Source of the DNA: Bugula neritina | Taxonomy: Eukaryota; Animalia; Bryozoa | DNA: 64,000 bases | Assembly (NCBI GenBank): GCA_964035545.1 | Contig: OZ037765.1 | Coordinates: 4,722,698-4,786,697 of the forward strand | Direction: 5' to 3' | Part shown: in pieces, positions 1 through 64,000 of the stretch | Layout: each line of letters starts with the position of its first letter | How positions within the stretch are numbered: position 1 is the first letter of the stretch | Position numbers and translations under genes: made by a program | Notes under the pieces: model-generated | Told to the model about the DNA's origin: nothing | Database searches by the model: none | Seen by the model: the letters and a program-made list of their open reading frames with translations, nothing else

Positions 1-384
1 CTGAATGTTTAGAGAAACCAACACAGAATTGCTGCTTTAACTTACTAACAGCAAATTAAAAAAATTTAAAGTTTATGAACTTTGACCTAAACATTATATG
101 GTAACGAGTCAATTTGGTCACATCATGCTTTATAAAATACAACTTTCAAAACAAACTTAATGGGCTGCAGAAACAAGAAAAAGATGATTTTAATAAGCAT
201 CATTGGGCACAAACCATTGTTTTAAGTTTTTGTGTGAACATTTGGCTAAAATACTTACCAGACAAAATCAACAGCAAGCATGCGCCCACCTAAAAGTTCT
301 ACACTTTTAAGAGTATCATTTTTTATAATGTTATCAGTAAAAAGCAAGTTTTTAACAATATCCTTAGAGTTAGTACACAGGAAG

Positions 385-480
385 CAGCTGTGCCCTAGGA
401 GTTAGAGCGTACGCTTAGTAAACAGGAAGTCCTGAGTTCGACAAAGGCCATTGATGATGTTAGGAAGAGCCTCCAGTCAG
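385..480 (+). mobile_element. Possible degraded tRNA-derived SINE head
   Basis: A-box-like TAGGAGTTAGAGC and B-box-like GAGTTCGAC at Pol III spacing, followed by AGGAAGAGCCTCCAG; no cloverleaf recoverable. Confidence 0.3.
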
Positions 481-1122
481 GTAGAGTGACTATAAACTTG
501 TGTGAGTTAGAGTTAATACACATTAATAAAGTAAAAATGTGTATATAGTTATACTAGCCTACAGTTGCATGAAAATTAATATTACTAATACATAAAACTC
601 AAATTATTAATATTCAAGATCCTATATAATTGCTTTCAAAAAAATTTGAACATTGCACAAGTACTAGTACTATTAGTATTAACAGAAACTAAGTCGAACA
701 AGGATATACAAAATCAACGAGATGAAAAAACCCAGAAATGTATGGGTTTCAGTTTGTATCTAAGTTACATTCGGCATCATGAATTCAATACTGATCCTAA
801 TAATAATAATAATAGTAATTAAAAACACAGTTACACCTAATATAACAATACCAATACTCATACCGAATACAGAATAGTGAAATGCAATCAGCGATACACA
901 CAGACACAGTATCAATATGAGATTGAGTATCAGTATCACTCAATCAGTGCGATTATCATTATGAGTCCGAGTATGAAAATGAATATGATTATGAGTATGA
1001 CACAGATTGTCACTGTGAGTATTAGTAAAAATGACTGAATACTATGATTTATTCTTAGTCTGAAATCAACTTCAAGATTTAAAACTACCTCCAAGTCTAA
1101 CTGTAACTGTAAATTTACTAAC

Positions 1123-1275
1123 CGTTTTCTCATATTTGCTAAAGTTTATGACATTTCCATCAGGGTCTTTAGCTGAAAAGCTGAAGAAATTATCAGCATT
1201 ACTGCCAAATACATTAAGTACTGGTAGGTAAGTAATGCTAACAAATAAAAGAAATGCACACTCAACAAATAACAT
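1123..1275 (-). CDS. First coding exon of a secreted/ER glutathione peroxidase-like gene (GPx7/8- or PHGPx-like); rest not identified in window
   Basis: Hydrophobic signal-like N-terminus then NFFSFSAKDPDGNVINFSKYEKT, matching the GPx 'FxAKDIDGNxVSLSKY' start; ends at ACG|gttagt donor, phase 0. Confidence 0.7.
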
Positions 1276-2333
1276 GGTACTTGTACTAGAATAAAAATTC
1301 TATATCAACGTGCGTTCGTGTTGCTAAAAGATGTTAATTTATATTGCAGTAGCGATAGGATATACCCCCGGGCGTGGTTTTCTTTTCTCCGCGTGAAATG
1401 TGGCAGTGCAACTCTTCAAAACGCTGTACGCACAATTTTCGATATTATTATATTGGAATCACTAGGCGACGGGAACAGCGAAATAAATTTTTCTACAAGG
1501 ACGTCAGTCATATAACCGACAACTCCCTAGTACTGCATAAGTTGTCGCTGTGGTAAAATATAGGCAACAATTAACACTAATTTTAATTCAGTGAATATTT
1601 GCTCATTTTTGTCAATCTACTTCTGCATGAGATACAATATTATGGTTCGTACAATGATAGATAATCATTAGCCTTCTCTGTTGTTGCAGCAATAGTTTAA
1701 ATTCTATAGCATCCCTCTCTATACAAATATTTCAAGGCACATTATATAATTATACACCCAAGTACTTTAACACTTCTAGCCATTATTGACATCATTTTAA
1801 CTATGTGAAGCTAAAATTAAAAATAAATGTTTCATAGTATGTCATAGAATATTTATTATAAAAATATTTATACTTGCAACCAGCGGATGCACAAATTTGT
1901 TCTGAGGAGAAAAGTACTTTCTATATTAACAATATTTATAAAAGCATAAATTATACATTATATGTAATAACAAAAGATCAAGACTTGAAGTCTCAAATAA
2001 GTTTATATACATTGGAAACCCATTGCAAAATAGTTGGCATATGACCAAGTCAACAAGTGATTGAGAATTGTATTTGAAAAAGACTCAATTCAACATCATA
2101 CTTGAAACAAACACTCAAAATAAAAAAATATGAAAGTATGTCATTGCATGAGATGCTATTTTGAGTGCCTGCTATACAGATAAGTCATAACAATATAAAA
2201 AGTGTATAGATACATCTAATAGATTATACATATATGTGTGTAAATATAAAGGTGACTTAAAAAGTGAGTAAATATGGCGCCAACTAAGACCAAAGCCTGG
2301 ATAAATAGAACTAAGCGAGCTTGATGGACCTGT

Positions 2334-3908
2334 TTACACTTCCTCGGTAGAAGGCAAGACCACTTGAATCATGTGACCTTTAGGTACCTTTGTGTCTTCA
2401 ATTTTAAGTTTATCCTGAAGGACTTTGCCACCATAGAACCAGCGCTGTACGCCGTCGATATTCTCAACTTTAGCTAAAGTCTGTTTAATCTGCTTGATTG
2501 TGTGTTTGCTGCGAACTGTCAATTTCAGGTCTTTGCCGCTAGACAACCGAAGTTTAATAATCACTTCCTCCCCGGGATCTTCTTCGGCGCCGTCTGCTAG
2601 ATTGTCGTCTTCTGAATCCTCGCGGAGAAGATTTGACGGATGACTCAACACGTAGACAGGAAGTTGGTATCTGTTTCCCAGTTCATCGTAGCAGTCTGTG
2701 AGATACCCTTCACAAGCATACATACAATTTATCAAATAACTGCATTAAAACCTGTTGAACATGCTTGGACCAGCTGTGAAGTTTAATCTAATAAACCTTC
2801 AAACAATGAATTGCAATTTACAAATTTAAAGTTCACGAGTACTTGGATATACATGCTGTTTATCATGACCGACGACCTACCTCGTGGCAATGTAATACTG
2901 GCACCAGATAAAATAGCTTGAGCCAAATCAAAGTCTCTTGATTCACATGCATAGGCTGCAGCCTTCAGGGCGTCCCAAATCTCCTTTCTCCCGTCAAACG
3001 CTGGTGCCGTGTCCCAGAATTCATCTCTCTTGCTAGCAAGCTGACCAATAGTGATGGGATTTTCACTTTTCCACCGAGGCATCTCGTGTTTTAAAGGCTG
3101 ATTTTTACCAGTTGCTGGAATCATTTAGTGTAAACATATTTTACCAAATATTGGCATTAGAAGGAAAATAGATAAGATAAGCAAAATTGCTTACATCATA
3201 GCATAAATACTTCAACGATATTAATAAACCAGCTACAATCTAAAGTTATGACTATTACTAATACTATTAATAATATGAGAATATTATACGAGTACATGAG
3301 AATATTATACGAGTACATGAGATTATTATACAAGTACATGAGATTATTATACGAGTACATGAGAATATTATACGAGTACATGAGATTATTATACGAGTAC
3401 ATGAGATTATTATACAAGTACATGAGATTATTATACGAGTACATGAGATTATTATACGAGTACATGAGAATATTATACGAGTACATGAGAATATTATACG
3501 AGTACATGAGATTATTATACAAGTACATGAGATTATTATACGAGTACATGAGAATATTATACGAGTACATGAGATTATTATACAAGTACATGAGATTATT
3601 ATACGAGTACATGAGAATATTATACGAGTACATGAGATTATTATACGAGTATATGAGAGCCTTATACCTGTTCATGAGAATATTAGACGAGTACATGAGA
3701 ATATTATACCTGTTTACGATGATACTACACATCAGAAAAATCTCAAGAAGACATTACTACACAATAAATACTACATTATAATGTCTTGGGTGAGTAAAAG
3801 AGCCTTACTAGAGTGTGAATGTTGTGCATTGGACCTTCTGCCGCCCCGACTTGATGGACGGCTATTCAGCTCCTCGCCATCAGTCTCGGCAGACATACAC
3901 GAACCCAT
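2334..3908 (-). CDS. UBTD: Ubiquitin domain-containing protein 1/2-like; coding exons 3809-3908, 2881-3114, 2334-2707
   Basis: MGSCMS myristoylation-type start; [25 protein letters not shown] and [14 protein letters not shown] motifs; C-terminal ubiquitin-like domain; GT-AG junctions with matching phases. Confidence 0.92.
3273..3712. repeat. 21-bp minisatellite (ATGAGAATATTATACGAGTAC)n, ~20 copies, in a UBTD intron
   Basis: Directly visible tandem units with AATA/ATTA and GAG/AAG variants. Confidence 0.97.
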
Positions 3909-5099
3909 GAGTCAAGTTAGACTTCAGCCTACAACATCCAACACCATTTAGGCTGTTTTGACTCCAACCTCTACATTTATCTTTACTCTAGGTACTAGTG
4001 TAAACTCTTAATGTAACTTTAGACATAGATGAGTAGAAATTAAAAGTTGATAGCATTATATCATACAATGCTGCCTAAACAACTATAAGTCAGTTATTCG
4101 ATAAACCCATCCTTTGGATAGTTTTGGGCTCTGATTTTCTAAAGAGGAAAAAATGAAAATTTGTTAAAGCAAATGGTTTTTCTAAACCATTTGATTTAAC
4201 AAAGTTATTTCAGACTTTGAAACTAAATTATTTTCTTTTAAAAGTAGCACACTATTTCCCTAAACTTAGCATCTAAAATACATTATTAAAAACATTGAAA
4301 ATATGAAATGAAGCAATACTGATATAAGGATTTAAAAAGGGCAAAACAATTCGGCTTACTAAAATGTCTGCCCATTCATACATTTGAATGCCAGATATAT
4401 TGGTAAACAATTAAAACTTGGATAGAAAATATAAATTGTTTGATTACTTGATTAACAATGAGCTGTAACTAGGATAAAAAATTCAGCAAACACCACAGCT
4501 TTCCCTACAAATGTTAAATATCAGATGAAATTAGTCAGGGTTCAAATGACAGCCATTTTGTAAAAAAAATGTTGCCATTACATGAAATATTTTTGCAAGG
4601 TTTTAATTAGTTTCTAATTAATTTGCAATTAGGTGAAAAGAAACAGTGTGAATGCTTTATCTGTGATTTGATCTAATATAATGACATTAGAGGCAAGTAC
4701 AGTTTCTATGGTTATAGCATCATCTCTTATAGCACCACTGTATAGACAAAATATTCCATTTACAATGCCAATTGATATTATTTTACATGCTTTTGGTACT
4801 GTTTGAGGGTTAATTGCTTTTTAAACACTTGCTATATATAAATACTCTGAACAGAATATTGTCTATATATAGACAACATTGTCTATTGCTACGAACTTGA
4901 ATTTCAACATATACTAAACAAGCTATTGATCACCATAATTATAATAATAATATGAAACCGATATGATTATACAACTATAAGTATATAATTAGAAACAGCA
5001 GACATAAAGTAGAATATACATAACAGATAACTCCAATTGATGTTGATGATTAATTTAATTTGAAATTAGAAGTCAAAGGGTTAACTTAAGTTGTACTTA

Positions 5100-5837
5100 C
5101 CAAATAATTGCAACTGTAAGACTAAGTCAGTAAGACTAAGTCAAAGTGTAAGGGTAAAAATGAAGATGTCGTCGTGCTCGAAGTTAAACTTGAAGTACTG
5201 ACTCAGAATGACTGACAGTGAGCGTGACTGTGAGTCAGAGTGAGAGTATTCGGCTAGGCTTAGGACTAGGGTTAGACTTATTGTTACTGTTACTGTGTTA
5301 GACTAAGACATATGACTTACTTTTGCTCTTACTCTTAGTCTTACTCTTAGACTTAGAGAGTCTGCTCTCAAAATCAGAAGCCTCAAGTTATGTAAACCCT
5401 ATTACTGTCACACAAAGATTAAAAATTAAATCAAAAGCTGTGCTAGCTTACGAATACTAAAATAAACTTTGAAATCAACAACCATAAACTCACTTAAAGT
5501 CAAAGAACCCTAATCTAAAAATAACATTTAAATTATCATCTAAGTCGAAATAAATGTTTGGGATACCAGCAATACGCATGTGTTGCTCAGTAAGTATTTT
5601 CCGTTTCCTCTCAGCTTATAACCAATTAAACACTTGTAGACATATCTCCAACCAATCATGGTAGTAGTAACTTATTTCAACATGTCAGCCCCCATCAACT
5701 TATAATACAATATTATTAACGATATATACCTGCATGACTAGCGTGCTTATCTCTTTTCGCACTTTTCTCTCTACTGCACCTTTGCTTGATTGATCGGCTA
5801 GATCTCTTTTTAGAAGATTTAACGTCAAATCGTCTAG
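5100..5837. promoter_or_regulatory. Probable bidirectional promoter region between UBTD (-) and MMS19 (+)
   Basis: Divergent orientation; a minus-strand acceptor (gttgtag) lies just upstream of the UBTD ATG and a minus-strand donor (TGgtaagt) near 5100 implies a UBTD 5'UTR exon close to the MMS19 ATG at 5838. Confidence 0.45.
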
Positions 5838-8800
5838 ATGTCGCTTGTTGCAAAGTACCTTAGTGAGCCTACTCCTAGCCAAGAAGATTTTTTGGAAATT
5901 CTAAAAGGTGGGCGTGTGAGACTCAGACTGACTCTGAGTGAAGCCTAACAGTAACTGCCAAATTTTTAATATCCAATTCAAAAGTTAATAGTTAATATTA
6001 TAAGTATAAAGTAGAAGTAAACTGGTAACAAATAAATATATTATAACTCATAAATCACCATCAGTATCACTTTTACTTTTAGACTTTAGCTTTAACTTTA
6101 AGCTTAACGTTTATCATTATCATTATGTCTATGATAACATTAATGATTAATTATTATCATTATAATTATCATTATGTATTGTGATTCAGAATATGAGATA
6201 ATCATCAAATAATATTATCATTATGATTATGATAATTATCATGATGATTATCATTATGTCTTATGACTATGAGTTAAACTTAATGTTATGAATATCAATA
6301 TGATCTATTACTTATCAAAGTGAAAAGGGAATATATTAATATATCAATATTAATACTATTAGTATTACTAGTATGAGTATCATAAAGTTGACCAGGAAAA
6401 TAAAGTAGCAGATAACTAATAAGATAATAATCATAATGCAACTATTTAGGGTCAAATAATATTTAATTTAATATTATTAGTAGTGCTTCACTTCTGATTT
6501 CAACTCATATAATCAATCATCAATACAATGATTGCCATGACGATAATAATCATATTCATGAAATTCATTATGATCATTATTATTATCACTATAACTATAT
6601 ATGTGTCAGTAACTATAACTATATAACTACTACTAGTGCTAGTGCAAGTATCAGTGCTACACTGTGAGGATGTATATTATATTGTTGCTATTAATATTAG
6701 TATTACCTAAATTATTAGTAATGTCAGTATTCTTTGCAGTATGAGTAACCTGCAATATTCTTATAGATAGCATTTCCAATTTTATTAAATAATATATATA
6801 TGTATAATATGTTTGCTTTTTCACAGATGTTGAAGAGGGCACCAATCATGTTCTTGGCCTAGTAGAATCTCTTGGGTAAGAAATTTTTTATAGTTTTTTG
6901 ATAATATTTTAAATTTTCTTATCTTTCTTTTATTAATATTGCTATATCAAGTGAATCAAGATGATACTGGTAATATAAAGACTGTTAACCTATTTTGTTT
7001 ACGCTCAAACCTAAGGCTTATGCTTAATTTGTGATGATTTCTCATTTTTCTCCAACGCTTATTATAGCATTTATTTTCAGCCCCTCCCTGACATCATTAG
7101 ATAAGGAAACTCGTGCAAGTGCTACACAATTATTGGCTGATGTTATAAGCAACTCAAAAGGGTTGAGGCGGAACGACCTTGAGCCATTAGCAGATTTCTT
7201 CTGTGACAGAATCAAAGATCATCACTCCATTGTTCCACATGTTCTCACAGCATTCTCTACCCTGGTAACATAACGTTATAATTATCATATCTTCATAAAA
7301 GGGCATAGTGAAGTAAACTGCCTTATAGAGTAAAAGACATGTCACATGACTTGGGTTTTCACACAGACTGCTAGCGAAAACTAAGACTGTTTTTTCAATG
7401 TTTATATCTGTTCAAAATACTGATTGGACACTATGAAAAGTTTTTGTGGAAATTAACTGATCGGCTGGCTGCGCTTTAGCAATTCCATTTTTCACAAATA
7501 GGTTTCGTGTTCATATCTCTTACATATGACTATTGTTGAGAATGGTTAGTTTAAATAATATATGCGAGTTTCTATGAAGCATGTAAAGCGGTACACTTTG
7601 CCATTCTTGCAACATAAGAGTAAATTAATGTACAATACAGTAGCCTAATATCTGTAGTTTCCTAAAATAGACTGTGGTCATAATGTCTGTAGTGTTATTC
7701 TAGGCTGGTAGGTCTGATCTACCCGATGCCTCTGCAGTCTCCATCGTCCAGTCCATGTTTCAACATGGCGAGGTGCAAACTCTCAGTCAGCAACATCGAG
7801 CCACTGCATTCCAGACGCTAGTGAATCTGTTTCATCACAAGTTGGAAGGTAAACTGTCATCCTTAGTAACAATGCAGGTCTCTCTGTATGTAGGATATTA
7901 GTGCAGTAGAATGTGTTATCCTTTGTAATAATTGGTAAAAAAAGCATATATAAAAGCAATTATTGGCTATTATTGTTTTAGTTTGTATCATAGTTTCTTA
8001 TTTTGGTAAACTGTGTTTATTAATTCTGCTTAGTTTTTTTGGCTAACTCTATTTGTTATATGCATTCACTTTTGTTTACAAGTAGTTATGTGTCCAATGC
8101 TGAATGTATATTATATAAATAGTACAATCATGTTGCTTTGGTGTATAAGATACTTAATGATTTCAGTGCTGGTCATGTTAAGAGAGTCGTTCACTCTTGG
8201 ATATATTCAAATGATTGATGGGGAAAAAGACCCTAGAAATCTCCTGACTATCTTTGGTCTTACTCAGATAGTTATCAACAACTTTCCTATTGGTTAGTTC
8301 ATTGTTAACATCTTTTTTGTTGGTTACTCCATTATCACCAACTTTCCTATTTGTTAGTTTATTATTGACCTGACCTGTTAATTGTGAAATCAAAGTAAAA
8401 ACTAATCAAATGTTATAAACATTCAGGTGCCTATTGTGAGGAATTATTCGAAGTGACAGCTTGTTATTTTCCCGTGGACTTCACTCCGGTAAGTTTCCAT
8501 ACCATGAACTGAGGATATCTTTCCCTTTTATACATTATATATATAGTGAATTACTGCTGTCTATTCTTTAAGAGTACATTTTGTGCTGCCACACAGCATT
8601 CAAGAGGGGAGGGGCCCATATGCAGACCATATAGGGGGGATAACATGCATACTTTTGTTTAAATCTATTAAATTAAACTGTTCAAATTTCTAATAGATTT
8701 ACAAGTATTTATTAAATGAAACTTTTTCAATTGCTTGTGATGATTTTTTACAGTACAATTAAAATAGATGTAAGTATTATTTTTTTCAACTTGTTCATAA

Positions 8801-11800
8801 AATTAAAACGTATAAAACATTATGAATTAAGCTCATAAATCACAACCATGTTGAGTGCCAATAAGATGCGCAGAATGAAAATATGAACAGATTTAAACTG
8901 CATTTAAACCAGGTTTCTGTTTATAGTTAGACATAATTTATTTAAGTAAATCATGTATTTATAATTCTCATCATAGATTTTTTCCGGAAACATGTAACAA
9001 GGTGTGGAAACTGGTAAAACTGGATGAATTTATTTCGTAACTAGTATAGTATAGTAATATGAGCCATGCCTCCCACGATAAGTCGCCACCCTTGATAGAT
9101 CATGATGCCTTAAGATCTAGGGCTAAACTTTGAAGAGAATGACCTGATTAAAATGGTGTTATGTAGTATATTTCTATACTCTAATAATTGTATATCATAT
9201 GACCTTCAGCATGCTTTATGCTCTAATAAAATATATAAGTATTACTATATATATATTATATTTCTATTCTATGTTATAATGTCATGCAGCCTCCGGGAGC
9301 CTCTCTCCAGATTACTCGACAGCAGTTGGCAGACGAACTGAGAGCTACGCTGACATCTACCCACAGGTTCTCTCAATACTGCCTGCCTCTGCTCATCGAG
9401 AAGATTTCCTCAGACTTGCAGGCGGCCAAACAAGACTCGCTGCAGACGCTGGTGAGTTCTTGTCCTTCCTGTCTACTCACTCTAGACTCTCTTGTTACAG
9501 CATCAGTTTTAAACGTTTGTAAATAATTAGTTTATTTGATAGCCAACTCAATCACAATACACCTTTTGTATATATAATAGGGTTTTCAAAATTTTCCTAA
9601 CATTCATATATAACAAGCTTGCTGGACAGTTTTCTTTCCACATTACTTGATCAAACATTTTTCTCTATCTATTCATTCTTGGTTCTTAAATGGAAGCAAT
9701 GTTATTACATTTTGAGATCAATGCAATATCATGTAACTATCAATTTGATGCGATGTGTCAATGTCTGTTGATGTGATTTGATGCAGACGGGATGCTGTAA
9801 AGTATACAACGTTGAGCACCTTAGACCTTTTACCAATATTATGACACAGCAATTGTTACGGGAAGCCATGCTCTCCCCCTCAAGTAGAACTAAGGAGCTG
9901 GCACTAGAGGCTATCTCTGCCATCTGCAGCTGCTTAGCCAAACCGGTAGGTAATTGTTAGGACATTACATGAGCTTGGAAAGCTTGTTGGATAATTACAG
10001 CTTTACCTGTATTATCACAGCTATGTTAGCTACATTATGGTTTTTTTTCTATTGAGATGCAATGATTTTGGCTACTGCAAAATAGCTATCTTTTTAGACT
10101 GTTATGAAAGCTATTCATTTTCTTTTCTTTCAGTCTGCGATAATAAACATACATCTATATATTAAAACACAACAGTAATCATGAAAATATTCTTATGATT
10201 TAATTTTTTTCATCAAGCAGTTACTGCATTTTCGTTGCATTATTTAAATTGATGCTTATATGGTTGTGGTTTCTAAAAACGAAAGAAAAATTTGAAGCTT
10301 GGAAACGTAGCGATTAAAAGATATATCTTTATTCTCAGTCTCAGCCATTTTTAAACTTTCTTAGACATGAAACTTGCAACATATAAGGAGTTATAATATA
10401 CAGTAAGATGTAGCTGCAGGTTAATGTTAAATACTGAGTCTTGTTTTAACAGCAACTTGATTGGAATAATATTTTAATAATCTTCTGGTTTTGTGTTTTT
10501 CTACAATTTTAAAAATAGATTAAAGCTACAAAATATGCTGTTTGAGTTAACATGTCATACTGTTAGGAATGAGAGTTTGTAATAAATTCAATAGTGAAAT
10601 CAAAGTTTCTCTTGGAAAGAAATTATGTTTGATTTACTGCTCACAAAAGTTATTTGCGTGTTTTAAGGTAGACCTTAAATCGTGTCGCATTTCCTTGTTG
10701 TGACTACTAAGTTGTTGAAGCTGTTTTGTTGGATCTTCTCTGTTATGTTACAGATTGATGGAGTCACTGTGTACACAGATGTTGATGACTTCTGTACATC
10801 AATTATCAAAGGTTTGTCTTTCAAGAAAAGAATTTCTGTATTTTGTAATGAGGGATTGTACAATGTAAATCATGGGTTTTTGTAAAGGCTTGGAAGAAAT
10901 TTGTCTTTCTACTTGGGGGCTAATTTCTAAAATGTTGTTCTGCCTAAATTTGAATTTATGGCTTTAGAACTCGCGATTGATTAGCAGTCTACCATTAAAT
11001 ACTTTTACAAAACTCTCTTACCCTCCCTGCCCTTCCTTTACCACATATAATAATACTTTGTATGATTAAAATACCCTTGAACTAACTATACTGCTCACCG
11101 ATATTCCATGCATGAACAGTGTGAAGCATTACATAACCATCTACTTCTACTTAGTTATGCTTGGTGTGCTGAGATGGTATTTGAAGTTTTTAGCTGTTTT
11201 AGCATTGCTTTAACACAGCAATGAGGTTTCTATTGTATTTCTACCATTATAGTATTGAGTACATCTGTATTATCTTTCTGTAGAATGCAAGCACCATTTA
11301 TTTGAACCAGAGCACGAGTTAGTTGCGTCAAGTGTCAAAGTATTGCAAGCTTTACTCTCGTCCAATCAGCATGCAGCTAACTTTGTTCTGACTGATGTAA
11401 TGCCAGTAATACTAGAAAGACTGAATACTGGACAGCAGGTAACTGTTTAACTAGCTTAACTTGGTCTATGCATATCCATGAATCTATCAATTTTATCTGA
11501 TTCAAGATGATGAACTGATTACGCAAGAATCAATCAAAAGTATCAAGATTTATTGATCTACTGTAAACTAACATTTGAGTTTAAAGCAGCTATTTGTTAT
11601 TTACTCATCCATCAAATTCTACATCATATATTAAACTTGTGTGTGAGGTTTAAGTTAGAGGAACTTATACCACATACTTTTTTGATAGCTTGTAACTTGA
11701 AACAATACTAGATGACTTTTGATTGAATGACCACGACTTGACTATACTCGTATATTTAATTATTATCACATTGTGTTGTAGACTAAAGCAAAGTGTGTAT

Positions 11801-14800
11801 ATTTGGATATGATAAGAGACCTTCTGTCCAGCAGTGTAGGCAATGTATATTCTCACAAAGTGTCAGCTTTGGATACGGTCATCGAGCACATGAAACACTC
11901 GGAGGAGGCAGTGTGTGAGTCAGCGTTACGCTGCCTTGCTGAACTGGCAGATGCTGCCGGCAGCAAACTAGATGAAGTCAGTCAACCATTGTTAGACATG
12001 GCCACCAATTCTGAGTCTACTGCTATAAGGTAATTTGTACTGTCAGTGTGGTACTGGTGGTAGTACTAGTAGCAGTAGTACTAGTACTAGTAGTAGCGGT
12101 AGTAGTAGTAGTAATACTAGTGGTACTAGTGGTAGGAGTGGTAGTAGTAGTAGTAGCAGTAGTACTCATAGAAAAATTAGTTAAGGTATTAGAAGTCTTG
12201 GTAGTCATAGTAACAGCTGCAGAGTTTTCAATTATGATAGCGGCATTATTTACTAGGCATGAAACTCAGTAGTAGGAGTTGTCTTCTGCCGTCAGGTCAC
12301 CACTCTAATGTGTTTTGTATGTAGAAATACGTCCAGCCTTTGCCTAGCAGCTTTCTGTAAGCACAATGAAGAGGCCAGAGATGAAGTGGTATTTAAAGCC
12401 CTTCGCTCACGTCTCGTAGAGGTTCAGACATTGGAGTTGTCTACTCTGAATATTCTAGATGCTATAGTCGCACAATGCAGCTCTGATGTACGTCTGTATG
12501 TGCTAACACAGCTACTTATCTCCTTTGAACAGTGTCCACCAGGTAAAGTAACCTTTGTCTGCAGAAACCTTTGTTTCCAGTATTTATAATTGAAGCTAAA
12601 TGTCGAAACTACTCAACAAATCAAAGTAATATATTGTTTTGGAATTCATCGAAAGCTATTATTTGCATGAGGTTGTTGGTAACTGAGTGACCATGATAGT
12701 TTTTTTGTATAAATGCGTGAATAGGGTAAATATTTACTTGCAAAATACTGAGGTATTGTCCACTAGCAGGCTTTCTGTATTTTTCCTTGTTGAACAAGAA
12801 ATTATTTCAAATAAAAGGTGGTTTTTACTTTCAGTTTTGTTTGTTGAATTATTTGACGATATTTTCAGATGAATACTAAACCCTGTAAGCTTCAATGCTA
12901 GTTCATTTCTATGATTTCTGTTGTTTCATTTCTTTTTTTTGTGTGTGGAAGGAACCCCCACCGATCACTAGAAATGAAATATAGCTTTTGTTTTGGTCCA
13001 ATATGAATTAAATTTTGCATTAGAATTGCAATTTGCTACTTCAATTTATAAAGCATTTATGAAATTAGAGTTGTCTTCCTTTGTTGTAGATAATAATGTC
13101 CTCACGGATGGAATACTTTCTAGCATACTCTGTGCTTTGTCCTCTCCACTTAAATTAGACTCGAGCATCTTAACGTCATTCATGCAGACGTGTTTTGAAA
13201 TAAAATTGCCAGAAATTGCAGACTCTACTAGAATGCTGATGAGTGACATCATCATGCAGATTGTAAACTTCACTGACAAAAGGTAGATCAGGGCAAACAA
13301 TAACGTTGGCTAAACTAATATGTTGATGTAGCCAAAAGATCTAAACTGCATGTGTTTGAACCTGTGGCTATAAAACAGAAATATTCATACAAAAATGTAA
13401 ATTGTTTAGCAATATTTATTGCAGGCATCTATAATATCAGTTGCTAATTTATAGGAGTTGCAACTTTAACAACTTAGTGCGTCAGCTTCATCATAAATAT
13501 TTAAGTTCTGATTCTGTTTGTAGTTATCTGCCCTCCATAGCCGAGTCAGCTTTGACAGCGTTGAATACTCTTCCGTATAATGTGACAGCTTTACAGTCGG
13601 TGCTGTGTTCTCTACCTCATGGGGTATGTTGGTGAATCTTCAATTAGTCCACTTATCACATCCTTTATAGCTTACAATACAGCGAGTCACCTAAGTTCTG
13701 AAATTTTGCCAGTTATATTCCTTATATAAAATATGAAATCAACGTATGTGGACGGAATGTTACACATTGTGTGTTTGACCAGGTACTGGATGATACTCAG
13801 CTGTTAGATGTTTTCCAACCGCTAACTTCTCAGTCACCATCACCTCTCATGCGGCTGTCAGCGTGTAAAATCTGTGCATCAGTCATTAATAAAAGCACTA
13901 AAAGTAAGTCACTCAGTCTCTGGACACACTCATCTACAAAAACCCATTTACCTATAACACGGGCTTTTCAATGATAAGAGGGAGTAACTCCTCAATGTGT
14001 TTTCTCATTGTCTAAAATTTCACTCTTCTATTTTTATTAATTGTTTAAATTTTAAAATTGAGATGTCAAAAGTTATTTTATGAGAGTTATCTCTCTACAA
14101 AGTACACTTTTATTAAACCTTATAATGCACTCTCTGATTGTAGCTGAAAACCTGTTGAAAGATATTCTTTCAGTATTCGACTCCCCCACAGTTAATACCT
14201 TACCATTATGTTTTTGGACTACCAAAGCCTTAGTTCTTAGAAATCACCATCTATCACAGGGATGCGTGTCTAAGGTAGGCCGTACCAGCATTGAACCTAG
14301 CAGTTGTTCTGGGTATTAGCTATCTGGGCTACTTAGTAGTTACTACAGTTTTACAACTGTTTAAGAAAGAAAGCATGCAACCTCTTGTACGTTGAATACA
14401 ACTGCACTGATTTAAACTATAGAGCCGAAAATTTATCTGCAATTTGTCTTCTCTTGTTTTTCTTGTCGAAGTTTCAAACTTACAAACTTATATTACACTA
14501 TCACTACTTATATTACACTATCACTACTTATATTACACTATCACTACTTATATTACACTACCACTGCTTATATTACACTATCACTACTTATATTACACTA
14601 TCACTACTTATATTACACTATCACTACTTATATTACACTATCACTACTTATATTACACTACCACTACTTATATTACACTATTACTACTTATATTACACTA
14701 TCACTACTTATATTACACTATCACTACTTATATTACACTACCACTACTTATATTACACTATTACTACTTATATTACACTATCACTACTTATATTACACTA

Positions 14801-17800
14801 TCACTACTTATATTACACTATCACTACTTATATTACACTATCACTGCTTATATTATACTATCACTACTTATATTACACTACCACTGCTTATATTACACTA
14901 TCACTACTTATATTACACTATCACTACTTATATTACACTATCACTACTTATATTACACTATCACTGCTTATATTATACTATCACTACTTATATTACACTA
15001 CCACTGCTTATATTACACTATCACTACTTATATTACACTATCACTACTTATATTACACTATCACTACCTATATTACACTATCACTACTTATATTACACTA
15101 TCACTACTTATATTACACTACCACTACTTATATTACACTATCACTACTTATATTACACTATCACTACTTATATTACACTATCACTACTTATATTACACTA
15201 TCACTACTTATATTACACTATCACTACCTATATTACACTATCACTACTTATATTACACTATCACTGCTTATATTACACTATCACTACTTATATTACACTA
15301 TCACTGCTTATATTACACTATCACTGCTTATATTACACTATCACTACTTATATTACACTATCACTACTTATATTACACTATCACTACTTATATTACACTA
15401 TCACTACTTATATTACACTATCACTGCTTATATTACACTATCACTACTTATATTACACTATCACTACTTATATTACACTATCACTACTCACTTATATTAC
15501 ACAGGTGGTGAGCTGGCTAAGAAATCCTATGCTATCAGCTGATGTAGCTCGAGGATTTGAAGTTATACTGAAAGATTACAGGGATGTATTGAGCAGTAAA
15601 CAACATCCCAACATTAGGTTGATGTATAAACAAAGGCTATTTATGTTGGTGTTTCCTGTCCTTCATGAGATGTCCTCCTCCATTGAACAGGGTAAATAAG
15701 TTGCTGTATCTTTGAATACAAAAAGCTTAGTGGTTGAATTAATTATTGTTGAAGTCACTAGAAAGGTAAAGAACAGTTTTGGTCGCTGAGATAGTCAAAG
15801 TAGTATGCAAAGATTAGCTGGTTTTCTCCTGCAACTAAGATCAGATGCATTTAATCATGGGAAAGCAGGGAAAACAGAAACGCTTTGTATTGTGGCTGAA
15901 TTGCAGTGAGCACAGAGTATGGAGAGCTGATGTTAGTCTGTATGATCAGAGACCATTTATATGAGACATTGTTATACTCTTTGCTAATTTGTAGAGCTGG
16001 TAGCTAATGTACACATAGCAGTGACGAACTTAATCAAATATATACCTAAACAAGTGGCATCTACAGAAAAGCAAAAGGTATGCCATAACTATTCCACAGT
16101 GTAAAGTGTATCCTGGGGTTGTATACAGGGTGTTTGTGGTGGCATGTTTGTTAAGCCAGAGTAGAAATATTGTGAAGAAGTTGAAAGATTATGCTGTCAA
16201 GAAATTAACAACAAAGCAGCCAATAAAACTGGGTTAAAGTACAGATACTACGAACTTATTTACTTTGCTGCTAATAATAAATACCAATTTGTTGAACCCT
16301 TCTGGACCAAAATCATGTGCTAAATTAAACTGAGGAAGTTTGAAATAACTTTTTGTTATAATCTATAAAAGCGAGCATTACTTCCCTTACTATATTTGTA
16401 GTCCGAACTAGGGTTAAAGGTTAAGTTTAATTCTACTTTCAACATGCTTATAAAAGTAGTTCTCCTTTGCTAATTTTAACTGTTCATCCAAATGTTGAAG
16501 TTGTATGCCCTCTTCAGAGTCCAATTGTGATCTAATAAAATAGTATCTGTATTCAAAGAGCTTCAACTTTGACTGTAGTTACTATGATGTGTAACACATA
16601 ACTTTATGTTTAAACAGCTGATGACGCTGTTAGTGAAACTACTCCAGTCTGAAGACATCGAGGTGCTACAACAAACTCTACAGTTGATAGATGCTGACTC
16701 CGACAGCGGTCTATTAGAGCAGCATGTGGATACTCTACTGCCAATCCTAATTAGACTGAGCATTTGCTCCCCTAGCATGGTAGGTATATACTGCAATATG
16801 CTCCCCTAGCATGGTAGGTATATACTGCAATATGCTCTTCTAGCATGGTAGGTATAGACTGCTATATGCTCCCCTAGTATGGTAGGTATAGACTGCTATA
16901 TGCCCCTTTAGTGTAGTAGGTATAGACTGTTATATGCTCCTCTAGTATGGTAGGTATAAACTGCTATATGCTCCTCTAGTATGGTAAATATAGACTGCTA
17001 TATGCTCCCCTAGCATGGTAGGTATAGACTGTTATATGCTCCCCTAGCATGGCAGGTATAGACTGTTAGATGCTCCTCTAGTATGGTAGGTATAGACTGC
17101 TATATACCCCTCTAGTATGGTAGGTATAGACTGTTAGATGCTCCTCTAGCATGGTAGGTATAGACTGCTATATGCTCCTCTAGTATAGTAGGTATAGACT
17201 GCCATATGCTCCTCTAGTATGGTAGGTATAAATAGACTTGTGTAAAACACTAACAGATACATAAAATGCAGAAATTGACCCACTAATGATTTTTGTTTGC
17301 TATTTTTGAAATAGAAATAACAAGTTACTAAAATTACTCAATGAATTGCTAGCTTTATTTAATAAAACCATACGATTTGTAACTGACTCATCTTTCAAAC
17401 AAGTTCTTCGTTTCTCAACATACCTGCATACTATTACTATCCACTGCTACTAACTAACTGTGTTTGCAGCAAGTACGCATCTCCTCCCTGAAGTGTCTAG
17501 CCACCATGTCTAAACTGACCACCCTCCTCATCGTACCTCACATGAACTCCGTCATCAAGCAACTCCTTCCTGCCCTTGATGATAAGAAACGTCTAGTCAG
17601 AAAAGAAGCTGTCAAAACTAGAAATATTTGGTAAGATTTTATCATTACACTCTCCTATTTCCTCACTTCGTCATCAACTTAATGTTTTCATTAATATTAA
17701 GGTGCAGTAGGTTCATTTCTTGTTGGTCGCCTTGTGCCCTTTTTTAAAATGCACAAATGTGGATATTGTTGTTATATAAAAGACACTTTAAGCTGAATTC

Positions 17801-17972
17801 ACCAAACTGTATGTGGGTGTGTAGTGTAATAAACTACTTTCACGTTTTCAAGTATCCAAAAATCTAGGTCTATTTCAATATTAACAATCAATTTATTCCA
17901 TGTTTGTTACTTTAGTAGTTGTGTGTTTTCAATTCTAGGTGCATGGTTAGAGATGGACACGAGTCTCACTGA
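5838..17972 (+). CDS. MMS19: MMS19 (CIA targeting complex HEAT-repeat scaffold), 21 exons, ~935 aa: 5838-5907, 6827-6875, 7081-7264, 7704-7848, 8167-8292, 8427-8488, 9290-9451, 9787-9945, 10754-10811, 11284-11438, 11782-12029, 12325-12542, 13090-13282, 13524-13623, 13783-13903, 14144-14274, 15505-15691, 15995-16077, 16618-16779, 17470-17630, 17939-17972
   Basis: Hallmark motifs DGEKDPRNLL, EELFEVTACYFPVDFTPP, LMYKQRLF and LDDKKRLVRKEAV; all introns GT-AG with compatible phases; the spliced 2808 nt is open. Confidence 0.93.
12048..12170. repeat. (GTA/GTG)n low-complexity tract in MMS19 intron 11; homologous tracts at 37895-38100 and 41820-42040
   Basis: Visible trinucleotide repeat carried along with each MMS19 duplication. 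Confidence 0.9.
14487..15502. repeat. 20-bp minisatellite (CTTATATTACACTATCACTA)n, ~50 copies, running up to the exon 17 acceptor
   Basis: Directly visible tandem array. Confidence 0.98.
16766..17230. repeat. 34-bp minisatellite (GCTCCCCTAGCATG|GTAGGTATAGACTGCTATAT)n, ~13 copies, spanning the exon 19 donor
   Basis: Directly visible; the first unit overlaps the last 14 nt of exon 19. Confidence 0.95.
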
Positions 17973-18589
17973 AGAGGATCTTTCTAATTGTTACCCAATT
18001 ACAAATGCAAGCTTAATTTTACTCCACATCAAAGCTTTTAACCATCATCAATATTTTAAAGTGATGCTCGACTTTAAGCTAATACGTTGGATGAACAAAT
18101 GTATTGACTTGGATAAAGTAAAAACTCATAAATGGCATGGCTACCTCCAAACAGAAGCAACTACTGCTTCCAGTAAAATTAGGTTACCACTAATAAACCC
18201 TAAAATTGCTTCACCCACTTGATCTGTGCCTAATTTATATTTATAATGTTGACATTATCTTGGGCCTAAAAATTTTTGAAAACATTCACACGTATAAAAC
18301 ATTAGAACAAATTTTCCAATTACTATTTTAGAAAACGAAGTGTCGGAAATGTTGAATAGTTAAAACTTTTTATTAGCAAAACTGAATTTTCAACTATAAA
18401 ACTTATTAATCCAAATTATGAGGCTCTACACTCATAAAATAAAATTATGATACTAAAAGAAATCTTAAAATGAGAATTTCTAGTGAAAGGAGCTCCTGGT
18501 ATAAAAAATATGTTAAATTTACTGTGAGAGCACAGTATACAAATTTAGTCAAATGCCAACAAATTGAGAAATTTAAGGAAGTAAGTTGG

Positions 18590-19145
18590 CAAAATGATGC
18601 ATCATAAGCCTTCTCCACGTTCCCGGTTTTCTGTTTCCTTTAACTTCCATCTCATGCATTCTGCTGATACCATCTTCTTTCTTTCTTCTACATATAAGTC
18701 GGAAGTCCGAACCACTGCAGCCTTCTTTTCATCAGTTCTAACACATTCATTACTTTCACTTCTTGCCTTATGCTTTTATTGGTCTTGTGTTCTTCGAGAG
18801 TAATTCCTAGGCAGTAACACGGCATTCTCATCTCCTACACTAGCTTTTTTCGAAAGGTAATCGGTCACTGGTCATGTTTCAGCTTTGTACAGTAGCACCT
18901 GTCGTATCACTGTCTTGTAAATGAGCACCTTTAGTTTCTTTGGAACTTTCTGGTCACATAAAATATCGGTCAGCTCCCTCCATTTATCCCAGGCTCTACC
19001 AATGCGCACTTGTACTTCTGTCCTGCATCCTCCCTCCTGGTGGATTGTAGTTCTCAGGTATTTGAATGTGACTTTTTGAGGCAAAGTGGCATGTGCAGAG
19101 CTTTCATATTCCTTTAATTTGATGTCATCACTGTCTTCTTTTGGT
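18590..19145 (-). mobile_element. Degraded RTE-like LINE ORF2 3' fragment; shorter copies at ~45466-45735, 49111-49378, 52290-52565, 55163-55345
   Basis: FKYL..IHQEGGCRTEVQVRIGRAWDKWRELTDILCDQKVPKKLKVLIYKTVIRQVLLYKAET resembles the post-RT region of RTE LINEs. Confidence 0.75.
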
Positions 19146-19286
19146 GATAGGTGTAATGTTTGTTGTTTGTTGTACGTTTGCGTGGGTAATAATAAAGATG
19201 AGACCATTGAAATAATGTATCGTGACGTAAGGTATAAAGTGTACAGTTTGACAGCATAGAAAGAACTTCTTCTCATCATAATTGTG

Positions 19287-19327
<41 letters not shown>

Positions 19328-19330
<3 letters not shown>

Positions 19331-19800
19331 AGTTTTCAGAACTACTAGTTGTGGGTATGCTTGTGTGTTATCAATTATTGCATCACGCTGTGAGGTTATG
19401 CAATGAACTGAGCTAGTGAGAAAATATATTTAAAAAATAAGATACAAGTAGAAAAGAATGTACATCAGTTGATAAAATGAACAAAAGTTACAATGTTACA
19501 TCAGTTAACCTGTTTGTTACTAGCGTAGTCCTCGTGTGTCAGTGGGCGCCAGAAGGTGCTGCATATACATGGGAGGTTGGCCCTGATTGGTCAACCTATA
19601 TTCCACTTCTTATTGGTTATATCATTTGGCGGACATTTATATCCTGTTGCCCCATATTAGCCTGCGGCGCCTGCCGCATGTGGAACAGCACGACTAGCCA
19701 AAAAACTATCGCATATGTTTGGCATATGTTCAGTGTAGAATCAGTCTACCACTGGAGCTCATTCTACTTACAATAAAGATTCTACTAAGACAACACTACA
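19328..19800 (+). mobile_element. Possible solo LTR
   Basis: TGTAGT...ACTACA termini with AATAAA ~25 nt before the 3' end; no target-site duplication found. Confidence 0.35.
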
Positions 19801-21619
19801 TCTTGTTCTTCTCATACAAAGAGTTATGTTACGTTACAAAGTCCTCAAATGTGTAAGTGTTGTCTGCAAGACTCCACAAACATCTAACTTCAGATGAAGG
19901 TGATGCTGTGGCTTTGAGTTTTGCTGTCATTTTGTTATGGCCACACTTCAGTCCATAAGGTAGAATGTAGTTATAGTCTGATTCATGTTTCACCTTCATA
20001 CATATATCGATATACAACAGAGCTGCCAGCCTTCCTATTGTACAAAATACAGGGGCCCAACAAGGGAGCAACAGCGTTGTCAGCCATCCAGTAGTACAAA
20101 ACGTAGGGGCTCCACAAAAAGGAAATAAAGGCACAGGAAAGGTGGAGCTAAGAAAAAAGGAAATAGAGTCAAGCAAGATGCAGCACTAGGACAGGGGGCT
20201 GGTATAGGACAAGGAGCTGGAATAGCAAATGGAGGTGTCATCACACTAACAAGAATAAACGTGAGTAGCTAAAAGAACGTAGTTTAGCATAGAGATGCAT
20301 GAAACATATGGTACAAGTGCAGGTGAAGAAAGGAGACTGTTTGAGCTGCTGTCATACACTGTTATTGATGAGGAAAGAACTTCAGCACTTCCTAAAAAAC
20401 AATGTAGTTTCACTTTATTGTTAGGAGTTGTCTGCTTATATTTATTTTAAAACATGGGTAGACAACTGCTAACAAACTGTAAATTCAAATTTTATTGTTG
20501 GCAGATCAAGTATAATAATATTATTAATATAACCTAAGCATAATGTAATTTTTATTGAGAGAAATAATTATTGCAAAATAACTGTTGCGTTTTATTATAT
20601 AATGCATGTTTATTATCGCAGGCCGAAAGAAAAGAGCAAATTTTTAGAGAAAAAGTGAATAACAGTAATTGCTGGGTTTATATAACAATCTAAAAAGATA
20701 GCTATAATATATTTTGTAGTAGCCAAAACCTTACATTGCTTGTATAAAACAAAATGTATAGCTAACATAGTTATGATAATATAAGTAAAGCTCTAATTAT
20801 TCCACAAGCTTTCCAAACTCATGGTATAGCTGATATAGCTTCCATGAGTAGAAGTAATAATACATACATGTAGATTCAACTACAACTGTAAAGCACACCA
20901 ATATATTTTAGAAGCCGCAAGTGTCTCAACTTTTTAATATTTTGAAACAATAAAATAATAATAAGTAGTAATAAAAAGATGCAATTAATTGTGAAAAAAC
21001 GCTACTTACCCCACTCAACACAGCACAACAATACTAATGTCGTGCATGAAGAAAAGCTGTGCATTATCAGGTTGTTCCAATGTTTATATATTAACTTAGA
21101 AAAAGCTATGTTGTTGGAAGTTTGTGTATTGTTGGAGCACATAATTTTGTCCTGAGTCTAATAAAACATTCTGAACCAAATTATAGGGATGCCTTGTATT
21201 TTGCTTTCATAGTCAATGTATTCTATAATATATAAGGCTTATTATAATAGTTATGCAGCCTTTGAAATGAGCAAATTTGCTTCCAAATAGAAAAAGCCGA
21301 ACTTCTATCTTCATCACTTATTATAAAAGCAATAAATAAATAAATAAAGCAATAAATAGAAGTCCTATATTGGAGCAATGAAACTATTAACATAATATTA
21401 TTCTTAGATTACTTGCCATGAGTAGTTGTGGTATAGCTAGAATTAGCAAAACATTGTTTAGAAACATTTTTGTATAGGCTGCAATTAAAATATTTAATAA
21501 ATATTTTTAAAAAAAATTCACTTACTTTAAGCTGACTATATAGTGACTTACAATGCATCAAAGGTGAAATATCAATTCAAGTACTGCTTATATACATTGT
21601 AAATAAATGTATGAGTTAT

Positions 21620-21995
21620 AGAGTCAAGTCAAGCCTCTCCATAGCATATAACTTGGTAGTGTTAGCTTGTTGTTCAAACACAATCTTCTTAATTTTTTTC
21701 CAAAGCCATTAATTTTCAGCTAGTTGCTTAACCTCCTTGAGAAATACAAGTATTGCAGATAACGGGTCATCTATATGATTCAAACTTCATGTAATTATGC
21801 CAACCCATGAATCGTAAGCATTAAAGCCTGAAGGGAATCTGACTGGTACTATAAACTGTTTGAAATTTGGTGCATGTTTGCAAATTTCTGACAAACTGTG
21901 GTTTAGAGCCACTGTATTATAGCGTACTACAATTGAATCTAAATACAAGCATCATGAGATTGGGAAACTCCTGCAGGAAGCATACATTTATCTGG
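21620..21995 (-). pseudogene. Degraded intronless LRR-like ORF fragment; related pieces at 46275-46590, 47900-48490, 54175-54605, 61611-62073
   Basis: Shared translated segments FPNLMYL, EICKxxP, YDSW, xNxFGKKLxRLC, LPSYxLxxLDLT; stops and frameshifts present. Confidence 0.55.
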
Positions 21996-22288
21996 CCATT
22001 AAAAGCATAACAAATGAAATTATTTTTCAAAAGTATATGGAATGAGTGGAAAACCATATTTTATATGTCTTATTTATGTATATGCTACAAAATATGCAAC
22101 CTGCAGCAATTATTTGGACTTAATTGTGTAATAACTCATAGGTAGGCATTTTGAATTTATATAGAGTATATTTTTGAACATTACTAATACTGTGACCCTC
22201 AGCTCAAACTAAAGTTTACAATGTGGCCCTCGCCACACGAATATTTCTTTTCAGTGGCCGGTGGTCTGAAAAGGTTGGACACCCCTGG

Positions 22289-22535
22289 CAGGGGTGGGCA
22301 ACTTGGGCCTCCAGGGCCACTTTCAGCCCTTTGCCCATTTTTCATTAGGCCCTTTTAATACTTAAGATAAGTAAAATCTGTCATCATTATTCTGATTAGC
22401 CCAGCATAGGTTTGGTGACAACTGACAAGTTACTTTATTATATTAAATGATATTTTTATGTGTTTTTATGAGTCAGCCCTTCGTTTTGGCTGACTCCTTA
22501 ACTTGGCCCCGAGCAAATAGAGTTGCCCACCCGGT
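22289..22535. mobile_element. hAT (Charlie-like) MITE, preceded by the right end of a second one (...GGTTGGACACCCCTG at 22273-22287)
   Basis: Left TIR CAGGGGTGGGCAAC and degenerate right TIR GTTGCCCACCCGG. Confidence 0.6.
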
Positions 22536-22846
22536 CAGCTAGTTAACTTTGATAATTGCAATGAGCTACAGTCCAATGGAAAATTGGTCGTTGTGGGTAC
22601 GGAATTCCTATTGGTTAAAGGCTTAATTACGCGTTCAGCGCGGGCAAATAAAGGTAGCTCGCAAGCCGCATTCTCAGTTCAGTTTCCTGTCAGTTTCAGT
22701 AACCAGCGTGCTTGAAGTTAAAGTTAATTTAAAGTCACTTTTCTCTCTTTGAGCTTGTACAAGCATCTCTACTGCTACTGCACCATTGATCGATCTACTA
22801 GAAACATTTATTTTTAGAACATTCAACATAAAATTAAATCACCTAG

Positions 22847-25800
22847 ATGTCGTTTGTTGGAAAATCCCTTAGCGAACCTACTCATACTGATAGTGATACT
22901 CATACTCATACTGATAGTGATACTCATCCTCATAGCCAGGAAGATTTTTTGGAATTGGAAGTTCTAAAAGTAAAACTTAAAGGTAAGCGTGAGGCTCCGA
23001 CTGAGTCTGAGTGAGAGCTAAACAGTAAATGCCAAATAAGTGTTTAATGTTGTTATATTGAGTACTGGGGGTTTTCAACTACTAAGTACCTAATATAACA
23101 CAGGGTATGCATACAATTAGAATATTCTACATGTGTATAACTATAACGCGTTGATAGTTGGTATCACACTTACCGGTATTATTCTTCTCTTCAGTCACAT
23201 CTGCTTACGACGGACTCTAGTGTACAAGAGATCTGGAATCCTGTACCAAAGCTGCCACGTTTAGACAGAAGGTTCTCTCATTGCTTACTTCTTGTAGCCA
23301 GAGCTCCGTCACTCAACATAAAAGGTAAGGGTACGAAAGTGATAAGTATCTTATAGCTAAAGAGCAAAGTGCTATAATCCTTAGGCTAGAAGTCCTGTTG
23401 CGAAACATCATATATGTGGAAGTATACTTTTAGGGCTAATGTTGTACCATCTCCAATAATTAGTTGTATGTCCTGTATCATGGTGTATAACCTTGTAAGT
23501 GTGTGTCTATTTAATGTTACTGCTATTCTATATAGTAGGCATACACTATGTATGGAAGAAAAGATATATTATAAATGGGGAAAAGATAGAATACATGGAA
23601 GTATTCAATACAAAACAATATTAAGCTCTAACTAAGGTTGCAGGGAAGCAGGATGCTATATCTGTAGTATATTATATTGTAGTGGTATAGCATACAAAAT
23701 GTCAAGTATGAAATAATACTTGAATACATCTATAGCATCCTCCCCAATTTAGAGAAAGACACCTCCGGTGGCTTATGCTTGTTGAAAGCATAAACAATTA
23801 AGCATTACTACTCCGAAATAAAAAAGGAAGAAAAACCTTTCACAATAAAATGAGTAAAATTTGAAAATTATATATACTAGCTGTTATATAGGCCTATATG
23901 TATTCTATTAGTACCAGTGAGTTCATCGATTAGAGTGAGTATTTTTTTTTTATTTCTGGTCACATAATCTTTTTTTTTTTCTCACTCATTTTTTTACATT
24001 GTTCCCTTTTTTTGTAACCATATTTTCATTATTTTTTTTTGATGAACTATATCTGTTGATGAAATAAAAAAAAAAACAAGACTTTAGCTATAAGTAAACA
24101 TTTACTAAAAATACACTAATTATGAATATTATAAACATAAGTCACAGGAGGTGGTGATAACAATCGACTCCGCATTTTATCCAACTTTGAATATTTAAAA
24201 ATTTCGCTTGATTTGATTCAATTTTCCCAATACAGAGCTTACTTAATTTTATTTTAATCAAAAGTCAATTTGATTTCTGCAATTTTTAGTAAGTTTGTTT
24301 TATGAGAAGCCAAAACTGTAGAAGATGTTAACCTGTAATGCTAAAAAAATGTCAAAGTACTCCCCCCTGTGAACAACAGGAAAACTCCTGTGTTCCATTG
24401 AAAAACTTGATTATTAATATGGCAGTAAATATTAGTATATCTGGTATATCTGCATGGTTATGTAAAGTAATGAATCGGGTGTCAATATGGTTATTATGTA
24501 TGTAAGTGTGAAGTAGATAAGCTACTCAATGCTGCTACTAGTACTGGGTATGTCGGCTTCTAGTCATTGCAGTTTCGGATAGAGGGGGCGATATTGCTGA
24601 ATTGAGGATGCAGGCGAAGGAGCACTAGGTGTTGGTCTAGTGTCCACTTCTACCATATCTACGAATTCTGTGAAGCTAGTCTGATCGGAAGCGTCCAGGA
24701 ACCCATCCTGTTCTCCTGCCTCAACATCATTGTCAGATGTGTCCTCTGTGTCCTCAATGTCGATAGCTGCTACAATATTTCTCCTTCGCTGGCAACAACG
24801 ATTGTATAGAAAAATACCTAGCAATGCAATTGACAATATGGTGACTAAACAGTTGGATATCAAAGTCCACAATTCAAACGCACTCGCCACATGCCCTCCA
24901 AACAGGAAAGCAAACCAAGAGTTCCCTATCAAGTTCTCTTTCGACTCAATGACATTGTTTTTAAAGGAAACATGTCTGTTGGATTGAATTCCCATCGCTT
25001 CTAGAACTTGTTTCTGTCTTGACAAAGTAGCTAGCAATTCATTCAAGTCAGAGTGTGCTGACAGGTCAGGCCAACTTAGGTGATGGGCACGGCTGTAGAT
25101 TGTTTCATGGATTTTAAGAGGGTGTGCACCTAGAGAAATTCCAGGTAAACTCAGGTCTTCTCCAAGATTAACCTTTTCTACGGTACCATCTTGGTTGTAC
25201 CAAAACAATTCATCGTTCATCCGGAATGCAATTGCTGGTTTGGATGTGCACGGTGCTTGTGCACTTTGTGTGTGAATAATGTTATCCATTGGATCCATGA
25301 AACCAGTGTGCGTTTCCCCACTGAGTTCCAATTCTACTGGAATAAACATGGTGCAATTATTCTCTGACATAGGGAGCATTTTGTAGCTTTTTATTTCCGT
25401 ACATGGGTAAATCTTTAGAAAACCAGGACCAGACTCAGCTCGGATATTGCTTACCCCTAGTAAGTATCTGGCTGTACTCGTCGCATGTTGCTCTGCGAGT
25501 AGAGCTACGGTTTTGAGGACTTGAACTATGTTTTTACAGGTATATTGATAAGATGTCCAATACAGTTTTGATTCGATTCCGAGAATCTGTACTTCTAGGG
25601 ACTGAGCTATAGCGTCCATGACAGCATATGCTGGACTCAAACGACTCCTGCGGTCCCATTCTAGTCCAGGAGCCTTTTCAACGTGTTGCGTTAGAGTGGT
25701 GTTGAACAGGTCTGAAGTATTAAAAACAACAAGCAAACCTTGGTCCGACATTGTGCCTGACTTGCCGTCACAAGTGGTAATATTCTCAAAGGGGTTCTTG

Positions 25801-28800
25801 CGGAAAGTTAAAGCCAAGTCTTCTTGATCACTAACAAAATAGCCATCAAGGAAACTTCCTTCAACTTCATACCACTCCTCGTATGGACAATTAGCTTCTC
25901 GTTCTGTTTCCCATATTAGCATAGATTGATCTCTGAGTTTGCAGTAGCCATCAGAGTATGAGTTGCAATGGGAAACGTCACCTGCGGTGCTTTCAAAAGA
26001 ACTTTTCCCAAATGTCTTGTATACCGAAGCTGAAATATAACTGCATTGTTTCACTTCAAAGTGATGCCACTTGCAGCACCAAACATAAGCTAATCCTGCA
26101 GCTTTGTTTTTTGTAGTGTATGCACCATCACTTCCAGATAGGGCACCTTCATTGCATCTCTTCTCTAGTACCATATTTTCGCATTCGCTGCGGCTAACTG
26201 GCAGTGACCGGTGATATTCCTTCTTAGTTTTCACGTCCGTAAAAAGTGATATCTGTGTGGAGATGGTGTACAGCATTTTAGTGCATTGATAGGCTGCTGT
26301 ACGCCATTCCACTACATTTTTTCTGTAAACCGTAGCCTTCACAGGGGTTGGCGCATGAGTACTATTGGGTCTTGGAGTCGGATCACATTGGAAGTCATGA
26401 TTCAATTGATGAATAGATGGTCGCCTCACTTCACTGGAACTACACACCAAAGGATACCTGGCATACTGCGGCTGTGCCTTCTGTGTAGTGTTAAAAACAG
26501 TCGTGTTAGACAATGCATTCACTACTGCTGTCAACACTAACACAGATAGTATGCTGGTGAGAGTCTGACTGGCCACAGCTGGCCCCAGGAGAGCTGTGCC
26601 TTTTACTGGTGCAGTGGCTGCGGCTACACTGATCAGCATACACATTGCCACTAGTGCCAACATGTAGGTTTGCATTGTTGACAAACCAGTCCCCCGTCCT
26701 CTGCTTCTTTTTCTTTTGGGTTTCCTGTCAGAGATGAATTCATTTGGAGAGGTTTGAATTGAATTCACTGATTCCTCAGCTATGTCCTCTTGAGGAGGCT
26801 GAGTCAGAAGGGCCTCGGCAAATTCATCACCCTCTAGGCTCTCAATAGCATTGATGTGTCGCGTCCCACTGTAATCTTTGGTTTTGCTCTGTTGACCAGA
26901 GCACTGATTACGTTGTGGTTGCTGGTGAGAGGGTGGTTGAGGTGGGCAGGAAGGAAGTTGTGCTGGTGGGTGAGGGTACCGGGGAGAAGATTGGTAGTAG
27001 GGTTGAGGCTTCCCCTGGTTGAAGTATCTACCTCGTCCTCTTCCTCGGTTTGTTGTTCCTCTCCATCCACCACCTCTACCTCTGTCATTTCTCATTCCAA
27101 ACCCTTGACTCTGTTGTTGGTGTTGTTGGTATTGGGGCTGCCGTTGCTCTTTAGCTTGGTTGTGCACTAAAGTTTTCAACCATTCTACCTCTTTTTCTAG
27201 CTTTTGAACTGAGTCAGATGAGTTTACCGTTGCCACTATTCTCTGGGTGTCATCTCCCATCTGATGTTCTACATTTTCTTGCTTAAGTGCAAGTTTCCTA
27301 GCACTTTCTACAGTTGTGGGGTTTTTAGAGAGGAGGTGCCTCTTCAATCCTGGTCGTAGACCAGTAATAAAAGCAGATACTAGCACGCTATCTTTATGTT
27401 CAAGGGAGAGGTCAGGCCATTGGGTGTTGGCAGCTTCCATAAATTCGCCATAATATTCTAGTACGCTTTTCTTCCCCATCTTTATGTTCCACACTAATTT
27501 GCTTGAGTCGACAAACTCTTTGCATAACCTCTCTCGAAGACTCTTGTAACTAATCGCTAGCGTGGGCTCCTTTGCAACTACTGCCTTGAAAACCTGATAG
27601 GCACCACCTTCCAGGGCATCTGGAAGGTTTTGTGCCATCTGATAATCACTAAGCTGCAGTTTTTTTATGTTCTTTTCCCATTTTTCAAGAAATAACTCCC
27701 AGCTGGAACCAGGAGTTCCTTTAAATTTGATGTTCTGTGGAGGCTCTCTCAGAATAATAGGTGAGTTGTGAAATTTTCCCGCATCAGCTACTCCAATGCT
27801 GTGTTCAGATGGTGTTTCAGCTAAGCTTTGGATTGGTGAGTTATGAGGTTTTGGTGATCGTTGATTAGCAATGTGGGGATAACTTGATGTGAATTCCAAG
27901 GTAGTATTTGTAGGTGTAGGTGCTGGTTGTTCATGAAGTTGTCTTCTACTTGTTTTTCGTGGCGTAACTGGTGGAGGTAGGCGAGTTCGAGGCGGCGGAG
28001 TTGGTTCCGGCATGACATTTGCATCATTGGTAGATCTTTGACCCAAGGTGAGATTCCGAAAATCTTCGAGTTGTTGTTGTAACTTTTGTTGCTGGATTGT
28101 GAGCCGATGCTCTCTTTCCAGGAACTCATTTTGCTGTTGTTCTTGAACAGCGCTCTGTTCCTCATAGAACTTTCTCCGTTGGATTTCAAAACTTTCCTCC
28201 ATCTCGTACCGTCTCCTTGCTTGCTCTTGTCTTTCTACCTCGAGGTGCTGAAACTGTTCCGCCAGTTCATGCTCCTTCGTTTGTTGATACTGTCGCCATT
28301 GTTCTTGCTCATATCTCCATACATCTTTTTGCTTTTCCTGCTCCTCTACAAGTTTCTTGTATTCTAACTCGTAGAACTTTGCAATTTCATGCGGGTTCAT
28401 TGGGAGTCGTCTTTCGGACAACTCAACCAATGCGTGAGCTCCTTCTCTTGTCGAATCTTGTGAGAGAGTAGGAGTGTCTAAGCCCGTGGCTACATTTGTG
28501 GCACTACCTGGTGTCGTAATAGTACTAACACTAGTGGTGACTGTAGTTGTGGCGGTGGTCACGGTTCCGGTACTCATATTGTTGGTGCGTGACTTATAAT
28601 TTCCGACTAATAAGTGAGTTCAGCAGTACTTGTTTGCAATGTTATTAATGTTTATACTTTGTGCTAATGTACAATTATGTGTCTATTTCTTACTCAAGGA
28701 TATGTGTGCATGTACTATCCTGTATATATGACAAGGTGTGGCTTGCAGTTAAATACTTTAAGTTAGTGGAAGTCTTTTATTATGACCTCTGTACACTACA

Positions 28801-31800
28801 AATTATTCAGTTATTTCTGCTATTCAAGCCTAGTCTAAAATCTAAATTTAGTCAACCACAGTAATTAATTAGTTTGATATTCGTACTATGTAGTAAGGCG
28901 GTTGTTGTACTTAGGTACTATAATACGTAATAGGACAATGCTTTGTACTATAATACACTGACTGCACTGCAGGTGTCGCAATACTTAGTACTGCAATGTA
29001 ATATTCGTATAATGTGTAAATATATAATATACAATTCAGTGATGCTCTGATTGGCAATGCACTGCAAAGTAAATTGTAGGTAATTATAAGAAATTATGTT
29101 TAGGACAAGACTATTAATTATAGTACTTGTCAGCGCCTATACCTCAGCAGACAGTCGTAGACTGAATCTGTTTGGAATTTATTAACTGCTAAATAAGGAG
29201 CGTGTTAACCTTATCTGCAGCTCACCCAATTATACAACTAAATTAGCCTATTAGCAAAGGGAGGTAATTCACTTCTACAATTAATTATCTCTAAGCTAAA
29301 AAAAATTAAAACTGGCTTGTTTTCACCTTTTAAGCAGCAGAGAAAAATTAAACATATAGGAATTCTCGCTCTATTACTATTAGTCTATGGATGTATATTG
29401 TTTTGGGGTAATATGTAAAAGTTGATCCTTTTTGGCTTCAATTAATATTTTCTCAGTGCGGCCTAGCACTTCTACGGTCTACCCACGAGCAAAATATGAG
29501 CTCAGCGAATATAAAACCTACAGGAAAATATTAGTGAACAGCCAAATGAGGCCTGATCAACACTATCTAAAGTATTAATATAATTTTATCCCCTGGCGCA
29601 CGGGGTGGTTAACCAAGTGTCAAGAGCTATTAATATAAAGCTGGACACAATATTTAACAAGGGCAACCTTGGGCAAAAGCCAGTGCCTCCTCCAAAATGT
29701 TATATTGAGTACTGGGGGTTTTCAACTACTAAGTACCTAATATAACACAGGGTATGCATACAATTAGAATATTCTACATGTGTATAACTACAACGCGTTG
29801 ATAGTTGGTATCACACTTACCGGTATTATTCTTCTCTTCAGTCACATCTGCTTACGACGGACTCTAGTGTACAAGAGATCTGGAATCCTGTACCAAAGCT
29901 GCCACGTTTAGACAGAAGGTTCTCTCATTGCTTACTTCTTGTAGCCAGAGCTCCGTCACTCAACATAAAAGGTAAGGGTACGAAAGTGATAAGTATCTTA
30001 TAGCTAAAGAGCAAAGTGCTATAATCCTTAGGCTAGAAGTCCTGTTGCGAAACATCATATATGTGGAAGTATACTTTTAGGGCTAATGTTGTACCATCTC
30101 CAATAATTAGTTGTATGTCCTGTATCATGGTGTATAACCTTGTAAGTGTGTGTCTATTTAATGTTACTGCTATTCTATATAGTAGGCATACACTATGTAT
30201 GGAAGAAAAGATATATTATAAATGGGGAAAAGATAGAATACATGGAAGTATTCAATACAAAACAATATTAAGCTCTAACTAAGGTTGCAGGGAAGCAGGA
30301 TGCTATATCTGTAGTATATTATATTGTAGTGGTATAGCATACAAAATGTCAAGTATGAAATAATACTTGAATACATCTATAGCAATGTTAATCTCAAAAG
30401 TTAATAATATTTCAAAGTTTAGTATAAAGTAGAAATAGAATTACTATTAGAAGTAAACTTTTAGTTCTATGTTCTAACGAATAAATATTTATATAATAAA
30501 TATAATAACTCATAAATCATAAGACCTAGTCATAAGTCATAAATGATAATGATAAATATAATCGTTATCAATTTATTCTTTACTCTTTAGGCTAAGCTTT
30601 AACTTTAAGTTTATTATATTATTCATTATTATTTTGATAATCATTATGATTATAGTTATAATTTACATTATCATTATCACTTTATGCATTGTCATTGTGA
30701 TTCAAGATTTAAATCACCATCATCAATTAATATGAATAATATTATGACGATTATCAGTATCACTATGTCTTATACTTATAGTAATAGTTATAATTTATAA
30801 ATAAAAATAAAATATAAGTTAAACTTGATATTATCGTGTTTTCAATACCATTTATTAATTATCAAAGAAAAAGTGAAATTCAATATCATCAACATGAACA
30901 CTACTAGTACTACTAGTAACTGTAAGAAGCATCGTAAAGTTAACCAGAAAAATAAAGTAACATATGATAATAATGTAACTATCACTATGACCAATAAATA
31001 TTATATTTTATTTTGTTACAATTATTAATATTACTAATAGTAATAGTATTGGTATGGCACTTCAACTCATAAAATCACTACTGGATACAATGATTGCTGT
31101 AAAATTAAATTTATTATGGTTATTAATATTAGTATTACTATAACACTAAATATTACATGACTAAGTATATGACTACTACTAGTACTAGGTATAAGTATTA
31201 TCGCTACACTATGAGGATGTATATCAAACTGCTGCTTTTAATATTAGTATTACTTATACTATTGGTAATAATAGTATTGGTATGATTTGCAGCATGGGTA
31301 TCCTGCATTATTTTTAGATATGGCATTTCCATTTTTAATGCATAATGCGTATAGTATCAGTATGTTTGCATTTTCACAGATGTTGAAGAGAGCACCAATC
31401 ATGTTCTTGGCCTAGTAGAATCTCTTGGGTAAGAATTTTTTTATAATCTTTTAATAATATTTTAAAATTTCATACTTTTTTTATTAATATTGTCATAACT
31501 TGTAAATAAAGATATTACTGGTAACATAAATACTGTTGTTAACCTATTTATTTCAAGCTCAAACCTTATTTAATTATTTATTTGCAGCCCTTCCCTGACA
31601 TCATTAGATACAGAAACTCGTGCAAGTGCTACACAATTATTGGCTGACGATATAAGCAATTCGAAAGGGTTGAGGCGGAACGACCTTGAACCATTAGCAG
31701 ATTTCTTCTGTGACAGAATCAAAGATCATCACTCTATTGTTCCACATGTTCTTACAGCATTCTCTACCCTGGTAACATAATGTTATAATTAGCATATCTT

Positions 31801-33100
31801 CATAGAAGGGCATAGAAAAGTAAACTGCCTTATAGAGTAAAAGACATGTCATATGACTTGGATTTTCACACAGACTGCTAGCGAAAACTTGGACTGTTTT
31901 TTCAATTTCTATATCTATTCAAAATACTGATTGGATACTATGGAAAGTTATTGTGGAAAATAATTGATAAACTAACTACTCAATTCTAAGCTACTCCATT
32001 TTTCTCATTCAAATTTCCTGTTCATATTTCTTTCATATGCATATTATCGAGAATGGTTAATTTAAATATTATATGCCAGTTTCTATGAAGCATGTAAAGC
32101 GGTACACTTTGCCATTCTTGCAACATAAGAGTAAAGTGGTGCTCTTTTCAGATTAATATACAATACAGTAGCCTAATATCTGTAGTTTCCTAAAATAGAC
32201 TGTAGTCATAATGTCTGTAGTGTTATTCTAGGCTGGTAGGTCTGATCTACCCGATGCTTCAGCAGTCTCCATCGTCCAGTCCATGTTTCAACATGGCGAG
32301 GTGCAAACTCTCAGTCAGCAACATCGAGCCTCTGCATTCCAGACTCTAGTGAATCTGTTTCATCTCAAGTTGGAAGGTAAACTGTCATTCTTAGTAACAA
32401 TACAGGTCTCTCTGTGTGTAGGATATTAGTGCAGTAGAATACGTTATCCTCTTGTAATAAAAGCAATTATTGGCCATTGTTGCTTTAGTTGTGTTACTTA
32501 TTTTGGTAAACTGTGATTATTAATGATACCTAGTTTTTTTGGTTAACTCTAGATGTTATATGCGTTCACTTGTATTAAAAAGTAGTTATATTTCCAATGC
32601 TGAATGCATGTATAAATAGTACAAGGATGTTGCTGTGTAGTTTATGAGATACTTTCTGTTTTCAGTGCTGGTCATGCTAAGAGAGTCGTTCACTCTTGGA
32701 TACACTCAAATGATTTTTCAGGAAACAAACCCTAGAAACCTCCTGACTATCTCTGGTCTTACAAGAATAGTTGTCAACAACTTTCCTATTGGTTAGTTTA
32801 TTTTTACCAATTTTCCTATTGATTAATTTACTATTGACCTGACCTGTTAAGTTTGAAATCAAAGTAAAAACTAATCAAATGTTGAAAACATTCAGGTGAC
32901 TATTTGAAAGAATTATTCTGGGTGACATCTCGTGGCTTTCCTATGGACTCCAGTGACTTTCATATGTACTCCATTCGGGTGAGTTTTCATATTTTAAACT
33001 GATGAAATTTTTACCTTTTATACATTTCATAATGTGTCATAGTAAATCACTGTTGTCTATTTTTTAAGCAGGGGGTGGGGTAGGAGGTTCCATATGCAAA

Positions 33101-33141
<41 letters not shown>

Positions 33142-34199
33142 CAAGTGTTGGTTAGATCAAACTTTTTTTGCTTTTGAAAATACAATTAAAATAGACGAAA
33201 GTATTATTTTGCAATGACAATGACTATGCAACAGTTGAATTATGTTTCTATAAAATAAAAATATGGTTAAAGATATAAATACTTTTTAATATATTTATAT
33301 TGGGTACACTCTCATAAAATAGAAGGATTATTCACAGCATGAATAAGGTCAACCTCCAACTAATTTTAAACAGAACCCCTCAAATAAAACAAAAACAAGT
33401 ATCAGCCAGAAGCTAAATTTGAAACTCATCTTAGAGGCTTATTAAAATTTTATTTAAAACTATTTTTCATCTTTTACGCCTCATAAGCAGCATACAGGTA
33501 ACATAGGGTAACATGCCTCCAGAATTACTCCTTCTGCTAGCTTTTGAAAGATTATATCAGTAGTATCCTAAAATATTGTTCTTGGGAGCATTTTGATTTT
33601 CAGCAATGGGTTTGTTGTGAATTAAGGATTTATGAAAGCATTTCCAAAGATGTGTGTCCAACTTTCAGTGGTTACACCTATTAACTTCTTAGGTAAACAT
33701 GGCAGGGCTAAGCTAGTAGGTTTGTCTTTTGTTACATGTTCTTTGTTGCCCAACACCCTTTCTACTTGGAATTTCAAGTCAAGGAGTGTTATTTAGTGGC
33801 TTGAAGCTATAATTTCTGGTTGCACCGGCTCTGGTAGCTGTTAATTTCGGGTTATGTCTAAGAAGCTTAGTGCAATAAGTTTGTAAACACTGTTATTTAT
33901 TTCTGAAGCCTAGAGTAAACGAAAGAGACCACAAATTGTTCTTTTGTATTTATTGACTAACCTTACGTAACAATTCACCTACTCTTGTAATAGAAAAGGC
34001 CACAGCTCTACCTCTGCCTAGCTGCTATTGCTCTAGCTTGGTCTAGTCTTAAACTAGTTAGTAGTTTATTAAAAAGCACATAGATCACCTTTAAAGCACG
34101 TTTGCTAAAAGTCCAAGGCTAAACTTTGAAGAGAATGACCTAATAGTTACACATCATATGACCTTCAGCATGCTTTATGCTCTAATAAAATATAAGTAT

Positions 34200-34242
<43 letters not shown>

Positions 34243-37200
34243 TTCTGTTCTATGTTATAATGTCATGCAGCCTCCAAAAGCCTCTCTCCTGGTTTTACGG
34301 CAGCAGTTAATAGAGCAACAAAGAGCCACACTATCATCTACCCACATGTTCTCTCAATACTGCCTGAGTATGATCACCCGCACTATGGCAATAAAATGCC
34401 ATACAGACAAACAAAACTTGCTGCAGACGCTGGTGAGTTCTTGTCCTTCCTGTCTACTCACTTGGGACTCTCTTGTTAGAGCATCAGTTTTAAACTTTTG
34501 TAAATCACTAGTTCAATAGACAGTCAATTCAATCTCAATCCATTTGTTGTATATAATGTATCACTCTGTGAGAAAATTGATATAAAAGTTTGTAACGTTG
34601 GTAAATATGAAGTTTTATCAAAGTTTTCCTAACATTTATTTGTGTCATGCTATGATAACTCCTTGCTGGGCAGTTTTCTTTCTACATTACTTGAAGTTCA
34701 ATATAATGGGATGTATCCATGTCTGTTGATGTGATTTCATGCAGATAGACTGCTGTAAAGTATACAAGGCTGAACACTTTAGACCTTTTACCTCCCGTCT
34801 GTCACAGCAATTGGTAAGGGAAGCAGCAGGTGGGATAATTAGAACTCAGGAGCTGGCACTAAAGGCTATCTCTGTCATCTGCAGCTGTTTAGCTCAACCG
34901 GTAGGTAATCATAAACATGTTTTTATGATTTAATTTTGTCATCCAGTAATAAAAGTTTTATCTATATATATATTATGCAGTCTGCCATTGTCAACTTTTC
35001 TAAGACTTGACACTTCTCAAATTATGTTCTCAACTTGGTGGATGATTCTAATTGGGAAGTTGCAGCAACATATGTAGTTAGTTGTAAGCATGTTATTGCT
35101 GAATTCTGAGCCCTGTTTTAGCAACCCAAAATACTAAGTGGAATAATATTAACTAATCTTTTGACTTTGTGTCTTTGTTACAGTTTTGAAATTTATGGAA
35201 TAGAGCTACAAGATAAGTTGTTTCTTAAAAGAAAAGTTGCCTTTGAAACGAAATTCTATTTGATTTACTGTTCACAAGAATGTGAACAGTAAATGTTGAA
35301 CTGGTTCACATTCTATTCATTTGGACACTAATTTATTGAGGCTGCTTTTTGTTGAATAGTAAAAGGGTGTGTTGGTATTATATTATCTTATATGTTACAG
35401 ATTGATGGAGTCACTGTGTACACAGATGTTGATCACTTCTGTACATATGCTGTCAAAGGTTTGTCTCTCAATAAACTATTTGTTGTGACCAACTACTTTT
35501 AATTATTATAATTGCCTTGCATGACGAATAGTGTTGTAACAGTAAAAGCTTGTAAAAACTATTTTTGCTTTCCCTACTCAGGAATTATTTTTCAACATTT
35601 GGTTGTATGACTTTGCACTTGAGATAAATGAGCAATCCACCATTACAGATGTTTTGCCACAACACCACTTGTACCTAGCCCTTTCTTTACCACCTAGCAC
35701 CTTTCATGGTTAGAATATTTGAACTATATACTGCTTACTGACAATCCATACATGAATAGTGCCTAGTGTGACGCCACTGCCCTTCCAAGCTATTGCTACT
35801 TTTATATGCTTGATGGGTTGAGATGGTATTTACAACTTATTCAGCTGTTTTAGCATTACTTTAACACAGCAATAAGGTTGCTACCATATCTCTACCATTA
35901 TGGCAGTCATGTATATATAGCTGAGTACATATGTACTAACTTTCTGTAGAATGCATATGCCAGTTCCGACAGTTTGCAAATCACAACGTGGACAAGGTCA
36001 GGTCAAGTGTTCGAGTATTGCAAACATTACTCTCGACCAATCAGCATGCAGCTAACTTAGTTCTGGCTGATGTAATGCCAGTAATACTAGAAACACTGAA
36101 TACTGGACAGCAGGTAACTGTATAACTAGCTTCACTTAGGCTATACATATCTATAAACCTATTGTAGACTGGCCACATGTAGAGCATGTAATAGAACTAA
36201 TAACAATTACCTTGAAACTCTAGTGCACATAAGTTGAATGGCAATAAACACTGGCATTTACTCCTGCCACCCTAACAGGACAAAACAGAAGATAAGTGAG
36301 AAAAAACCCTGGTAGTTACTGTATTTAAGAAGATGTGGTAACAACCTGTTAGCTGAGTATGTTTGTCAACATCTGGTTAGTGTTCTCAAAGGTTGGCTTG
36401 GCTGGGAATGTTGTGCCATCTGGATAGACAATGGGATAAGGCATGCTTACTTTGTTTACAAGACTTGAGATTAGTTTTCCTCTGATGGACTACTACCTAT
36501 TCAATAGGCAATCCCGGGCTTTCCATGAATCGATCTGAGAAATGTGCTCAAATCGTTTTTCCATGAGAGTGTCAGATCGATCTCCGAAGTTACCTCCTCT
36601 TAAGTGAAAGATCCTTTAACAGTATAATTTGCCGACCCATCTGACTGATTAAAGCTACTGCTGTCAAAAAACAAGATTGTTGCAGTCTAAAAATTAACAC
36701 CACCTATAAACTATACGTGGAGTAAATTGACCAATTTATGATAATCAATTTTAATTTTTTAGCTTTACAGCGTATATAAAATTAATAACTGTCTTGCAGA
36801 TTATTCATAAACTTACAGGATTGTTAGGCTTGAAATTACGAAGCAAATAGCTAATGAAAGTAAGTTTTACTAGTCGTTTAAATTCAATTTAAATGCTCCC
36901 ATTTTTTGTACCTTCTACTGCCTATAATTTTATATAATTGAGTTTTCTTAATCAGTAGTACTGAAAGTCAAAGTTTTGGCATCTGAAAATGTGGCTATTG
37001 TAATTATTTAGTACTTTGCTTAGTAATTAACAATAAGTTATCATTTTTATTAGCAGACGACATTTTAGCGAACAGTCTTTTTCTACTTCTCAGATCGATC
37101 TTTCGTTTTTCCATGGTCTTATTGCCTTGAGATCGATCTGAGTTCGAGCTCTACAGACCGACCAGCTCAGAACGACTGAGATCGATCTTTGGCATCTTTC

Positions 37201-37807
37201 CATGGATCGATCTCAGCGAGATAGATACATAGAGAGCTGGTGAATTAAAGCAAGTCTCTACAAACCACTGCTCTTTCTTACTAAGAATCTTGCTGACCCA
37301 AACTGCTGCACTATTTAATTTTATTCAAATATGATGAAATGATTACAAAGGAATCTATCAACAGTATTCAGATTTATTGATCTGCTGTAAACTATCTAAT
37401 GAAGTTTAAAGAGTTTGTTATTCACTCGTTACTTCTACATCATATATCCAGCTTTACTGGCGATGTTCAACCTGAAAAAAAAACTTGTACTCTTCACTTT
37501 TTTTAAACCAACTTGAAAACTCGAAACAATATTGGATGAATTTCAGGTGAATGACCAACGACCTATTACCGTAACATCTACTCACACATGTATATATGTA
37601 TATAATCCTGTTATGTTGTAGACTGGAGAAAAGTGTATATACTTGGAGATGATAAGAGACCTTCTGTCCAGCAGTGTAGGCAATGTACATGCTCACAAAG
37701 TGTCAGCTTTGGATACAGTTAGCGAGCATACGAGACACTCCAAGGAGGCAGTGCGCAACTCAGCATTACGCTGCCTTGTTGTACTGGCAGATGTTGCCCG
37801 CAGCTAA
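22847..37807 (+). CDS. MMS19 paralog (copy 2), N-terminal half only, ~482 aa: exons 22847-22982, 31380-31428, 31588-31771, 32232-32376, 32666-32791, 32896-32978, 34271-34432, 34745-34900, 35401-35458, 35950-36113, 37622-37807 (TAA); terminal-exon homolog from 38159
   Basis: Eleven exons align to copy 1 with intact splice sites and phases; indels before the stop are multiples of 3; AAA>TAA in exon 11. Functional gene or recent pseudogene cannot be decided from sequence alone. Confidence 0.7.
23051..23737 (-). repeat. 3' LTR
   Basis: Matches 29698-30384; only one substitution noticed (ctaTaacg vs ctaCaacg). Confidence 0.96.
23738..23745 (-). other. Polypurine tract GGGGAGGA
   Basis: Immediately precedes the TG of the 3' LTR on the minus strand. 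Confidence 0.8.
24564..28577 (-). CDS. 1337-aa Gag-Env polyprotein: coiled coil, Ty3/gypsy-type capsid, RGG region, internal signal-like segments, class III viral fusion glycoprotein, TM anchor and tail
   Basis: Capsid-like KFKG..WELFLEKWE..LEGGA..SYKSLRERL..SVLEY..FITGL; Cys-rich ectodomain with AYQC..VSRSEC (rhabdovirus-G-like) and ARYLLG..IRAESGPGFLKIYPCTEI / C..FIPV..GFMDP (gB/chuvirus-G-like); NxT sites; C-terminal TM. No PR, RT, RNase H or IN motifs. Confidence 0.85.
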   Translation of the reverse strand: MSTGTVTTATTTVTTSVSTITTPGSATNVATGLDTPTLSQDSTREGAHALVELSERRLPMNPHEIAKFYELEYKKLVEEQEKQKDVWRYEQEQWRQYQQTKEHELAEQFQHLEVERQEQARRRYEMEESFEIQRRKFYEEQSAVQEQQQNEFLEREHRLTIQQQKLQQQLEDFRNLTLGQRSTNDANVMPEPTPPPRTRLPPPVTPRKTSRRQLHEQPAPTPTNTTLEFTSSYPHIANQRSPKPHNSPIQSLAETPSEHSIGVADAGKFHNSPIILREPPQNIKFKGTPGSSWELFLEKWEKNIKKLQLSDYQMAQNLPDALEGGAYQVFKAVVAKEPTLAISYKSLRERLCKEFVDSSKLVWNIKMGKKSVLEYYGEFMEAANTQWPDLSLEHKDSVLVSAFITGLRPGLKRHLLSKNPTTVESARKLALKQENVEHQMGDDTQRIVATVNSSDSVQKLEKEVEWLKTLVHNQAKEQRQPQYQQHQQQSQGFGMRNDRGRGGGWRGTTNRGRGRGRYFNQGKPQPYYQSSPRYPHPPAQLPSCPPQPPSHQQPQRNQCSGQQSKTKDYSGTRHINAIESLEGDEFAEALLTQPPQEDIAEESVNSIQTSPNEFISDRKPKRKRSRGRGTGLSTMQTYMLALVAMCMLISVAAATAPVKGTALLGPAVASQTLTSILSVLVLTAVVNALSNTTVFNTTQKAQPQYARYPLVCSSSEVRRPSIHQLNHDFQCDPTPRPNSTHAPTPVKATVYRKNVVEWRTAAYQCTKMLYTISTQISLFTDVKTKKEYHRSLPVSRSECENMVLEKRCNEGALSGSDGAYTTKNKAAGLAYVWCCKWHHFEVKQCSYISASVYKTFGKSSFESTAGDVSHCNSYSDGYCKLRDQSMLIWETEREANCPYEEWYEVEGSFLDGYFVSDQEDLALTFRKNPFENITTCDGKSGTMSDQGLLVVFNTSDLFNTTLTQHVEKAPGLEWDRRSRLSPAYAVMDAIAQSLEVQILGIESKLYWTSYQYTCKNIVQVLKTVALLAEQHATSTARYLLGVSNIRAESGPGFLKIYPCTEIKSYKMLPMSENNCTMFIPVELELSGETHTGFMDPMDNIIHTQSAQAPCTSKPAIAFRMNDELFWYNQDGTVEKVNLGEDLSLPGISLGAHPLKIHETIYSRAHHLSWPDLSAHSDLNELLATLSRQKQVLEAMGIQSNRHVSFKNNVIESKENLIGNSWFAFLFGGHVASAFELWTLISNCLVTILSIALLGIFLYNRCCQRRRNIVAAIDIEDTEDTSDNDVEAGEQDGFLDASDQTSFTEFVDMVEVDTRPTPSAPSPASSIQQYRPLYPKLQ
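29680..29697 (-). other. Primer-binding-site-like sequence TTT-TGGAGGAGGCACTGG
   Basis: Starts with TGG 3 nt after the 5' LTR; its complement ends ...GUGCCUCCUCCA. Confidence 0.6.
29698..30384 (-). repeat. 5' LTR
   Basis: Direct repeat of 23051-23737. Confidence 0.96.
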
Positions 37808-39506
37808 CTACAAGAAGTCTGTCAGCCATTGTTACTTGTTAGACGTGGTCACGAATTCTGAGTCTATCTCTGTAAGGTAATTTGTACTGTCAGTGTGGTA
37901 CTAGTAGTAGTACTAGTAATAGTAGTGGTAGGAGTAGTAGTGGTAGTAGTAGTAATAGTAGTAGCAGTAGTACTAGTGGTAGTAGTAGTAATAGTAGTAG
38001 CAGTAGTACTAGTGGTAGTAGTAGTAGTAGAAGTACTAGTGGTAGTAGTAATAGTGGTAGTAGTAGTAGGAGTAATAGTAGTAGTGGTAGTAGTAATAAT
38101 CACAATACTAACAATCAGGTAATCCAGTGCATTGAGTGATGTGTGTTTTCAATTCTAGGTGCATGGTCAACAATAGACACATAAGTTATCACTGTTTACT
38201 TTCACTCATTGTAATATTTTCATTTTTTTACAATTTTCAGAACTATAAGTATTTTTTCCCCATTAATCATAGTTGCATTGATTAAACTTTTTGATAGACC
38301 GATTCACCTTTTCTAGTTTTGATCTGGAAATATTAGAGTAATTTTCATGATGGCTGTTCACTTTTAGTTCCTATTTTGTACACTTGTAAAAAGTTAATCA
38401 ATAAATTTCTTGCTCACTCTTGATTCATTATTTATACTTGAAAATAAAATTGTGTCTAAAGTTTCAATAAACTTTTCTTTTCAATTAAGAAGCTTAAAAC
38501 CACTCATTTGGTAATAGAAAACTCAATATTGGATATGAGAACATAACTCTTAGTGCGGGTGTGGAAAACTGTATTTTTCACTTGGCTGATTACAATTTTT
38601 TAACAAAATATGCTGTCAACAACTATTAATTTTGTAGAGTAAAAGTTATTGTTTGTATAGTTGCTAGTATATTGAGTAGTAGAGTTGTTGGTGTGATTGG
38701 TAGTGATATATAGTACAATGCTGTCACTATAGTATATAGTATACAGTTACTATAGTTGATAGCATACAGTTGCTAGTATAAGTGTTAGTCCTATGATTGA
38801 GCACAAAGGGTGACTCGTTACTCAATCGGCTGACTATTTAGAGGCCTCAATTTCACTGGTGATTCATAACTTGTAATCCACACGATGAGCCCAACCAAGC
38901 TGGTCACATATGCCACTGCTACCACCATGATGAAAGCCCACGTGCTTATTACGGGCCTGTCACTCTCCGCTCTTCCTCAAAAAAAGGAGACTATGCTAAA
39001 ATTTATCTTTCAACGTAGCATGTATTATGTTTGAGCAAAGCTGTTGGTCATTTCACCAATTTTCAGTTCATATATAAAATTCACATTAAGCCTGCAGAAA
39101 ATAAGTCAGCAAATACTAAAAAATAGTAATATTTTCCTAAAAAATATTTTCTATAAGTTGTGTTGTGTCAACTATAACATTATATCATACATATAATATT
39201 ATTATACTATATATGTTTTAACCAAAATATTTTAAGAGTTGATGCTAAAGAAAGTTAAAAATTTGAATGAATTATTTCTGCTTAAGTTCAACAAAGTTGC
39301 TGGTTGAAATAGTCAACACTTGCATATTCAGTTCAATACCATCTCATCTGTATTGTATCGTAGCATTATTGCTATACAGGTTTTAAGAGATAAAGCTTTG
39401 TAAAACTTTTTTGATGAAAAATTAATGTTTTGGACTCTCTCTTTACTAAGGAAAGAACATACCTGCCATACTTCCATTACTACAGACCAAAATACACGCA
39501 CTTCCT

Positions 39507-40330
39507 ATGTGCTTTTCAAGACAAGAAAAGCCGCCTGAACTTCATGACAACATACTTAAAGTTTTACAACAAGACTTTGAAACGGAAAACACAAGCCTTT
39601 CTATAGATGATAGAAAGTTAGAGAACGAAATCCACAAGAATGAAGCTGGATTTATAGCTTTGCCACTCCCATTGAAAACACTTCTACAATCTGCTAAATC
39701 ATCTAGAGCAGTTGCACTTCACCGGTTCAGCGAGTACAGGAAACAGTATACTGGTTTTATGATAAGTATCATTGACAGAGGTGAAGCAGAGCTTATACCA
39801 CAATTAGAAAAGGGAGAAGGATGATATTTACCTAACTTCATCCTAAAAAGCCTAACAAGATTAGAGTCGTTTTTGAGGCAAGTGCTAAAGCTAATGGCAT
39901 ATACCTCAAGGACCATCTACTTGAAGGACCAGCACATATGAACAGTTTGCATTAAAAAACTATATTATGTTATGTTATTATGGAATAATATTATATTTCA
40001 CAATTTTTATGTTGAACCGAAAAGCCATAGAAACTACCTTAAGTTTTTCTGGTTTTCTGAAGGGAAAGTAGTAGAATATCAAATGAGAGTGCAATTATCT
40101 CCAGCATGGGTTAAGACATCTTGCTGCTACTAGTGGAAACAATGATGTCCAAAGATTCATTCACAACATTTTTTATATCGACAATGGTTTTGTGGGTGTA
40201 AGTGGTGCAAAATTAGCCCAGCAGCTTATTCAGGAAGCAGTGAAAACTTGTAGCTGTGGTGGACTTCGACTTCACGAGTGTGTTTCTAACAGTTCAGAAG
40301 CTCTACAACAATTACCAGAATCTGAAAACT
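39507..40330 (+). mobile_element. Degraded BEL/Pao retrotransposon pol fragment
   Basis: LPLPLK..ALHRF..Y..FM..IIDRGEAE, then YLP..PKKPNKIRVVF and DHLLEGP in shifted frames. Confidence 0.75.
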
Positions 40331-43300
40331 ATCAATTTGGTGCGATTTGTTCATGTTTTTTTATGTTTATTCATGCAGGCAGACTGCTGTAAAGTATTCA
40401 ACTCTGAACACCTTAGACCTTTTACCAATATTATGACACAGCAATTGTTACGGGAAGCCATGCTCTCAAGTAGAACTGAGGAGCTGGCACTAGAGGCTAT
40501 CTCTGCCATCTGCAGCTGTTTAGCCAAACCGGTAGGTAATTGTTGGGACATGAGCTTGGAAAGCTTGTTGAATAATTACAGCTTTACTTGTATTATTACA
40601 GCTATGTTAGCTACATTATGGTTTTTTTTTCTATTGGGATGCAATGATTTTGGCTACTGCAAAATAGCTATCTTTTTAAACTGTTATGAAAGCTATTCAT
40701 TCTCTTTTCTTTCAGTCTGCGATAATAAACATACATCTATATATTGAAACACAGCAGTAATCATAAAAATATTCTTATGATTTAATTTTTTTCATCAAGC
40801 AGTCACTGAATTTTCGTTGCATTATTTAAATTGATGCTTATATGGTTGTGGTTTCTAAAAACGAGAGAAAAATTAGAAGCTTGGAAACGTAGCGATTAAA
40901 AGATATATCTTTATTCTCAGTCTTTAGTCCGCCATTTTTAAACTTTCTTAGACTTGAAACTTGCAACATATAAGGAGTTATAATATACAGTAAAATGTAG
41001 CTGCAGGTTAATGTACATTATGCTTTTCTCTATTGTGATACAATGATTCTCGCTACTGCAAAATAGCTGACTTTGTAGAACGTATAAAACTCATCACTTT
41101 TCATTATTCATTCTCTTTTCTTTCAGTCTGTGGTAATGAGCATACATCTATATATTAAAACACAGCAGTAATATGAAAATAGTTTTATGTTTTACCTTCT
41201 TCATCAAGTAGTGACTGCATTTTCGTTGCATATTATGCAAATTGATGCTTATATGGTTGTGGTTTCTAACAAGCTTGGAAACATAGCGATTAAAAGATAT
41301 ATCTGCATTCTCAGTTGAGTTTTATGATGGTAAGTCTGTCGTGTGCTATTTTTAAATTTTCTTAGACTTGAAACTAGTGAAATAAAAGTTAGTCTTGGAA
41401 AGAAATTATGTTTGATTTACTGCTCACAAAATTTATTTGCGTGTTGTAAGGTAGACGTTAAATTGTTTCAAATTTCCTTGTTGTGACTACTAAGTTGTTG
41501 AACCTGTTTTGTTGGATCCTCTCTGTTATGTTACAGATTGATGGAGTCACTGTGTACACAGATGTTGATGACTTCTGTACATCATAAGAGATCTTTTGTC
41601 CAGCAGTGTAGGCAATGTATATTCTCACAAAGTGTCAGCTTTGGATACGGTCATCGAGCATATGAGACACTCCAAGGAGGCAGTGTGTGAGTCAGCGTTA
41701 CGCTGCCTTGCTGAACTGGCAGATGCTGCCGGCAGCAAACTATATGAAGTCACGCAGCCATTGTTAGACATGGCCACCAATTCTGAGTCTACTGCTCTAA
41801 GGTAATTTGTACTGTCAGTGTGGTACTGATGATAGTACTGGTAGCAGTAGTACTAGTGGTAGGAGTAATAGTGGTAGTGGTAGTAGTAGTAATACTAGTG
41901 GTAGTAGTAGTTGTGGTGGTAGTCATAGTAATAGTAATAGCGGTAGTGGTAGTAGCGGAAGCAACAGCAGTACTAGCAGCAGTAGTAATAATAGTAGTAC
42001 TAGCAGTAAAATTAGTTAAGGTAGTAGAAGTCTTATTAGTCATAGGACCAGCTGCAGAATTTTAATTCATGATAGCGGCATCATTTACTAGGCATGAAAC
42101 TCAGTAGTAGGAGTTGTCTTCTGCCGCCAGGTCACTACTCTAATGTGTTTTGTATGTAGAAATACGTCCAGCCTTTGCCTAGCTGCTCTCTGTAAGCACA
42201 ATGAAGAGGCCAGAGATGAAGTGATATATAAAGCCCTTCGCTCACCTCTCGTAGAGGTTCATACATTGGAGTTGTCTACTCTGAATATTCTAGATGCTAT
42301 AGTCGCACAATGCAGCTCTGATGTACGTCTGTATGTGCTAACGCAGCTACACATCTCCTTTGAACAGTGTCCACCAGGTAAAATCTTGTTTTACCTCATT
42401 TGTTTTCTCCTGCAACTAAATTAAACTGAGGAAGCTTAAAATAACTTTTTGTTATAATCAACAAAACTGAGTGTTACTTCCCTCACTATATTTGTAGTCC
42501 TCTAGGGTTAAAGGATAAGTTCAATTCTACTTTCAACATGCTTATAAAAGTAGTTCTCCTTTGCTAATTTTAACTGTTCATCCAAATGTTGAAGTTGTAT
42601 GCCCTCTTCAGAGTTCAATTGTAAATGAATAATATTTAACTGTTCAATTTAATAAAACCATACAGTTTGTAACTGATTCATCTTTCAAATAAGTTCTTCG
42701 TTTTTCAACATACCTGCTGTGTAGTTGTTGTGAGCTATTGGTATGAAATACTGATAACTACAGGTTATATTGGTAAGCATACTCATCATTCTATTACTGT
42801 CCACTGCTACTAACTAACTGTTTGCAGCAAGTACGCATCTCCTCACTGAAGTGTCTAGCCACCATGTCTAAACTGACCACCCTCCTCATCGTACCTCACA
42901 TGAACTCTGTCATCAAGCAACTCCTTCCTGCCCTTGATGATAAGAAACGTCTAGTCAGAAAAGAAGCTGTCAAAACTAGAAATATTTGGTAAGATTTTAT
43001 CATTACACTCTCCTATTTCCCCACTTCGTCATCAACTTAATGTTTTCATTAATATTGAGGTGCAGTAGGTTCATTTCTTGTTGGTCGCCTTGTGCTCTTT
43101 TTTAAAATGCACAAATATGGATATTGTTGTTATATAAAAGACACTTTAAGCTGAATTTACCAAACTGTATGTGGGTGTGTAGTGTAATAAACTATTTTCA
43201 CGTTTCCAAGTATCTAAAAATCTAGGTCTATTTCAATATTAACAATCAATTTATTCCATGTTTGTTACTTTAGTAGTTGTGTGTTTTCAATTCTAGGTGC

Positions 43301-43345
43301 ATGGTTAGAGATGGAAATGAATCTCACTGAAGAGAATTTTTCTAA
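40330..43345 (+). pseudogene. MMS19 copy 3, internally deleted: exon 8, exon 9 fused into exon 11, exon 12, then exons 20-21
   Basis: Highly similar to copy 1 including introns; no 5' exons; deletion junctions at ~41584 and ~42380-42420. Confidence 0.88.
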
Positions 43346-43637
43346 TTGTTACCAAATTAATACTTTGGGTGAACAAATGTACTGACTTTGGTAAAGTAAA
43401 AACTCATAAACGGCATGGCTACCTCCAAACAGAAGCAACTACTGCTTCCAGTAAAATTACGTTACCACTAATAAACCCTAAAATTGCTTCACCCACTTGA
43501 TCTGTGCCTAATTTATTTATAATTATGACATTATCTTGGGCCTAAAATTTTTTGAAAACACATTCACAAGTATAAAACATTAGAACAAAGTTTTCCAATT
43601 ACTATTTTAGAAAACGAAGTGTCGGAAATGTTGAGTA

Positions 43638-45355
43638 CCGTAAAATGGGGTAACATTGGCCGTTTTGAGACAAATTTTGGGTGTCATATGAAAGGATTAC
43701 AATATTCTTTAAAATTTTTGGATGCTAAATGAAGCTTATCAACATATGCACTAAATGAAAGAACCTTTTGCAGTTTGGGACTGCTAGATCTCCTGTGGTA
43801 TTAAAAAAAGTAGGTGGCCAAAGTTACCCTATTTTCGGGGTAACTTTGGCCGGTGTCGTTATTCTCCATGTAGCTAAAGTTAGCAGCACTTGGAGCTTTT
43901 TTAGCCAGTTAGAAATTAAAGAACAACATTATTCAACTTCATTACTACAAAAAAAAATTATTTTAGACAAAATGCAAGCTATAATAGTGTAATTATTGCA
44001 TTGAAACCACAGCTATTCGACGTACATTGTTATTAAGTGTAAAAACTTTTGTATATGTATAAAAAATCAGGTATTTTGCTGGCAACATTGAATAAATCAC
44101 TGTACAAGTTCAAATTTCATTGAATTTAATTTTAAATTCAAGTATGCCCTTTCAAACTATAGGCTGTAACAGTTGTCTGTAGATTTTTTAAATAATGCGT
44201 AATGTCTTCAGAATTAACTGTTGCCCATTCCGGTGCTATGTTTTGGCACAACCTGTGAGACAAGCTATCTTTATGTCTTGACATAAAACTGAGACTCCAG
44301 TGATCTTGAGGGTAGTTGCTTTTGAAATGTTGCACTCTTCTCTCACATTTGTCAAAATAGGTCTTGACTATTATTCGAAAGTCTGTTTTATCTAATGGAA
44401 AGCCCCATTGAGCCAGCTTTGTAGTAGGTATGGTCAACAATGGCTACCTCCTCTACTTGTGAAAACACAGTTTGGCGTCCAGGCTTCAGCTTGTGTCTTC
44501 ATGCGGCTCTGTTTTGTAGTGTTCCTTTAGTAATATCATATTTCTAGCCACTTCTTGTCAAGACTTTCCAGCTGCCAATTCTTGTGAATAAAGCAAAACC
44601 AATGATCTCCTCAGATATGCCATATCTTGGAGATATTACTTTTCTTTAATATTTTCTGAGTATAATTGTCTTGAAAAATACATTTTACAATGCATGGTCA
44701 AATTCTTAAATAAAAAAAAACATTAAACACAAAATTGCTGTCTGGGAACAAAAATGTATAATTCCCCATGTAATTATTTCATATTTCGGACTCTAAGTTG
44801 TTTCAAATATATAACTAGAGCATTGGGTATAGGTGAATCAAATGATTGTGCCTTTAGAGAGTAATGTACTATGTGTCTGAAGGAACAGAAAATTCGCAGC
44901 GCTGCCAGAAACCTACTTTGGAGTACCATTTAGTCATGGCCAAAGTTACCCCAAATTCGTCAAAAATTGTACACAGTGAATTCAAGACACATATTTTAAT
45001 TTTGAATTTCAATTTATTTACCTAAATTACAAATATCCTGGTTAAATACTTACCAAAGTTCTTTAATACAAAAAAGAAAATGAGTCCAGCTTTTCTAATG
45101 CCTTCAAATAAATTAAAGTTGGACAGCGCTGAAAATCTTGTTGTCAAACAGGAAATTGAAAATGGCTGACAGCAAGAAGCAGCAAATAAGTATATGAATT
45201 ATTTTTCAGGAATAGGATGCACCAATCTGCAGTCAGTGCATATATACAATTAAAATATCTTTAGACTTCATAGATATAGCACCAGCTACATTTTAAACAT
45301 TTTTTCCAAAGTGGCCAAAGTTACCCCAAGTGGCTAAAGTTACCCCATTTTACGG
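43638..45355 (-). mobile_element. Non-autonomous pogo-like (Tc1/mariner superfamily) DNA transposon
   Basis: TIR CCGTAAAATGGGGTAAC at both ends, TA TSD, repeated subterminal GGCCAAAGTTACCC motifs, CENP-B-type HTH remnant (WGFPL..W...FMSRH) at 44138-44440, no DDE domain. Confidence 0.88.
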
Positions 45356-45735
45356 TAGTTAAAACTTTTTATTAGCAAAACTGAATTTTCAGCTATAAAA
45401 CTTTTTAATCAAAATTCTGAGGCTCTACACTCATAAAATAAAAATTATGATACTAAAAGAAAGCGAAAGTCTGAACCTCTGCAGCCTTCTTTTCATCAGT
45501 TCTAACACATTCATTACTTTCACTTCTTGCCCTATGCTTTTATTATTTTTGTGTTCTTCGAGAGTAATTCCTAGGCAGTAACACGGCATTCTCATCTCCC
45601 ACACTAGCTTTTTTCGCAAGGTAATCAGTCACTGGCCATGTTTCAGCTTTGTACAGTAGCACCGGTCGTATCACTGTCTTGTAAATGAGCACCTTTTGTT
45701 TTTTTGGGACATTCTGGTCACATAAACATCACTGT

Positions 45736-47750
45736 TTATGCCAATGCTTTTGTTTTCACAATGCCTTGATGTGACTTGTGTATTTTTTGCAAAATTTCTG
45801 TTTGTTTTGACATTGATACTATCAGCTTTGAACCAGCAAATAGAAATTCATCACAAATTCTAATTTTATTACGCCATGGCCAATATTTTCTCTGAGCAAA
45901 ACTACATGATTTTTCATCTGGAGGCCATCTATTAATTACAATCAGTTTGAGTGCCTGTAATTCTCCGTCTTTTAAAACTGCTTGTTTGTATTTTACTTTA
46001 GCTTTATCAGAACAAAATATGACTTTAGGCAAATTTTTCATAGAAAGAAATTCAGCAACATTTACAAATGTCCCTACATTGGGCTAGGATGCTTTACTTA
46101 GCATATCTTTGTTCACCTGCCTGGGATCTAAACTAAGTCCTATTTGACTGTTGAGCTTTTTGTCATTACAGCGAGTGAACCCAAACCCAAAGTGTAAAAT
46201 TTTCAGACTGTCTAATGATTGTCGTGAGACTTAACTTAAACTCAGCTGCTTCTACAATAAAGAAACTGCAAAAATTAAAAACAGTATATATTATCGCGAT
46301 TATCGCTTTGCTCTCTAGCGCTGACTAGTGAGGAACAATGCATCAACCGTGAAAGATTAATTTTAGCATCGCCCATAGATAAGTGTTTGAGTTGAGTTAA
46401 ATCAAGCATCGTCAGGAAATAACTTGGTAGTTCTGCATAATTTTTCACACACAATCTCATTAGTTTTTTTCCAAATTCATTAACCTTCAGCTGGTTATAA
46501 CAGTCTTGAGAAAGAAAACTATTAGAGATATCGAGGACTTCTACATCATTTAAATTTTCTTCGATGGTGTCCAACCATGAATCGTAGTAGCACTAGTCGT
46601 ATTACTGTCTTGTAAATGAGCACCTTTTGTTTCTTTGGGACTTTCTGGTCACATAAACATCACTGTCTATGCCAATGCTTTTGTTTTCACAATGCCTTGA
46701 TGTGACTTGTGTACTTTTTTCAAAATTTCTGTTTGTTGTGACATTGGTACTATCAGCTTTGAACGAGCAAATAGAAATTCATCACAAAATCCAATTTTAT
46801 TACGCCATGGCCAATATTTTCTCCGAGCAAAACTACATGATTTTTCATCTGGAGGCCATCTATTAATTACAATCAGTTTGAGTGCCTGTAATTCTCTGTC
46901 TCTTAAAACTGCTTGTTTGTATTCTGCTTTAGCTTTATCAGAACAAAATATGACTTCAGGCAAATTTTCCATAAGAAGAAATTCAGCAACATTTACAAAT
47001 GTCCCTACATTGGGTTAGGATGCTTTATTTAGCATATTTTTGTTCACCTGCCTGGGATCTAAACTAAGTCCTATTTGATTGTTAGGCTTTTTGTCATTAC
47101 AGCGGGTGAACCCAAACCTGCAGGTTCATTGCATTTTTGAATAACTTCTAACTTTTCAAGTTCACCCAAGCTCTGTTTTTAGCTTTAGTTTTACATTTAT
47201 GGGAACAGGCCCACTACTGCCAACTACTGGCTTAGCCTCAGGTCTTAACAATTTTTCAAATTTTCAAATTGAACTGAAGAACTGCATGAAAAAAATTTAA
47301 CATTGCTACATGCTAATGTTATCATTAAACATGCAGGGTCCCTCATTAACATCTGTAGTAGCATCTGGTACTTGTACAGTGTTAGTTGTAGGTTTCGTTA
47401 TAGCTTCAGATCTACATACCTTAGGAAAGTGACTAAATTTGCCGCATTTGTTACATGATTTTCCATACGCTGAGCAGTGTCTCCTGCTGTGACTAGACCC
47501 GCAGCTATGGCAGTTGTTCATAATATCCATTGTATGCTTTTTTGGCTGAAAATTATTTGAGTAGCTCTTTTTTTTTATCGCATCTACATTTGCTGGTTGC
47601 TCTGGTGCAGCACTCGCAAGGTTTCTCTGTATTATCTCTTTGGCTCTCTTGCGTCAACTGCTCTTCTGTCAGTTGCTGTAGCTCAATTGACAGAGCCTTG
47701 TTTTTATCCCTGTCAGCAATCTGTATTTAATGTTATCATTTACCACATTG
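45736..47750 (-). mobile_element. Fragments of a Mag-like Ty3/gypsy element (integrase N-terminal region, gag zinc knuckles); recopied at 49379-50260, 52566-54003, 55489-56175, 57213-57497
   Basis: ELQALK..RWP..YWPWRN..LIVP..ILQKIHKSHQGIVKTKALA and CHSCGSSH..CSAYGKSCNKCGKFSHFAKVC. Confidence 0.82.
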
Positions 47751-50409
47751 CCGAATTCGCAATGTTGTGCTAAAGAGAGTTTCTCCATTGAGCTGCACTT
47801 TAGTATAGTTTAAAACCATCTACAGTGTTTCTTGCATTTCTTCCTGATTTGCCACTTGTCCATTATGTTTCCTGCAAGCATAGTATGTGTATTTTTTCTT
47901 CATCATCCCTGCTAACAAGTGAAGGCAATGCAGCAAACACATTAATAGCCTTTTCTTCAGACGTACTGATTATTCTTTAGCAAACTCTACTTCCAAATGT
48001 CAATCGGGGTACTGCCCATATAAGATGAATGTTTAAGTAAAGTCAAGCATTTCGGGCATATAACTTGGTAGTGATGAATTATTGTCTACACACCACCTTT
48101 TTAGCCTTTTTCCAATTCCATTAATTTTCTTCTGGCTGCTTAACCTTCCTGAGAATTACAAGGTCATTTATAAATATGATTTAAAATTTCTGTAGTTATG
48201 CCAACCCATGAATCATAATCATCAAAGGTCGCAACAATTTGATGAGCACTGGCACAGATTTGCAAATTTGTGACAACATGCGTTCAGTTATTGCAGTGCT
48301 CGGCAAATTTAAATACATGAGATTTGGAAACTTTTTTGGAAAGCAATCATCAACCTTCCTACATAACTCAAGATAGAAATTGTTATTGGCCAAGTTCAAC
48401 GTATCAACACTTTTGCTCATCGCCTGCCAAAAGATACATACAGCTTCTTCATCTGAATCAGGAACAATGTTGATGTCTAGGATATTTGCCTAGCAGCTCT
48501 CTGTAAGCACAATGAAGAGGCCAGATGAAGTGATATTTAAAGCCCTTTGCTCACGTCTCGTAGATGTTCATACATTGGAGTTGTCTACTCTGAATATTCA
48601 ATATTTACAATCACTTTATTCCATGTTTGTTACTTTAGTAGTTGTGTGTTTTCAATTCTAGGTGCATGGTTAGAAATGGACATGAATCTCACTGAAGAGA
48701 ATTTTTCTAATTGTTACCAAATTAATACTTTGGGTGAACAAATGTATTGACTTGGATAAAGTAAAAACTCATAAATGGCATGGCTACCTCCAAACAGAAG
48801 CAACTACTGCTTTCAGTAAAACTAGGTTACCACTAGTAAACCCTAAAATTGCTTCACCCACTTGATCTGTGCCTAATTTATTTATAATTAGGACATTTAC
48901 TTGGGCCTAAAATTTTTTGAAAACACATTCACAAGTATAAAACATTAGAACAAAGTTTTCCAATTACTATTTTAGAAAACGAAGTGTCGGAAATGTTGAG
49001 TAGTTAAAACTTTTTATTAGCAAAACTGAATTTTCAGCTATAAAACTTTTTAATCAAAATTCTGAGGCTCTACACTCATAAAATAAAAATTATGATACTA
49101 AAAGAAAGCGAAAGTCTGAACCTCTGCAGCCTTCTTTTCATCAGTTCTAACACATTCATTACTTTCACTTCTTGCCCTATGCTTTTATTATTTTTGTGTT
49201 CTTCGAGAGTAATTCCTAGGCAGTAACACGGCATTCTCATCTCCCACACTAGCTTTTTTCGCAAGGTAATCGGTCACTGGCCATGTTTCAGCTTTGTACA
49301 GTAGCACCGGTCGTATCACTGTCTTGTAAATGAGCACCTTTTGTTTCTTTGGGACATTCTGGTCACATAAACATCACTGCCAATGCTTTTGTTTTCACAA
49401 TGCCTTGATGTGACTTGTGTACTTTTTTCAAAATTTCTGTTTGTTTTGACATTGGTACTATCAGCTTTGAACCAGCAAATAGAAATTCATCACAAATTCT
49501 AATTTCATTACGCCATGGCCAATATTTTCTCCGAGCAAAACTACATATCTTTGTTCACCTGCCTGGGATCTAAACTAAGTCCTATTTGATTGTTAGGCTT
49601 TTTGTCATTACAGCGGGCAAACCCAAACCTGCAGGTTCATTGCATTTTTGAATAACTTCTAACTTTTCAAGCTCACCCAAGCTCTGTTTTTAGCTTTAGT
49701 TTCACATTTATGGGAACAGGCCCACTACTGCCAACTACTGGCTTAGCCTCAGGTCTTAAGAATTTTTCAAATTTTCAAAATTTTCAAACCGAACTGAAGA
49801 ATTGCATGAAAAAAATTTGACATTGCTACATAATCCTACATTAAACATGCAGGGTCCCTCATTAACATCTGTAGTAGCATCTGGTACTTGTACAGTGTTA
49901 GTTGTAGATTTCGTTATAGCTTTAGCTCTACATACCTTAGCAAAGTGACTAAATTTACCGCATTTCTTACAGGATTTTCCATACGCTGAGCAGTGTCGCC
50001 TTTGTGACTAGACCCGCAGCTATGGCAGTTGTTCATAATATCCATTGTATGCTTTTTTGGCAGAAAATCTTTTGGAGTAATTTTTTTCTTTATCGCATCT
50101 ACATTTGCTGGTTGCTCTGGTGCAGCACTCGCAAGGTTTTTCTGTATTCTCTCTTTGGCTCTCTTGCGTCAACTGCTCTTCTGTCAGTTGCTGTAGCTCA
50201 ATTGACAGAGCCTTGTTTTTATCCCTGTCAGCAATCTATATTTAATTTTATCATTTAATCATTTACCACATTGCCAAATTCGCAATGTTGTGCTGAAGAG
50301 GGTTTCTCCATTGAACTGCACTATAGTATAGTTTAAAACCATCTACAGTGTTTCTTGCATTTCTTCCTGATTTTCCACTGGTCCATTGTGTTTCCTGCAA
50401 GCATAGTAT

Positions 50410-52248
50410 TGTTGTGATTTACACAATATTAGTGCGGGGTTCCTAGCTTGTGATTATGAGTTATTTATCCGCAGTAATAGAGGGTTTGTGGTAGGATTAG
50501 AATATATTTATTTACAGTTACATACTAAGAAAAGATAAACATAAAACATTTCAACTATTCAATTACATCCTCTCTAGTTACTAGAACGCTCTCTAATTAC
50601 AGCAAAATCCCTTCTAGTTACGCATCGCTGGGGGTTGTCACCTGACGCATCTCTAATTGGCTAGAGGACACGTGGAGGCGCGTACCGCGTGCCCTACTAC
50701 ACCGCCCCCCCAGCAGGAAGCCTACCTTCCTGATAACAACAGATAAAATAATAAAAAAATAATAAGAAAAATATAGAAGGAGATGCGTGCATGTTACATA
50801 CATAAAAATCACAATTAAAAAAAAATAGAACAAAGTATGAACAACGACACAGCGTTAACAATATCAAGAGGTACATGTAGGCCGATGGCCTATATAATCA
50901 AAATAAATTACTTGTGGACTAATGACAATTTTTATCGAGAGGTTTTATTATGGCACTGGGACACGAGATAGAAGGCCGTAAGTAAGACACCACCTGCGGC
51001 GTAGTAAGGGATAAGAGAGTAGGACGAGGAGAGAGGGAGGTTAGACACTCAGTCTTGGGCGTTTCTCTTCAGTTGAGCCACAAAGTCGCGGAGAGCCCGG
51101 AGCTCAGAGGCGGCGGCAGATATCCTAGGCGCCAGCCTTTGTACTTTTTTCTCCAACTCATGTATTCCTTGCTCTGTTTCTCTTAGATTCCTAGCAGGGA
51201 AAGAGTGGCGGTTGGGAGATGAAGATAACCAACGTCGCTTACGGGAGGGTCGAGGAGAAACGGGAGGGGAGGGACGCCACCATTGTGGTACTTCTATGCG
51301 TTGCAGCACGACTTGGGGTATGGAGTTGGGACGGGGCACTGTGTGAGCAGGGGGTGATGGACGGGGTGTGTGGGGTTTCTTAAACCTTGGGGTTGGGCAG
51401 GGTCCTTGTGTAATGACACGGGGCGCGGGGAACTCTTGGCGCAGCCGTTCATAACGGGTCGAGTCAGAGATAAATGGCCTGATGAGGTCAAGGAAATGAG
51501 GGAAAGAGGGTTTGTCGTCTTCGTAGAGATGTCCAACATGGCACGCCCTGGTCCGCTGGTGACGGAGGATGTAGTCCCTGTGGTAACTATATTTACCACA
51601 GGGACAGAAGGTGGTGACATAGTGTTGGGGGACGTGGACTCTGAGTCTGCGAGGAGTGGTAAAGTGTAACTGACACAGACGGCAGGTGGTGCATTGATCG
51701 TTGCCTTTATTTTCCTGAATGAGTGCCTCGGTATCCTTGGTAATCCAGCATGATTGAGTTAGGAGTACTTCCGGCAGCGTGACGGGGGTAGATTCCTCAT
51801 CCCAAGCCATCTCCAATGGCGGCATGTCATGAGGGAGAGGAGAGCGAGTGGTATCTAAAAGAGCAGAATTATTGTTGGATCGAGTGTGATCTTTACAGCA
51901 TAATTCTGATGACAACCGACCATTCCTAGTCTGGGAGTCATGCATCTTTTTATACGGCACTCGAAGGACTGTGTCGTGGCGTGTAGACTGACTGAGAGAC
52001 ATATTGTCAAGCTCCAGATCTAGTAGATCGTCGGCCATTGTTATGTTCTCGTCTTTCACGTAAGACTCAGTCCCCAGTAGTTGTGATTCAATCAGAGCAA
52101 TTAAATCAGAACTAGCTGATGTTAGACCCGCTTCTATAGATGGGATTGTTAGGTCAAATCAACCTTACCTGGGAACCTGGTATTTGAGATCATACTCAGC
52201 GTTCAAGCTTGGATGTTAGTGGATTGGATTTGGATACGTCTGCCCTTG
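50410..52248 (-). mobile_element. 3' portion of an LTR retrotransposon: LTR 50410-50701, PPT, extra zinc-finger ORF
   Basis: TG...CA LTR preceded on the minus strand by GCTGGGGGGGCGG; interrupts a sequence that is contiguous at ~47885. Confidence 0.75.
51049..52059 (-). CDS. Retroelement accessory ORF with two C2H2-like zinc fingers and a C-terminal coiled coil (start uncertain)
   Basis: CRLCQLHFTTPRRLRVHVPQH and CPCGKYSYHRDYILRHQRTRACH; homologous to 58798-59871. Confidence 0.7.
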   Translation of the reverse strand: MKDENITMADDLLDLELDNMSLSQSTRHDTVLRVPYKKMHDSQTRNGRLSSELCCKDHTRSNNNSALLDTTRSPLPHDMPPLEMAWDEESTPVTLPEVLLTQSCWITKDTEALIQENKGNDQCTTCRLCQLHFTTPRRLRVHVPQHYVTTFCPCGKYSYHRDYILRHQRTRACHVGHLYEDDKPSFPHFLDLIRPFISDSTRYERLRQEFPAPRVITQGPCPTPRFKKPHTPRPSPPAHTVPRPNSIPQVVLQRIEVPQWWRPSPPVSPRPSRKRRWLSSSPNRHSFPARNLRETEQGIHELEKKVQRLAPRISAAASELRALRDFVAQLKRNAQD

Positions 52249-54049
52249 GCTCTACACTCATAAAATAAAAATTATGATGCTAAAAGAAATCGGAAGTCCG
52301 AACCTCTGCAGCTTTCTTTTCATCAGTTCTAACACATTCATTACTTTCACTTCTTGCCTTATGCTTTTATTGGTCTTGTGTTCTTCGAGAGTGGTAATTC
52401 CTAGGCAGTCACACGGCATTCTCATCTCCTACACTAGCTTTTTTCGCCAGGTAATCGGTCACTGGCCATGTTTCTGCTCTGTACAGTAGCACCGGTCGTA
52501 TCATTGTCTTGTAAATGAGCACCTTTTGTTTTTTTGGGACATTCTGGTCACATAAACATCACTGTCTATGCCAATGCTTTTGTTTTCACAATGCCTTGAT
52601 GTGACTTGTGTATTTTTTGCAAAATTTCTGTTTGTTTTGACCTTGATATTATCAGCTTTGAACCAGCAAATAGAAATTCATCACAAATTCCAATTATATT
52701 ACACCATGGCCAATATTTTCTTCGAGCAAAACTACAAGATTTTTCATCTGGACGCCATCTATTAATTACCATCAGTTTGAGTGCCTGTAATTCTCTGTCT
52801 CTTAAAACTGCTTGTTTGTATTCTGCTTTAGCTCTATCAGAACAAAATATGACTTCAGGCAAGTTTTTCATAGGAAGAAATTCAGCAACATTTACAAATG
52901 TCCCTACATTGGGTTAGGATGCTTTACTTAACATATCTTTGTTCACCCTTCAACTGGTTATAACAGTCTTGAGAAAGAAAAATACCAGAAATATCGAGGA
53001 CTTCTACGTCATTTAAATTTTCTTCGATAGTGCCCAACCATGAATCATAGTAGCACTGGTCGTATTACTGTCTTGTAAATGAGCACCTTTTGTTTTTTTG
53101 GGACATTCTGGTCACATAAACATCACTGTCTATGCTTTTGTTTTCACAATGCCTTGATGTGACTTGTGTACTTTTTTCAAAATTTTTGTTTGTTTTGACA
53201 TTGGTACTGTCAGCTTTGAACCAGCAAATAGAAATTCATCACAAATTCTAATTTCATTACGCCATGGCCAATATTTTCTCCGAGCAAAACTACATATCTT
53301 TGTTCACCTGCCTGGGATCTAAACTAAGTCCTATTTGATTGTTAGGCTTTTTGTCATTACAGCGGGCAAACCCAAACCTGCAGGTTCATTGCATTTTTGA
53401 ATAACTTCTAACTTTTCAAGCTCACCCAAGCTCTGTTTTTAGCTTTAGTTTCACATTTATGGGAACAGGCCCACTACTGCCAACTACTGGCTTAGCCTCA
53501 GATCTTAAGAATTTTTCAAATTTTCAAAATTTTCAAACCGAACTGAAAAATTGCATGAAAAAAATTTAACATTGCTACATAATCCTACATTAAACATGCA
53601 GGGTCCCTCATTAACATCTGTAGTAGCATCTGGTACTTGTACAGTGTTAGTTGTAGATTTCGTTATAGCTTTAGATCTACATACCTTAGCAAAGTGACTA
53701 AATTTACCGCATTTGTTACAGGATTTTCCATACGCTGAGCAGTGTCTCCTGCTGTGACTAGACCCGCAGCTATGGCAGTTGTTCAAAATATCCATTGTAT
53801 GCTTTTTTGGCAGAAAATCTTTTGGAGTAATTTTTTTCTTTATCGCATCTACATTTGCTGGTTGCTCTGGTGCAGCACTCGCAAGGTTTCTCTGTATTAT
53901 CTCTTTGGCTCTCTTGCGTCAACTGCTCTTCTGTCAGTTGCTGTAGCTCAATTGACAGAGCCTTGTTTTTATCCCTGTCAGCAATCTATATTTAATGTTA
54001 TCATTTACCACATTGCCAAATTCGCAATGTTGTGCTGAAGAGGGTTTCT

Positions 54050-54175
54050 CCATTGAACTGCACTATAGTATAGTTTAAAAACATCTACAGTGTTTCTTGC
54101 ATTTCTTCCTGATTTGCCACTTGTCCATTGTGTTTCCTGCAAGCATAGTATGTGTATTTTTTCTTCATCATACCT
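54050..54175 (-). mobile_element. LINE AP-endonuclease fragment (also ~47780-47910, 50300-50409)
   Basis: KIHILCLQETQW..GKS..AR...FKLYYS. Confidence 0.65.
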
Positions 54176-55052
54176 GCTAACAAGTGAAGGCAATGCAGCA
54201 ACCAAATCAATAGCCTTTTCTTCAGACGTGCTGATTATTCTTAAGCAAACTCTACTTCGAAATGTCAATCGAGGTACTGCCCATATAAGATGAATGTTTA
54301 AGTAAAGTCAAGCATCTCGGGCATATAACTTGGTAGTGATGAATTATTGTTTACACACCATCTTCTTAGCCTTTTTCCAATTCCATTAATTTTCTTCTGG
54401 CTGCTTAACCTTCTTGAGAATTACAAGGCCATTTATAAATATGATTTAAACTTTCTGTAGTTATGCCAACCCATGAATCATAATCATCAAAGGTCGCAAC
54501 AATTTGATGAGTGCTGGCGCAGATGTGCAAATTTGTGACAACATGCGTTCACTTATTGCAGTGCTTGGCAAATTTAAATACCTGAGATTTGGAAACTCTT
54601 TTGGACAGCGACAGCTCACGTTCATACATTGGAGTTGTCTACTCTGAATGTTCAGTATTCACAATCACTTTATTCCATGTTTGTTACTTTAGTAGTTGTG
54701 TGTTTTCAATTCTAGGTGCATGGTTAGAGATGGACATGAATCTCACTAAAGAGAATTTTTCTAATTGTTACCAAATTAATACTTTGGGTGAACAAATGTA
54801 TTGACTTGGATAAAGTAAAAACTCATAAATGGCATGGCTACCTCCAAACAGAAGCAACTACTGCTTTCAGTAAAACTAGGTTACCACTAGTAAACCCTAA
54901 AATTGCTTCACCCACTTGATCTGTGCCTAATTTATTTATAATTATGACAATATCTTGGGCCTAAAATTTTTTGAAAACATTCACTAGTACAAAACATTAG
55001 AACAAAGTTTTCCAATTACTATTTTAGAAACCGAAGTGTCGGAAATGTTGAG

Positions 55053-55058
55053 TAGGTA
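55053..55058. other. Transposon excision footprint TA-GG-TA
   Basis: Same site is TA at 49001 and TA-[element ending ...CGG]-TA at 43636-45357. Confidence 0.75.
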
Positions 55059-56175
55059 GTTAAAACTTTTTATTAGTAAAACTGAATTTTCAGCTATAAA
55101 ACTTTTTAATCCAAATTCTGAGGCTCTACACTCATAAAATAAAAATTATGATACTAAAAGAAATCGGAAGTCTGAACCTCTGCAGCTTTCTTTTCATCAG
55201 TTCTAACACATTCATTACTTTCACTTCTTGCCTTATGCTTTTATTGGTCTTGTGTTCTTCGAGAGTAATTCCTAGGCAGTAACACGGCATTCTCATCTCC
55301 TACACTAGCTTTTTTCGAAAGGTAGTCGGTCACTGGTCATGTTTCCAGAAATATTGAGGACTTCTACGTCATTTAAATTTTCTCCGATAGTGCCCAACCA
55401 TGAATCATAGTAGCACTGGTCGTATCACTGTCTTGTAAATGAGCATCTTTTGTTTTTTGGGACATTCTGGTCACATAAACATCACTGTCTATGCTTTTGT
55501 TTTCACAATGCCTTGATGTGACTTGTGTATTTTTTGCAAAATTTCTGTTTGTTTTGACATTGGTACTATCAGCTTTGAACCAGCAAATAGAAATTCATCA
55601 CAAATTTTAATTTCATTGCGCCATGGCCAATATTTTCTCTGAGCAAAACTACATGATTTTTCATCTGGACGCCATCTATTAATTACAATCAGTTTGAGTG
55701 CCTTTAATTCTCTGTCTCTTAAAACTGCTTGTTTGTATTCTGCTTTAGCTTCATCAGAACAAAATATGACTTCAGGCAAATTTTCCATAGGAAGAAATTC
55801 GGCAAAATTTACAAATGTCCCTACATTGGGTTAGGATGCTTTACTTAGCATATCTTTGTTCACCTGCCTGGGATCTAAACTAAGTCCTATTTGATTGTTA
55901 AGCTCTTTGTCATTACAGCTGGTAAACCCAAACCTGCAGGTTCATTGCATTTTTGAATAATTTCTAACTTTTCAAGCTCACCTAAGCTCTGTTTTTAGCT
56001 TTAGTTTTACATTCATGGGAACAGGCCCACTACTGCCAACTACTGGCTTAGCCTCAGGTCTTAACAATTTTTCAATTTTTTCAAACCGAACTGAAGAATT
56101 GCATGAAAAAAAGTTTAACATTGCTACATAATCCTACATTAAACTTGCAGGGTCCCTCATTAACATCTGTAGTAG

Positions 56176-57212
56176 TGTAGTGAATTTCCCAATTCACTAT
56201 ATTATGTGTGGGTCAACTTAAACAAAGCCACTACACCAGGTTGTTTACGCTAAGATAAGTTTATTATTTACAAGATACAAGAAGTTTTATTTACTGCTAA
56301 CATGAATAGAAACGATTACATAATTAGTGAGCTTTATACACAACTACTCTGAATGAAGTCCCAAGCTGCTCTCCTGGCTAGCTACTCAGCGCGCTTCCAC
56401 TAGGAGTAGCTAGCTCCACCTGCTATCAATTAGTATGTCAGTCCTGATTGGTCGTTACTAGTGGTGCCACTGCTGGCCATAGCTACAAGCCGATGTAGTT
56501 GAACTCCACAATAGTATATAATATAGAGTCGGCCCCTTTCGATTAATACTAACATAAATTACACCACTGAAATCCATTACACTCTCCACACCTATCGAAA
56601 GGTACACTCTATGATTAATACTTGTATGACAAAAATAAAATAAAATAAAAGACCAAAAAGCAATCAACAGGAATAAGAGAACACAAAATAATGTATTCAA
56701 AATGACTTCATATTAACAAAATGATCGATCCGGGTCCGTCACAGGGTAGGGTATCTTCCACCACATAATGTAAGACAGCATGAACTTAGTGGGGGAAGAG
56801 ATGTACTGTCTCGCACTCACATAGTCAGAACCAAGCAATGGGTGGTCGAGAAGCCCCCAGACGAATCAAGCGTGGCAATGGAATCTCTCCAAAGGGGAGA
56901 GAAGAAAGGGGGGGAGTACGAAGGAATCTCCCCAAACGGGGGGGGGAGATTGGAAAGGGGGGTTGACTGGTCTCTTTCTAGGGGGTTGTGTCGAATACCC
57001 ATATCCACACTCATCGCCGTCGAATTCCTAAAGGGGGGGGGGAAGTGAAGACTTCTTCATCTTGACTTTTATATTTAAGTATTAACTTCATGCAGGAATC
57101 TTTAATATTACTTGTTACTTCTTTCTATATTATACTGTTTTATTATTATGATGTCGCTACGGGCGAGAAAAGAGAGGAACTACTATGTCTAATTTTGTTC
57201 TTCTTGTAGTAT
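56176..57212. mobile_element. Unclassified insertion, probably an LTR-element end
   Basis: Starts with TGTAGTG exactly where the repeated gypsy fragment is interrupted; G-rich internal sequence; boundaries unclear. Confidence 0.35.
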
Positions 57213-57499
57213 TACATGATTTTCCATACGCTGAGCAGTGTCTCCTTCGGTGACTAGACCCGCAGCTATGGCAGTTGTTTATAATATCCATTGTTTGCTT
57301 TTTAAGCTGAAAATTGTTTGAGTATTTTTTTTTCTTTACTGCAACTACATCTGCTGGTTGCTCTGGTGCAGCACTCGCAAGGTTTCCCTGTATTATCTCT
57401 TTGGCTCTCTTGCGTCAACTGCTCTTCTGTCCGTTGCTGTAGCTCAAATGACCGAGCCTTGTCCTTCATCCCTGTCAGCAATCTATATTTAATATTATA

Positions 57500-58225
57500 G
57501 ATTGATTGATTTTATTTCTATCACTAACATGATATATGGCTTAAAAATAGGAGTAAAAATCTATAAGGCTGGAAGTCAATTACCAAAAATTATTATACAA
57601 GTCTATTTAGCTTGAGTGCTGCCTGGCGTATAAAAGAGTCTCTGCCCCATGTGCTTCTGTATTTAATAGTACGATGTCGTCCTGTTGGGCACTTTTCAAG
57701 AAAGTCATTTAGAAAATGATTGTCATCATGTATATACTGTAGTGGCAAGGTTTTAGTTCTGACATCTATTAAATTGTCGATATCCCCAAGATCTTTGATG
57801 CTTAGGTTGAGTGCCTCTTTAAAAAAGTGTCGGAGTTGCTTTTTATCTTTAGCATACAGGGAGGTGTAAAGAATGGGCAGACAGTAAGTAAGAAGGGAGA
57901 TAATAAAACTTTTAAATAGCATACTAGCCAGGGTGGTTGAATTAAGGTAAACAAAATTTCTAACAATATACATTCTTTGAGTAGCTTTTGTTGCCACAGA
58001 GTTAATGTGCTCTTCAAAACGAAGGTGTTGTTGGATTTTCTGAGAAGAGTTTTGTTTTGACCTTTTTATTTCCTTCGAGATTTTATTTTTCAGTTTATGA
58101 TGGAGTTTTCGATTTCCATTTGCATGTGCATTTTGTTTCTCATCTATCATTTCCTTGATTTGCTTAGTAATCCATGGCTTCTCATTAAGTTTTCTTTTGA
58201 AAGTTTTAGTTTGAATGCATTATAG
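57500..58225 (-). mobile_element. Internally deleted CR1/L2-like LINE 3' end
   Basis: PWITKQI, then LRFEEHINSV..KATQRMY..FKSFIISLLTYC; ends in AATAAA plus (ATCA)n tail. Confidence 0.7.
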
Positions 58226-61200
58226 TGTTATGATTTCCAGAATTAGGGTCGATGTGCAACCAAGAGAGTCTATTTATTACTAGAGAAACTTCACCGTGAT
58301 AAGTCGAGTAGATATCGTTATATTTTAATACAAGAATACATAATAAAACTAGTATACAACAGTTAATAATACGCACGTCTATTTAATTTACAGCACTATC
58401 CTCAACTGAGCTAGTAGCGCGAAGCTGCTACTATTACTCATAAACAGCCTAGCTAATTGGATAATACATTGTTCCGGGTCAATACGCAACCTTGCGTATT
58501 GTGTTGCTGGTAGCTCCACGAGCCACCACACTGCCCCCTCCAGCAGAAAGCCCTCTTTCTGATAAAAATATAATTCACATAAAAAAACGTATACTTCGTT
58601 GTGGAGAGAGAGAACAGTATAAAAGTATATACAAAAAAAAACAACCGATAAAATATACAGGTATATATATAAAACGTGCACAATATGTAAGTGTAAGAGA
58701 AAGTCCTATTTACATGTAGAGTACGTGCCACCATAACGGTAGGGAATGCCACAGAGAGGTAGGGGAAGAGTAGTATGGAGTTGGAGATAGACTCATGTTA
58801 ACTGCGGGCCGCCCGCTTCATGCGTTTAATAGACTCCTGTAGATATTTGAGTTCACTGGATGCAGCCTGCACCCGCGGGGCCAGTCTGTACACTTCTTGC
58901 TCTAGGTCGTGTGCCCTAGCTTCTACTTCGCGTAGGTTGCGGGCCAGGGGGGACGAACGAGAGGAAGTCTGCTGTCTGTGCCTTTTCCGTTCGGAGGATG
59001 GAAGTGGAGGAGGGAGTGTATACGCCTTCATGTCTACCCTCTGTAGTACGACACGGGGGAATGTATGCGAGTGGCGTAGAGGACTGTGAGGTGGAGAGTC
59101 AGTTGATTGTATAGGTTTATCTGTGGCTACAGAGATGATGGGTCGCGGGGAGGGAAAGCCTTGCTCCAGGCGAGACAGCCGAGCTGGGTCGGTGATGAGG
59201 GGTTTGATGGCGTTGAGAAATGCGGGATATGATGATTCGTCTACTTCATAGACATGTCCTTGAAAACACTGCATAGTTCGTTGGTGACGCAGTAGGTAAT
59301 CACGATTGTAACTATATTCTCCGCAGGGGCAGAACGTGGTGATGTAATGCTGCGGCAAGTGTACTTTCAGCCTGCGGTGGGTTGTAAATCGCTGCTGGCA
59401 GAGGTTGCATTCGCGGTTACCATCACCTCCTTTATGAGTCTTAATCTCTCTCTCTGTGGCAGGGGTAATCTAGTTAGAGGTTGCTTCTAACTGGGGTGGC
59501 AGTTGCCTGGTTGTAGAAGTTGTTGGGGCCGGCTCTGGGTCCCACGCCATCTCTAGAGAAGGCATGCCCGGAGAGACGGGCGCGAGTGTGTCTACAAAAG
59601 TAGAATTATTGTTAGATCGCGGTAGATCTTTACAACATAATTCTAGTGACTGTCGACTGTTACTAGCCTGAGAGTCACAGCTTTTGGAATGCACTCGAGG
59701 AACCGATGAATCATGTGTGGACTGACCAAGAACAGTGTCTAGCTCCAGGTCTAACAGACCGTCGGCCATTACAGTGTCCTCATCGTCATTCACATGAAAC
59801 GTGGTTCCCAGTAATTCTGATTCAATCTGCTGAATTAGTTCAGAATTTACTGGCATCGAGCCCGTTTCCATGTATAGGAATACAAGACTTATACTGGCTT
59901 ACCTGTGAACTCGGTATTAATGTCCATACTCAACGTTCTTGGTAAGATTGGAGCTGGTTGTGAGATACGTCTGCCTTTGGCGATGTCAGCGTAAGAAAAG
60001 GCTGAGCATCGTTTCTGAGGCACGAGGTCGGAACTATTTGCTTTACGCGCATTAATTCCTCCCACTATTCCGCCCTCGCAAAAGTTGATATTTGCGTGGG
60101 GTTCACAACTCCAACATTTTATCGTACGGTTTTCCCCTAGACTTTCATGCGTGCCGCTTCTAATGCAGTCACATACGAAGTCTTTTAAATATGGTGGGGG
60201 TTTCCTCGTACGCTGTCCCCGTTCTAGGGGGGGGTGACACGCTCGCCGGTTCGTTAGTAGGGGCCTCTAATGGCGTCTCTACTTTACCGTTAGCGGTCAC
60301 TTCTTCTTGTTTTCCGGATGGAGCCCCTCCCTCCGTGGGGGTTTGCACTTCCGGAACCGGCTCGGTTTCTGGAAGTGATGGAATTAGACTTGGCGGTGGC
60401 GGACATGCTTCCGTTGGCAAAAGCTGCCGCTCCTCTCTCACCAAGTTTTCTTCCCGCGGTATGACCACTTCGTATTCAGGTCCATGCCGCCGTCGCCCGC
60501 GCGTTGTTGTCTGCCTCCTGGGCTCCAACAACGGGGGGGGGGGGGGCTTCTCCCACTGCGTCGGGGCTAGCCCAATACGGTTTCAAGCGAGACTCATTCT
60601 GGATAGACACCTGTCCTGAGCGCTCAATCTTGTACGTATGATTGGGCATAGCCTCGACGATCACGTAGGGTCCTACGAACTTAGGCTTCAGTTTATCAGC
60701 CTGTCCGCGACGCCTACGGTAATTGACCATCCACACCTTATCTCCCGTTTGGTAGAGAGGTGGTTCATCGGAATCTTCGTGCCGCACCTTCCACTGCTGT
60801 TTGCGCAGTATATCGTGTGCGGCCTTCATCCGTTCCACTAGTTCACTGGCATACTCGTGAACCGAGTTGTCTTGCTCTGGAACGTGGTAGGTGATATGGT
60901 CAGGGACACGAGTCTCTCTCCCGAGCATCAAGAGGTTTGGGGTCTCACCAGTACTGGTGTGTGGGGTGCTACGGTATGCCCGCATGACTTGCGGCAACAC
61001 CGTATCCCATTCCTCTTGGCCTCGCCCAAGGAGGAGACTCCGGAGCGCATCACCTAGCATCCGGTTGTTGCGCTCCACCACCTTGAGGGTGGTAGGGGGT
61101 GGTCCGGCTCTGATTTACTCCCCAGAGGTGGCAAAGGTCGCTCATCAGTTGAGACTGGAATTGAGCGCCTTGATCAGAGTGTATCTGTTCGGGGAGCCCA

Positions 61201-61610
61201 AAATAACAGAATACATGTTGGTCTAGTGCCCTGGCCACTGTTGGGGCTGATGCATCTGGGATAGCCAGAGCATCCGCCCACCTAGTAAAGTGGTCGGTTA
61301 GTACTAAGATCCAATTATTGCCTCTGGGGGTCAGGGGCATGGGTCCGACCAGGTCTACAGCGACTACTTGCCAGGGCCTACCAGCATATAGCCTCCGCCG
61401 TCCTGCTTCACCAAGGGGGCGGCTATGCTTACTGGCCTGGCAGATCTCACACTGTTTGACTCTGAGTCGGACGTCACGCTCCATTTGTGGCCAATACCAC
61501 CGGAGTCGTAATTTGGATATCACTCTCTTGACCCCTGCGTGGGCCTGTTTGTGAGTATCCCAAATCAACTCACGGCGGATGGCCGTGGGGCATTGGGACA
61601 AAACAATGAT
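58226..61610 (-). mobile_element. 3' half of a Ty3/gypsy element: frameshifted integrase (~60169-61610), zinc-finger ORF, PPT, LTR 58226-58530
   Basis: HHCC motif (H..AHAG..CEIC), DLVGP, IHSDQG, VERNNR, KFVGPY; PPT GCTGGAGGGGGCAG before a TG...CA LTR. Confidence 0.88.
58798..59871 (-). pseudogene. Zinc-finger accessory ORF broken by one TGG>TAG change (59470-59472)
   Basis: In frame across the stop and aligned end to end with 51049-52059. Confidence 0.72.
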
Positions 61611-62236
61611 TTTTGCAGCTCTAATGAGCAATTTTTAACTGATTCTACTGCAACCAGAGATTATAGTACATCAATGTGTTATGTTTTAAATCTAGCGCAG
61701 ATTTGCAAATTTTTTAAAAATCTAGATACATAAGATTGGGGAGCTCAAATGGGAAGCACTCATCTACCACCCTATATAACTTATGATCACAGAAGGCCAA
61801 GTTCAATGACTTGATGCTTCCGCTCATTGACAGCAATAGAGAATTTTTTTGTCCGAAAGCAGCAACAATATTGATGTTTTCGATTTTTCTAAACCTAAGG
61901 CTGTCTAATACAAAATTTTCTTTTTCAGCTGCATTTGATTTGTGAAACAACAAACATGGTTTAACACCATCCCATAAGATAGGATTATAGGTAGTAGCAG
62001 TAGCAGCAGTATTAGTACATTTCTCACATCTCCAAGTAATCGAAAATCTGCTGATTACAATACTAACAATCAATTAATTCCATGCATGTTATATAGAGTA
62101 GTTGCATGTTTTCAATTCTAGGAGCATTCTCAGAGATGGACACGAGTCTCACTGAAGCGAATCTGTCTACTTGTTACCAAATTTGTTATTGCTGCTTAGC
62201 TGATAATTTTTCTAATTGAAATGGATTTTGCAATAA

Positions 62237-62630
62237 TGTAGTGGCCATGAGAAGTATTGTTATAATTTGCACAATTACTATGCGTGGATTCTGCTTGCGT
62301 ATTCAGTATTTATTCACAACTAGCAATTACTAGAGTAGTAGCCGTATAATAATCTTTATTATTCACAATAAACACAATATAAAACATTACACTAATTTAC
62401 AATACCACAGTAGCCATTTAATACGTGTGTTCACTCTGAGTCCTCGCTCACAACAACGTGATAACTGCTAGCTAAAGCGGAAACTGTCACTTGATCGGAA
62501 GATGGACTTCCGGCCCTTCTCATTGGATGATAATATAATGAGGCCTTTCGTATTCCCCCAAGGAAGAGGAGATTATTCATATTATTATACTACGTAACCC
62601 ATTACAGTATACCCTCCCCCCCCCCCCCCA
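62237..62630 (-). mobile_element. LTR (62237-62606) with adjacent poly-G PPT
   Basis: TGTAGTGG...CCATTACA imperfect inverted termini followed by a C-run on the plus strand. Confidence 0.55.
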
Positions 62631-63230
62631 GTACCTCATGTCTAAATATTCACAAGAACAGCTACAATGTATTATGAAGTATTAGGCAGAGAGACCACAA
62701 CCTCGTGAGCGATGCCGCAGTCCTACATACGGTGACACTGCCGTAACCTTCTACCACCCAGTCAACAATAACCTGCTGAATATAATATAAACAGCACTTT
62801 TTGGCGCCCAGCCTAAGTATGAGAACTATTGAATAGACTAAGATACTGTTGTATAACTGTTTTACAGTGCTGTGAAAAAGTTTAAGGACGCCTTCCTGTT
62901 TTCCATAATAGCAATGTTCCAAGCTAATTTTAAGACATAACTAATGCATTTCCATAGGCATGGTGCCTATCAAAATGATCCTTAAGATCTCCTTATCTCA
63001 TTCATATAAATTATAGGTGTCTCTTTTTACATCCTCCAAAAACTTGGGTGAAACAATGAGATACTATGCATATATGGGAACTATTCAACGTTCTCACAAT
63101 TTGTGTGTACTGTAGGACATCAGAATATTTTACTTGAAACATAGAAAAATATTATATGTGAATTGTTATACACATTATAGCAGCATTGCAACACACAGTG
63201 CTTTAAATTTTAGTATCAATATTTTGTTGG

Positions 63231-64000
63231 CTAGCCTTTATTCTCAATCACAAGTCGGCAGCGACGAGGCAGCGACTCGTACAGCTTCTCCAACTCGTTT
63301 TCAGTCACCACATAATGCCATGCATGAATTACAGGCTCTATGAGTGTCACCTTAGTTGTTGGTTTCTGTGAAGAGACTATTTTAGCCATTTTTGACCATG
63401 AATTTCTTATTGGGTTCGAGTCCCGACTGTGTGCTGGCCAGTTAAGCGTTGAGACCCTCTGTTTTTTCAACCACTCTTTAGCAGATTTTGCCCAATGGCA
63501 TGGTGCATTGTCATTTTCAAATATGTTAATTTCATTTAAAAAGAAGTTTTTTATGATTGGAAGATGTTTAGCATTAAGATTCTCCATATATGTTTGAGCA
63601 TTAACATCATTCCAGAGCAATTACTGAGTCGAGCTACACTTTTTCATGTTATACAACCCCAGAACATAACACTGATAGGGTGCTTAATTGTTCGAAGAAG
63701 ACATTAGGGGTTATATTTCTCATACTGGTATCTTCTAACGCAACAGTTTCCAGCATGATTGTTCACATTAAATATGGATTAATCTGAAAAAAATACTTTT
63801 TTTCTAATCATTCACTGTCTAATTACCAGGCTCCCTGGCCCACCGTAACCGGCTTTTTTGCTGCTTCTCAATTGGTTGAGACTTCCTTTTGCTTTGCGGC
63901 CATGTAAACCATGGCTCAGCAATCTTGCCTTATCAGGGATGTCGAAGCTGGTGTTCCTGTTGATTCTGACTATTCCTTGCCTACTCAAGACTTGTTTTAT
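63231..64000 (-). mobile_element. Degraded Tc1-like transposase
   Basis: IFENDNAPCH..K..L.WPAHSRDSNPIRNSW is a decayed QDNAPCH...WPxxSPDLNPIENLW; upstream FSD-like motif in a broken frame. Confidence 0.8.

Follow-up and report, generated by a model that had tools for sequence, protein, structure and literature searches.

Nematode elements with one continuous gag-env-pro-pol ORF and a nyamivirus-like glycoprotein were reportedly described by Sacco et al. in 2022 (J Gen Virol 103:1739). According to the accessible text of Chary and Hayashi (eLife 2026, PMC13524379), GAG-ENV-POL elements with a gB-type Env occur in Nematoda, Bryozoa, and Platyhelminthes, and nematode endogenous retroviruses in which Env lies before pol are cited there. 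The main text of that paper, apart from its figures, makes no mention of read-through, fused, frameshift, late domain, ESCRT, budding, cytoplasmic tail, or non-autonomous. A literature search for pol-less gag-env elements in invertebrates turned up only this paper and the study of the plant Athila elements (Marco and Marin 2008, PMC2410132). A search for late domains in the Env tails of retrotransposons gave, by title, only general papers on retroviruses, and neither read-through nor tail late domains were found for the GAG-ENV-POL group in the literature searched, which was mostly without subscription papers.

The window analyzed here is a stretch of 64,000 nucleotides from the bryozoan Bugula neritina (GCA_964035545.1, contig OZ037765.1, positions 4,722,698 to 4,786,697), and all coordinates are counted from its first letter. 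It holds an LTR element that resembles the errantiviruses of PMC13524379, as far as they are accessible, in the Ty3/gypsy LTR type, in the inferred placement of env between gag and pol in its family, and in the gB-type fold, whereas the window copy has no pol and the inclusion rule of that study was three intact ORFs. A class III Env with a signal and a transmembrane helix, by which gB-type errantiviruses are recognized, is present in the window protein as predicted features. Domain I-II of the window Env closely resembles Bryozoa_Gymnolaemata_Cpal_errantivirus_4, 5 and 6 (the nearest by eye in supplement 2 of PMC13524379), and 33 of the first 72 aligned residues are identical to those of Cpal_5, as counted by eye. 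The window copy is a defective derivative of the gB-type errantivirus group and not an intact member. The Athila pol-less elements, in the accessible part of PMC2410132, likewise consist of LTRs, gag, and env without pol and are moved in trans. They differ in that entire families, with many copies, have this form, and in having two ORFs and an env-like gene of plants, whereas the window element is one copy with one ORF and a predicted class III fusogen.

The element and its Gag-Env protein

The element occupies positions 23051-30384 on the minus strand (7334 bp). The 5' LTR (29698..30384, minus strand) and the 3' LTR (23051..23737, minus strand) are 687 bp each, have TG...CA ends, and differ from each other at 1 of 687 bases. 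A 4-bp target-site duplication, which carries no strand, flanks them (left copy 23047..23050, right copy 30385-30388). The polypurine tract (23738..23745, minus strand) adjoins the 3' LTR, and a primer-binding-like site (29683..29694, minus strand), 3 nt inside of the 5' LTR, matches at 11 of 12 positions the 3' end of a tRNA that we take to be tRNA-Cys. This tRNA end is classed as 'others' in supplement 1 of PMC13524379, as far as accessible. Scans for tRNAs and Rfam families found nothing, and the LTR and UTRs of the element have no match in any of the 10 related loci described below.

A single ORF of 1337 aa (24564..28577, minus strand) encodes the Gag-Env protein; in the five remaining frames of the internal region, stretches free of stops reach at most 137 codons. 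The element has no protease, RT, RNase H, or integrase. A tblastn search of the window with the Pol of 10 relatives gave a best E-value of 5.8 inside the element, and a search restricted to the element gave 0.37 as the best value among the matches listed. The complete architecture with near-identical LTRs and the uninterrupted ORF without pol, both claimed in an earlier sequence-only reading of this DNA, are thus confirmed. Judged by the marks of Ty3/gypsy elements, the LTRs with TG...CA, the target duplication, the primer-binding and polypurine sites, and a Ty3-type Gag capsid are present, and the PR-RT-RH-IN order of pol is absent in this copy. It is a Ty3/gypsy-type LTR element in which a single reading frame encodes both Gag and a predicted class III fusogen.

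The capsid domain (aa 275-445; 27243..27755, minus strand) was recognized by both Pfam and a structure model. Retrotrans_gag (PF03732) matches at aa 321-409 with an E-value of 3.7e-5, just above the Pfam cut-off. The capsid model has a pLDDT of 83.6, and the top 9 rows of the Foldseek search are capsids of Arc, PNMA2, dArc1, and Ty3, with a best E-value of 1.8e-3 and none below 0.001. An Arg/Gly-rich, nucleocapsid-like stretch follows in the sequence (26988..27095, minus strand). The CCHC knuckle is missing in the window protein and present in all 12 Gag-bearing relatives. Because contigs of sequencing runs X1 and X6 cross this region without gaps, its absence seems to be a family trait.

Behind a basic stretch, two hydrophobic segments (aa 637-658 and 672-690; 26508..26669, minus strand) form the predicted internal signal for Env. 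They are followed by an ectodomain with the predicted fold of a class III fusogen similar to nyamivirus G and herpesvirus gB (24873..26507, minus strand), a transmembrane helix (aa 1236-1259; 24801..24872, minus strand), and a predicted cytosolic tail (24567..24791, minus strand) with the late-domain-like motifs PSAP (aa 1317) and YPKL (aa 1333). Two segments occur before Env in the window protein and in P0002, and one in the other relatives. The pair fits poorly with a simple one-pass signal, and with both of them spanning the membrane, the ectodomain would come to lie on the wrong side.

The model of the fusogen (aa 690-1265) has a pLDDT of 73.5 and a pTM of 0.54. Compared with the PDB, it matched herpesvirus gB with a best E-value of 3.3e-21, at TM-scores of only 0.25-0.46 that were highest for prefusion forms; among viral models, the nyamivirus glycoprotein was the best match (E-value of 3.4e-29). 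A search of the PDB by sequence gave nothing below an E-value of 0.008 and no relevant match. The Pfam family PF24664 (Monjiviricetes fusion protein) scored above its cut-off in four of 15 relatives, and the window protein had no match to it. A retrotransposon capsid at aa ~280-440 and a class III fold at aa ~690-1260 had been forecast from the letters, and the structural comparisons agree with both forecasts.

Pol-bearing relatives and the join behind the stop

With the Env region as query, 15 related proteins were found among 7273 candidates, and 12 of them have a fused Gag-Env ORF; the other three start behind Gag. Metagenome contigs yielded 80 pattern matches, of which 10 are relatives from 5 families, and viral contigs yielded 41 pattern matches without a relative. 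Each of the 10 related loci has one stop at the end of the Gag-Env ORF, directly followed by a long ORF in the same frame. This downstream pol ORF has 1289-1312 codons in the six complete loci and is ended by the contig end in the remaining four, and Pfam found PR, RT, RNase H, and IN in this order in each of the five that were scanned. LTR pieces are present at both ends of loci L007 and L010. In 10 of 10 loci the first Met of the pol ORF falls within the protease or after it, so pol is without a start of its own. In P0015 and P0016, Env continues into a protease-like stretch, and P0221 (three cluster members) is a continuous Gag-Env-Pol protein of 2602 aa with no stop. P0221 thus resembles the nematode elements reportedly described by Sacco et al. 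in 2022, and nyamivirus G is also the best viral fold match here, whereas most relatives differ from those elements in having a stop between env and pol.

In a tree of 16 Env sequences, the window protein forms a clade with P0002, P0003, and P0004 (support 99/99), and P0002 and P0004 have pol downstream. Because the window Env nests among pol-bearing families, the loss of pol in the window element is, judging from this tree, a derived state. Env identity between the window and pol-bearing relatives is 39-53%, and the Pol of the window's own family was not identifiable among the 24 Pol proteins compared. An in-frame excision of pol from between gag and env was considered and dismissed, because the same junction is found in the relatives, whose pol is located downstream. 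An integrase fragment elsewhere in the window (60572-61604) was likewise rejected as a helper, with 33-36% identity to the relatives' Pol versus 46-83% among the relatives.

The UGA-CUAG stop of the window's Gag-Env ORF is followed by 13 open codons, which are the putative first codons of pol (24525..24566, minus strand), and the frame closes at a stop at 24522-24524, at the join. The join itself is a 14-nt overlap (24526..24539, no strand) at which longer members of the family diverge on either side, and it is a candidate deletion scar. Contigs from four sequencing runs were compared with window positions 23740-25000. Among the matches listed, env-side contigs depart from the window at 24526 in all four runs, one of them with 425 letters more, and 3'-side contigs depart at 24539 or 24540 in three runs, the fourth being without cover there. 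In run X4, contigs end at the same two positions. The 13 open codons together with these branch points suggest the order gag-env-pol for the window's family, and the relatives, at the Env identities given above, suggest that the missing stretch is pol.

The join is spanned in one of the four runs (X1), by a 94-nt contig with zero differences and a depth of 131, which on one side reaches past the overlap by only 7 letters, against a 31-letter rule. Three contigs exactly matching the flanks have depths of 118-121 in this run, and five internal gag-env contigs have depths of 569-630 (about five-fold); contig depth is a rough measure that cannot be read as a copy number, and the window's own sample may be the source of X1. 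These depths fit about five family copies, one of them short.

Origin of the pol-less copy

We consider it very probable that the window element is a single defective copy, produced by a one-off deletion of pol in a multicopy GAG-ENV-POL family. Pol would have been lost when the sequence between two 14-nt repeats, close behind the Gag-Env stop, was deleted. Deletions of this type, between short direct repeats, leave such an overlap, and a jump of reverse transcriptase and DNA repair are both able to make it. A template jump by reverse transcriptase probably gave rise to the window copy, and the Pol of a sibling would have integrated it. The copy has retained its cis signals and could still produce Gag-Env, and nothing points to later self-copying.

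The sequence-only reading had instead proposed an element specialized in structural proteins, and a spreading subfamily of this kind, whose pol-less form is copied by pol-bearing siblings while Gag-Env is under selection, seems unlikely to us. It has a precedent in the Athila families with only gag and env, which are under purifying selection according to the accessible text of PMC2410132, and the cis signals and the ORF of the window copy are all intact, with 1 difference in 687 between the LTRs, but any young copy should have an intact ORF. A multicopy pol-less form, as in Athila, was not seen: the join appears in one of the four runs at single-locus depth, a rough measure. Among the ORF differences listed against the window, 17 of 24 are synonymous, against 34% expected (p = 2.4e-4), but these 24 are the best-supported rows among hundreds and relate to the whole family, mostly to longer copies, so that the excess would speak for selection on the family rather than on the window copy. 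Of the original proposal, the part that holds is that an element without pol is movable only with Pol in trans, and the specialized pol-less lineage is unsupported. That reading had argued that a random deletion would hardly leave a seamless ORF. In GAG-ENV-POL elements the fused ORF normally comes first, and because pol sits downstream, a deletion behind the stop spares it, so the seamless ORF is no evidence of a pol-less lineage. The suggested gift of infectivity to an env-less helper also falls away, because the likely helper carries the same env and there is no env-less partner to serve. A lone copy beside a longer parent, which the reading itself had named as the mark of a one-off deletion, is in form what was found, with longer family copies in four of four runs and the short form in one.

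A chromosomal deletion after integration, or an assembly in which the stretch between two short repeats was collapsed by mistake, appears still less probable. The 14-nt overlap fits DNA repair as well as a jump of reverse transcriptase, and the intact LTRs do not discriminate between them, but the X1 contig runs through the join with no difference, which argues against an assembly error. Nothing speaks against a deletion after insertion, and the verdict on the window copy would stay the same. We regard a host-domesticated Gag-Env gene, similar to Arc or a syncytin, as very improbable. The ORF is intact without pol and is covered by contigs of runs guessed to be RNA, but these contigs come from the longer form, and the near-identical LTRs and target duplication indicate a young insertion. 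Among the 20 runs listed, none is recorded as RNA. In runs X13 and X6, contigs match the right flank only from position 30384 onward, which weakly hints that the site may be empty in other individuals.

Proposed read-through and budding in the family

The stop contexts and Env tails of the family suggest how its intact members may work. Ribosomes would make Gag-Env, and the internal signal would thread Env into the ER while Gag and the Env tail remain cytosolic. Occasional read-through of the stop would add PR-RT-RH-IN onto the Env tail, late-domain motifs in the tail would recruit ESCRT for budding, and the protease would cleave off Gag and the Env tail. In its inferred steps this scheme resembles MLV (accessible parts of PMC3265304 and PMC3542737), in which pol is made by stop read-through, a late domain is used, and the protease trims the Env tail. 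MLV differs in that read-through starts from gag, the late domain lies in Gag p12, and Env is a separate class I protein; the window element is no member of this group.

The base after the stop is C in six of six contexts. UGA-CUA is found in the window, L007, and L008/9, UAG-CAA-CUA in L010, and UGA-CAA-UCA in L001-4, and the sixth context is UGA-CGC. In the accessible text of PMC3542737, UGA-CUA is a type II and CAR-YYA a type I read-through motif, and Providence virus is given with UAG-CAA-CUA; in the accessible text of PMC9841425, UGA-CUAG is a signal prone to read-through and a UGA-CGC context lowered read-through. Compared with Table 5 and the text of PMC3542737 and with PMC9841425, as far as accessible, five of the six stops fit known read-through motifs. 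A search for stable RNA structure after the stop gave none that was convincing in any of the six (z from -1.74 to 1.54).

Of the 13 complete Env tails, 12 contain YPxL, eight P[TS]AP, and five PPxY, against expectations from shuffled sequences of 0.23, 0.17, and 0.54, respectively. This count left out P0010, which is cut, and P0015 and P0016, whose tails have no such motif. The proteins are related, so the occurrences are not independent, and the remaining tail is barely conserved. The three motifs are the retroviral late-domain motifs in the accessible text of PMC8952333; as an alternative, they may serve host-type endosomal sorting of Env.

A further motif, [VI]-x-x-[VI], which was defined post hoc from the alignment, is found repeatedly: behind the capsid and the nucleocapsid, ahead of the signal, and, in 11 of 13 tails, just behind the membrane. 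Because Ty1 protease sites have Val or Ile at P2 and P2' (accessible part of PMC6952103) and the MLV protease trims the Env tail and thereby activates Env (accessible part of PMC3265304), it is plausible, by weak analogy, that these motifs are protease sites.

Taken as a whole, these features tentatively point to an enveloped particle built from one membrane-spanning polyprotein, a proposal that we find nearly as credible as not. This polyprotein would consist of Gag, an internal signal, a class III fusogen, and a late-domain tail that tows Pol by read-through, so that the budding signal and the packaging of the enzymes would lie on the Env tail and not on Gag. A pol-deleted copy would then amount to a ready-made defective-interfering genome, from which capsid, fusogen, and budding signal are still provided.

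The locus itself is ordinary, being a defective copy of an already published kind of env-bearing retrotransposon. It also carries a warning: a seamless Gag-Env ORF is normal in GAG-ENV-POL elements and is no sign of a structural-only lineage. The signals at the level of the family weigh more than the locus, and the conserved late-domain motifs of the tail and the read-through contexts are two concrete, testable predictions. Both bear on whether the env-bearing Ty3/gypsy elements of invertebrates leave cells.

Insertion site of the element

Both flanks of the pol-less Gag-Env LTR element (window 22202–23050 and about 30600–31330) exhibit very high contig depth, which reaches the thousands in sequencing run X1, and contain contig joints that bypass the element. 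A short hexamer array (22879–22934) is located within the left flank. The element seems to be nested in a high-copy interspersed repeat, which carries this array. The right-flank matches of the contigs from runs X13 and X6 start only at the LTR end, from 30384 onward, which faintly hints that other individuals lack the insertion.

Other repeats and retroelement sequence in the window

Several long dispersed repeats with 90–100% identity, 2.5–6 kb apart, occupy 42819–57523, and a stretch at 17461–18986 is related to them. A stop-free stretch of 369 codons lies on the minus strand at 51052–52158. Minisatellite arrays with periods of 21, 20, and 34 are found at 3170–3814, 14326–15700, and 16694–17298, respectively. 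An integrase fragment of another Ty3/gypsy element (60572–61604, minus strand; 33–36% to the Pol of relatives) is accompanied by further long ORFs at 57596–59469.

A candidate antisense RNA

A contig from run X4, which we guessed to be RNA, covers 28379–28554 at a depth of 122, compared with about 33 for env, and departs from the element at 28554, adjoining a GT on the plus strand. The LTR contains, on that strand, a pyrimidine tract and an AG (29829–29841). These features may reflect a spliced antisense RNA.

Env-Pol junction and Env spacer in relatives

In P0221, a continuous Gag-Env-Pol protein, the Env tail leads into the protease without any intervening stop (aa 1081–1210), and the PPSY and YPSL motifs are retained between them. 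The related metagenome locus L010 has, at 4445–4454, a read-through context identical to that given for Providence virus in PMC3542737. In P0004, representing the L001–L004 family, the spacer upstream of the Env signal (aa 588–670) occurs in three copies, each of which contains a VNQV motif.

Follow-up and report, generated by a model that had tools for sequence, protein, structure and literature searches.

The window, by which we mean the whole 64,000-nt stretch of Bugula neritina DNA that was analysed, contains a 7334-bp element bounded by long terminal repeats (LTRs) and read on the minus strand, and the genome surrounding it is AT-rich and rich in repeats. The two LTRs, of 687 bp each, show one mismatch, and the element is a young, recent insertion. 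Its terminal features are as follows:

left 23047..23050 and right 30385-30388, strandless: 4-bp target-site duplication ATGT
29698..30384, minus strand: 5′ LTR, 687 bp, identical to the 3′ LTR at 686 of 687 bases
29680..29694, minus strand: likely primer-binding site, starting with TGG 3 nt past the 5′ LTR (from sequence and inference)
23738..23745, minus strand: polypurine tract adjoining the 3′ LTR
23051..23737, minus strand: 3′ LTR, 687 bp, pairing with the 5′ LTR

The LTRs, the target-site duplication, the primer-binding site, the polypurine tract and the Gag capsid domain are hallmarks of Ty3/gypsy elements, and the element is placed as Ty3/gypsy-type because its Env and gene order match the errantiviruses described in the available text of PMC13524379. 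Troyka was considered as a match and rejected, as it encodes no envelope according to the part of PMC12440569 at hand, and the viral_contigs collection yielded no relative of the element. The read depth in sequencing run X1 was ~570-630 within the element versus ~120 on its flanks, a difference that is not readable as copy number, and reads of runs presumed to be RNA also cover the element, which is no proof of its expression.

The element carries a single long reading frame, in which Gag is followed by Env without interruption. Its parts are the following:

24564..28577, minus strand: Gag-Env open reading frame (ORF), 1337 aa, uninterrupted (from the ORF and its translation)
27258..27764, minus strand: capsid region, residues ~272-440, with the Pfam domain Retrotrans_gag (PF03732) at residues 321-409
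26616..26675, minus strand: predicted internal signal peptide, residues 635-654 (from hydropathy, with a basic n-region upstream and an A-x-A end)
26508..26576, minus strand: second hydrophobic segment, residues 668-690 (from hydropathy and alignment)
24873..26501, minus strand: Env ectodomain, class III, herpes gB-like / Monjiviricetes_fusion
24804..24869, minus strand: Env transmembrane (TM) helix, residues ~1237-1258 (from hydropathy, alignment and model)
24780..24800, minus strand: juxtamembrane RCCQRRR, residues 1260-1266 (from sequence and alignment)

The match of the window Gag to Retrotrans_gag lies at the curated cut-off of Pfam (E 3.7e-5), and relative L007 showed a weak match to Ty3_capsid. 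The capsid is followed by an NC region rich in RG and Q, in which the CCHC knuckle of most relatives is lost in the window copy; the degenerate knuckle is at positions ~26860-26950 (minus strand), and the RG-rich stretch upstream of it may bind RNA. Between NC and the signal peptide (positions ~26790-26850, minus strand, residues ~578-597) there is an acidic motif, E/D-x-D-E/Q-F/Y-A-x-x-L-L-T/S-Q-P, which is conserved in nearly all close relatives.

The pattern of the internal signal peptide was recognized by eye also in those relatives that span this region. The second hydrophobic segment is present only in the window copy and in P0001 among 16 aligned rows, and it could give the window copy an inverted ectodomain topology. 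Profile and structure-model comparisons identify Env as a class III fusogen of the herpes gB type. An Env profile of 69 sequences matched herpes gB at E 1.3e-14, and the alignment-based model of Env (pLDDT 83.7, versus 35.7 for the single-sequence model) gave top Foldseek matches that were all gB, with E 4e-20 and low TM-scores of 0.26-0.37. The nearest clusters in the ESM Atlas were Monjiviricetes_fusion at 0.96, which is a lead only given the low recognition score. Pfam searches gave nothing in the window Env itself, a single-sequence PDB search with it returned chance matches only, and the ectodomain contains no R-x-K/R-R furin site. On the other side of the TM helix, the CC of RCCQRRR is matched in 60-67% of the aligned relatives, and the motif is likely a palmitoylation and stop-transfer patch. 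The C-terminal TM helix and the basic patch precede the tail, which has zero N-glycosylation sequons; with these cues, the tail is predicted to be exposed to the cytosol.

The tail is where the motifs of main interest are located. P(T/S)AP motifs bind TSG101 and LYPxL motifs bind ALIX, and both usually reside in Gag or matrix proteins. The tail of the window copy contains the following motifs:

24759..24776, minus strand: IVAAID, akin to the V/I-N/A-A/S-V/I motifs found where Gag domains meet
24618..24629, minus strand: PSAP late-domain motif, TSG101 type, residues 1317-1320
24582..24593, minus strand: YRPL, a YxxΦ motif, sharing its Tyr with the PPxY of relatives
24570..24584, minus strand: LYPKL late-domain motif, ALIX type, residues 1332-1336

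The original prediction was that PSAP and LYPKL end the ORF after a TM helix, a CC/RRR patch and an acidic stretch, and this is confirmed by both the coordinates and the translation. The ORF read from 28577 to 24564 on the minus strand terminates with ...PTPSAPSPASSIQQYRPLYPKLQ directly before the stop codon, and the two motifs are within its last 21 residues, behind the TM helix, RCCQRRR and the acidic stretch. When the 75-aa tail was shuffled 400,000 times, both motif types appeared together at a frequency of 3.25e-5, while PSAP plus LYPxL appeared together in 0 shuffles. No P(T/S)AP, PPxY or YPxL was found in the window Gag half (668 aa scanned). As for IVAAID, its residues V1269 and A1270 are each matched in 73% of the relatives, and the motif could possibly be a viral protease site at which the tail is clipped off.

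The occurrence of these motifs was then compared among relatives, which included 13 close ones at 35-52% identity, and 443 matches in a wider search, 150 of which were listed. The set of 20 scored tails consisted of the query, 12 of the 13 close relatives, P0014, P0015, P0017, P0018, P0036, P0060 and the L007 ORF, selected because the pre-TM anchor motif was present and the tail complete, and picked after the sequences had been viewed. P0009, which ends at the TM helix, was omitted, as were fragments and near-duplicates, among which P0038, P0069 and P0131 also have motifs. The data showed P(T/S)AP in 11 of the 20 tails (0.27 expected from composition shuffles), YPxL in 15 (0.37 expected) and PPxY in eight (0.75 expected), figures that are not independent probabilities because the relatives share ancestry. 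The original prediction had proposed conservation in intact homologs as its check, and at least one late-domain motif was found in 19 of the 20 tails, P0017 being the one with none. After collapsing at 65% identity, 14 of the 15 remaining lineages had at least one motif (P(T/S)AP in eight, YPxL in 11 and PPxY in five); the four lineages without YPxL have PT/SAP or none, and several lineages retain PT/SAP as their only motif. Three chemically different motifs of one pathway substitute for each other between lineages. Six scrambled control patterns were found in 0-1 of the 20 tails.

The motifs persist in tails whose median identity is 26%. In an alignment of 15 relatives, the match to the query was 0.70 in the PSAP columns and 0.90 in the YP columns, against values of 0.22 over residues 1263-1310 and 0.44 over the ectodomain. 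Within the aligned YPxL the values were 0.93 for Y, 0.87 for P and 0.73 for L. A strict Leu before YP is found in only nine of the 19 YPxL tails, the rest having Ile or Val, and a YxxΦ motif overlaps YPxL in 14 of the 19. The 14 Gag halves, on the other hand, contained P(T/S)AP once, YPxL three times and PPxY once, versus ~0.5, ~1.5 and ~1.2 expected, which is near chance, and any motif was present in four of them. Hence, the claim that the motifs belong to the envelope tail rather than to Gag stands with respect to the Gag halves, but it has to be narrowed, since Gag and Env form one polyprotein of which the tail is the C-terminus, and therefore the tail counts as a part of Env only if the predicted internal signal peptide is cleaved. 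Several of the tails (P0004, P0006, P0007, P0010, P0014, P0015 and P0018) also share a C-terminal motif I/T-W/F-P-S/T-F/Y, and a similar motif, WP-P/S, is present in several distant tails.

Among distant relatives, 30 of 50 rows could be scored, while 20 with an unaligned TM or tail were dropped. Only seven of the 30 had any motif (P(T/S)AP, YPxL and PPxY in three, two and three rows, versus 0.27, 0.67 and 0.52 expected), so that the feature is limited to a clade. In a quick-version tree, drawn open, the motif-rich proteins were in one clade of 23 rows with an SH-aLRT of 97. On the scale of sister contigs, 34 substitutions were listed in the last 100 codons, of which two amino-acid changes were in motif codons, and both of these are in contigs that also bear an upstream stop (assigned by equal depth, from few data).

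The sequence that follows the tail was examined in the window copy and in relatives from a metagenome scan, which gave 14 loci. The relevant features are the following:

24560..24569, minus strand: CAA-TGA-CTAG, stop codon in a readthrough context (from sequence; contexts as in the available text of PMC13517186)
24526..24563, minus strand: pol stub, ~12 codons like those that begin pol; beyond it pol is gone, with the break within 24526-24539
L001:2190, L003:2149, L007:5002, L009:4195 and L010:3765: CAA-TGA-C stops of relatives, with Pol in the same frame

A long Pol frame was located behind one TGA, in frame with the tail, in 12 of the 14 loci, which represent five distinct elements; the other two loci were a frameshifted env (L012) and a fragment (L013). 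The order protease, RT, RNase H and integrase was seen in all five relatives' Pol scanned, although this order alone cannot separate gypsy from BEL. All eight stop contexts compared, including that of the window, read CAA-TGA-C, and they continue as CUA (window, L009, L010), CAR-YYA (L003, L007, L008) or CGC (L001, L002). UGA-CUA and CAR-YYA are included among type I/II stop-codon readthrough contexts and are established readthrough signals, as described in the accessible part of PMC13517186. Because the stop contexts match these signals, UGA readthrough is likely, and the single in-frame CAA-UGA-C before Pol in the relatives is likely read through, which would give a fusion of Pol with the tail of Env. 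In eight sequences, no RNA structure common to the 80 nt downstream of the stop was seen, with folding energies from -7 to -18 kcal/mol calculated without a shuffle control. In distant relatives no stop intervenes, and 17 of 30 have a protease motif in frame behind the tail; in the sister-lineage proteins P0020, P0022, P0067 and P0070 LYPxL directly precedes the protease start in one open frame.

The window copy itself is pol-less; neither this nor the uninterrupted Gag-Env ORF was mentioned in the original prediction. A tblastn search of the window with the Pol of five relatives found nothing but an unrelated integrase, at 60.6-61.6 kb, and neither UTR of the element contains pol. Contigs from runs X1, X3 and X12 diverge from the window at 24526 into sequence that by eye resembles the start of the relatives' Pol, while other contigs diverge at 24539-24540 into sequence resembling, also by eye, the end of that Pol. 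As contigs thus run both into and out of pol-like sequence, pol-bearing sister copies likely exist. We infer that pol was lost cleanly across a shared stretch of ~14 nt, as template switching would give.

Considered together, the sequence data make it probable that the motifs of the Env tail recruit the host ESCRT machinery for particle release. The internal signal peptide would thread Env into the ER while Gag remains cytosolic, and signal peptidase would separate the two, giving about a 1:1 ratio of Gag to Env. Given this predicted cut, the late domains, as well as Pol made by readthrough, would therefore stay with Env. The tail would be cytosolic and present three times per Env trimer, where it could bind TSG101 through PT/SAP and ALIX through YPxL, and in many relatives also NEDD4-type ligases through PPxY, so that ESCRT would be recruited at the bud neck, either at the plasma membrane or into multivesicular bodies. 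Occasional readthrough of UGA would produce Env-tail-Pol, so that Env instead of Gag would carry the enzymes into particles. Later, the tail may be cut off by the viral protease at the site resembling IVAAID, in the manner of p6 or the MLV R peptide. The window copy would need Pol supplied by pol-bearing sister copies. The tail, which is the end of the structural polyprotein and adjoins the recoding site, occupies the slot of HIV p6.

The most serious alternative is that the motifs are real trafficking signals, which sort or down-regulate Env through AP-2/AP-1 (via YxxΦ), NEDD4 ubiquitination and ESCRT/ALIX, with lysosomes or an assembly compartment as destinations, and that they do not serve particle scission. 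We regard this as unlikely, but it has to be taken seriously because of the frequent YxxΦ overlap and the low share of tails with Leu before YP. YPxL itself fits YxxΦ. Consequently, with the overlap described above, adaptor-mediated sorting could explain a part of the conservation, and the same motifs can send a membrane protein to endosomes. These points, and the absence of pol from the window copy, qualify the argument of the original prediction that two motifs so near the end speak for real particle release. In addition, the available text of PMC7995964 reports that cellular proteins, ENaC among them, use L-domain-like motifs for endocytosis, and that the traffic of herpes gB depends on the MVB pathway and on the gB tail. 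What speaks against sorting is that the Pro after Tyr, which YxxΦ does not require, is kept (by definition in the counted cases, but also in the column values), that PT/SAP stands alone in several lineages, that Gag motifs are not beyond chance, and that the position of the motifs mirrors p6.

It has also been considered that the tail is a p6-type Gag late domain, which predates the insertion of env between NC and p6, so that budding would be of the Gag type in a new layout. The motifs would then act while Gag-Env is one chain, or once the protease frees the tail. The tail immediately precedes the recoding stop or the protease, and a protease-site-like motif follows the TM helix, both of which are consistent with such an origin. 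However, the motifs are absent from 23 of the 30 distant GAG-ENV-POL relatives, as expected if they were gained later, and relatives retain the pattern for signal-peptide cleavage, which makes this explanation rather improbable. Two weak searches for Gag or Gag-Pol relatives that lack env came up empty, returning only Gag-Env proteins or a 66-aa fragment. As this alternative is about origin and timing, it is partly compatible with ESCRT recruitment by the Env tail. Chance matches in a proline-rich, low-complexity tail, which could be imagined because disordered tails often give rise to short motifs and most distant relatives have none, are refuted to the point of being highly improbable by the joint shuffle frequency, the column conservation and the presence of motifs in nearly all lineages despite the low tail identity.

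Beyond ESCRT recruitment by the Env tail as such, a single mRNA could yield Gag, Env and, through UGA readthrough, Env-tail-Pol, and the tail of the fusogen could bear the whole late-domain set and also tow Pol into the virion, so that budding, scission and packaging would all proceed via the glycoprotein. We put this forward tentatively, as a possibility that falls slightly short of being probable. If it is correct, these elements would be extracellular viruses that bud with ESCRT, and pol-less copies would be packaged as parasites. They would then provide a natural case of late domains relocated to a fusogen with Pol tied to Env, which would change how the particle is assembled. The interchangeable set of PT/SAP, YPxL and PPxY constitutes sequence evidence of selection to engage ESCRT in one clade.

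The architecture of the element is already known, as GAG-ENV-POL errantiviruses with gB-type Env have been described from Bryozoa, Platyhelminthes and Nematoda in the available text of PMC13524379 (eLife 2026). Among them, the bryozoan Cpal_errantivirus_4/5/6 with an HSV/gB-type (C2b) Env have the gag-env-pol order and a Ty3/gypsy Pol, like the relatives studied here, and their rows in the supplement, which are parts of the ectodomain only, share ectodomain motifs with the window Env when compared by eye. Unlike these bryozoan elements (PMC13524379), the window copy is pol-less and keeps gag-env and the pol stub. The main text of the same paper makes no mention of late domain, ESCRT, PTAP, cytoplasmic tail, readthrough, frameshift, non-autonomous or pol-less. 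The late domains of the tail are a conserved feature of a known element family, and it is the assembly logic that is unusual. The 2022 study of Sacco et al. reportedly describes nematode gag-env-pol endogenous retroviruses with env between gag and pol, as here, and it may have described a fused ORF or readthrough already. The literature search, the coverage of which ended short of this nematode gag-env-pol study, returned no account of late domains located in the Env tail of a retroelement. The use of ESCRT by errantiviruses is called unknown in the accessible text of PMC3383448, where an EIAV-like motif in gypsy Gag is mentioned, and the release of foamy viruses is described as dependent on Env in the part of PMC7828637 at hand.

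Several known systems are similar in part. Retroviral Gags provide a parallel, in that the same three interchangeable motif classes close the structural polyprotein there, next to the site of recoding into pol. All three classes are present in MLV. Known late domains of retroviral Gags include PTAP and YPXnL in HIV-1 p6, YPDL in EIAV p9 and PPxY in oncoretroviruses, and they are position-independent, with motif classes replacing one another (available text of PMC7995964, section 4.3). Unlike in these Gags, the motifs here are behind a fusogen ectodomain and a TM helix, and they are predicted to end on Env. In alphaviruses, flaviviruses and HCV, capsid and envelope come from one chain that is split at an internal signal peptide, a layout shared with Gag-Env, but these are RNA viruses in which the polymerase is not known to be fused behind a glycoprotein tail. 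Bluetongue virus NS3, which is a membrane protein, provides access to ESCRT from a non-matrix, non-Gag protein, as is proposed here, but it is neither a fusogen nor a part of a retroelement. This non-structural protein contains PSAP and PPxY and is an exception to the usual placement (PMC7995964, accessible part). For the GP2 tail of hartmaniviruses, which are likewise not retroelements, ESCRT access outside matrix or Gag has been proposed through a non-canonical ALG-2 motif, with budding via the glycoprotein tail being the authors' speculation in the available text of PMC6261641.

Other features were noted elsewhere in the window. A possible host gene is indicated by an exon-like ORF at 40244-40747 (plus strand), which has no Pfam match. 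The integrase detected in the search for pol is a broken gypsy-type one of another element (60476-61634, minus strand; rve, H2C2, SH3-like). Near this remnant there are two related ORFs (51049-52158 and 58798-59469, minus strand) that carry C2H2-like and C-x-C motifs as well as a coiled coil at the C-terminus, and for which Pfam matches were weak only. Tandem arrays at 3170-3814, 14326-15500 and 16694-17298 have periods of 21, 20 and 34 bp, respectively, and the long ORFs at these arrays are spurious because of the repeats. A block of 90-100% identical repeats, amounting to a few kb in all, is located at 43200-57500, with older copies near 17.4-19 kb, and an RT-like fragment was recognized by eye at 18872-19429 and at 57593-58219.

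Follow-up and report, generated by a model that had tools for sequence, protein, structure and literature searches.

MMS19 is a housekeeping gene for iron–sulfur delivery that, to our knowledge, normally evolves slowly and is strictly single-copy. In the 64,000-nucleotide stretch of Bugula neritina DNA analyzed here (the window, to which all coordinates refer), a full-length MMS19 gene (copy 1) is followed by a truncated second copy (copy 2). A first-pass annotation made from the sequence had described exons 5–10 of copy 2 as diverging faster than the adjacent introns while staying in frame, and had proposed that positive selection on HEAT-repeat surface patches explained this better than neutral decay. 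Is copy 2, then, a dead relic, a kept but released gene, or an adaptively repurposed one?

Organization of the MMS19 locus

The features of the locus are as follows.

5838–17634, + strand: copy 1, the parental MMS19 gene, full-length and single-copy (exon-wise PF14500 matches, splice sites, translation, and C-terminal ORFs)
5838–5907, 6827–6875, 7081–7264, and 7704–7848, + strand: copy 1 exons 1–4
8167–8292, 8427–8488, 9290–9451, and 9787–9945, + strand: copy 1 exons 5–8
10754–10811, 11284–11438, and 11782–12029, + strand: copy 1 exons 9–11, with later exons up to ~17631
22847–22982, + strand: copy 2 exon 1, aligned to copy 1 5771–5963, with ATG and donor GT retained
23051–30384, no strand given: LTR retroelement of 7.3 kb in copy 2 intron 1
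31380–32376, + strand: copy 2 exons 2–4 with introns (exons 31380–31428, 31588–31771, and 32232–32376)
32666–36113, + strand: copy 2 exons 5–10, in frame, with intact splice sites and heavily changed patches
32666–32791, 32896–32978, and 34271–34432, + strand: copy 2 exons 5–7
34745–34900, 35401–35458, and 35950–36113, + strand: copy 2 exons 8–10
37622–37876, + strand: copy 2 exon 11, the final exon, with an in-frame TAA at 37805–37807 and a 7-bp insertion at 37829–37835
40327–43359, + strand: copy 3, an internally deleted fragment that retains exon 8, an exon 9–exon 11 fusion, exon 12, and the final exons

Copy 1 matched mouse MMS19 in structure 6TC0, retained the family motifs common to the outgroups in a protein alignment, and contained the only genome-wide match to MMS19_C (PF12460; window ~15490–15690). 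Copy 2 (22847–37807) is a tandem, 5′-only duplicate of 11 exons and ~480 codons, open to the TAA in exon 11 and lacking both the C-terminal half of MMS19 and MMS19_C; it derives from the genome's one MMS19. Our exon 5 start (32666) and exon 10 end (36113) agreed with the first-pass annotation. Exon 1 was 66 nt longer than in copy 1, owing to in-frame expansions. Compared with the parent frame, exon 11 carried a stop and a frameshift; the transcript ran beyond the old donor site, an RNA contig being gapless over 37620–37891, and homology to MMS19 stopped near 38100. The two 687-nt LTRs of the element in intron 1 were 99.85% identical to each other, indicating a young insertion. The exon 11 stop and insertion, the end of homology, and the LTR element had been omitted from the earlier description. 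Copy 3 was ~92% like copy 1 and is younger; it also directly follows copy 2 in a genomic contig from a relative (L007). A haplotig or assembly artefact was rejected on the basis of the ~20% divergence and different structure of copy 2, its presence in a DNA run (X2), and its synteny in L007.

The reading frame and splicing of copy 2 are retained

Every AG/GT site of exons 1–11 was intact, as previously noted, and the frame was open through exon 10. All net exon indels (+21 in exon 6, −3 in exon 8, and +9 in exon 10) were multiples of three, another earlier observation that stood, versus 30% of 204 intron gaps. When the observed changes were permuted, the probability of obtaining no stop was 0.003–0.03, and splice nucleotides were kept at 40 of 40 positions (P~0.02); the joint chance of keeping the frame open, the indels in multiples of three, and every splice nucleotide unchanged was ~1.7e-6, an estimate conditional on the differences actually present.

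The L007 ortholog had the same copy 2 exon lengths, splice sites, TAA, and 7-bp insertion, so that the paralog, which the first-pass annotation had suggested looking for in sister species, is present with its open frame in a related lineage. Between L007 and copy 2 we counted no exon indels versus 16 intron indel events in 1686 nt (P 0.001–0.03). RNA run X1, from the L007 lineage, contained GT..AG joints for exons 7–8, 8–9, and 10–11 at a depth of 60–277 versus 4–7 in introns, and 32 of 32 variants among those listed equaled L007, whereas DNA run X2 contained copy 2 but none of the three splice joints. Exons 5–6 of copy 2 had no match in X1 RNA at 90% likeness. This RNA support comes from the relative's contigs and speaks to transcript and splicing only. 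Copy 2 is expressed and spliced in a closely related lineage, and the lack of expression that had been named as an argument against the positive-selection proposal was not what we found. A metagenome scan with exon 3 for copy 2 in more distant relatives yielded four short contigs, all of the copy-1 type.

Copy 2 might nevertheless be a transcribed pseudogene, that is, a truncated relic with inherited splicing and a frame kept open by luck and by gene-conversion repair from copy 1. Its missing C-terminal half, the TAA and 7-bp frameshift in exon 11, the LTR element in intron 1, and the weakness of the ORF evidence when ortholog data are taken alone all fit such a relic. The joint retention of frame and splice sites, the absence of exon indels against 16 in introns, and the identical stop in two lineages argue against it; neither copy 2 nor its L007 ortholog displayed the disabling mutations or unconserved ORF and splice sites typical of a pseudogene.

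Exons diverge more than introns at exon 7 but not across the region

Exons 2–4 were 95–98% identical in nucleotides to copy 1, bearing out the near-identity described earlier, and the whole block including introns was ~95% identical. Identity was mosaic, with this 5′ block ~5% divergent and the remainder ~20–25% divergent or unalignable. Exons 5–10 differed at 134 of 712 aligned nucleotides (18.8%) and introns 5–9 at 357 of 1925 (18.5%; p=0.87). Intron interiors differed at 20.7% with ~60% gap columns, over half of all intron columns being gapped; intron flanks of ≤60 nt (13.5%) were the sole intron part with lower divergence than the exons (p=0.012). The local contrast was strong at exon 7, where 46 of 162 nucleotides (28%) and, exactly as first reported, 26 of 54 residues differed, compared with 1.4% in the 100 nt of intron 6 just before the exon and 13% in the 100 nt of intron 7 just after it (Fisher p=1.5e-6). 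Thus, the claim that exons outpace introns holds at exon 7 but not region-wide.

In the heavily changed patches, synonymous change was also high (pS 0.41 vs 0.19) and the three codon positions were equally affected, suggesting that selection on the protein is not the whole cause and that an age mosaic or clustered mutation is involved. The similarity of the intron ends probably reflects patchy gene conversion with copy 1 together with splice-proximal constraint, as judged from the mosaic.

Several other origins of the patches were rejected. Templating from another paralog was discarded since exon 7 occurred genome-wide only in copies 1 and 2, at both the DNA and protein levels. Compensated frameshifts did not account for the exon 10 patch, which was ~43% identical by eye in a gapped alignment, or for the second exon 7 patch, which contained no indel. 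Mutation bias was likewise dismissed: GC content was 45.3% versus 43.7%, strong-to-weak and weak-to-strong changes numbered 62 and 50, CpG counts were 19 and 11, and the transition:transversion ratio was about 1 in both exons (68:66) and introns (190:224).

Two known systems resemble this pattern. Snake-venom PLA2 genes undergo "accelerated evolution," in which paralog exons diverge more than introns. Copy 2 is similar in the contrast at exon 7 and in having its replacements on one copy, but differs in that the contrast is not region-wide, ω (dN/dS) is not significantly >1, and the patches also show raised synonymous change. The primate red and green opsin genes are tandem duplicates whose introns are homogenized by gene conversion while exon differences, at a few tuning sites, persist. 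Copy 2 shares with them its mosaic identity and near-identical intron ends beside divergent exon patches; unlike the opsins, it has rewritten motifs, and conversion is here read from the mosaic alone.

Purifying selection at the 5′ end and relaxed constraint beyond it

Exons 2–4 contained 5 nonsynonymous and 11 synonymous differences (dN 0.018, dS 0.11–0.13, ω 0.13–0.17), with dS equal to intron divergence, and the pattern departed from that expected if copy 2 were neutral (P=0.007). The first ~150 codons of copy 2 are under purifying selection. This is at odds with a pseudogene, for which ω would be ~1 throughout, though exons 5–11 do average about 1.

In a branch model (our own GY94-type script, in which the outgroup branch was saturated), ω was 1.18 for the copy-2 clade versus 0.05 for the background (LRT 93.8, p=3.5e-22). 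The clade value was not different from 1 (p=0.35), nor was the stem value of 2.4 (p=0.16). Pairwise maximum-likelihood ω between copies 1 and 2 was 1.19, although copy 1 itself is constrained, and ω between copy-2 orthologs was 0.65–0.96. The first-pass annotation had itself counted a dN/dS near or below 1 against its proposal, so positive selection is unproven. Differences were evenly spread over codon positions both between paralogs (65/54/57) and between orthologs (16/17/18), which, with ω near 1, is also compatible with a gene that lost function and is in keeping with the pseudogene explanation.

Polarized counts revealed 52 copy-2-specific versus 5 copy-1-specific amino-acid changes, with third positions at 16 versus 15. 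Along the copy-2 lineage, changes were 1.5–1.8 times as frequent at replacement positions as at third positions (68 vs 16 resolved changes, p=0.003; 80 vs 23 with unresolved changes apportioned, p=0.01), a codon-position test that depends on parsimony and on an outgroup that is saturated; a polarized N/S test on the same lineage gave p=0.09.

Between orthologs, already-diverged codons were replaced more often (17/71, 24%) than MMS19-like codons (15/166, 9%; p=0.003), and the synonymous rate of the conserved codons was normal (9.3%). The 9% replacement of MMS19-like codons in exons 7–11 was below the 14–20% expected (p 0.04 to 1e-4), slower than neutral and hence against a pseudogene, whereas the 24% repeat replacement exceeded neutrality only if the neutral rate was set at its lowest estimate (p 0.016 to 0.24).

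Positive selection on copy 2, amounting to adaptive repurposing, is possible. In its specific form, recurrent selection on HEAT-repeat surfaces in exons 5–10 yielding a fast-evolving binder or decoy, we regard it as unlikely. The replacement excess on the copy-2 lineage, the stem ω and the pairwise ω of 1.19, the contrast at exon 7, the repeated replacement of diverged codons, and the retained, expressed ORF are all in its favor. Opposed to it are the lack of significance of each test for ω>1, the ortholog ω, the dependence of the repeat-replacement excess on the neutral estimate chosen, and the raised pS with even codon positions in the patches. Of the proposal that positive selection outperforms neutral decay, the part concerning decay stood: a dead copy is disfavored by the frame and splice statistics, the constraint on exons 2–4, expression, the L007 ORF, and site heterogeneity.

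Copy 2 lacks the docking end of MMS19 and the most conserved family motifs

Single exons were scanned with PF14500 (cut-off, 26.7 bits). Copy 2 exons 3, 4, 5, and 7 scored 37.7, 22.3, 16.4, and 18.0 bits, only exon 3 of these exceeding the cut-off, versus 44.8, 24.8, 38.8, and 60.0 bits for the same exons of copy 1. In an alignment of eight animal MMS19 proteins and one closer relative, the motifs DGEKDPRN, CYFPxDFxP, and LEKxxSD..AKxDS were kept in copy 1 but not in copy 2, the rewritings being as first quoted, and ECKHHLxEPE was likewise rewritten. This loss of motifs and Pfam signal also suits a pseudogene. Of the conserved residues kept by copy 1, 24 of 55 were replaced in copy 2; the changes were not significantly enriched at conserved columns (p=0.21), a further point against positive selection.

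Copy 2 shares with MMS19/Met18, the adaptor of the CIA targeting complex (PF14500 and PF12460; 6TC0), the exon–intron layout of exons 1–11, and its exons 2–4 (HEAT repeats 1–3, with the FFCDRIKDHH motif) are almost unchanged. It differs in length (~480 vs ~1000 residues), in lacking MMS19_C and the last HEAT repeat, and in its ω of ~1.2 versus 0.05. The last HEAT repeat of MMS19 alone binds CIAO2B (10.1101/2020.02.01.930206), and C-terminal docking and an N-terminal client patch of MMS19 have been described (10.1101/2020.02.01.930206, PMC5993189). Copy 2 departs from a functional MMS19 in its missing C-terminal domain and CIAO2B-binding repeat and in its rewritten N-terminal motifs.

Discussion

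Our favored interpretation, which we advance with guarded confidence, is that copy 2 is a truncated paralog that is expressed and still partly constrained but no longer under the constraint ancestral to MMS19. Exons 5–11 have been released from that constraint (ω about 1–1.2 vs 0.05), with change concentrated in patches and striking the same codons again between orthologs. The product is probably translated and partly constrained, its fast sites mostly released rather than demonstrably adaptive. Without the repeat that docks CIAO2B–CIAO1, it would presumably be unable to deliver Fe–S clusters. Several observations sit uneasily with this interpretation: ω is near 1, the most conserved family motifs are destroyed, exon 11 carries a stop and a frameshift, and a young LTR element lies in intron 1. 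A transcribed pseudogene appears improbable when the evidence above is weighed.

If copy 2 is active, it may tentatively be pictured as a free N-terminal solenoid acting via the retained HEAT 1–3 surface, which might, for instance, modulate the partners of full-length MMS19 or compete with them. An engineered N-terminal MMS19 "fragment A" bound XPD alone (Odermatt and Gari 2017, PMC5993189), so a protein made up of the N-terminal part alone can find a binding partner. Like copy 2, this fragment consists of N-terminal HEAT repeats and is missing the end that binds MIP18 and CIAO1; copy 2, however, is natural and heritable, and its conserved N-terminal patch residues are altered, so binding to XPD or other clients should not be assumed. 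An adaptive, CTC-independent protein in which HEAT repeats 1–3 engage an MMS19 partner while the former client-binding patch is repeatedly rewritten, and which would modulate Fe–S client handling or act as a decoy in it in a lineage-specific way, possibly in conflict with a mobile element, a virus, or a symbiont, seems to us quite improbable.

A literature search on MMS19 paralogs found no paper on a natural truncated one. Should copy 2 prove to be just a transcribed relic of long standing, it would be unremarkable. The N-terminal-only MMS19 described here nonetheless has an open frame, is spliced, and is under partial constraint in at least two lineages, and it offers a clean case of a scaffold losing ancestral constraint after partial duplication; if translated, it would be a natural separation-of-function allele for probing the N-terminal repeats of MMS19 alone.

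The MMS19 locus and the structure of copy 2

The source genome, 216 Mb in size and AT-rich, is that of an animal. Three MMS19-derived stretches lie in the window, and among named full-length MMS19 proteins those of a nemertean and an amphioxus come nearest. The features are listed below.

5838 to ~17634: copy 1, a complete gene whose exons match PF14500 (MMS19_N) and the mouse MMS19 of 6TC0
22775 to near 38100: copy 2, a truncated tandem duplicate, from ~70 nt upstream of the ATG to the end of homology to copy 1
23051-30384: LTR element of 7.3 kb within copy-2 intron 1, LTRs 99.85% identical
40327-43359: copy 3, a younger, internally deleted MMS19 fragment, ~92% like copy 1

Copy 1 has a typical C-terminal end and contains the only MMS19_C match found in a whole-genome search. 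We placed all 11 exons of copies 1 and 2 by splice sites and phase, finding that copy 2 matches copy 1 exon by exon through exon 11, past the LTR-interrupted intron 1. Database searches used single exons; the joined spliced model, assembled from window coordinates, served for translation, codon counts, and a local comparison against four contigs. The interval singled out by the first-pass annotation (32666-36113) runs exactly from the start of copy-2 exon 5 to the end of exon 10, and its structural description was borne out: all acceptors are AG and all donors GT, the reading frame stays open, exons 2-4 share 95-98% identity with copy 1, and exon indels are multiples of three (net +21, -3, and +9; exon 1 has also expanded in frame). 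The motif rewriting was also real; when the copies were aligned to eight animal MMS19 proteins and to a closer relative, copy 1 matched the family motif state and the departures fell on copy 2. Absent from that account were an in-frame TAA in copy-2 exon 11 (37805-37807), a 7-bp insertion downstream of it, and the fact that the C-terminal half of MMS19 is wholly missing from copy 2.

Several repeats accompany the copies. In copy-2 exon 1 (22883-22948), a short repeat coding for Thr/His/Asp/Ser has expanded in frame, lengthening the N-terminus by 22 residues relative to copy 1. Within a copy-1 intron, a 20-bp unit is tandemly repeated ~58 times (14326-15502; copies 95-97% alike, strong C-over-G skew); the array is open in several frames and thus creates a spurious 427-aa "open frame" into the MMS19_C exon. 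Minisatellite arrays occur at 3170-3814 (21-bp unit, ~21 register-shifted copies) and, inside a copy-1 intron, at 16694-17298 (34-bp unit, ~12 copies). An (AGT/GGT)n-like triplet microsatellite lies immediately 3' of exon 11 in all three copies (12048-12216, 37893-38100, and 41820-42060), and the homology of copy 2 to MMS19 stops within it. In copy 3, a deletion joins exon 9 to exon 11, with the last exons still present, and a reverse-transcriptase-like ORF is found just 5' of it (40087-40389). Further downstream, 43200-57500 is a nest of direct repeats (units ~2.5-6 kb apart, 92-97% alike) that also match sequence just 3' of copy 1 (17874-18962).

Exon and intron divergence between copies 1 and 2

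Exons 5-10 had been proposed to diverge faster than the adjacent introns. This was true locally at exon 7, where 26 of 54 residues and 46 of 162 nt differ and the neighboring 100 nt of intron on either side are less diverged (1.4% and 13%; p=1.5e-6), but not region-wide, since divergence at aligned sites is 18.8% in exons 5-10 and 18.5% in introns 5-9 (p=0.87). Intron interiors showed 20.7% divergence of aligned sites with ~60% gap columns, and only the first and last 60 intron columns were lower (13.5%; p=0.012). Identity between the copies is a mosaic: a block spanning exons 2-4 and reaching the start of exon 5 is 90-100% identical in introns and exons alike, and 3' of that block near-identical stretches are interspersed with unalignable ones. 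This pattern probably reflects patchy gene conversion between the tandem copies together with constraint on splice-proximal sequence.

Copy 1/copy 2 differences in exons 5-10 are strongly clustered (index of dispersion 2.3, permutation p<0.0002). A genome-wide search found no donor paralog that could have templated these patches, no peculiarity was seen in composition, CpG, or ts/tv, and the patches bear no resemblance to compensated frameshifts. Inside them, synonymous change is elevated as well (pS 0.41 versus 0.19), a result more in keeping with older, unconverted segments or clustered mutation than with selection on the protein alone.

Loss of ancestral constraint in copy 2

In exons 2-4, dN was 0.018 and dS 0.11-0.13 (omega 0.13-0.17); dS equaled local intron divergence, and the 5 replacements among 16 changes were too few for a neutral copy 2 (p=0.007). 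Pairwise omega for exons 5-10 was 0.90 (NG86; bootstrap interval 0.60-1.29), 0.95 (LWL85), 1.14 (YN00), or 1.19 (ML), with differences even over the three codon positions. Over 215 codons polarized with L010, a contig of copy-1 type from a more remote relative whose branch is saturated, copy 2 had accumulated 52 amino-acid changes versus 5 in copy 1; third-position changes numbered 16 and 15, so the neutral rate is the same in both copies. With the same saturated outgroup branch, the polarized counts put omega at ~0.19 in copy 1 and at ~1.5 in copy 2 (p=0.09 for the copy-2 value tested against 1).

We also fitted a custom GY94-type branch model to four sequences (L010, its branch saturated; copy 1; copy 2; and the copy-2 ortholog L007, described below). 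A single ratio was rejected (LRT 93.8, p=3.5e-22), with omega 0.05 in the background and 1.18 in the copy-2 clade; neither the clade value (p=0.35) nor a stem value of 2.4 (p=0.16) differed significantly from 1 in this model. The split between background and clade, with omega not separable from 1, means that the ancestral constraint is gone from copy 2 and that the positive selection proposed for exons 5-10 is unproven. That the patches of an expressed, truncated paralog were adaptively driven, as first suggested, is a minority reading.

A transcribed copy-2 ortholog in a relative

A word search with copy-2 exon 7 returned a single protein of 66 residues, encoded on L007, a JGI metagenome contig of 3.7 kb. 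L007 is a relative's genomic ortholog of copy 2. L007 is colinear with the window from intron 6 through exon 11 to the start of copy 3, and its exons 7-11 have the lengths, AG/GT sites, TAA, and 7-bp insertion of copy 2. Exons differ by 7.1% (16, 17, and 18 differences at the three codon positions; omega 0.65-0.96) and introns by 6.3-8.5%; indels number 0 in exons and 16 in 1686 nt of intron (P of none 0.001-0.03). Copy 3 directly follows copy 2 here too (L007:3115-3731), and the exon-11 microsatellite varies in length among the copies and between the window and L007. A high-copy repeat in copy-2 intron 10 (36540-37330; summed contig depth in the DNA run up to ~100,000 versus ~120 in flanks) is missing from L007 and therefore inserted after the lineages split.

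Two public runs contain the stretch: X2, a DNA run covering it like the source genome, and X1, RNA-Seq data deposited as a symbiont metagenome. The read evidence consists entirely of contigs of a relative, and the listed X1 variant letters equal those of L007 in 32 of 32 cases, indicating that the RNA is from the L007 lineage. X1 contigs matched copy-2 exons 7, 8, 10, and 11 at 91-95% identity, with GT..AG joints at exactly E7-E8 and E10-E11; the E8-E9 joint was one base off (printed TA..GA, with one ambiguous letter), compatible with a GT..AG boundary. Depth was 60-277 at joints versus 4-7 on intron contigs, and none of the three joints occurred in X2. The exon-11 contig was ungapped and extended 15 nt beyond the old donor, as expected of a last exon. 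Exons 7-11 were covered and spliced, whereas no X1 contig matched exons 5-6 (32624-33015) at 90% likeness, possibly because that lineage is more diverged there, the exons are skipped, or filtering left a gap. Copy-2 exons are transcribed and spliced in this lineage.

Residual constraint on copy 2

When the observed base changes were re-dealt over the exons, only 0.3-3% of trials were stop-free; of the 204 gaps in introns, only 30% have a length divisible by three, and 40 of 40 splice-site nucleotides are intact (P~0.02). The joint chance of an open frame, 3n indels, and intact splice sites is ~1.7e-6, and the open frame is not luck. Because this value takes the present differences as given, conversion-mediated repair fails to account for it.

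Replacement since the common ancestor of copy 2 and L007 was uneven: 15 of 166 codons still MMS19-like in that ancestor were replaced (9%), versus 17 of 71 already diverged codons (24%; Fisher p=0.003). Against a neutral expectation of 14-20%, MMS19-like codons are slower (p 0.04 to 1e-4), and diverged codons match the neutral rate or exceed it slightly (p 0.016 to 0.24). The conserved codons have a normal synonymous rate (9.3%), so differences there were not erased by recent conversion. This pattern is that of a protein with constrained and free or selected sites, unlike dead sequence; a transcribed relic without protein function is improbable.

Possible function of copy 2

An N-terminal MMS19 fragment binds XPD on its own (PMC5993189). 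The last HEAT repeat of MMS19, which docks CIAO2B-CIAO1 (10.1101/2020.02.01.930206), is missing from copy 2. Of 55 family-conserved residues in exons 5-11, copy 2 has replaced 24, and its exon-by-exon Pfam scores are 16.4 bits in exon 5 (38.8 in copy 1) and 18 bits in exon 7 (60 in copy 1). From these properties, its predicted product cannot function as an Fe-S adaptor, and a role as a simple client decoy is doubtful. The conserved remainder is HEAT 1-3, and any activity would most likely be exerted through that surface. Together, these results favor, by a modest measure, the view that copy 2 is an expressed, truncated, and partly constrained paralog that has shed the ancestral MMS19 constraint.
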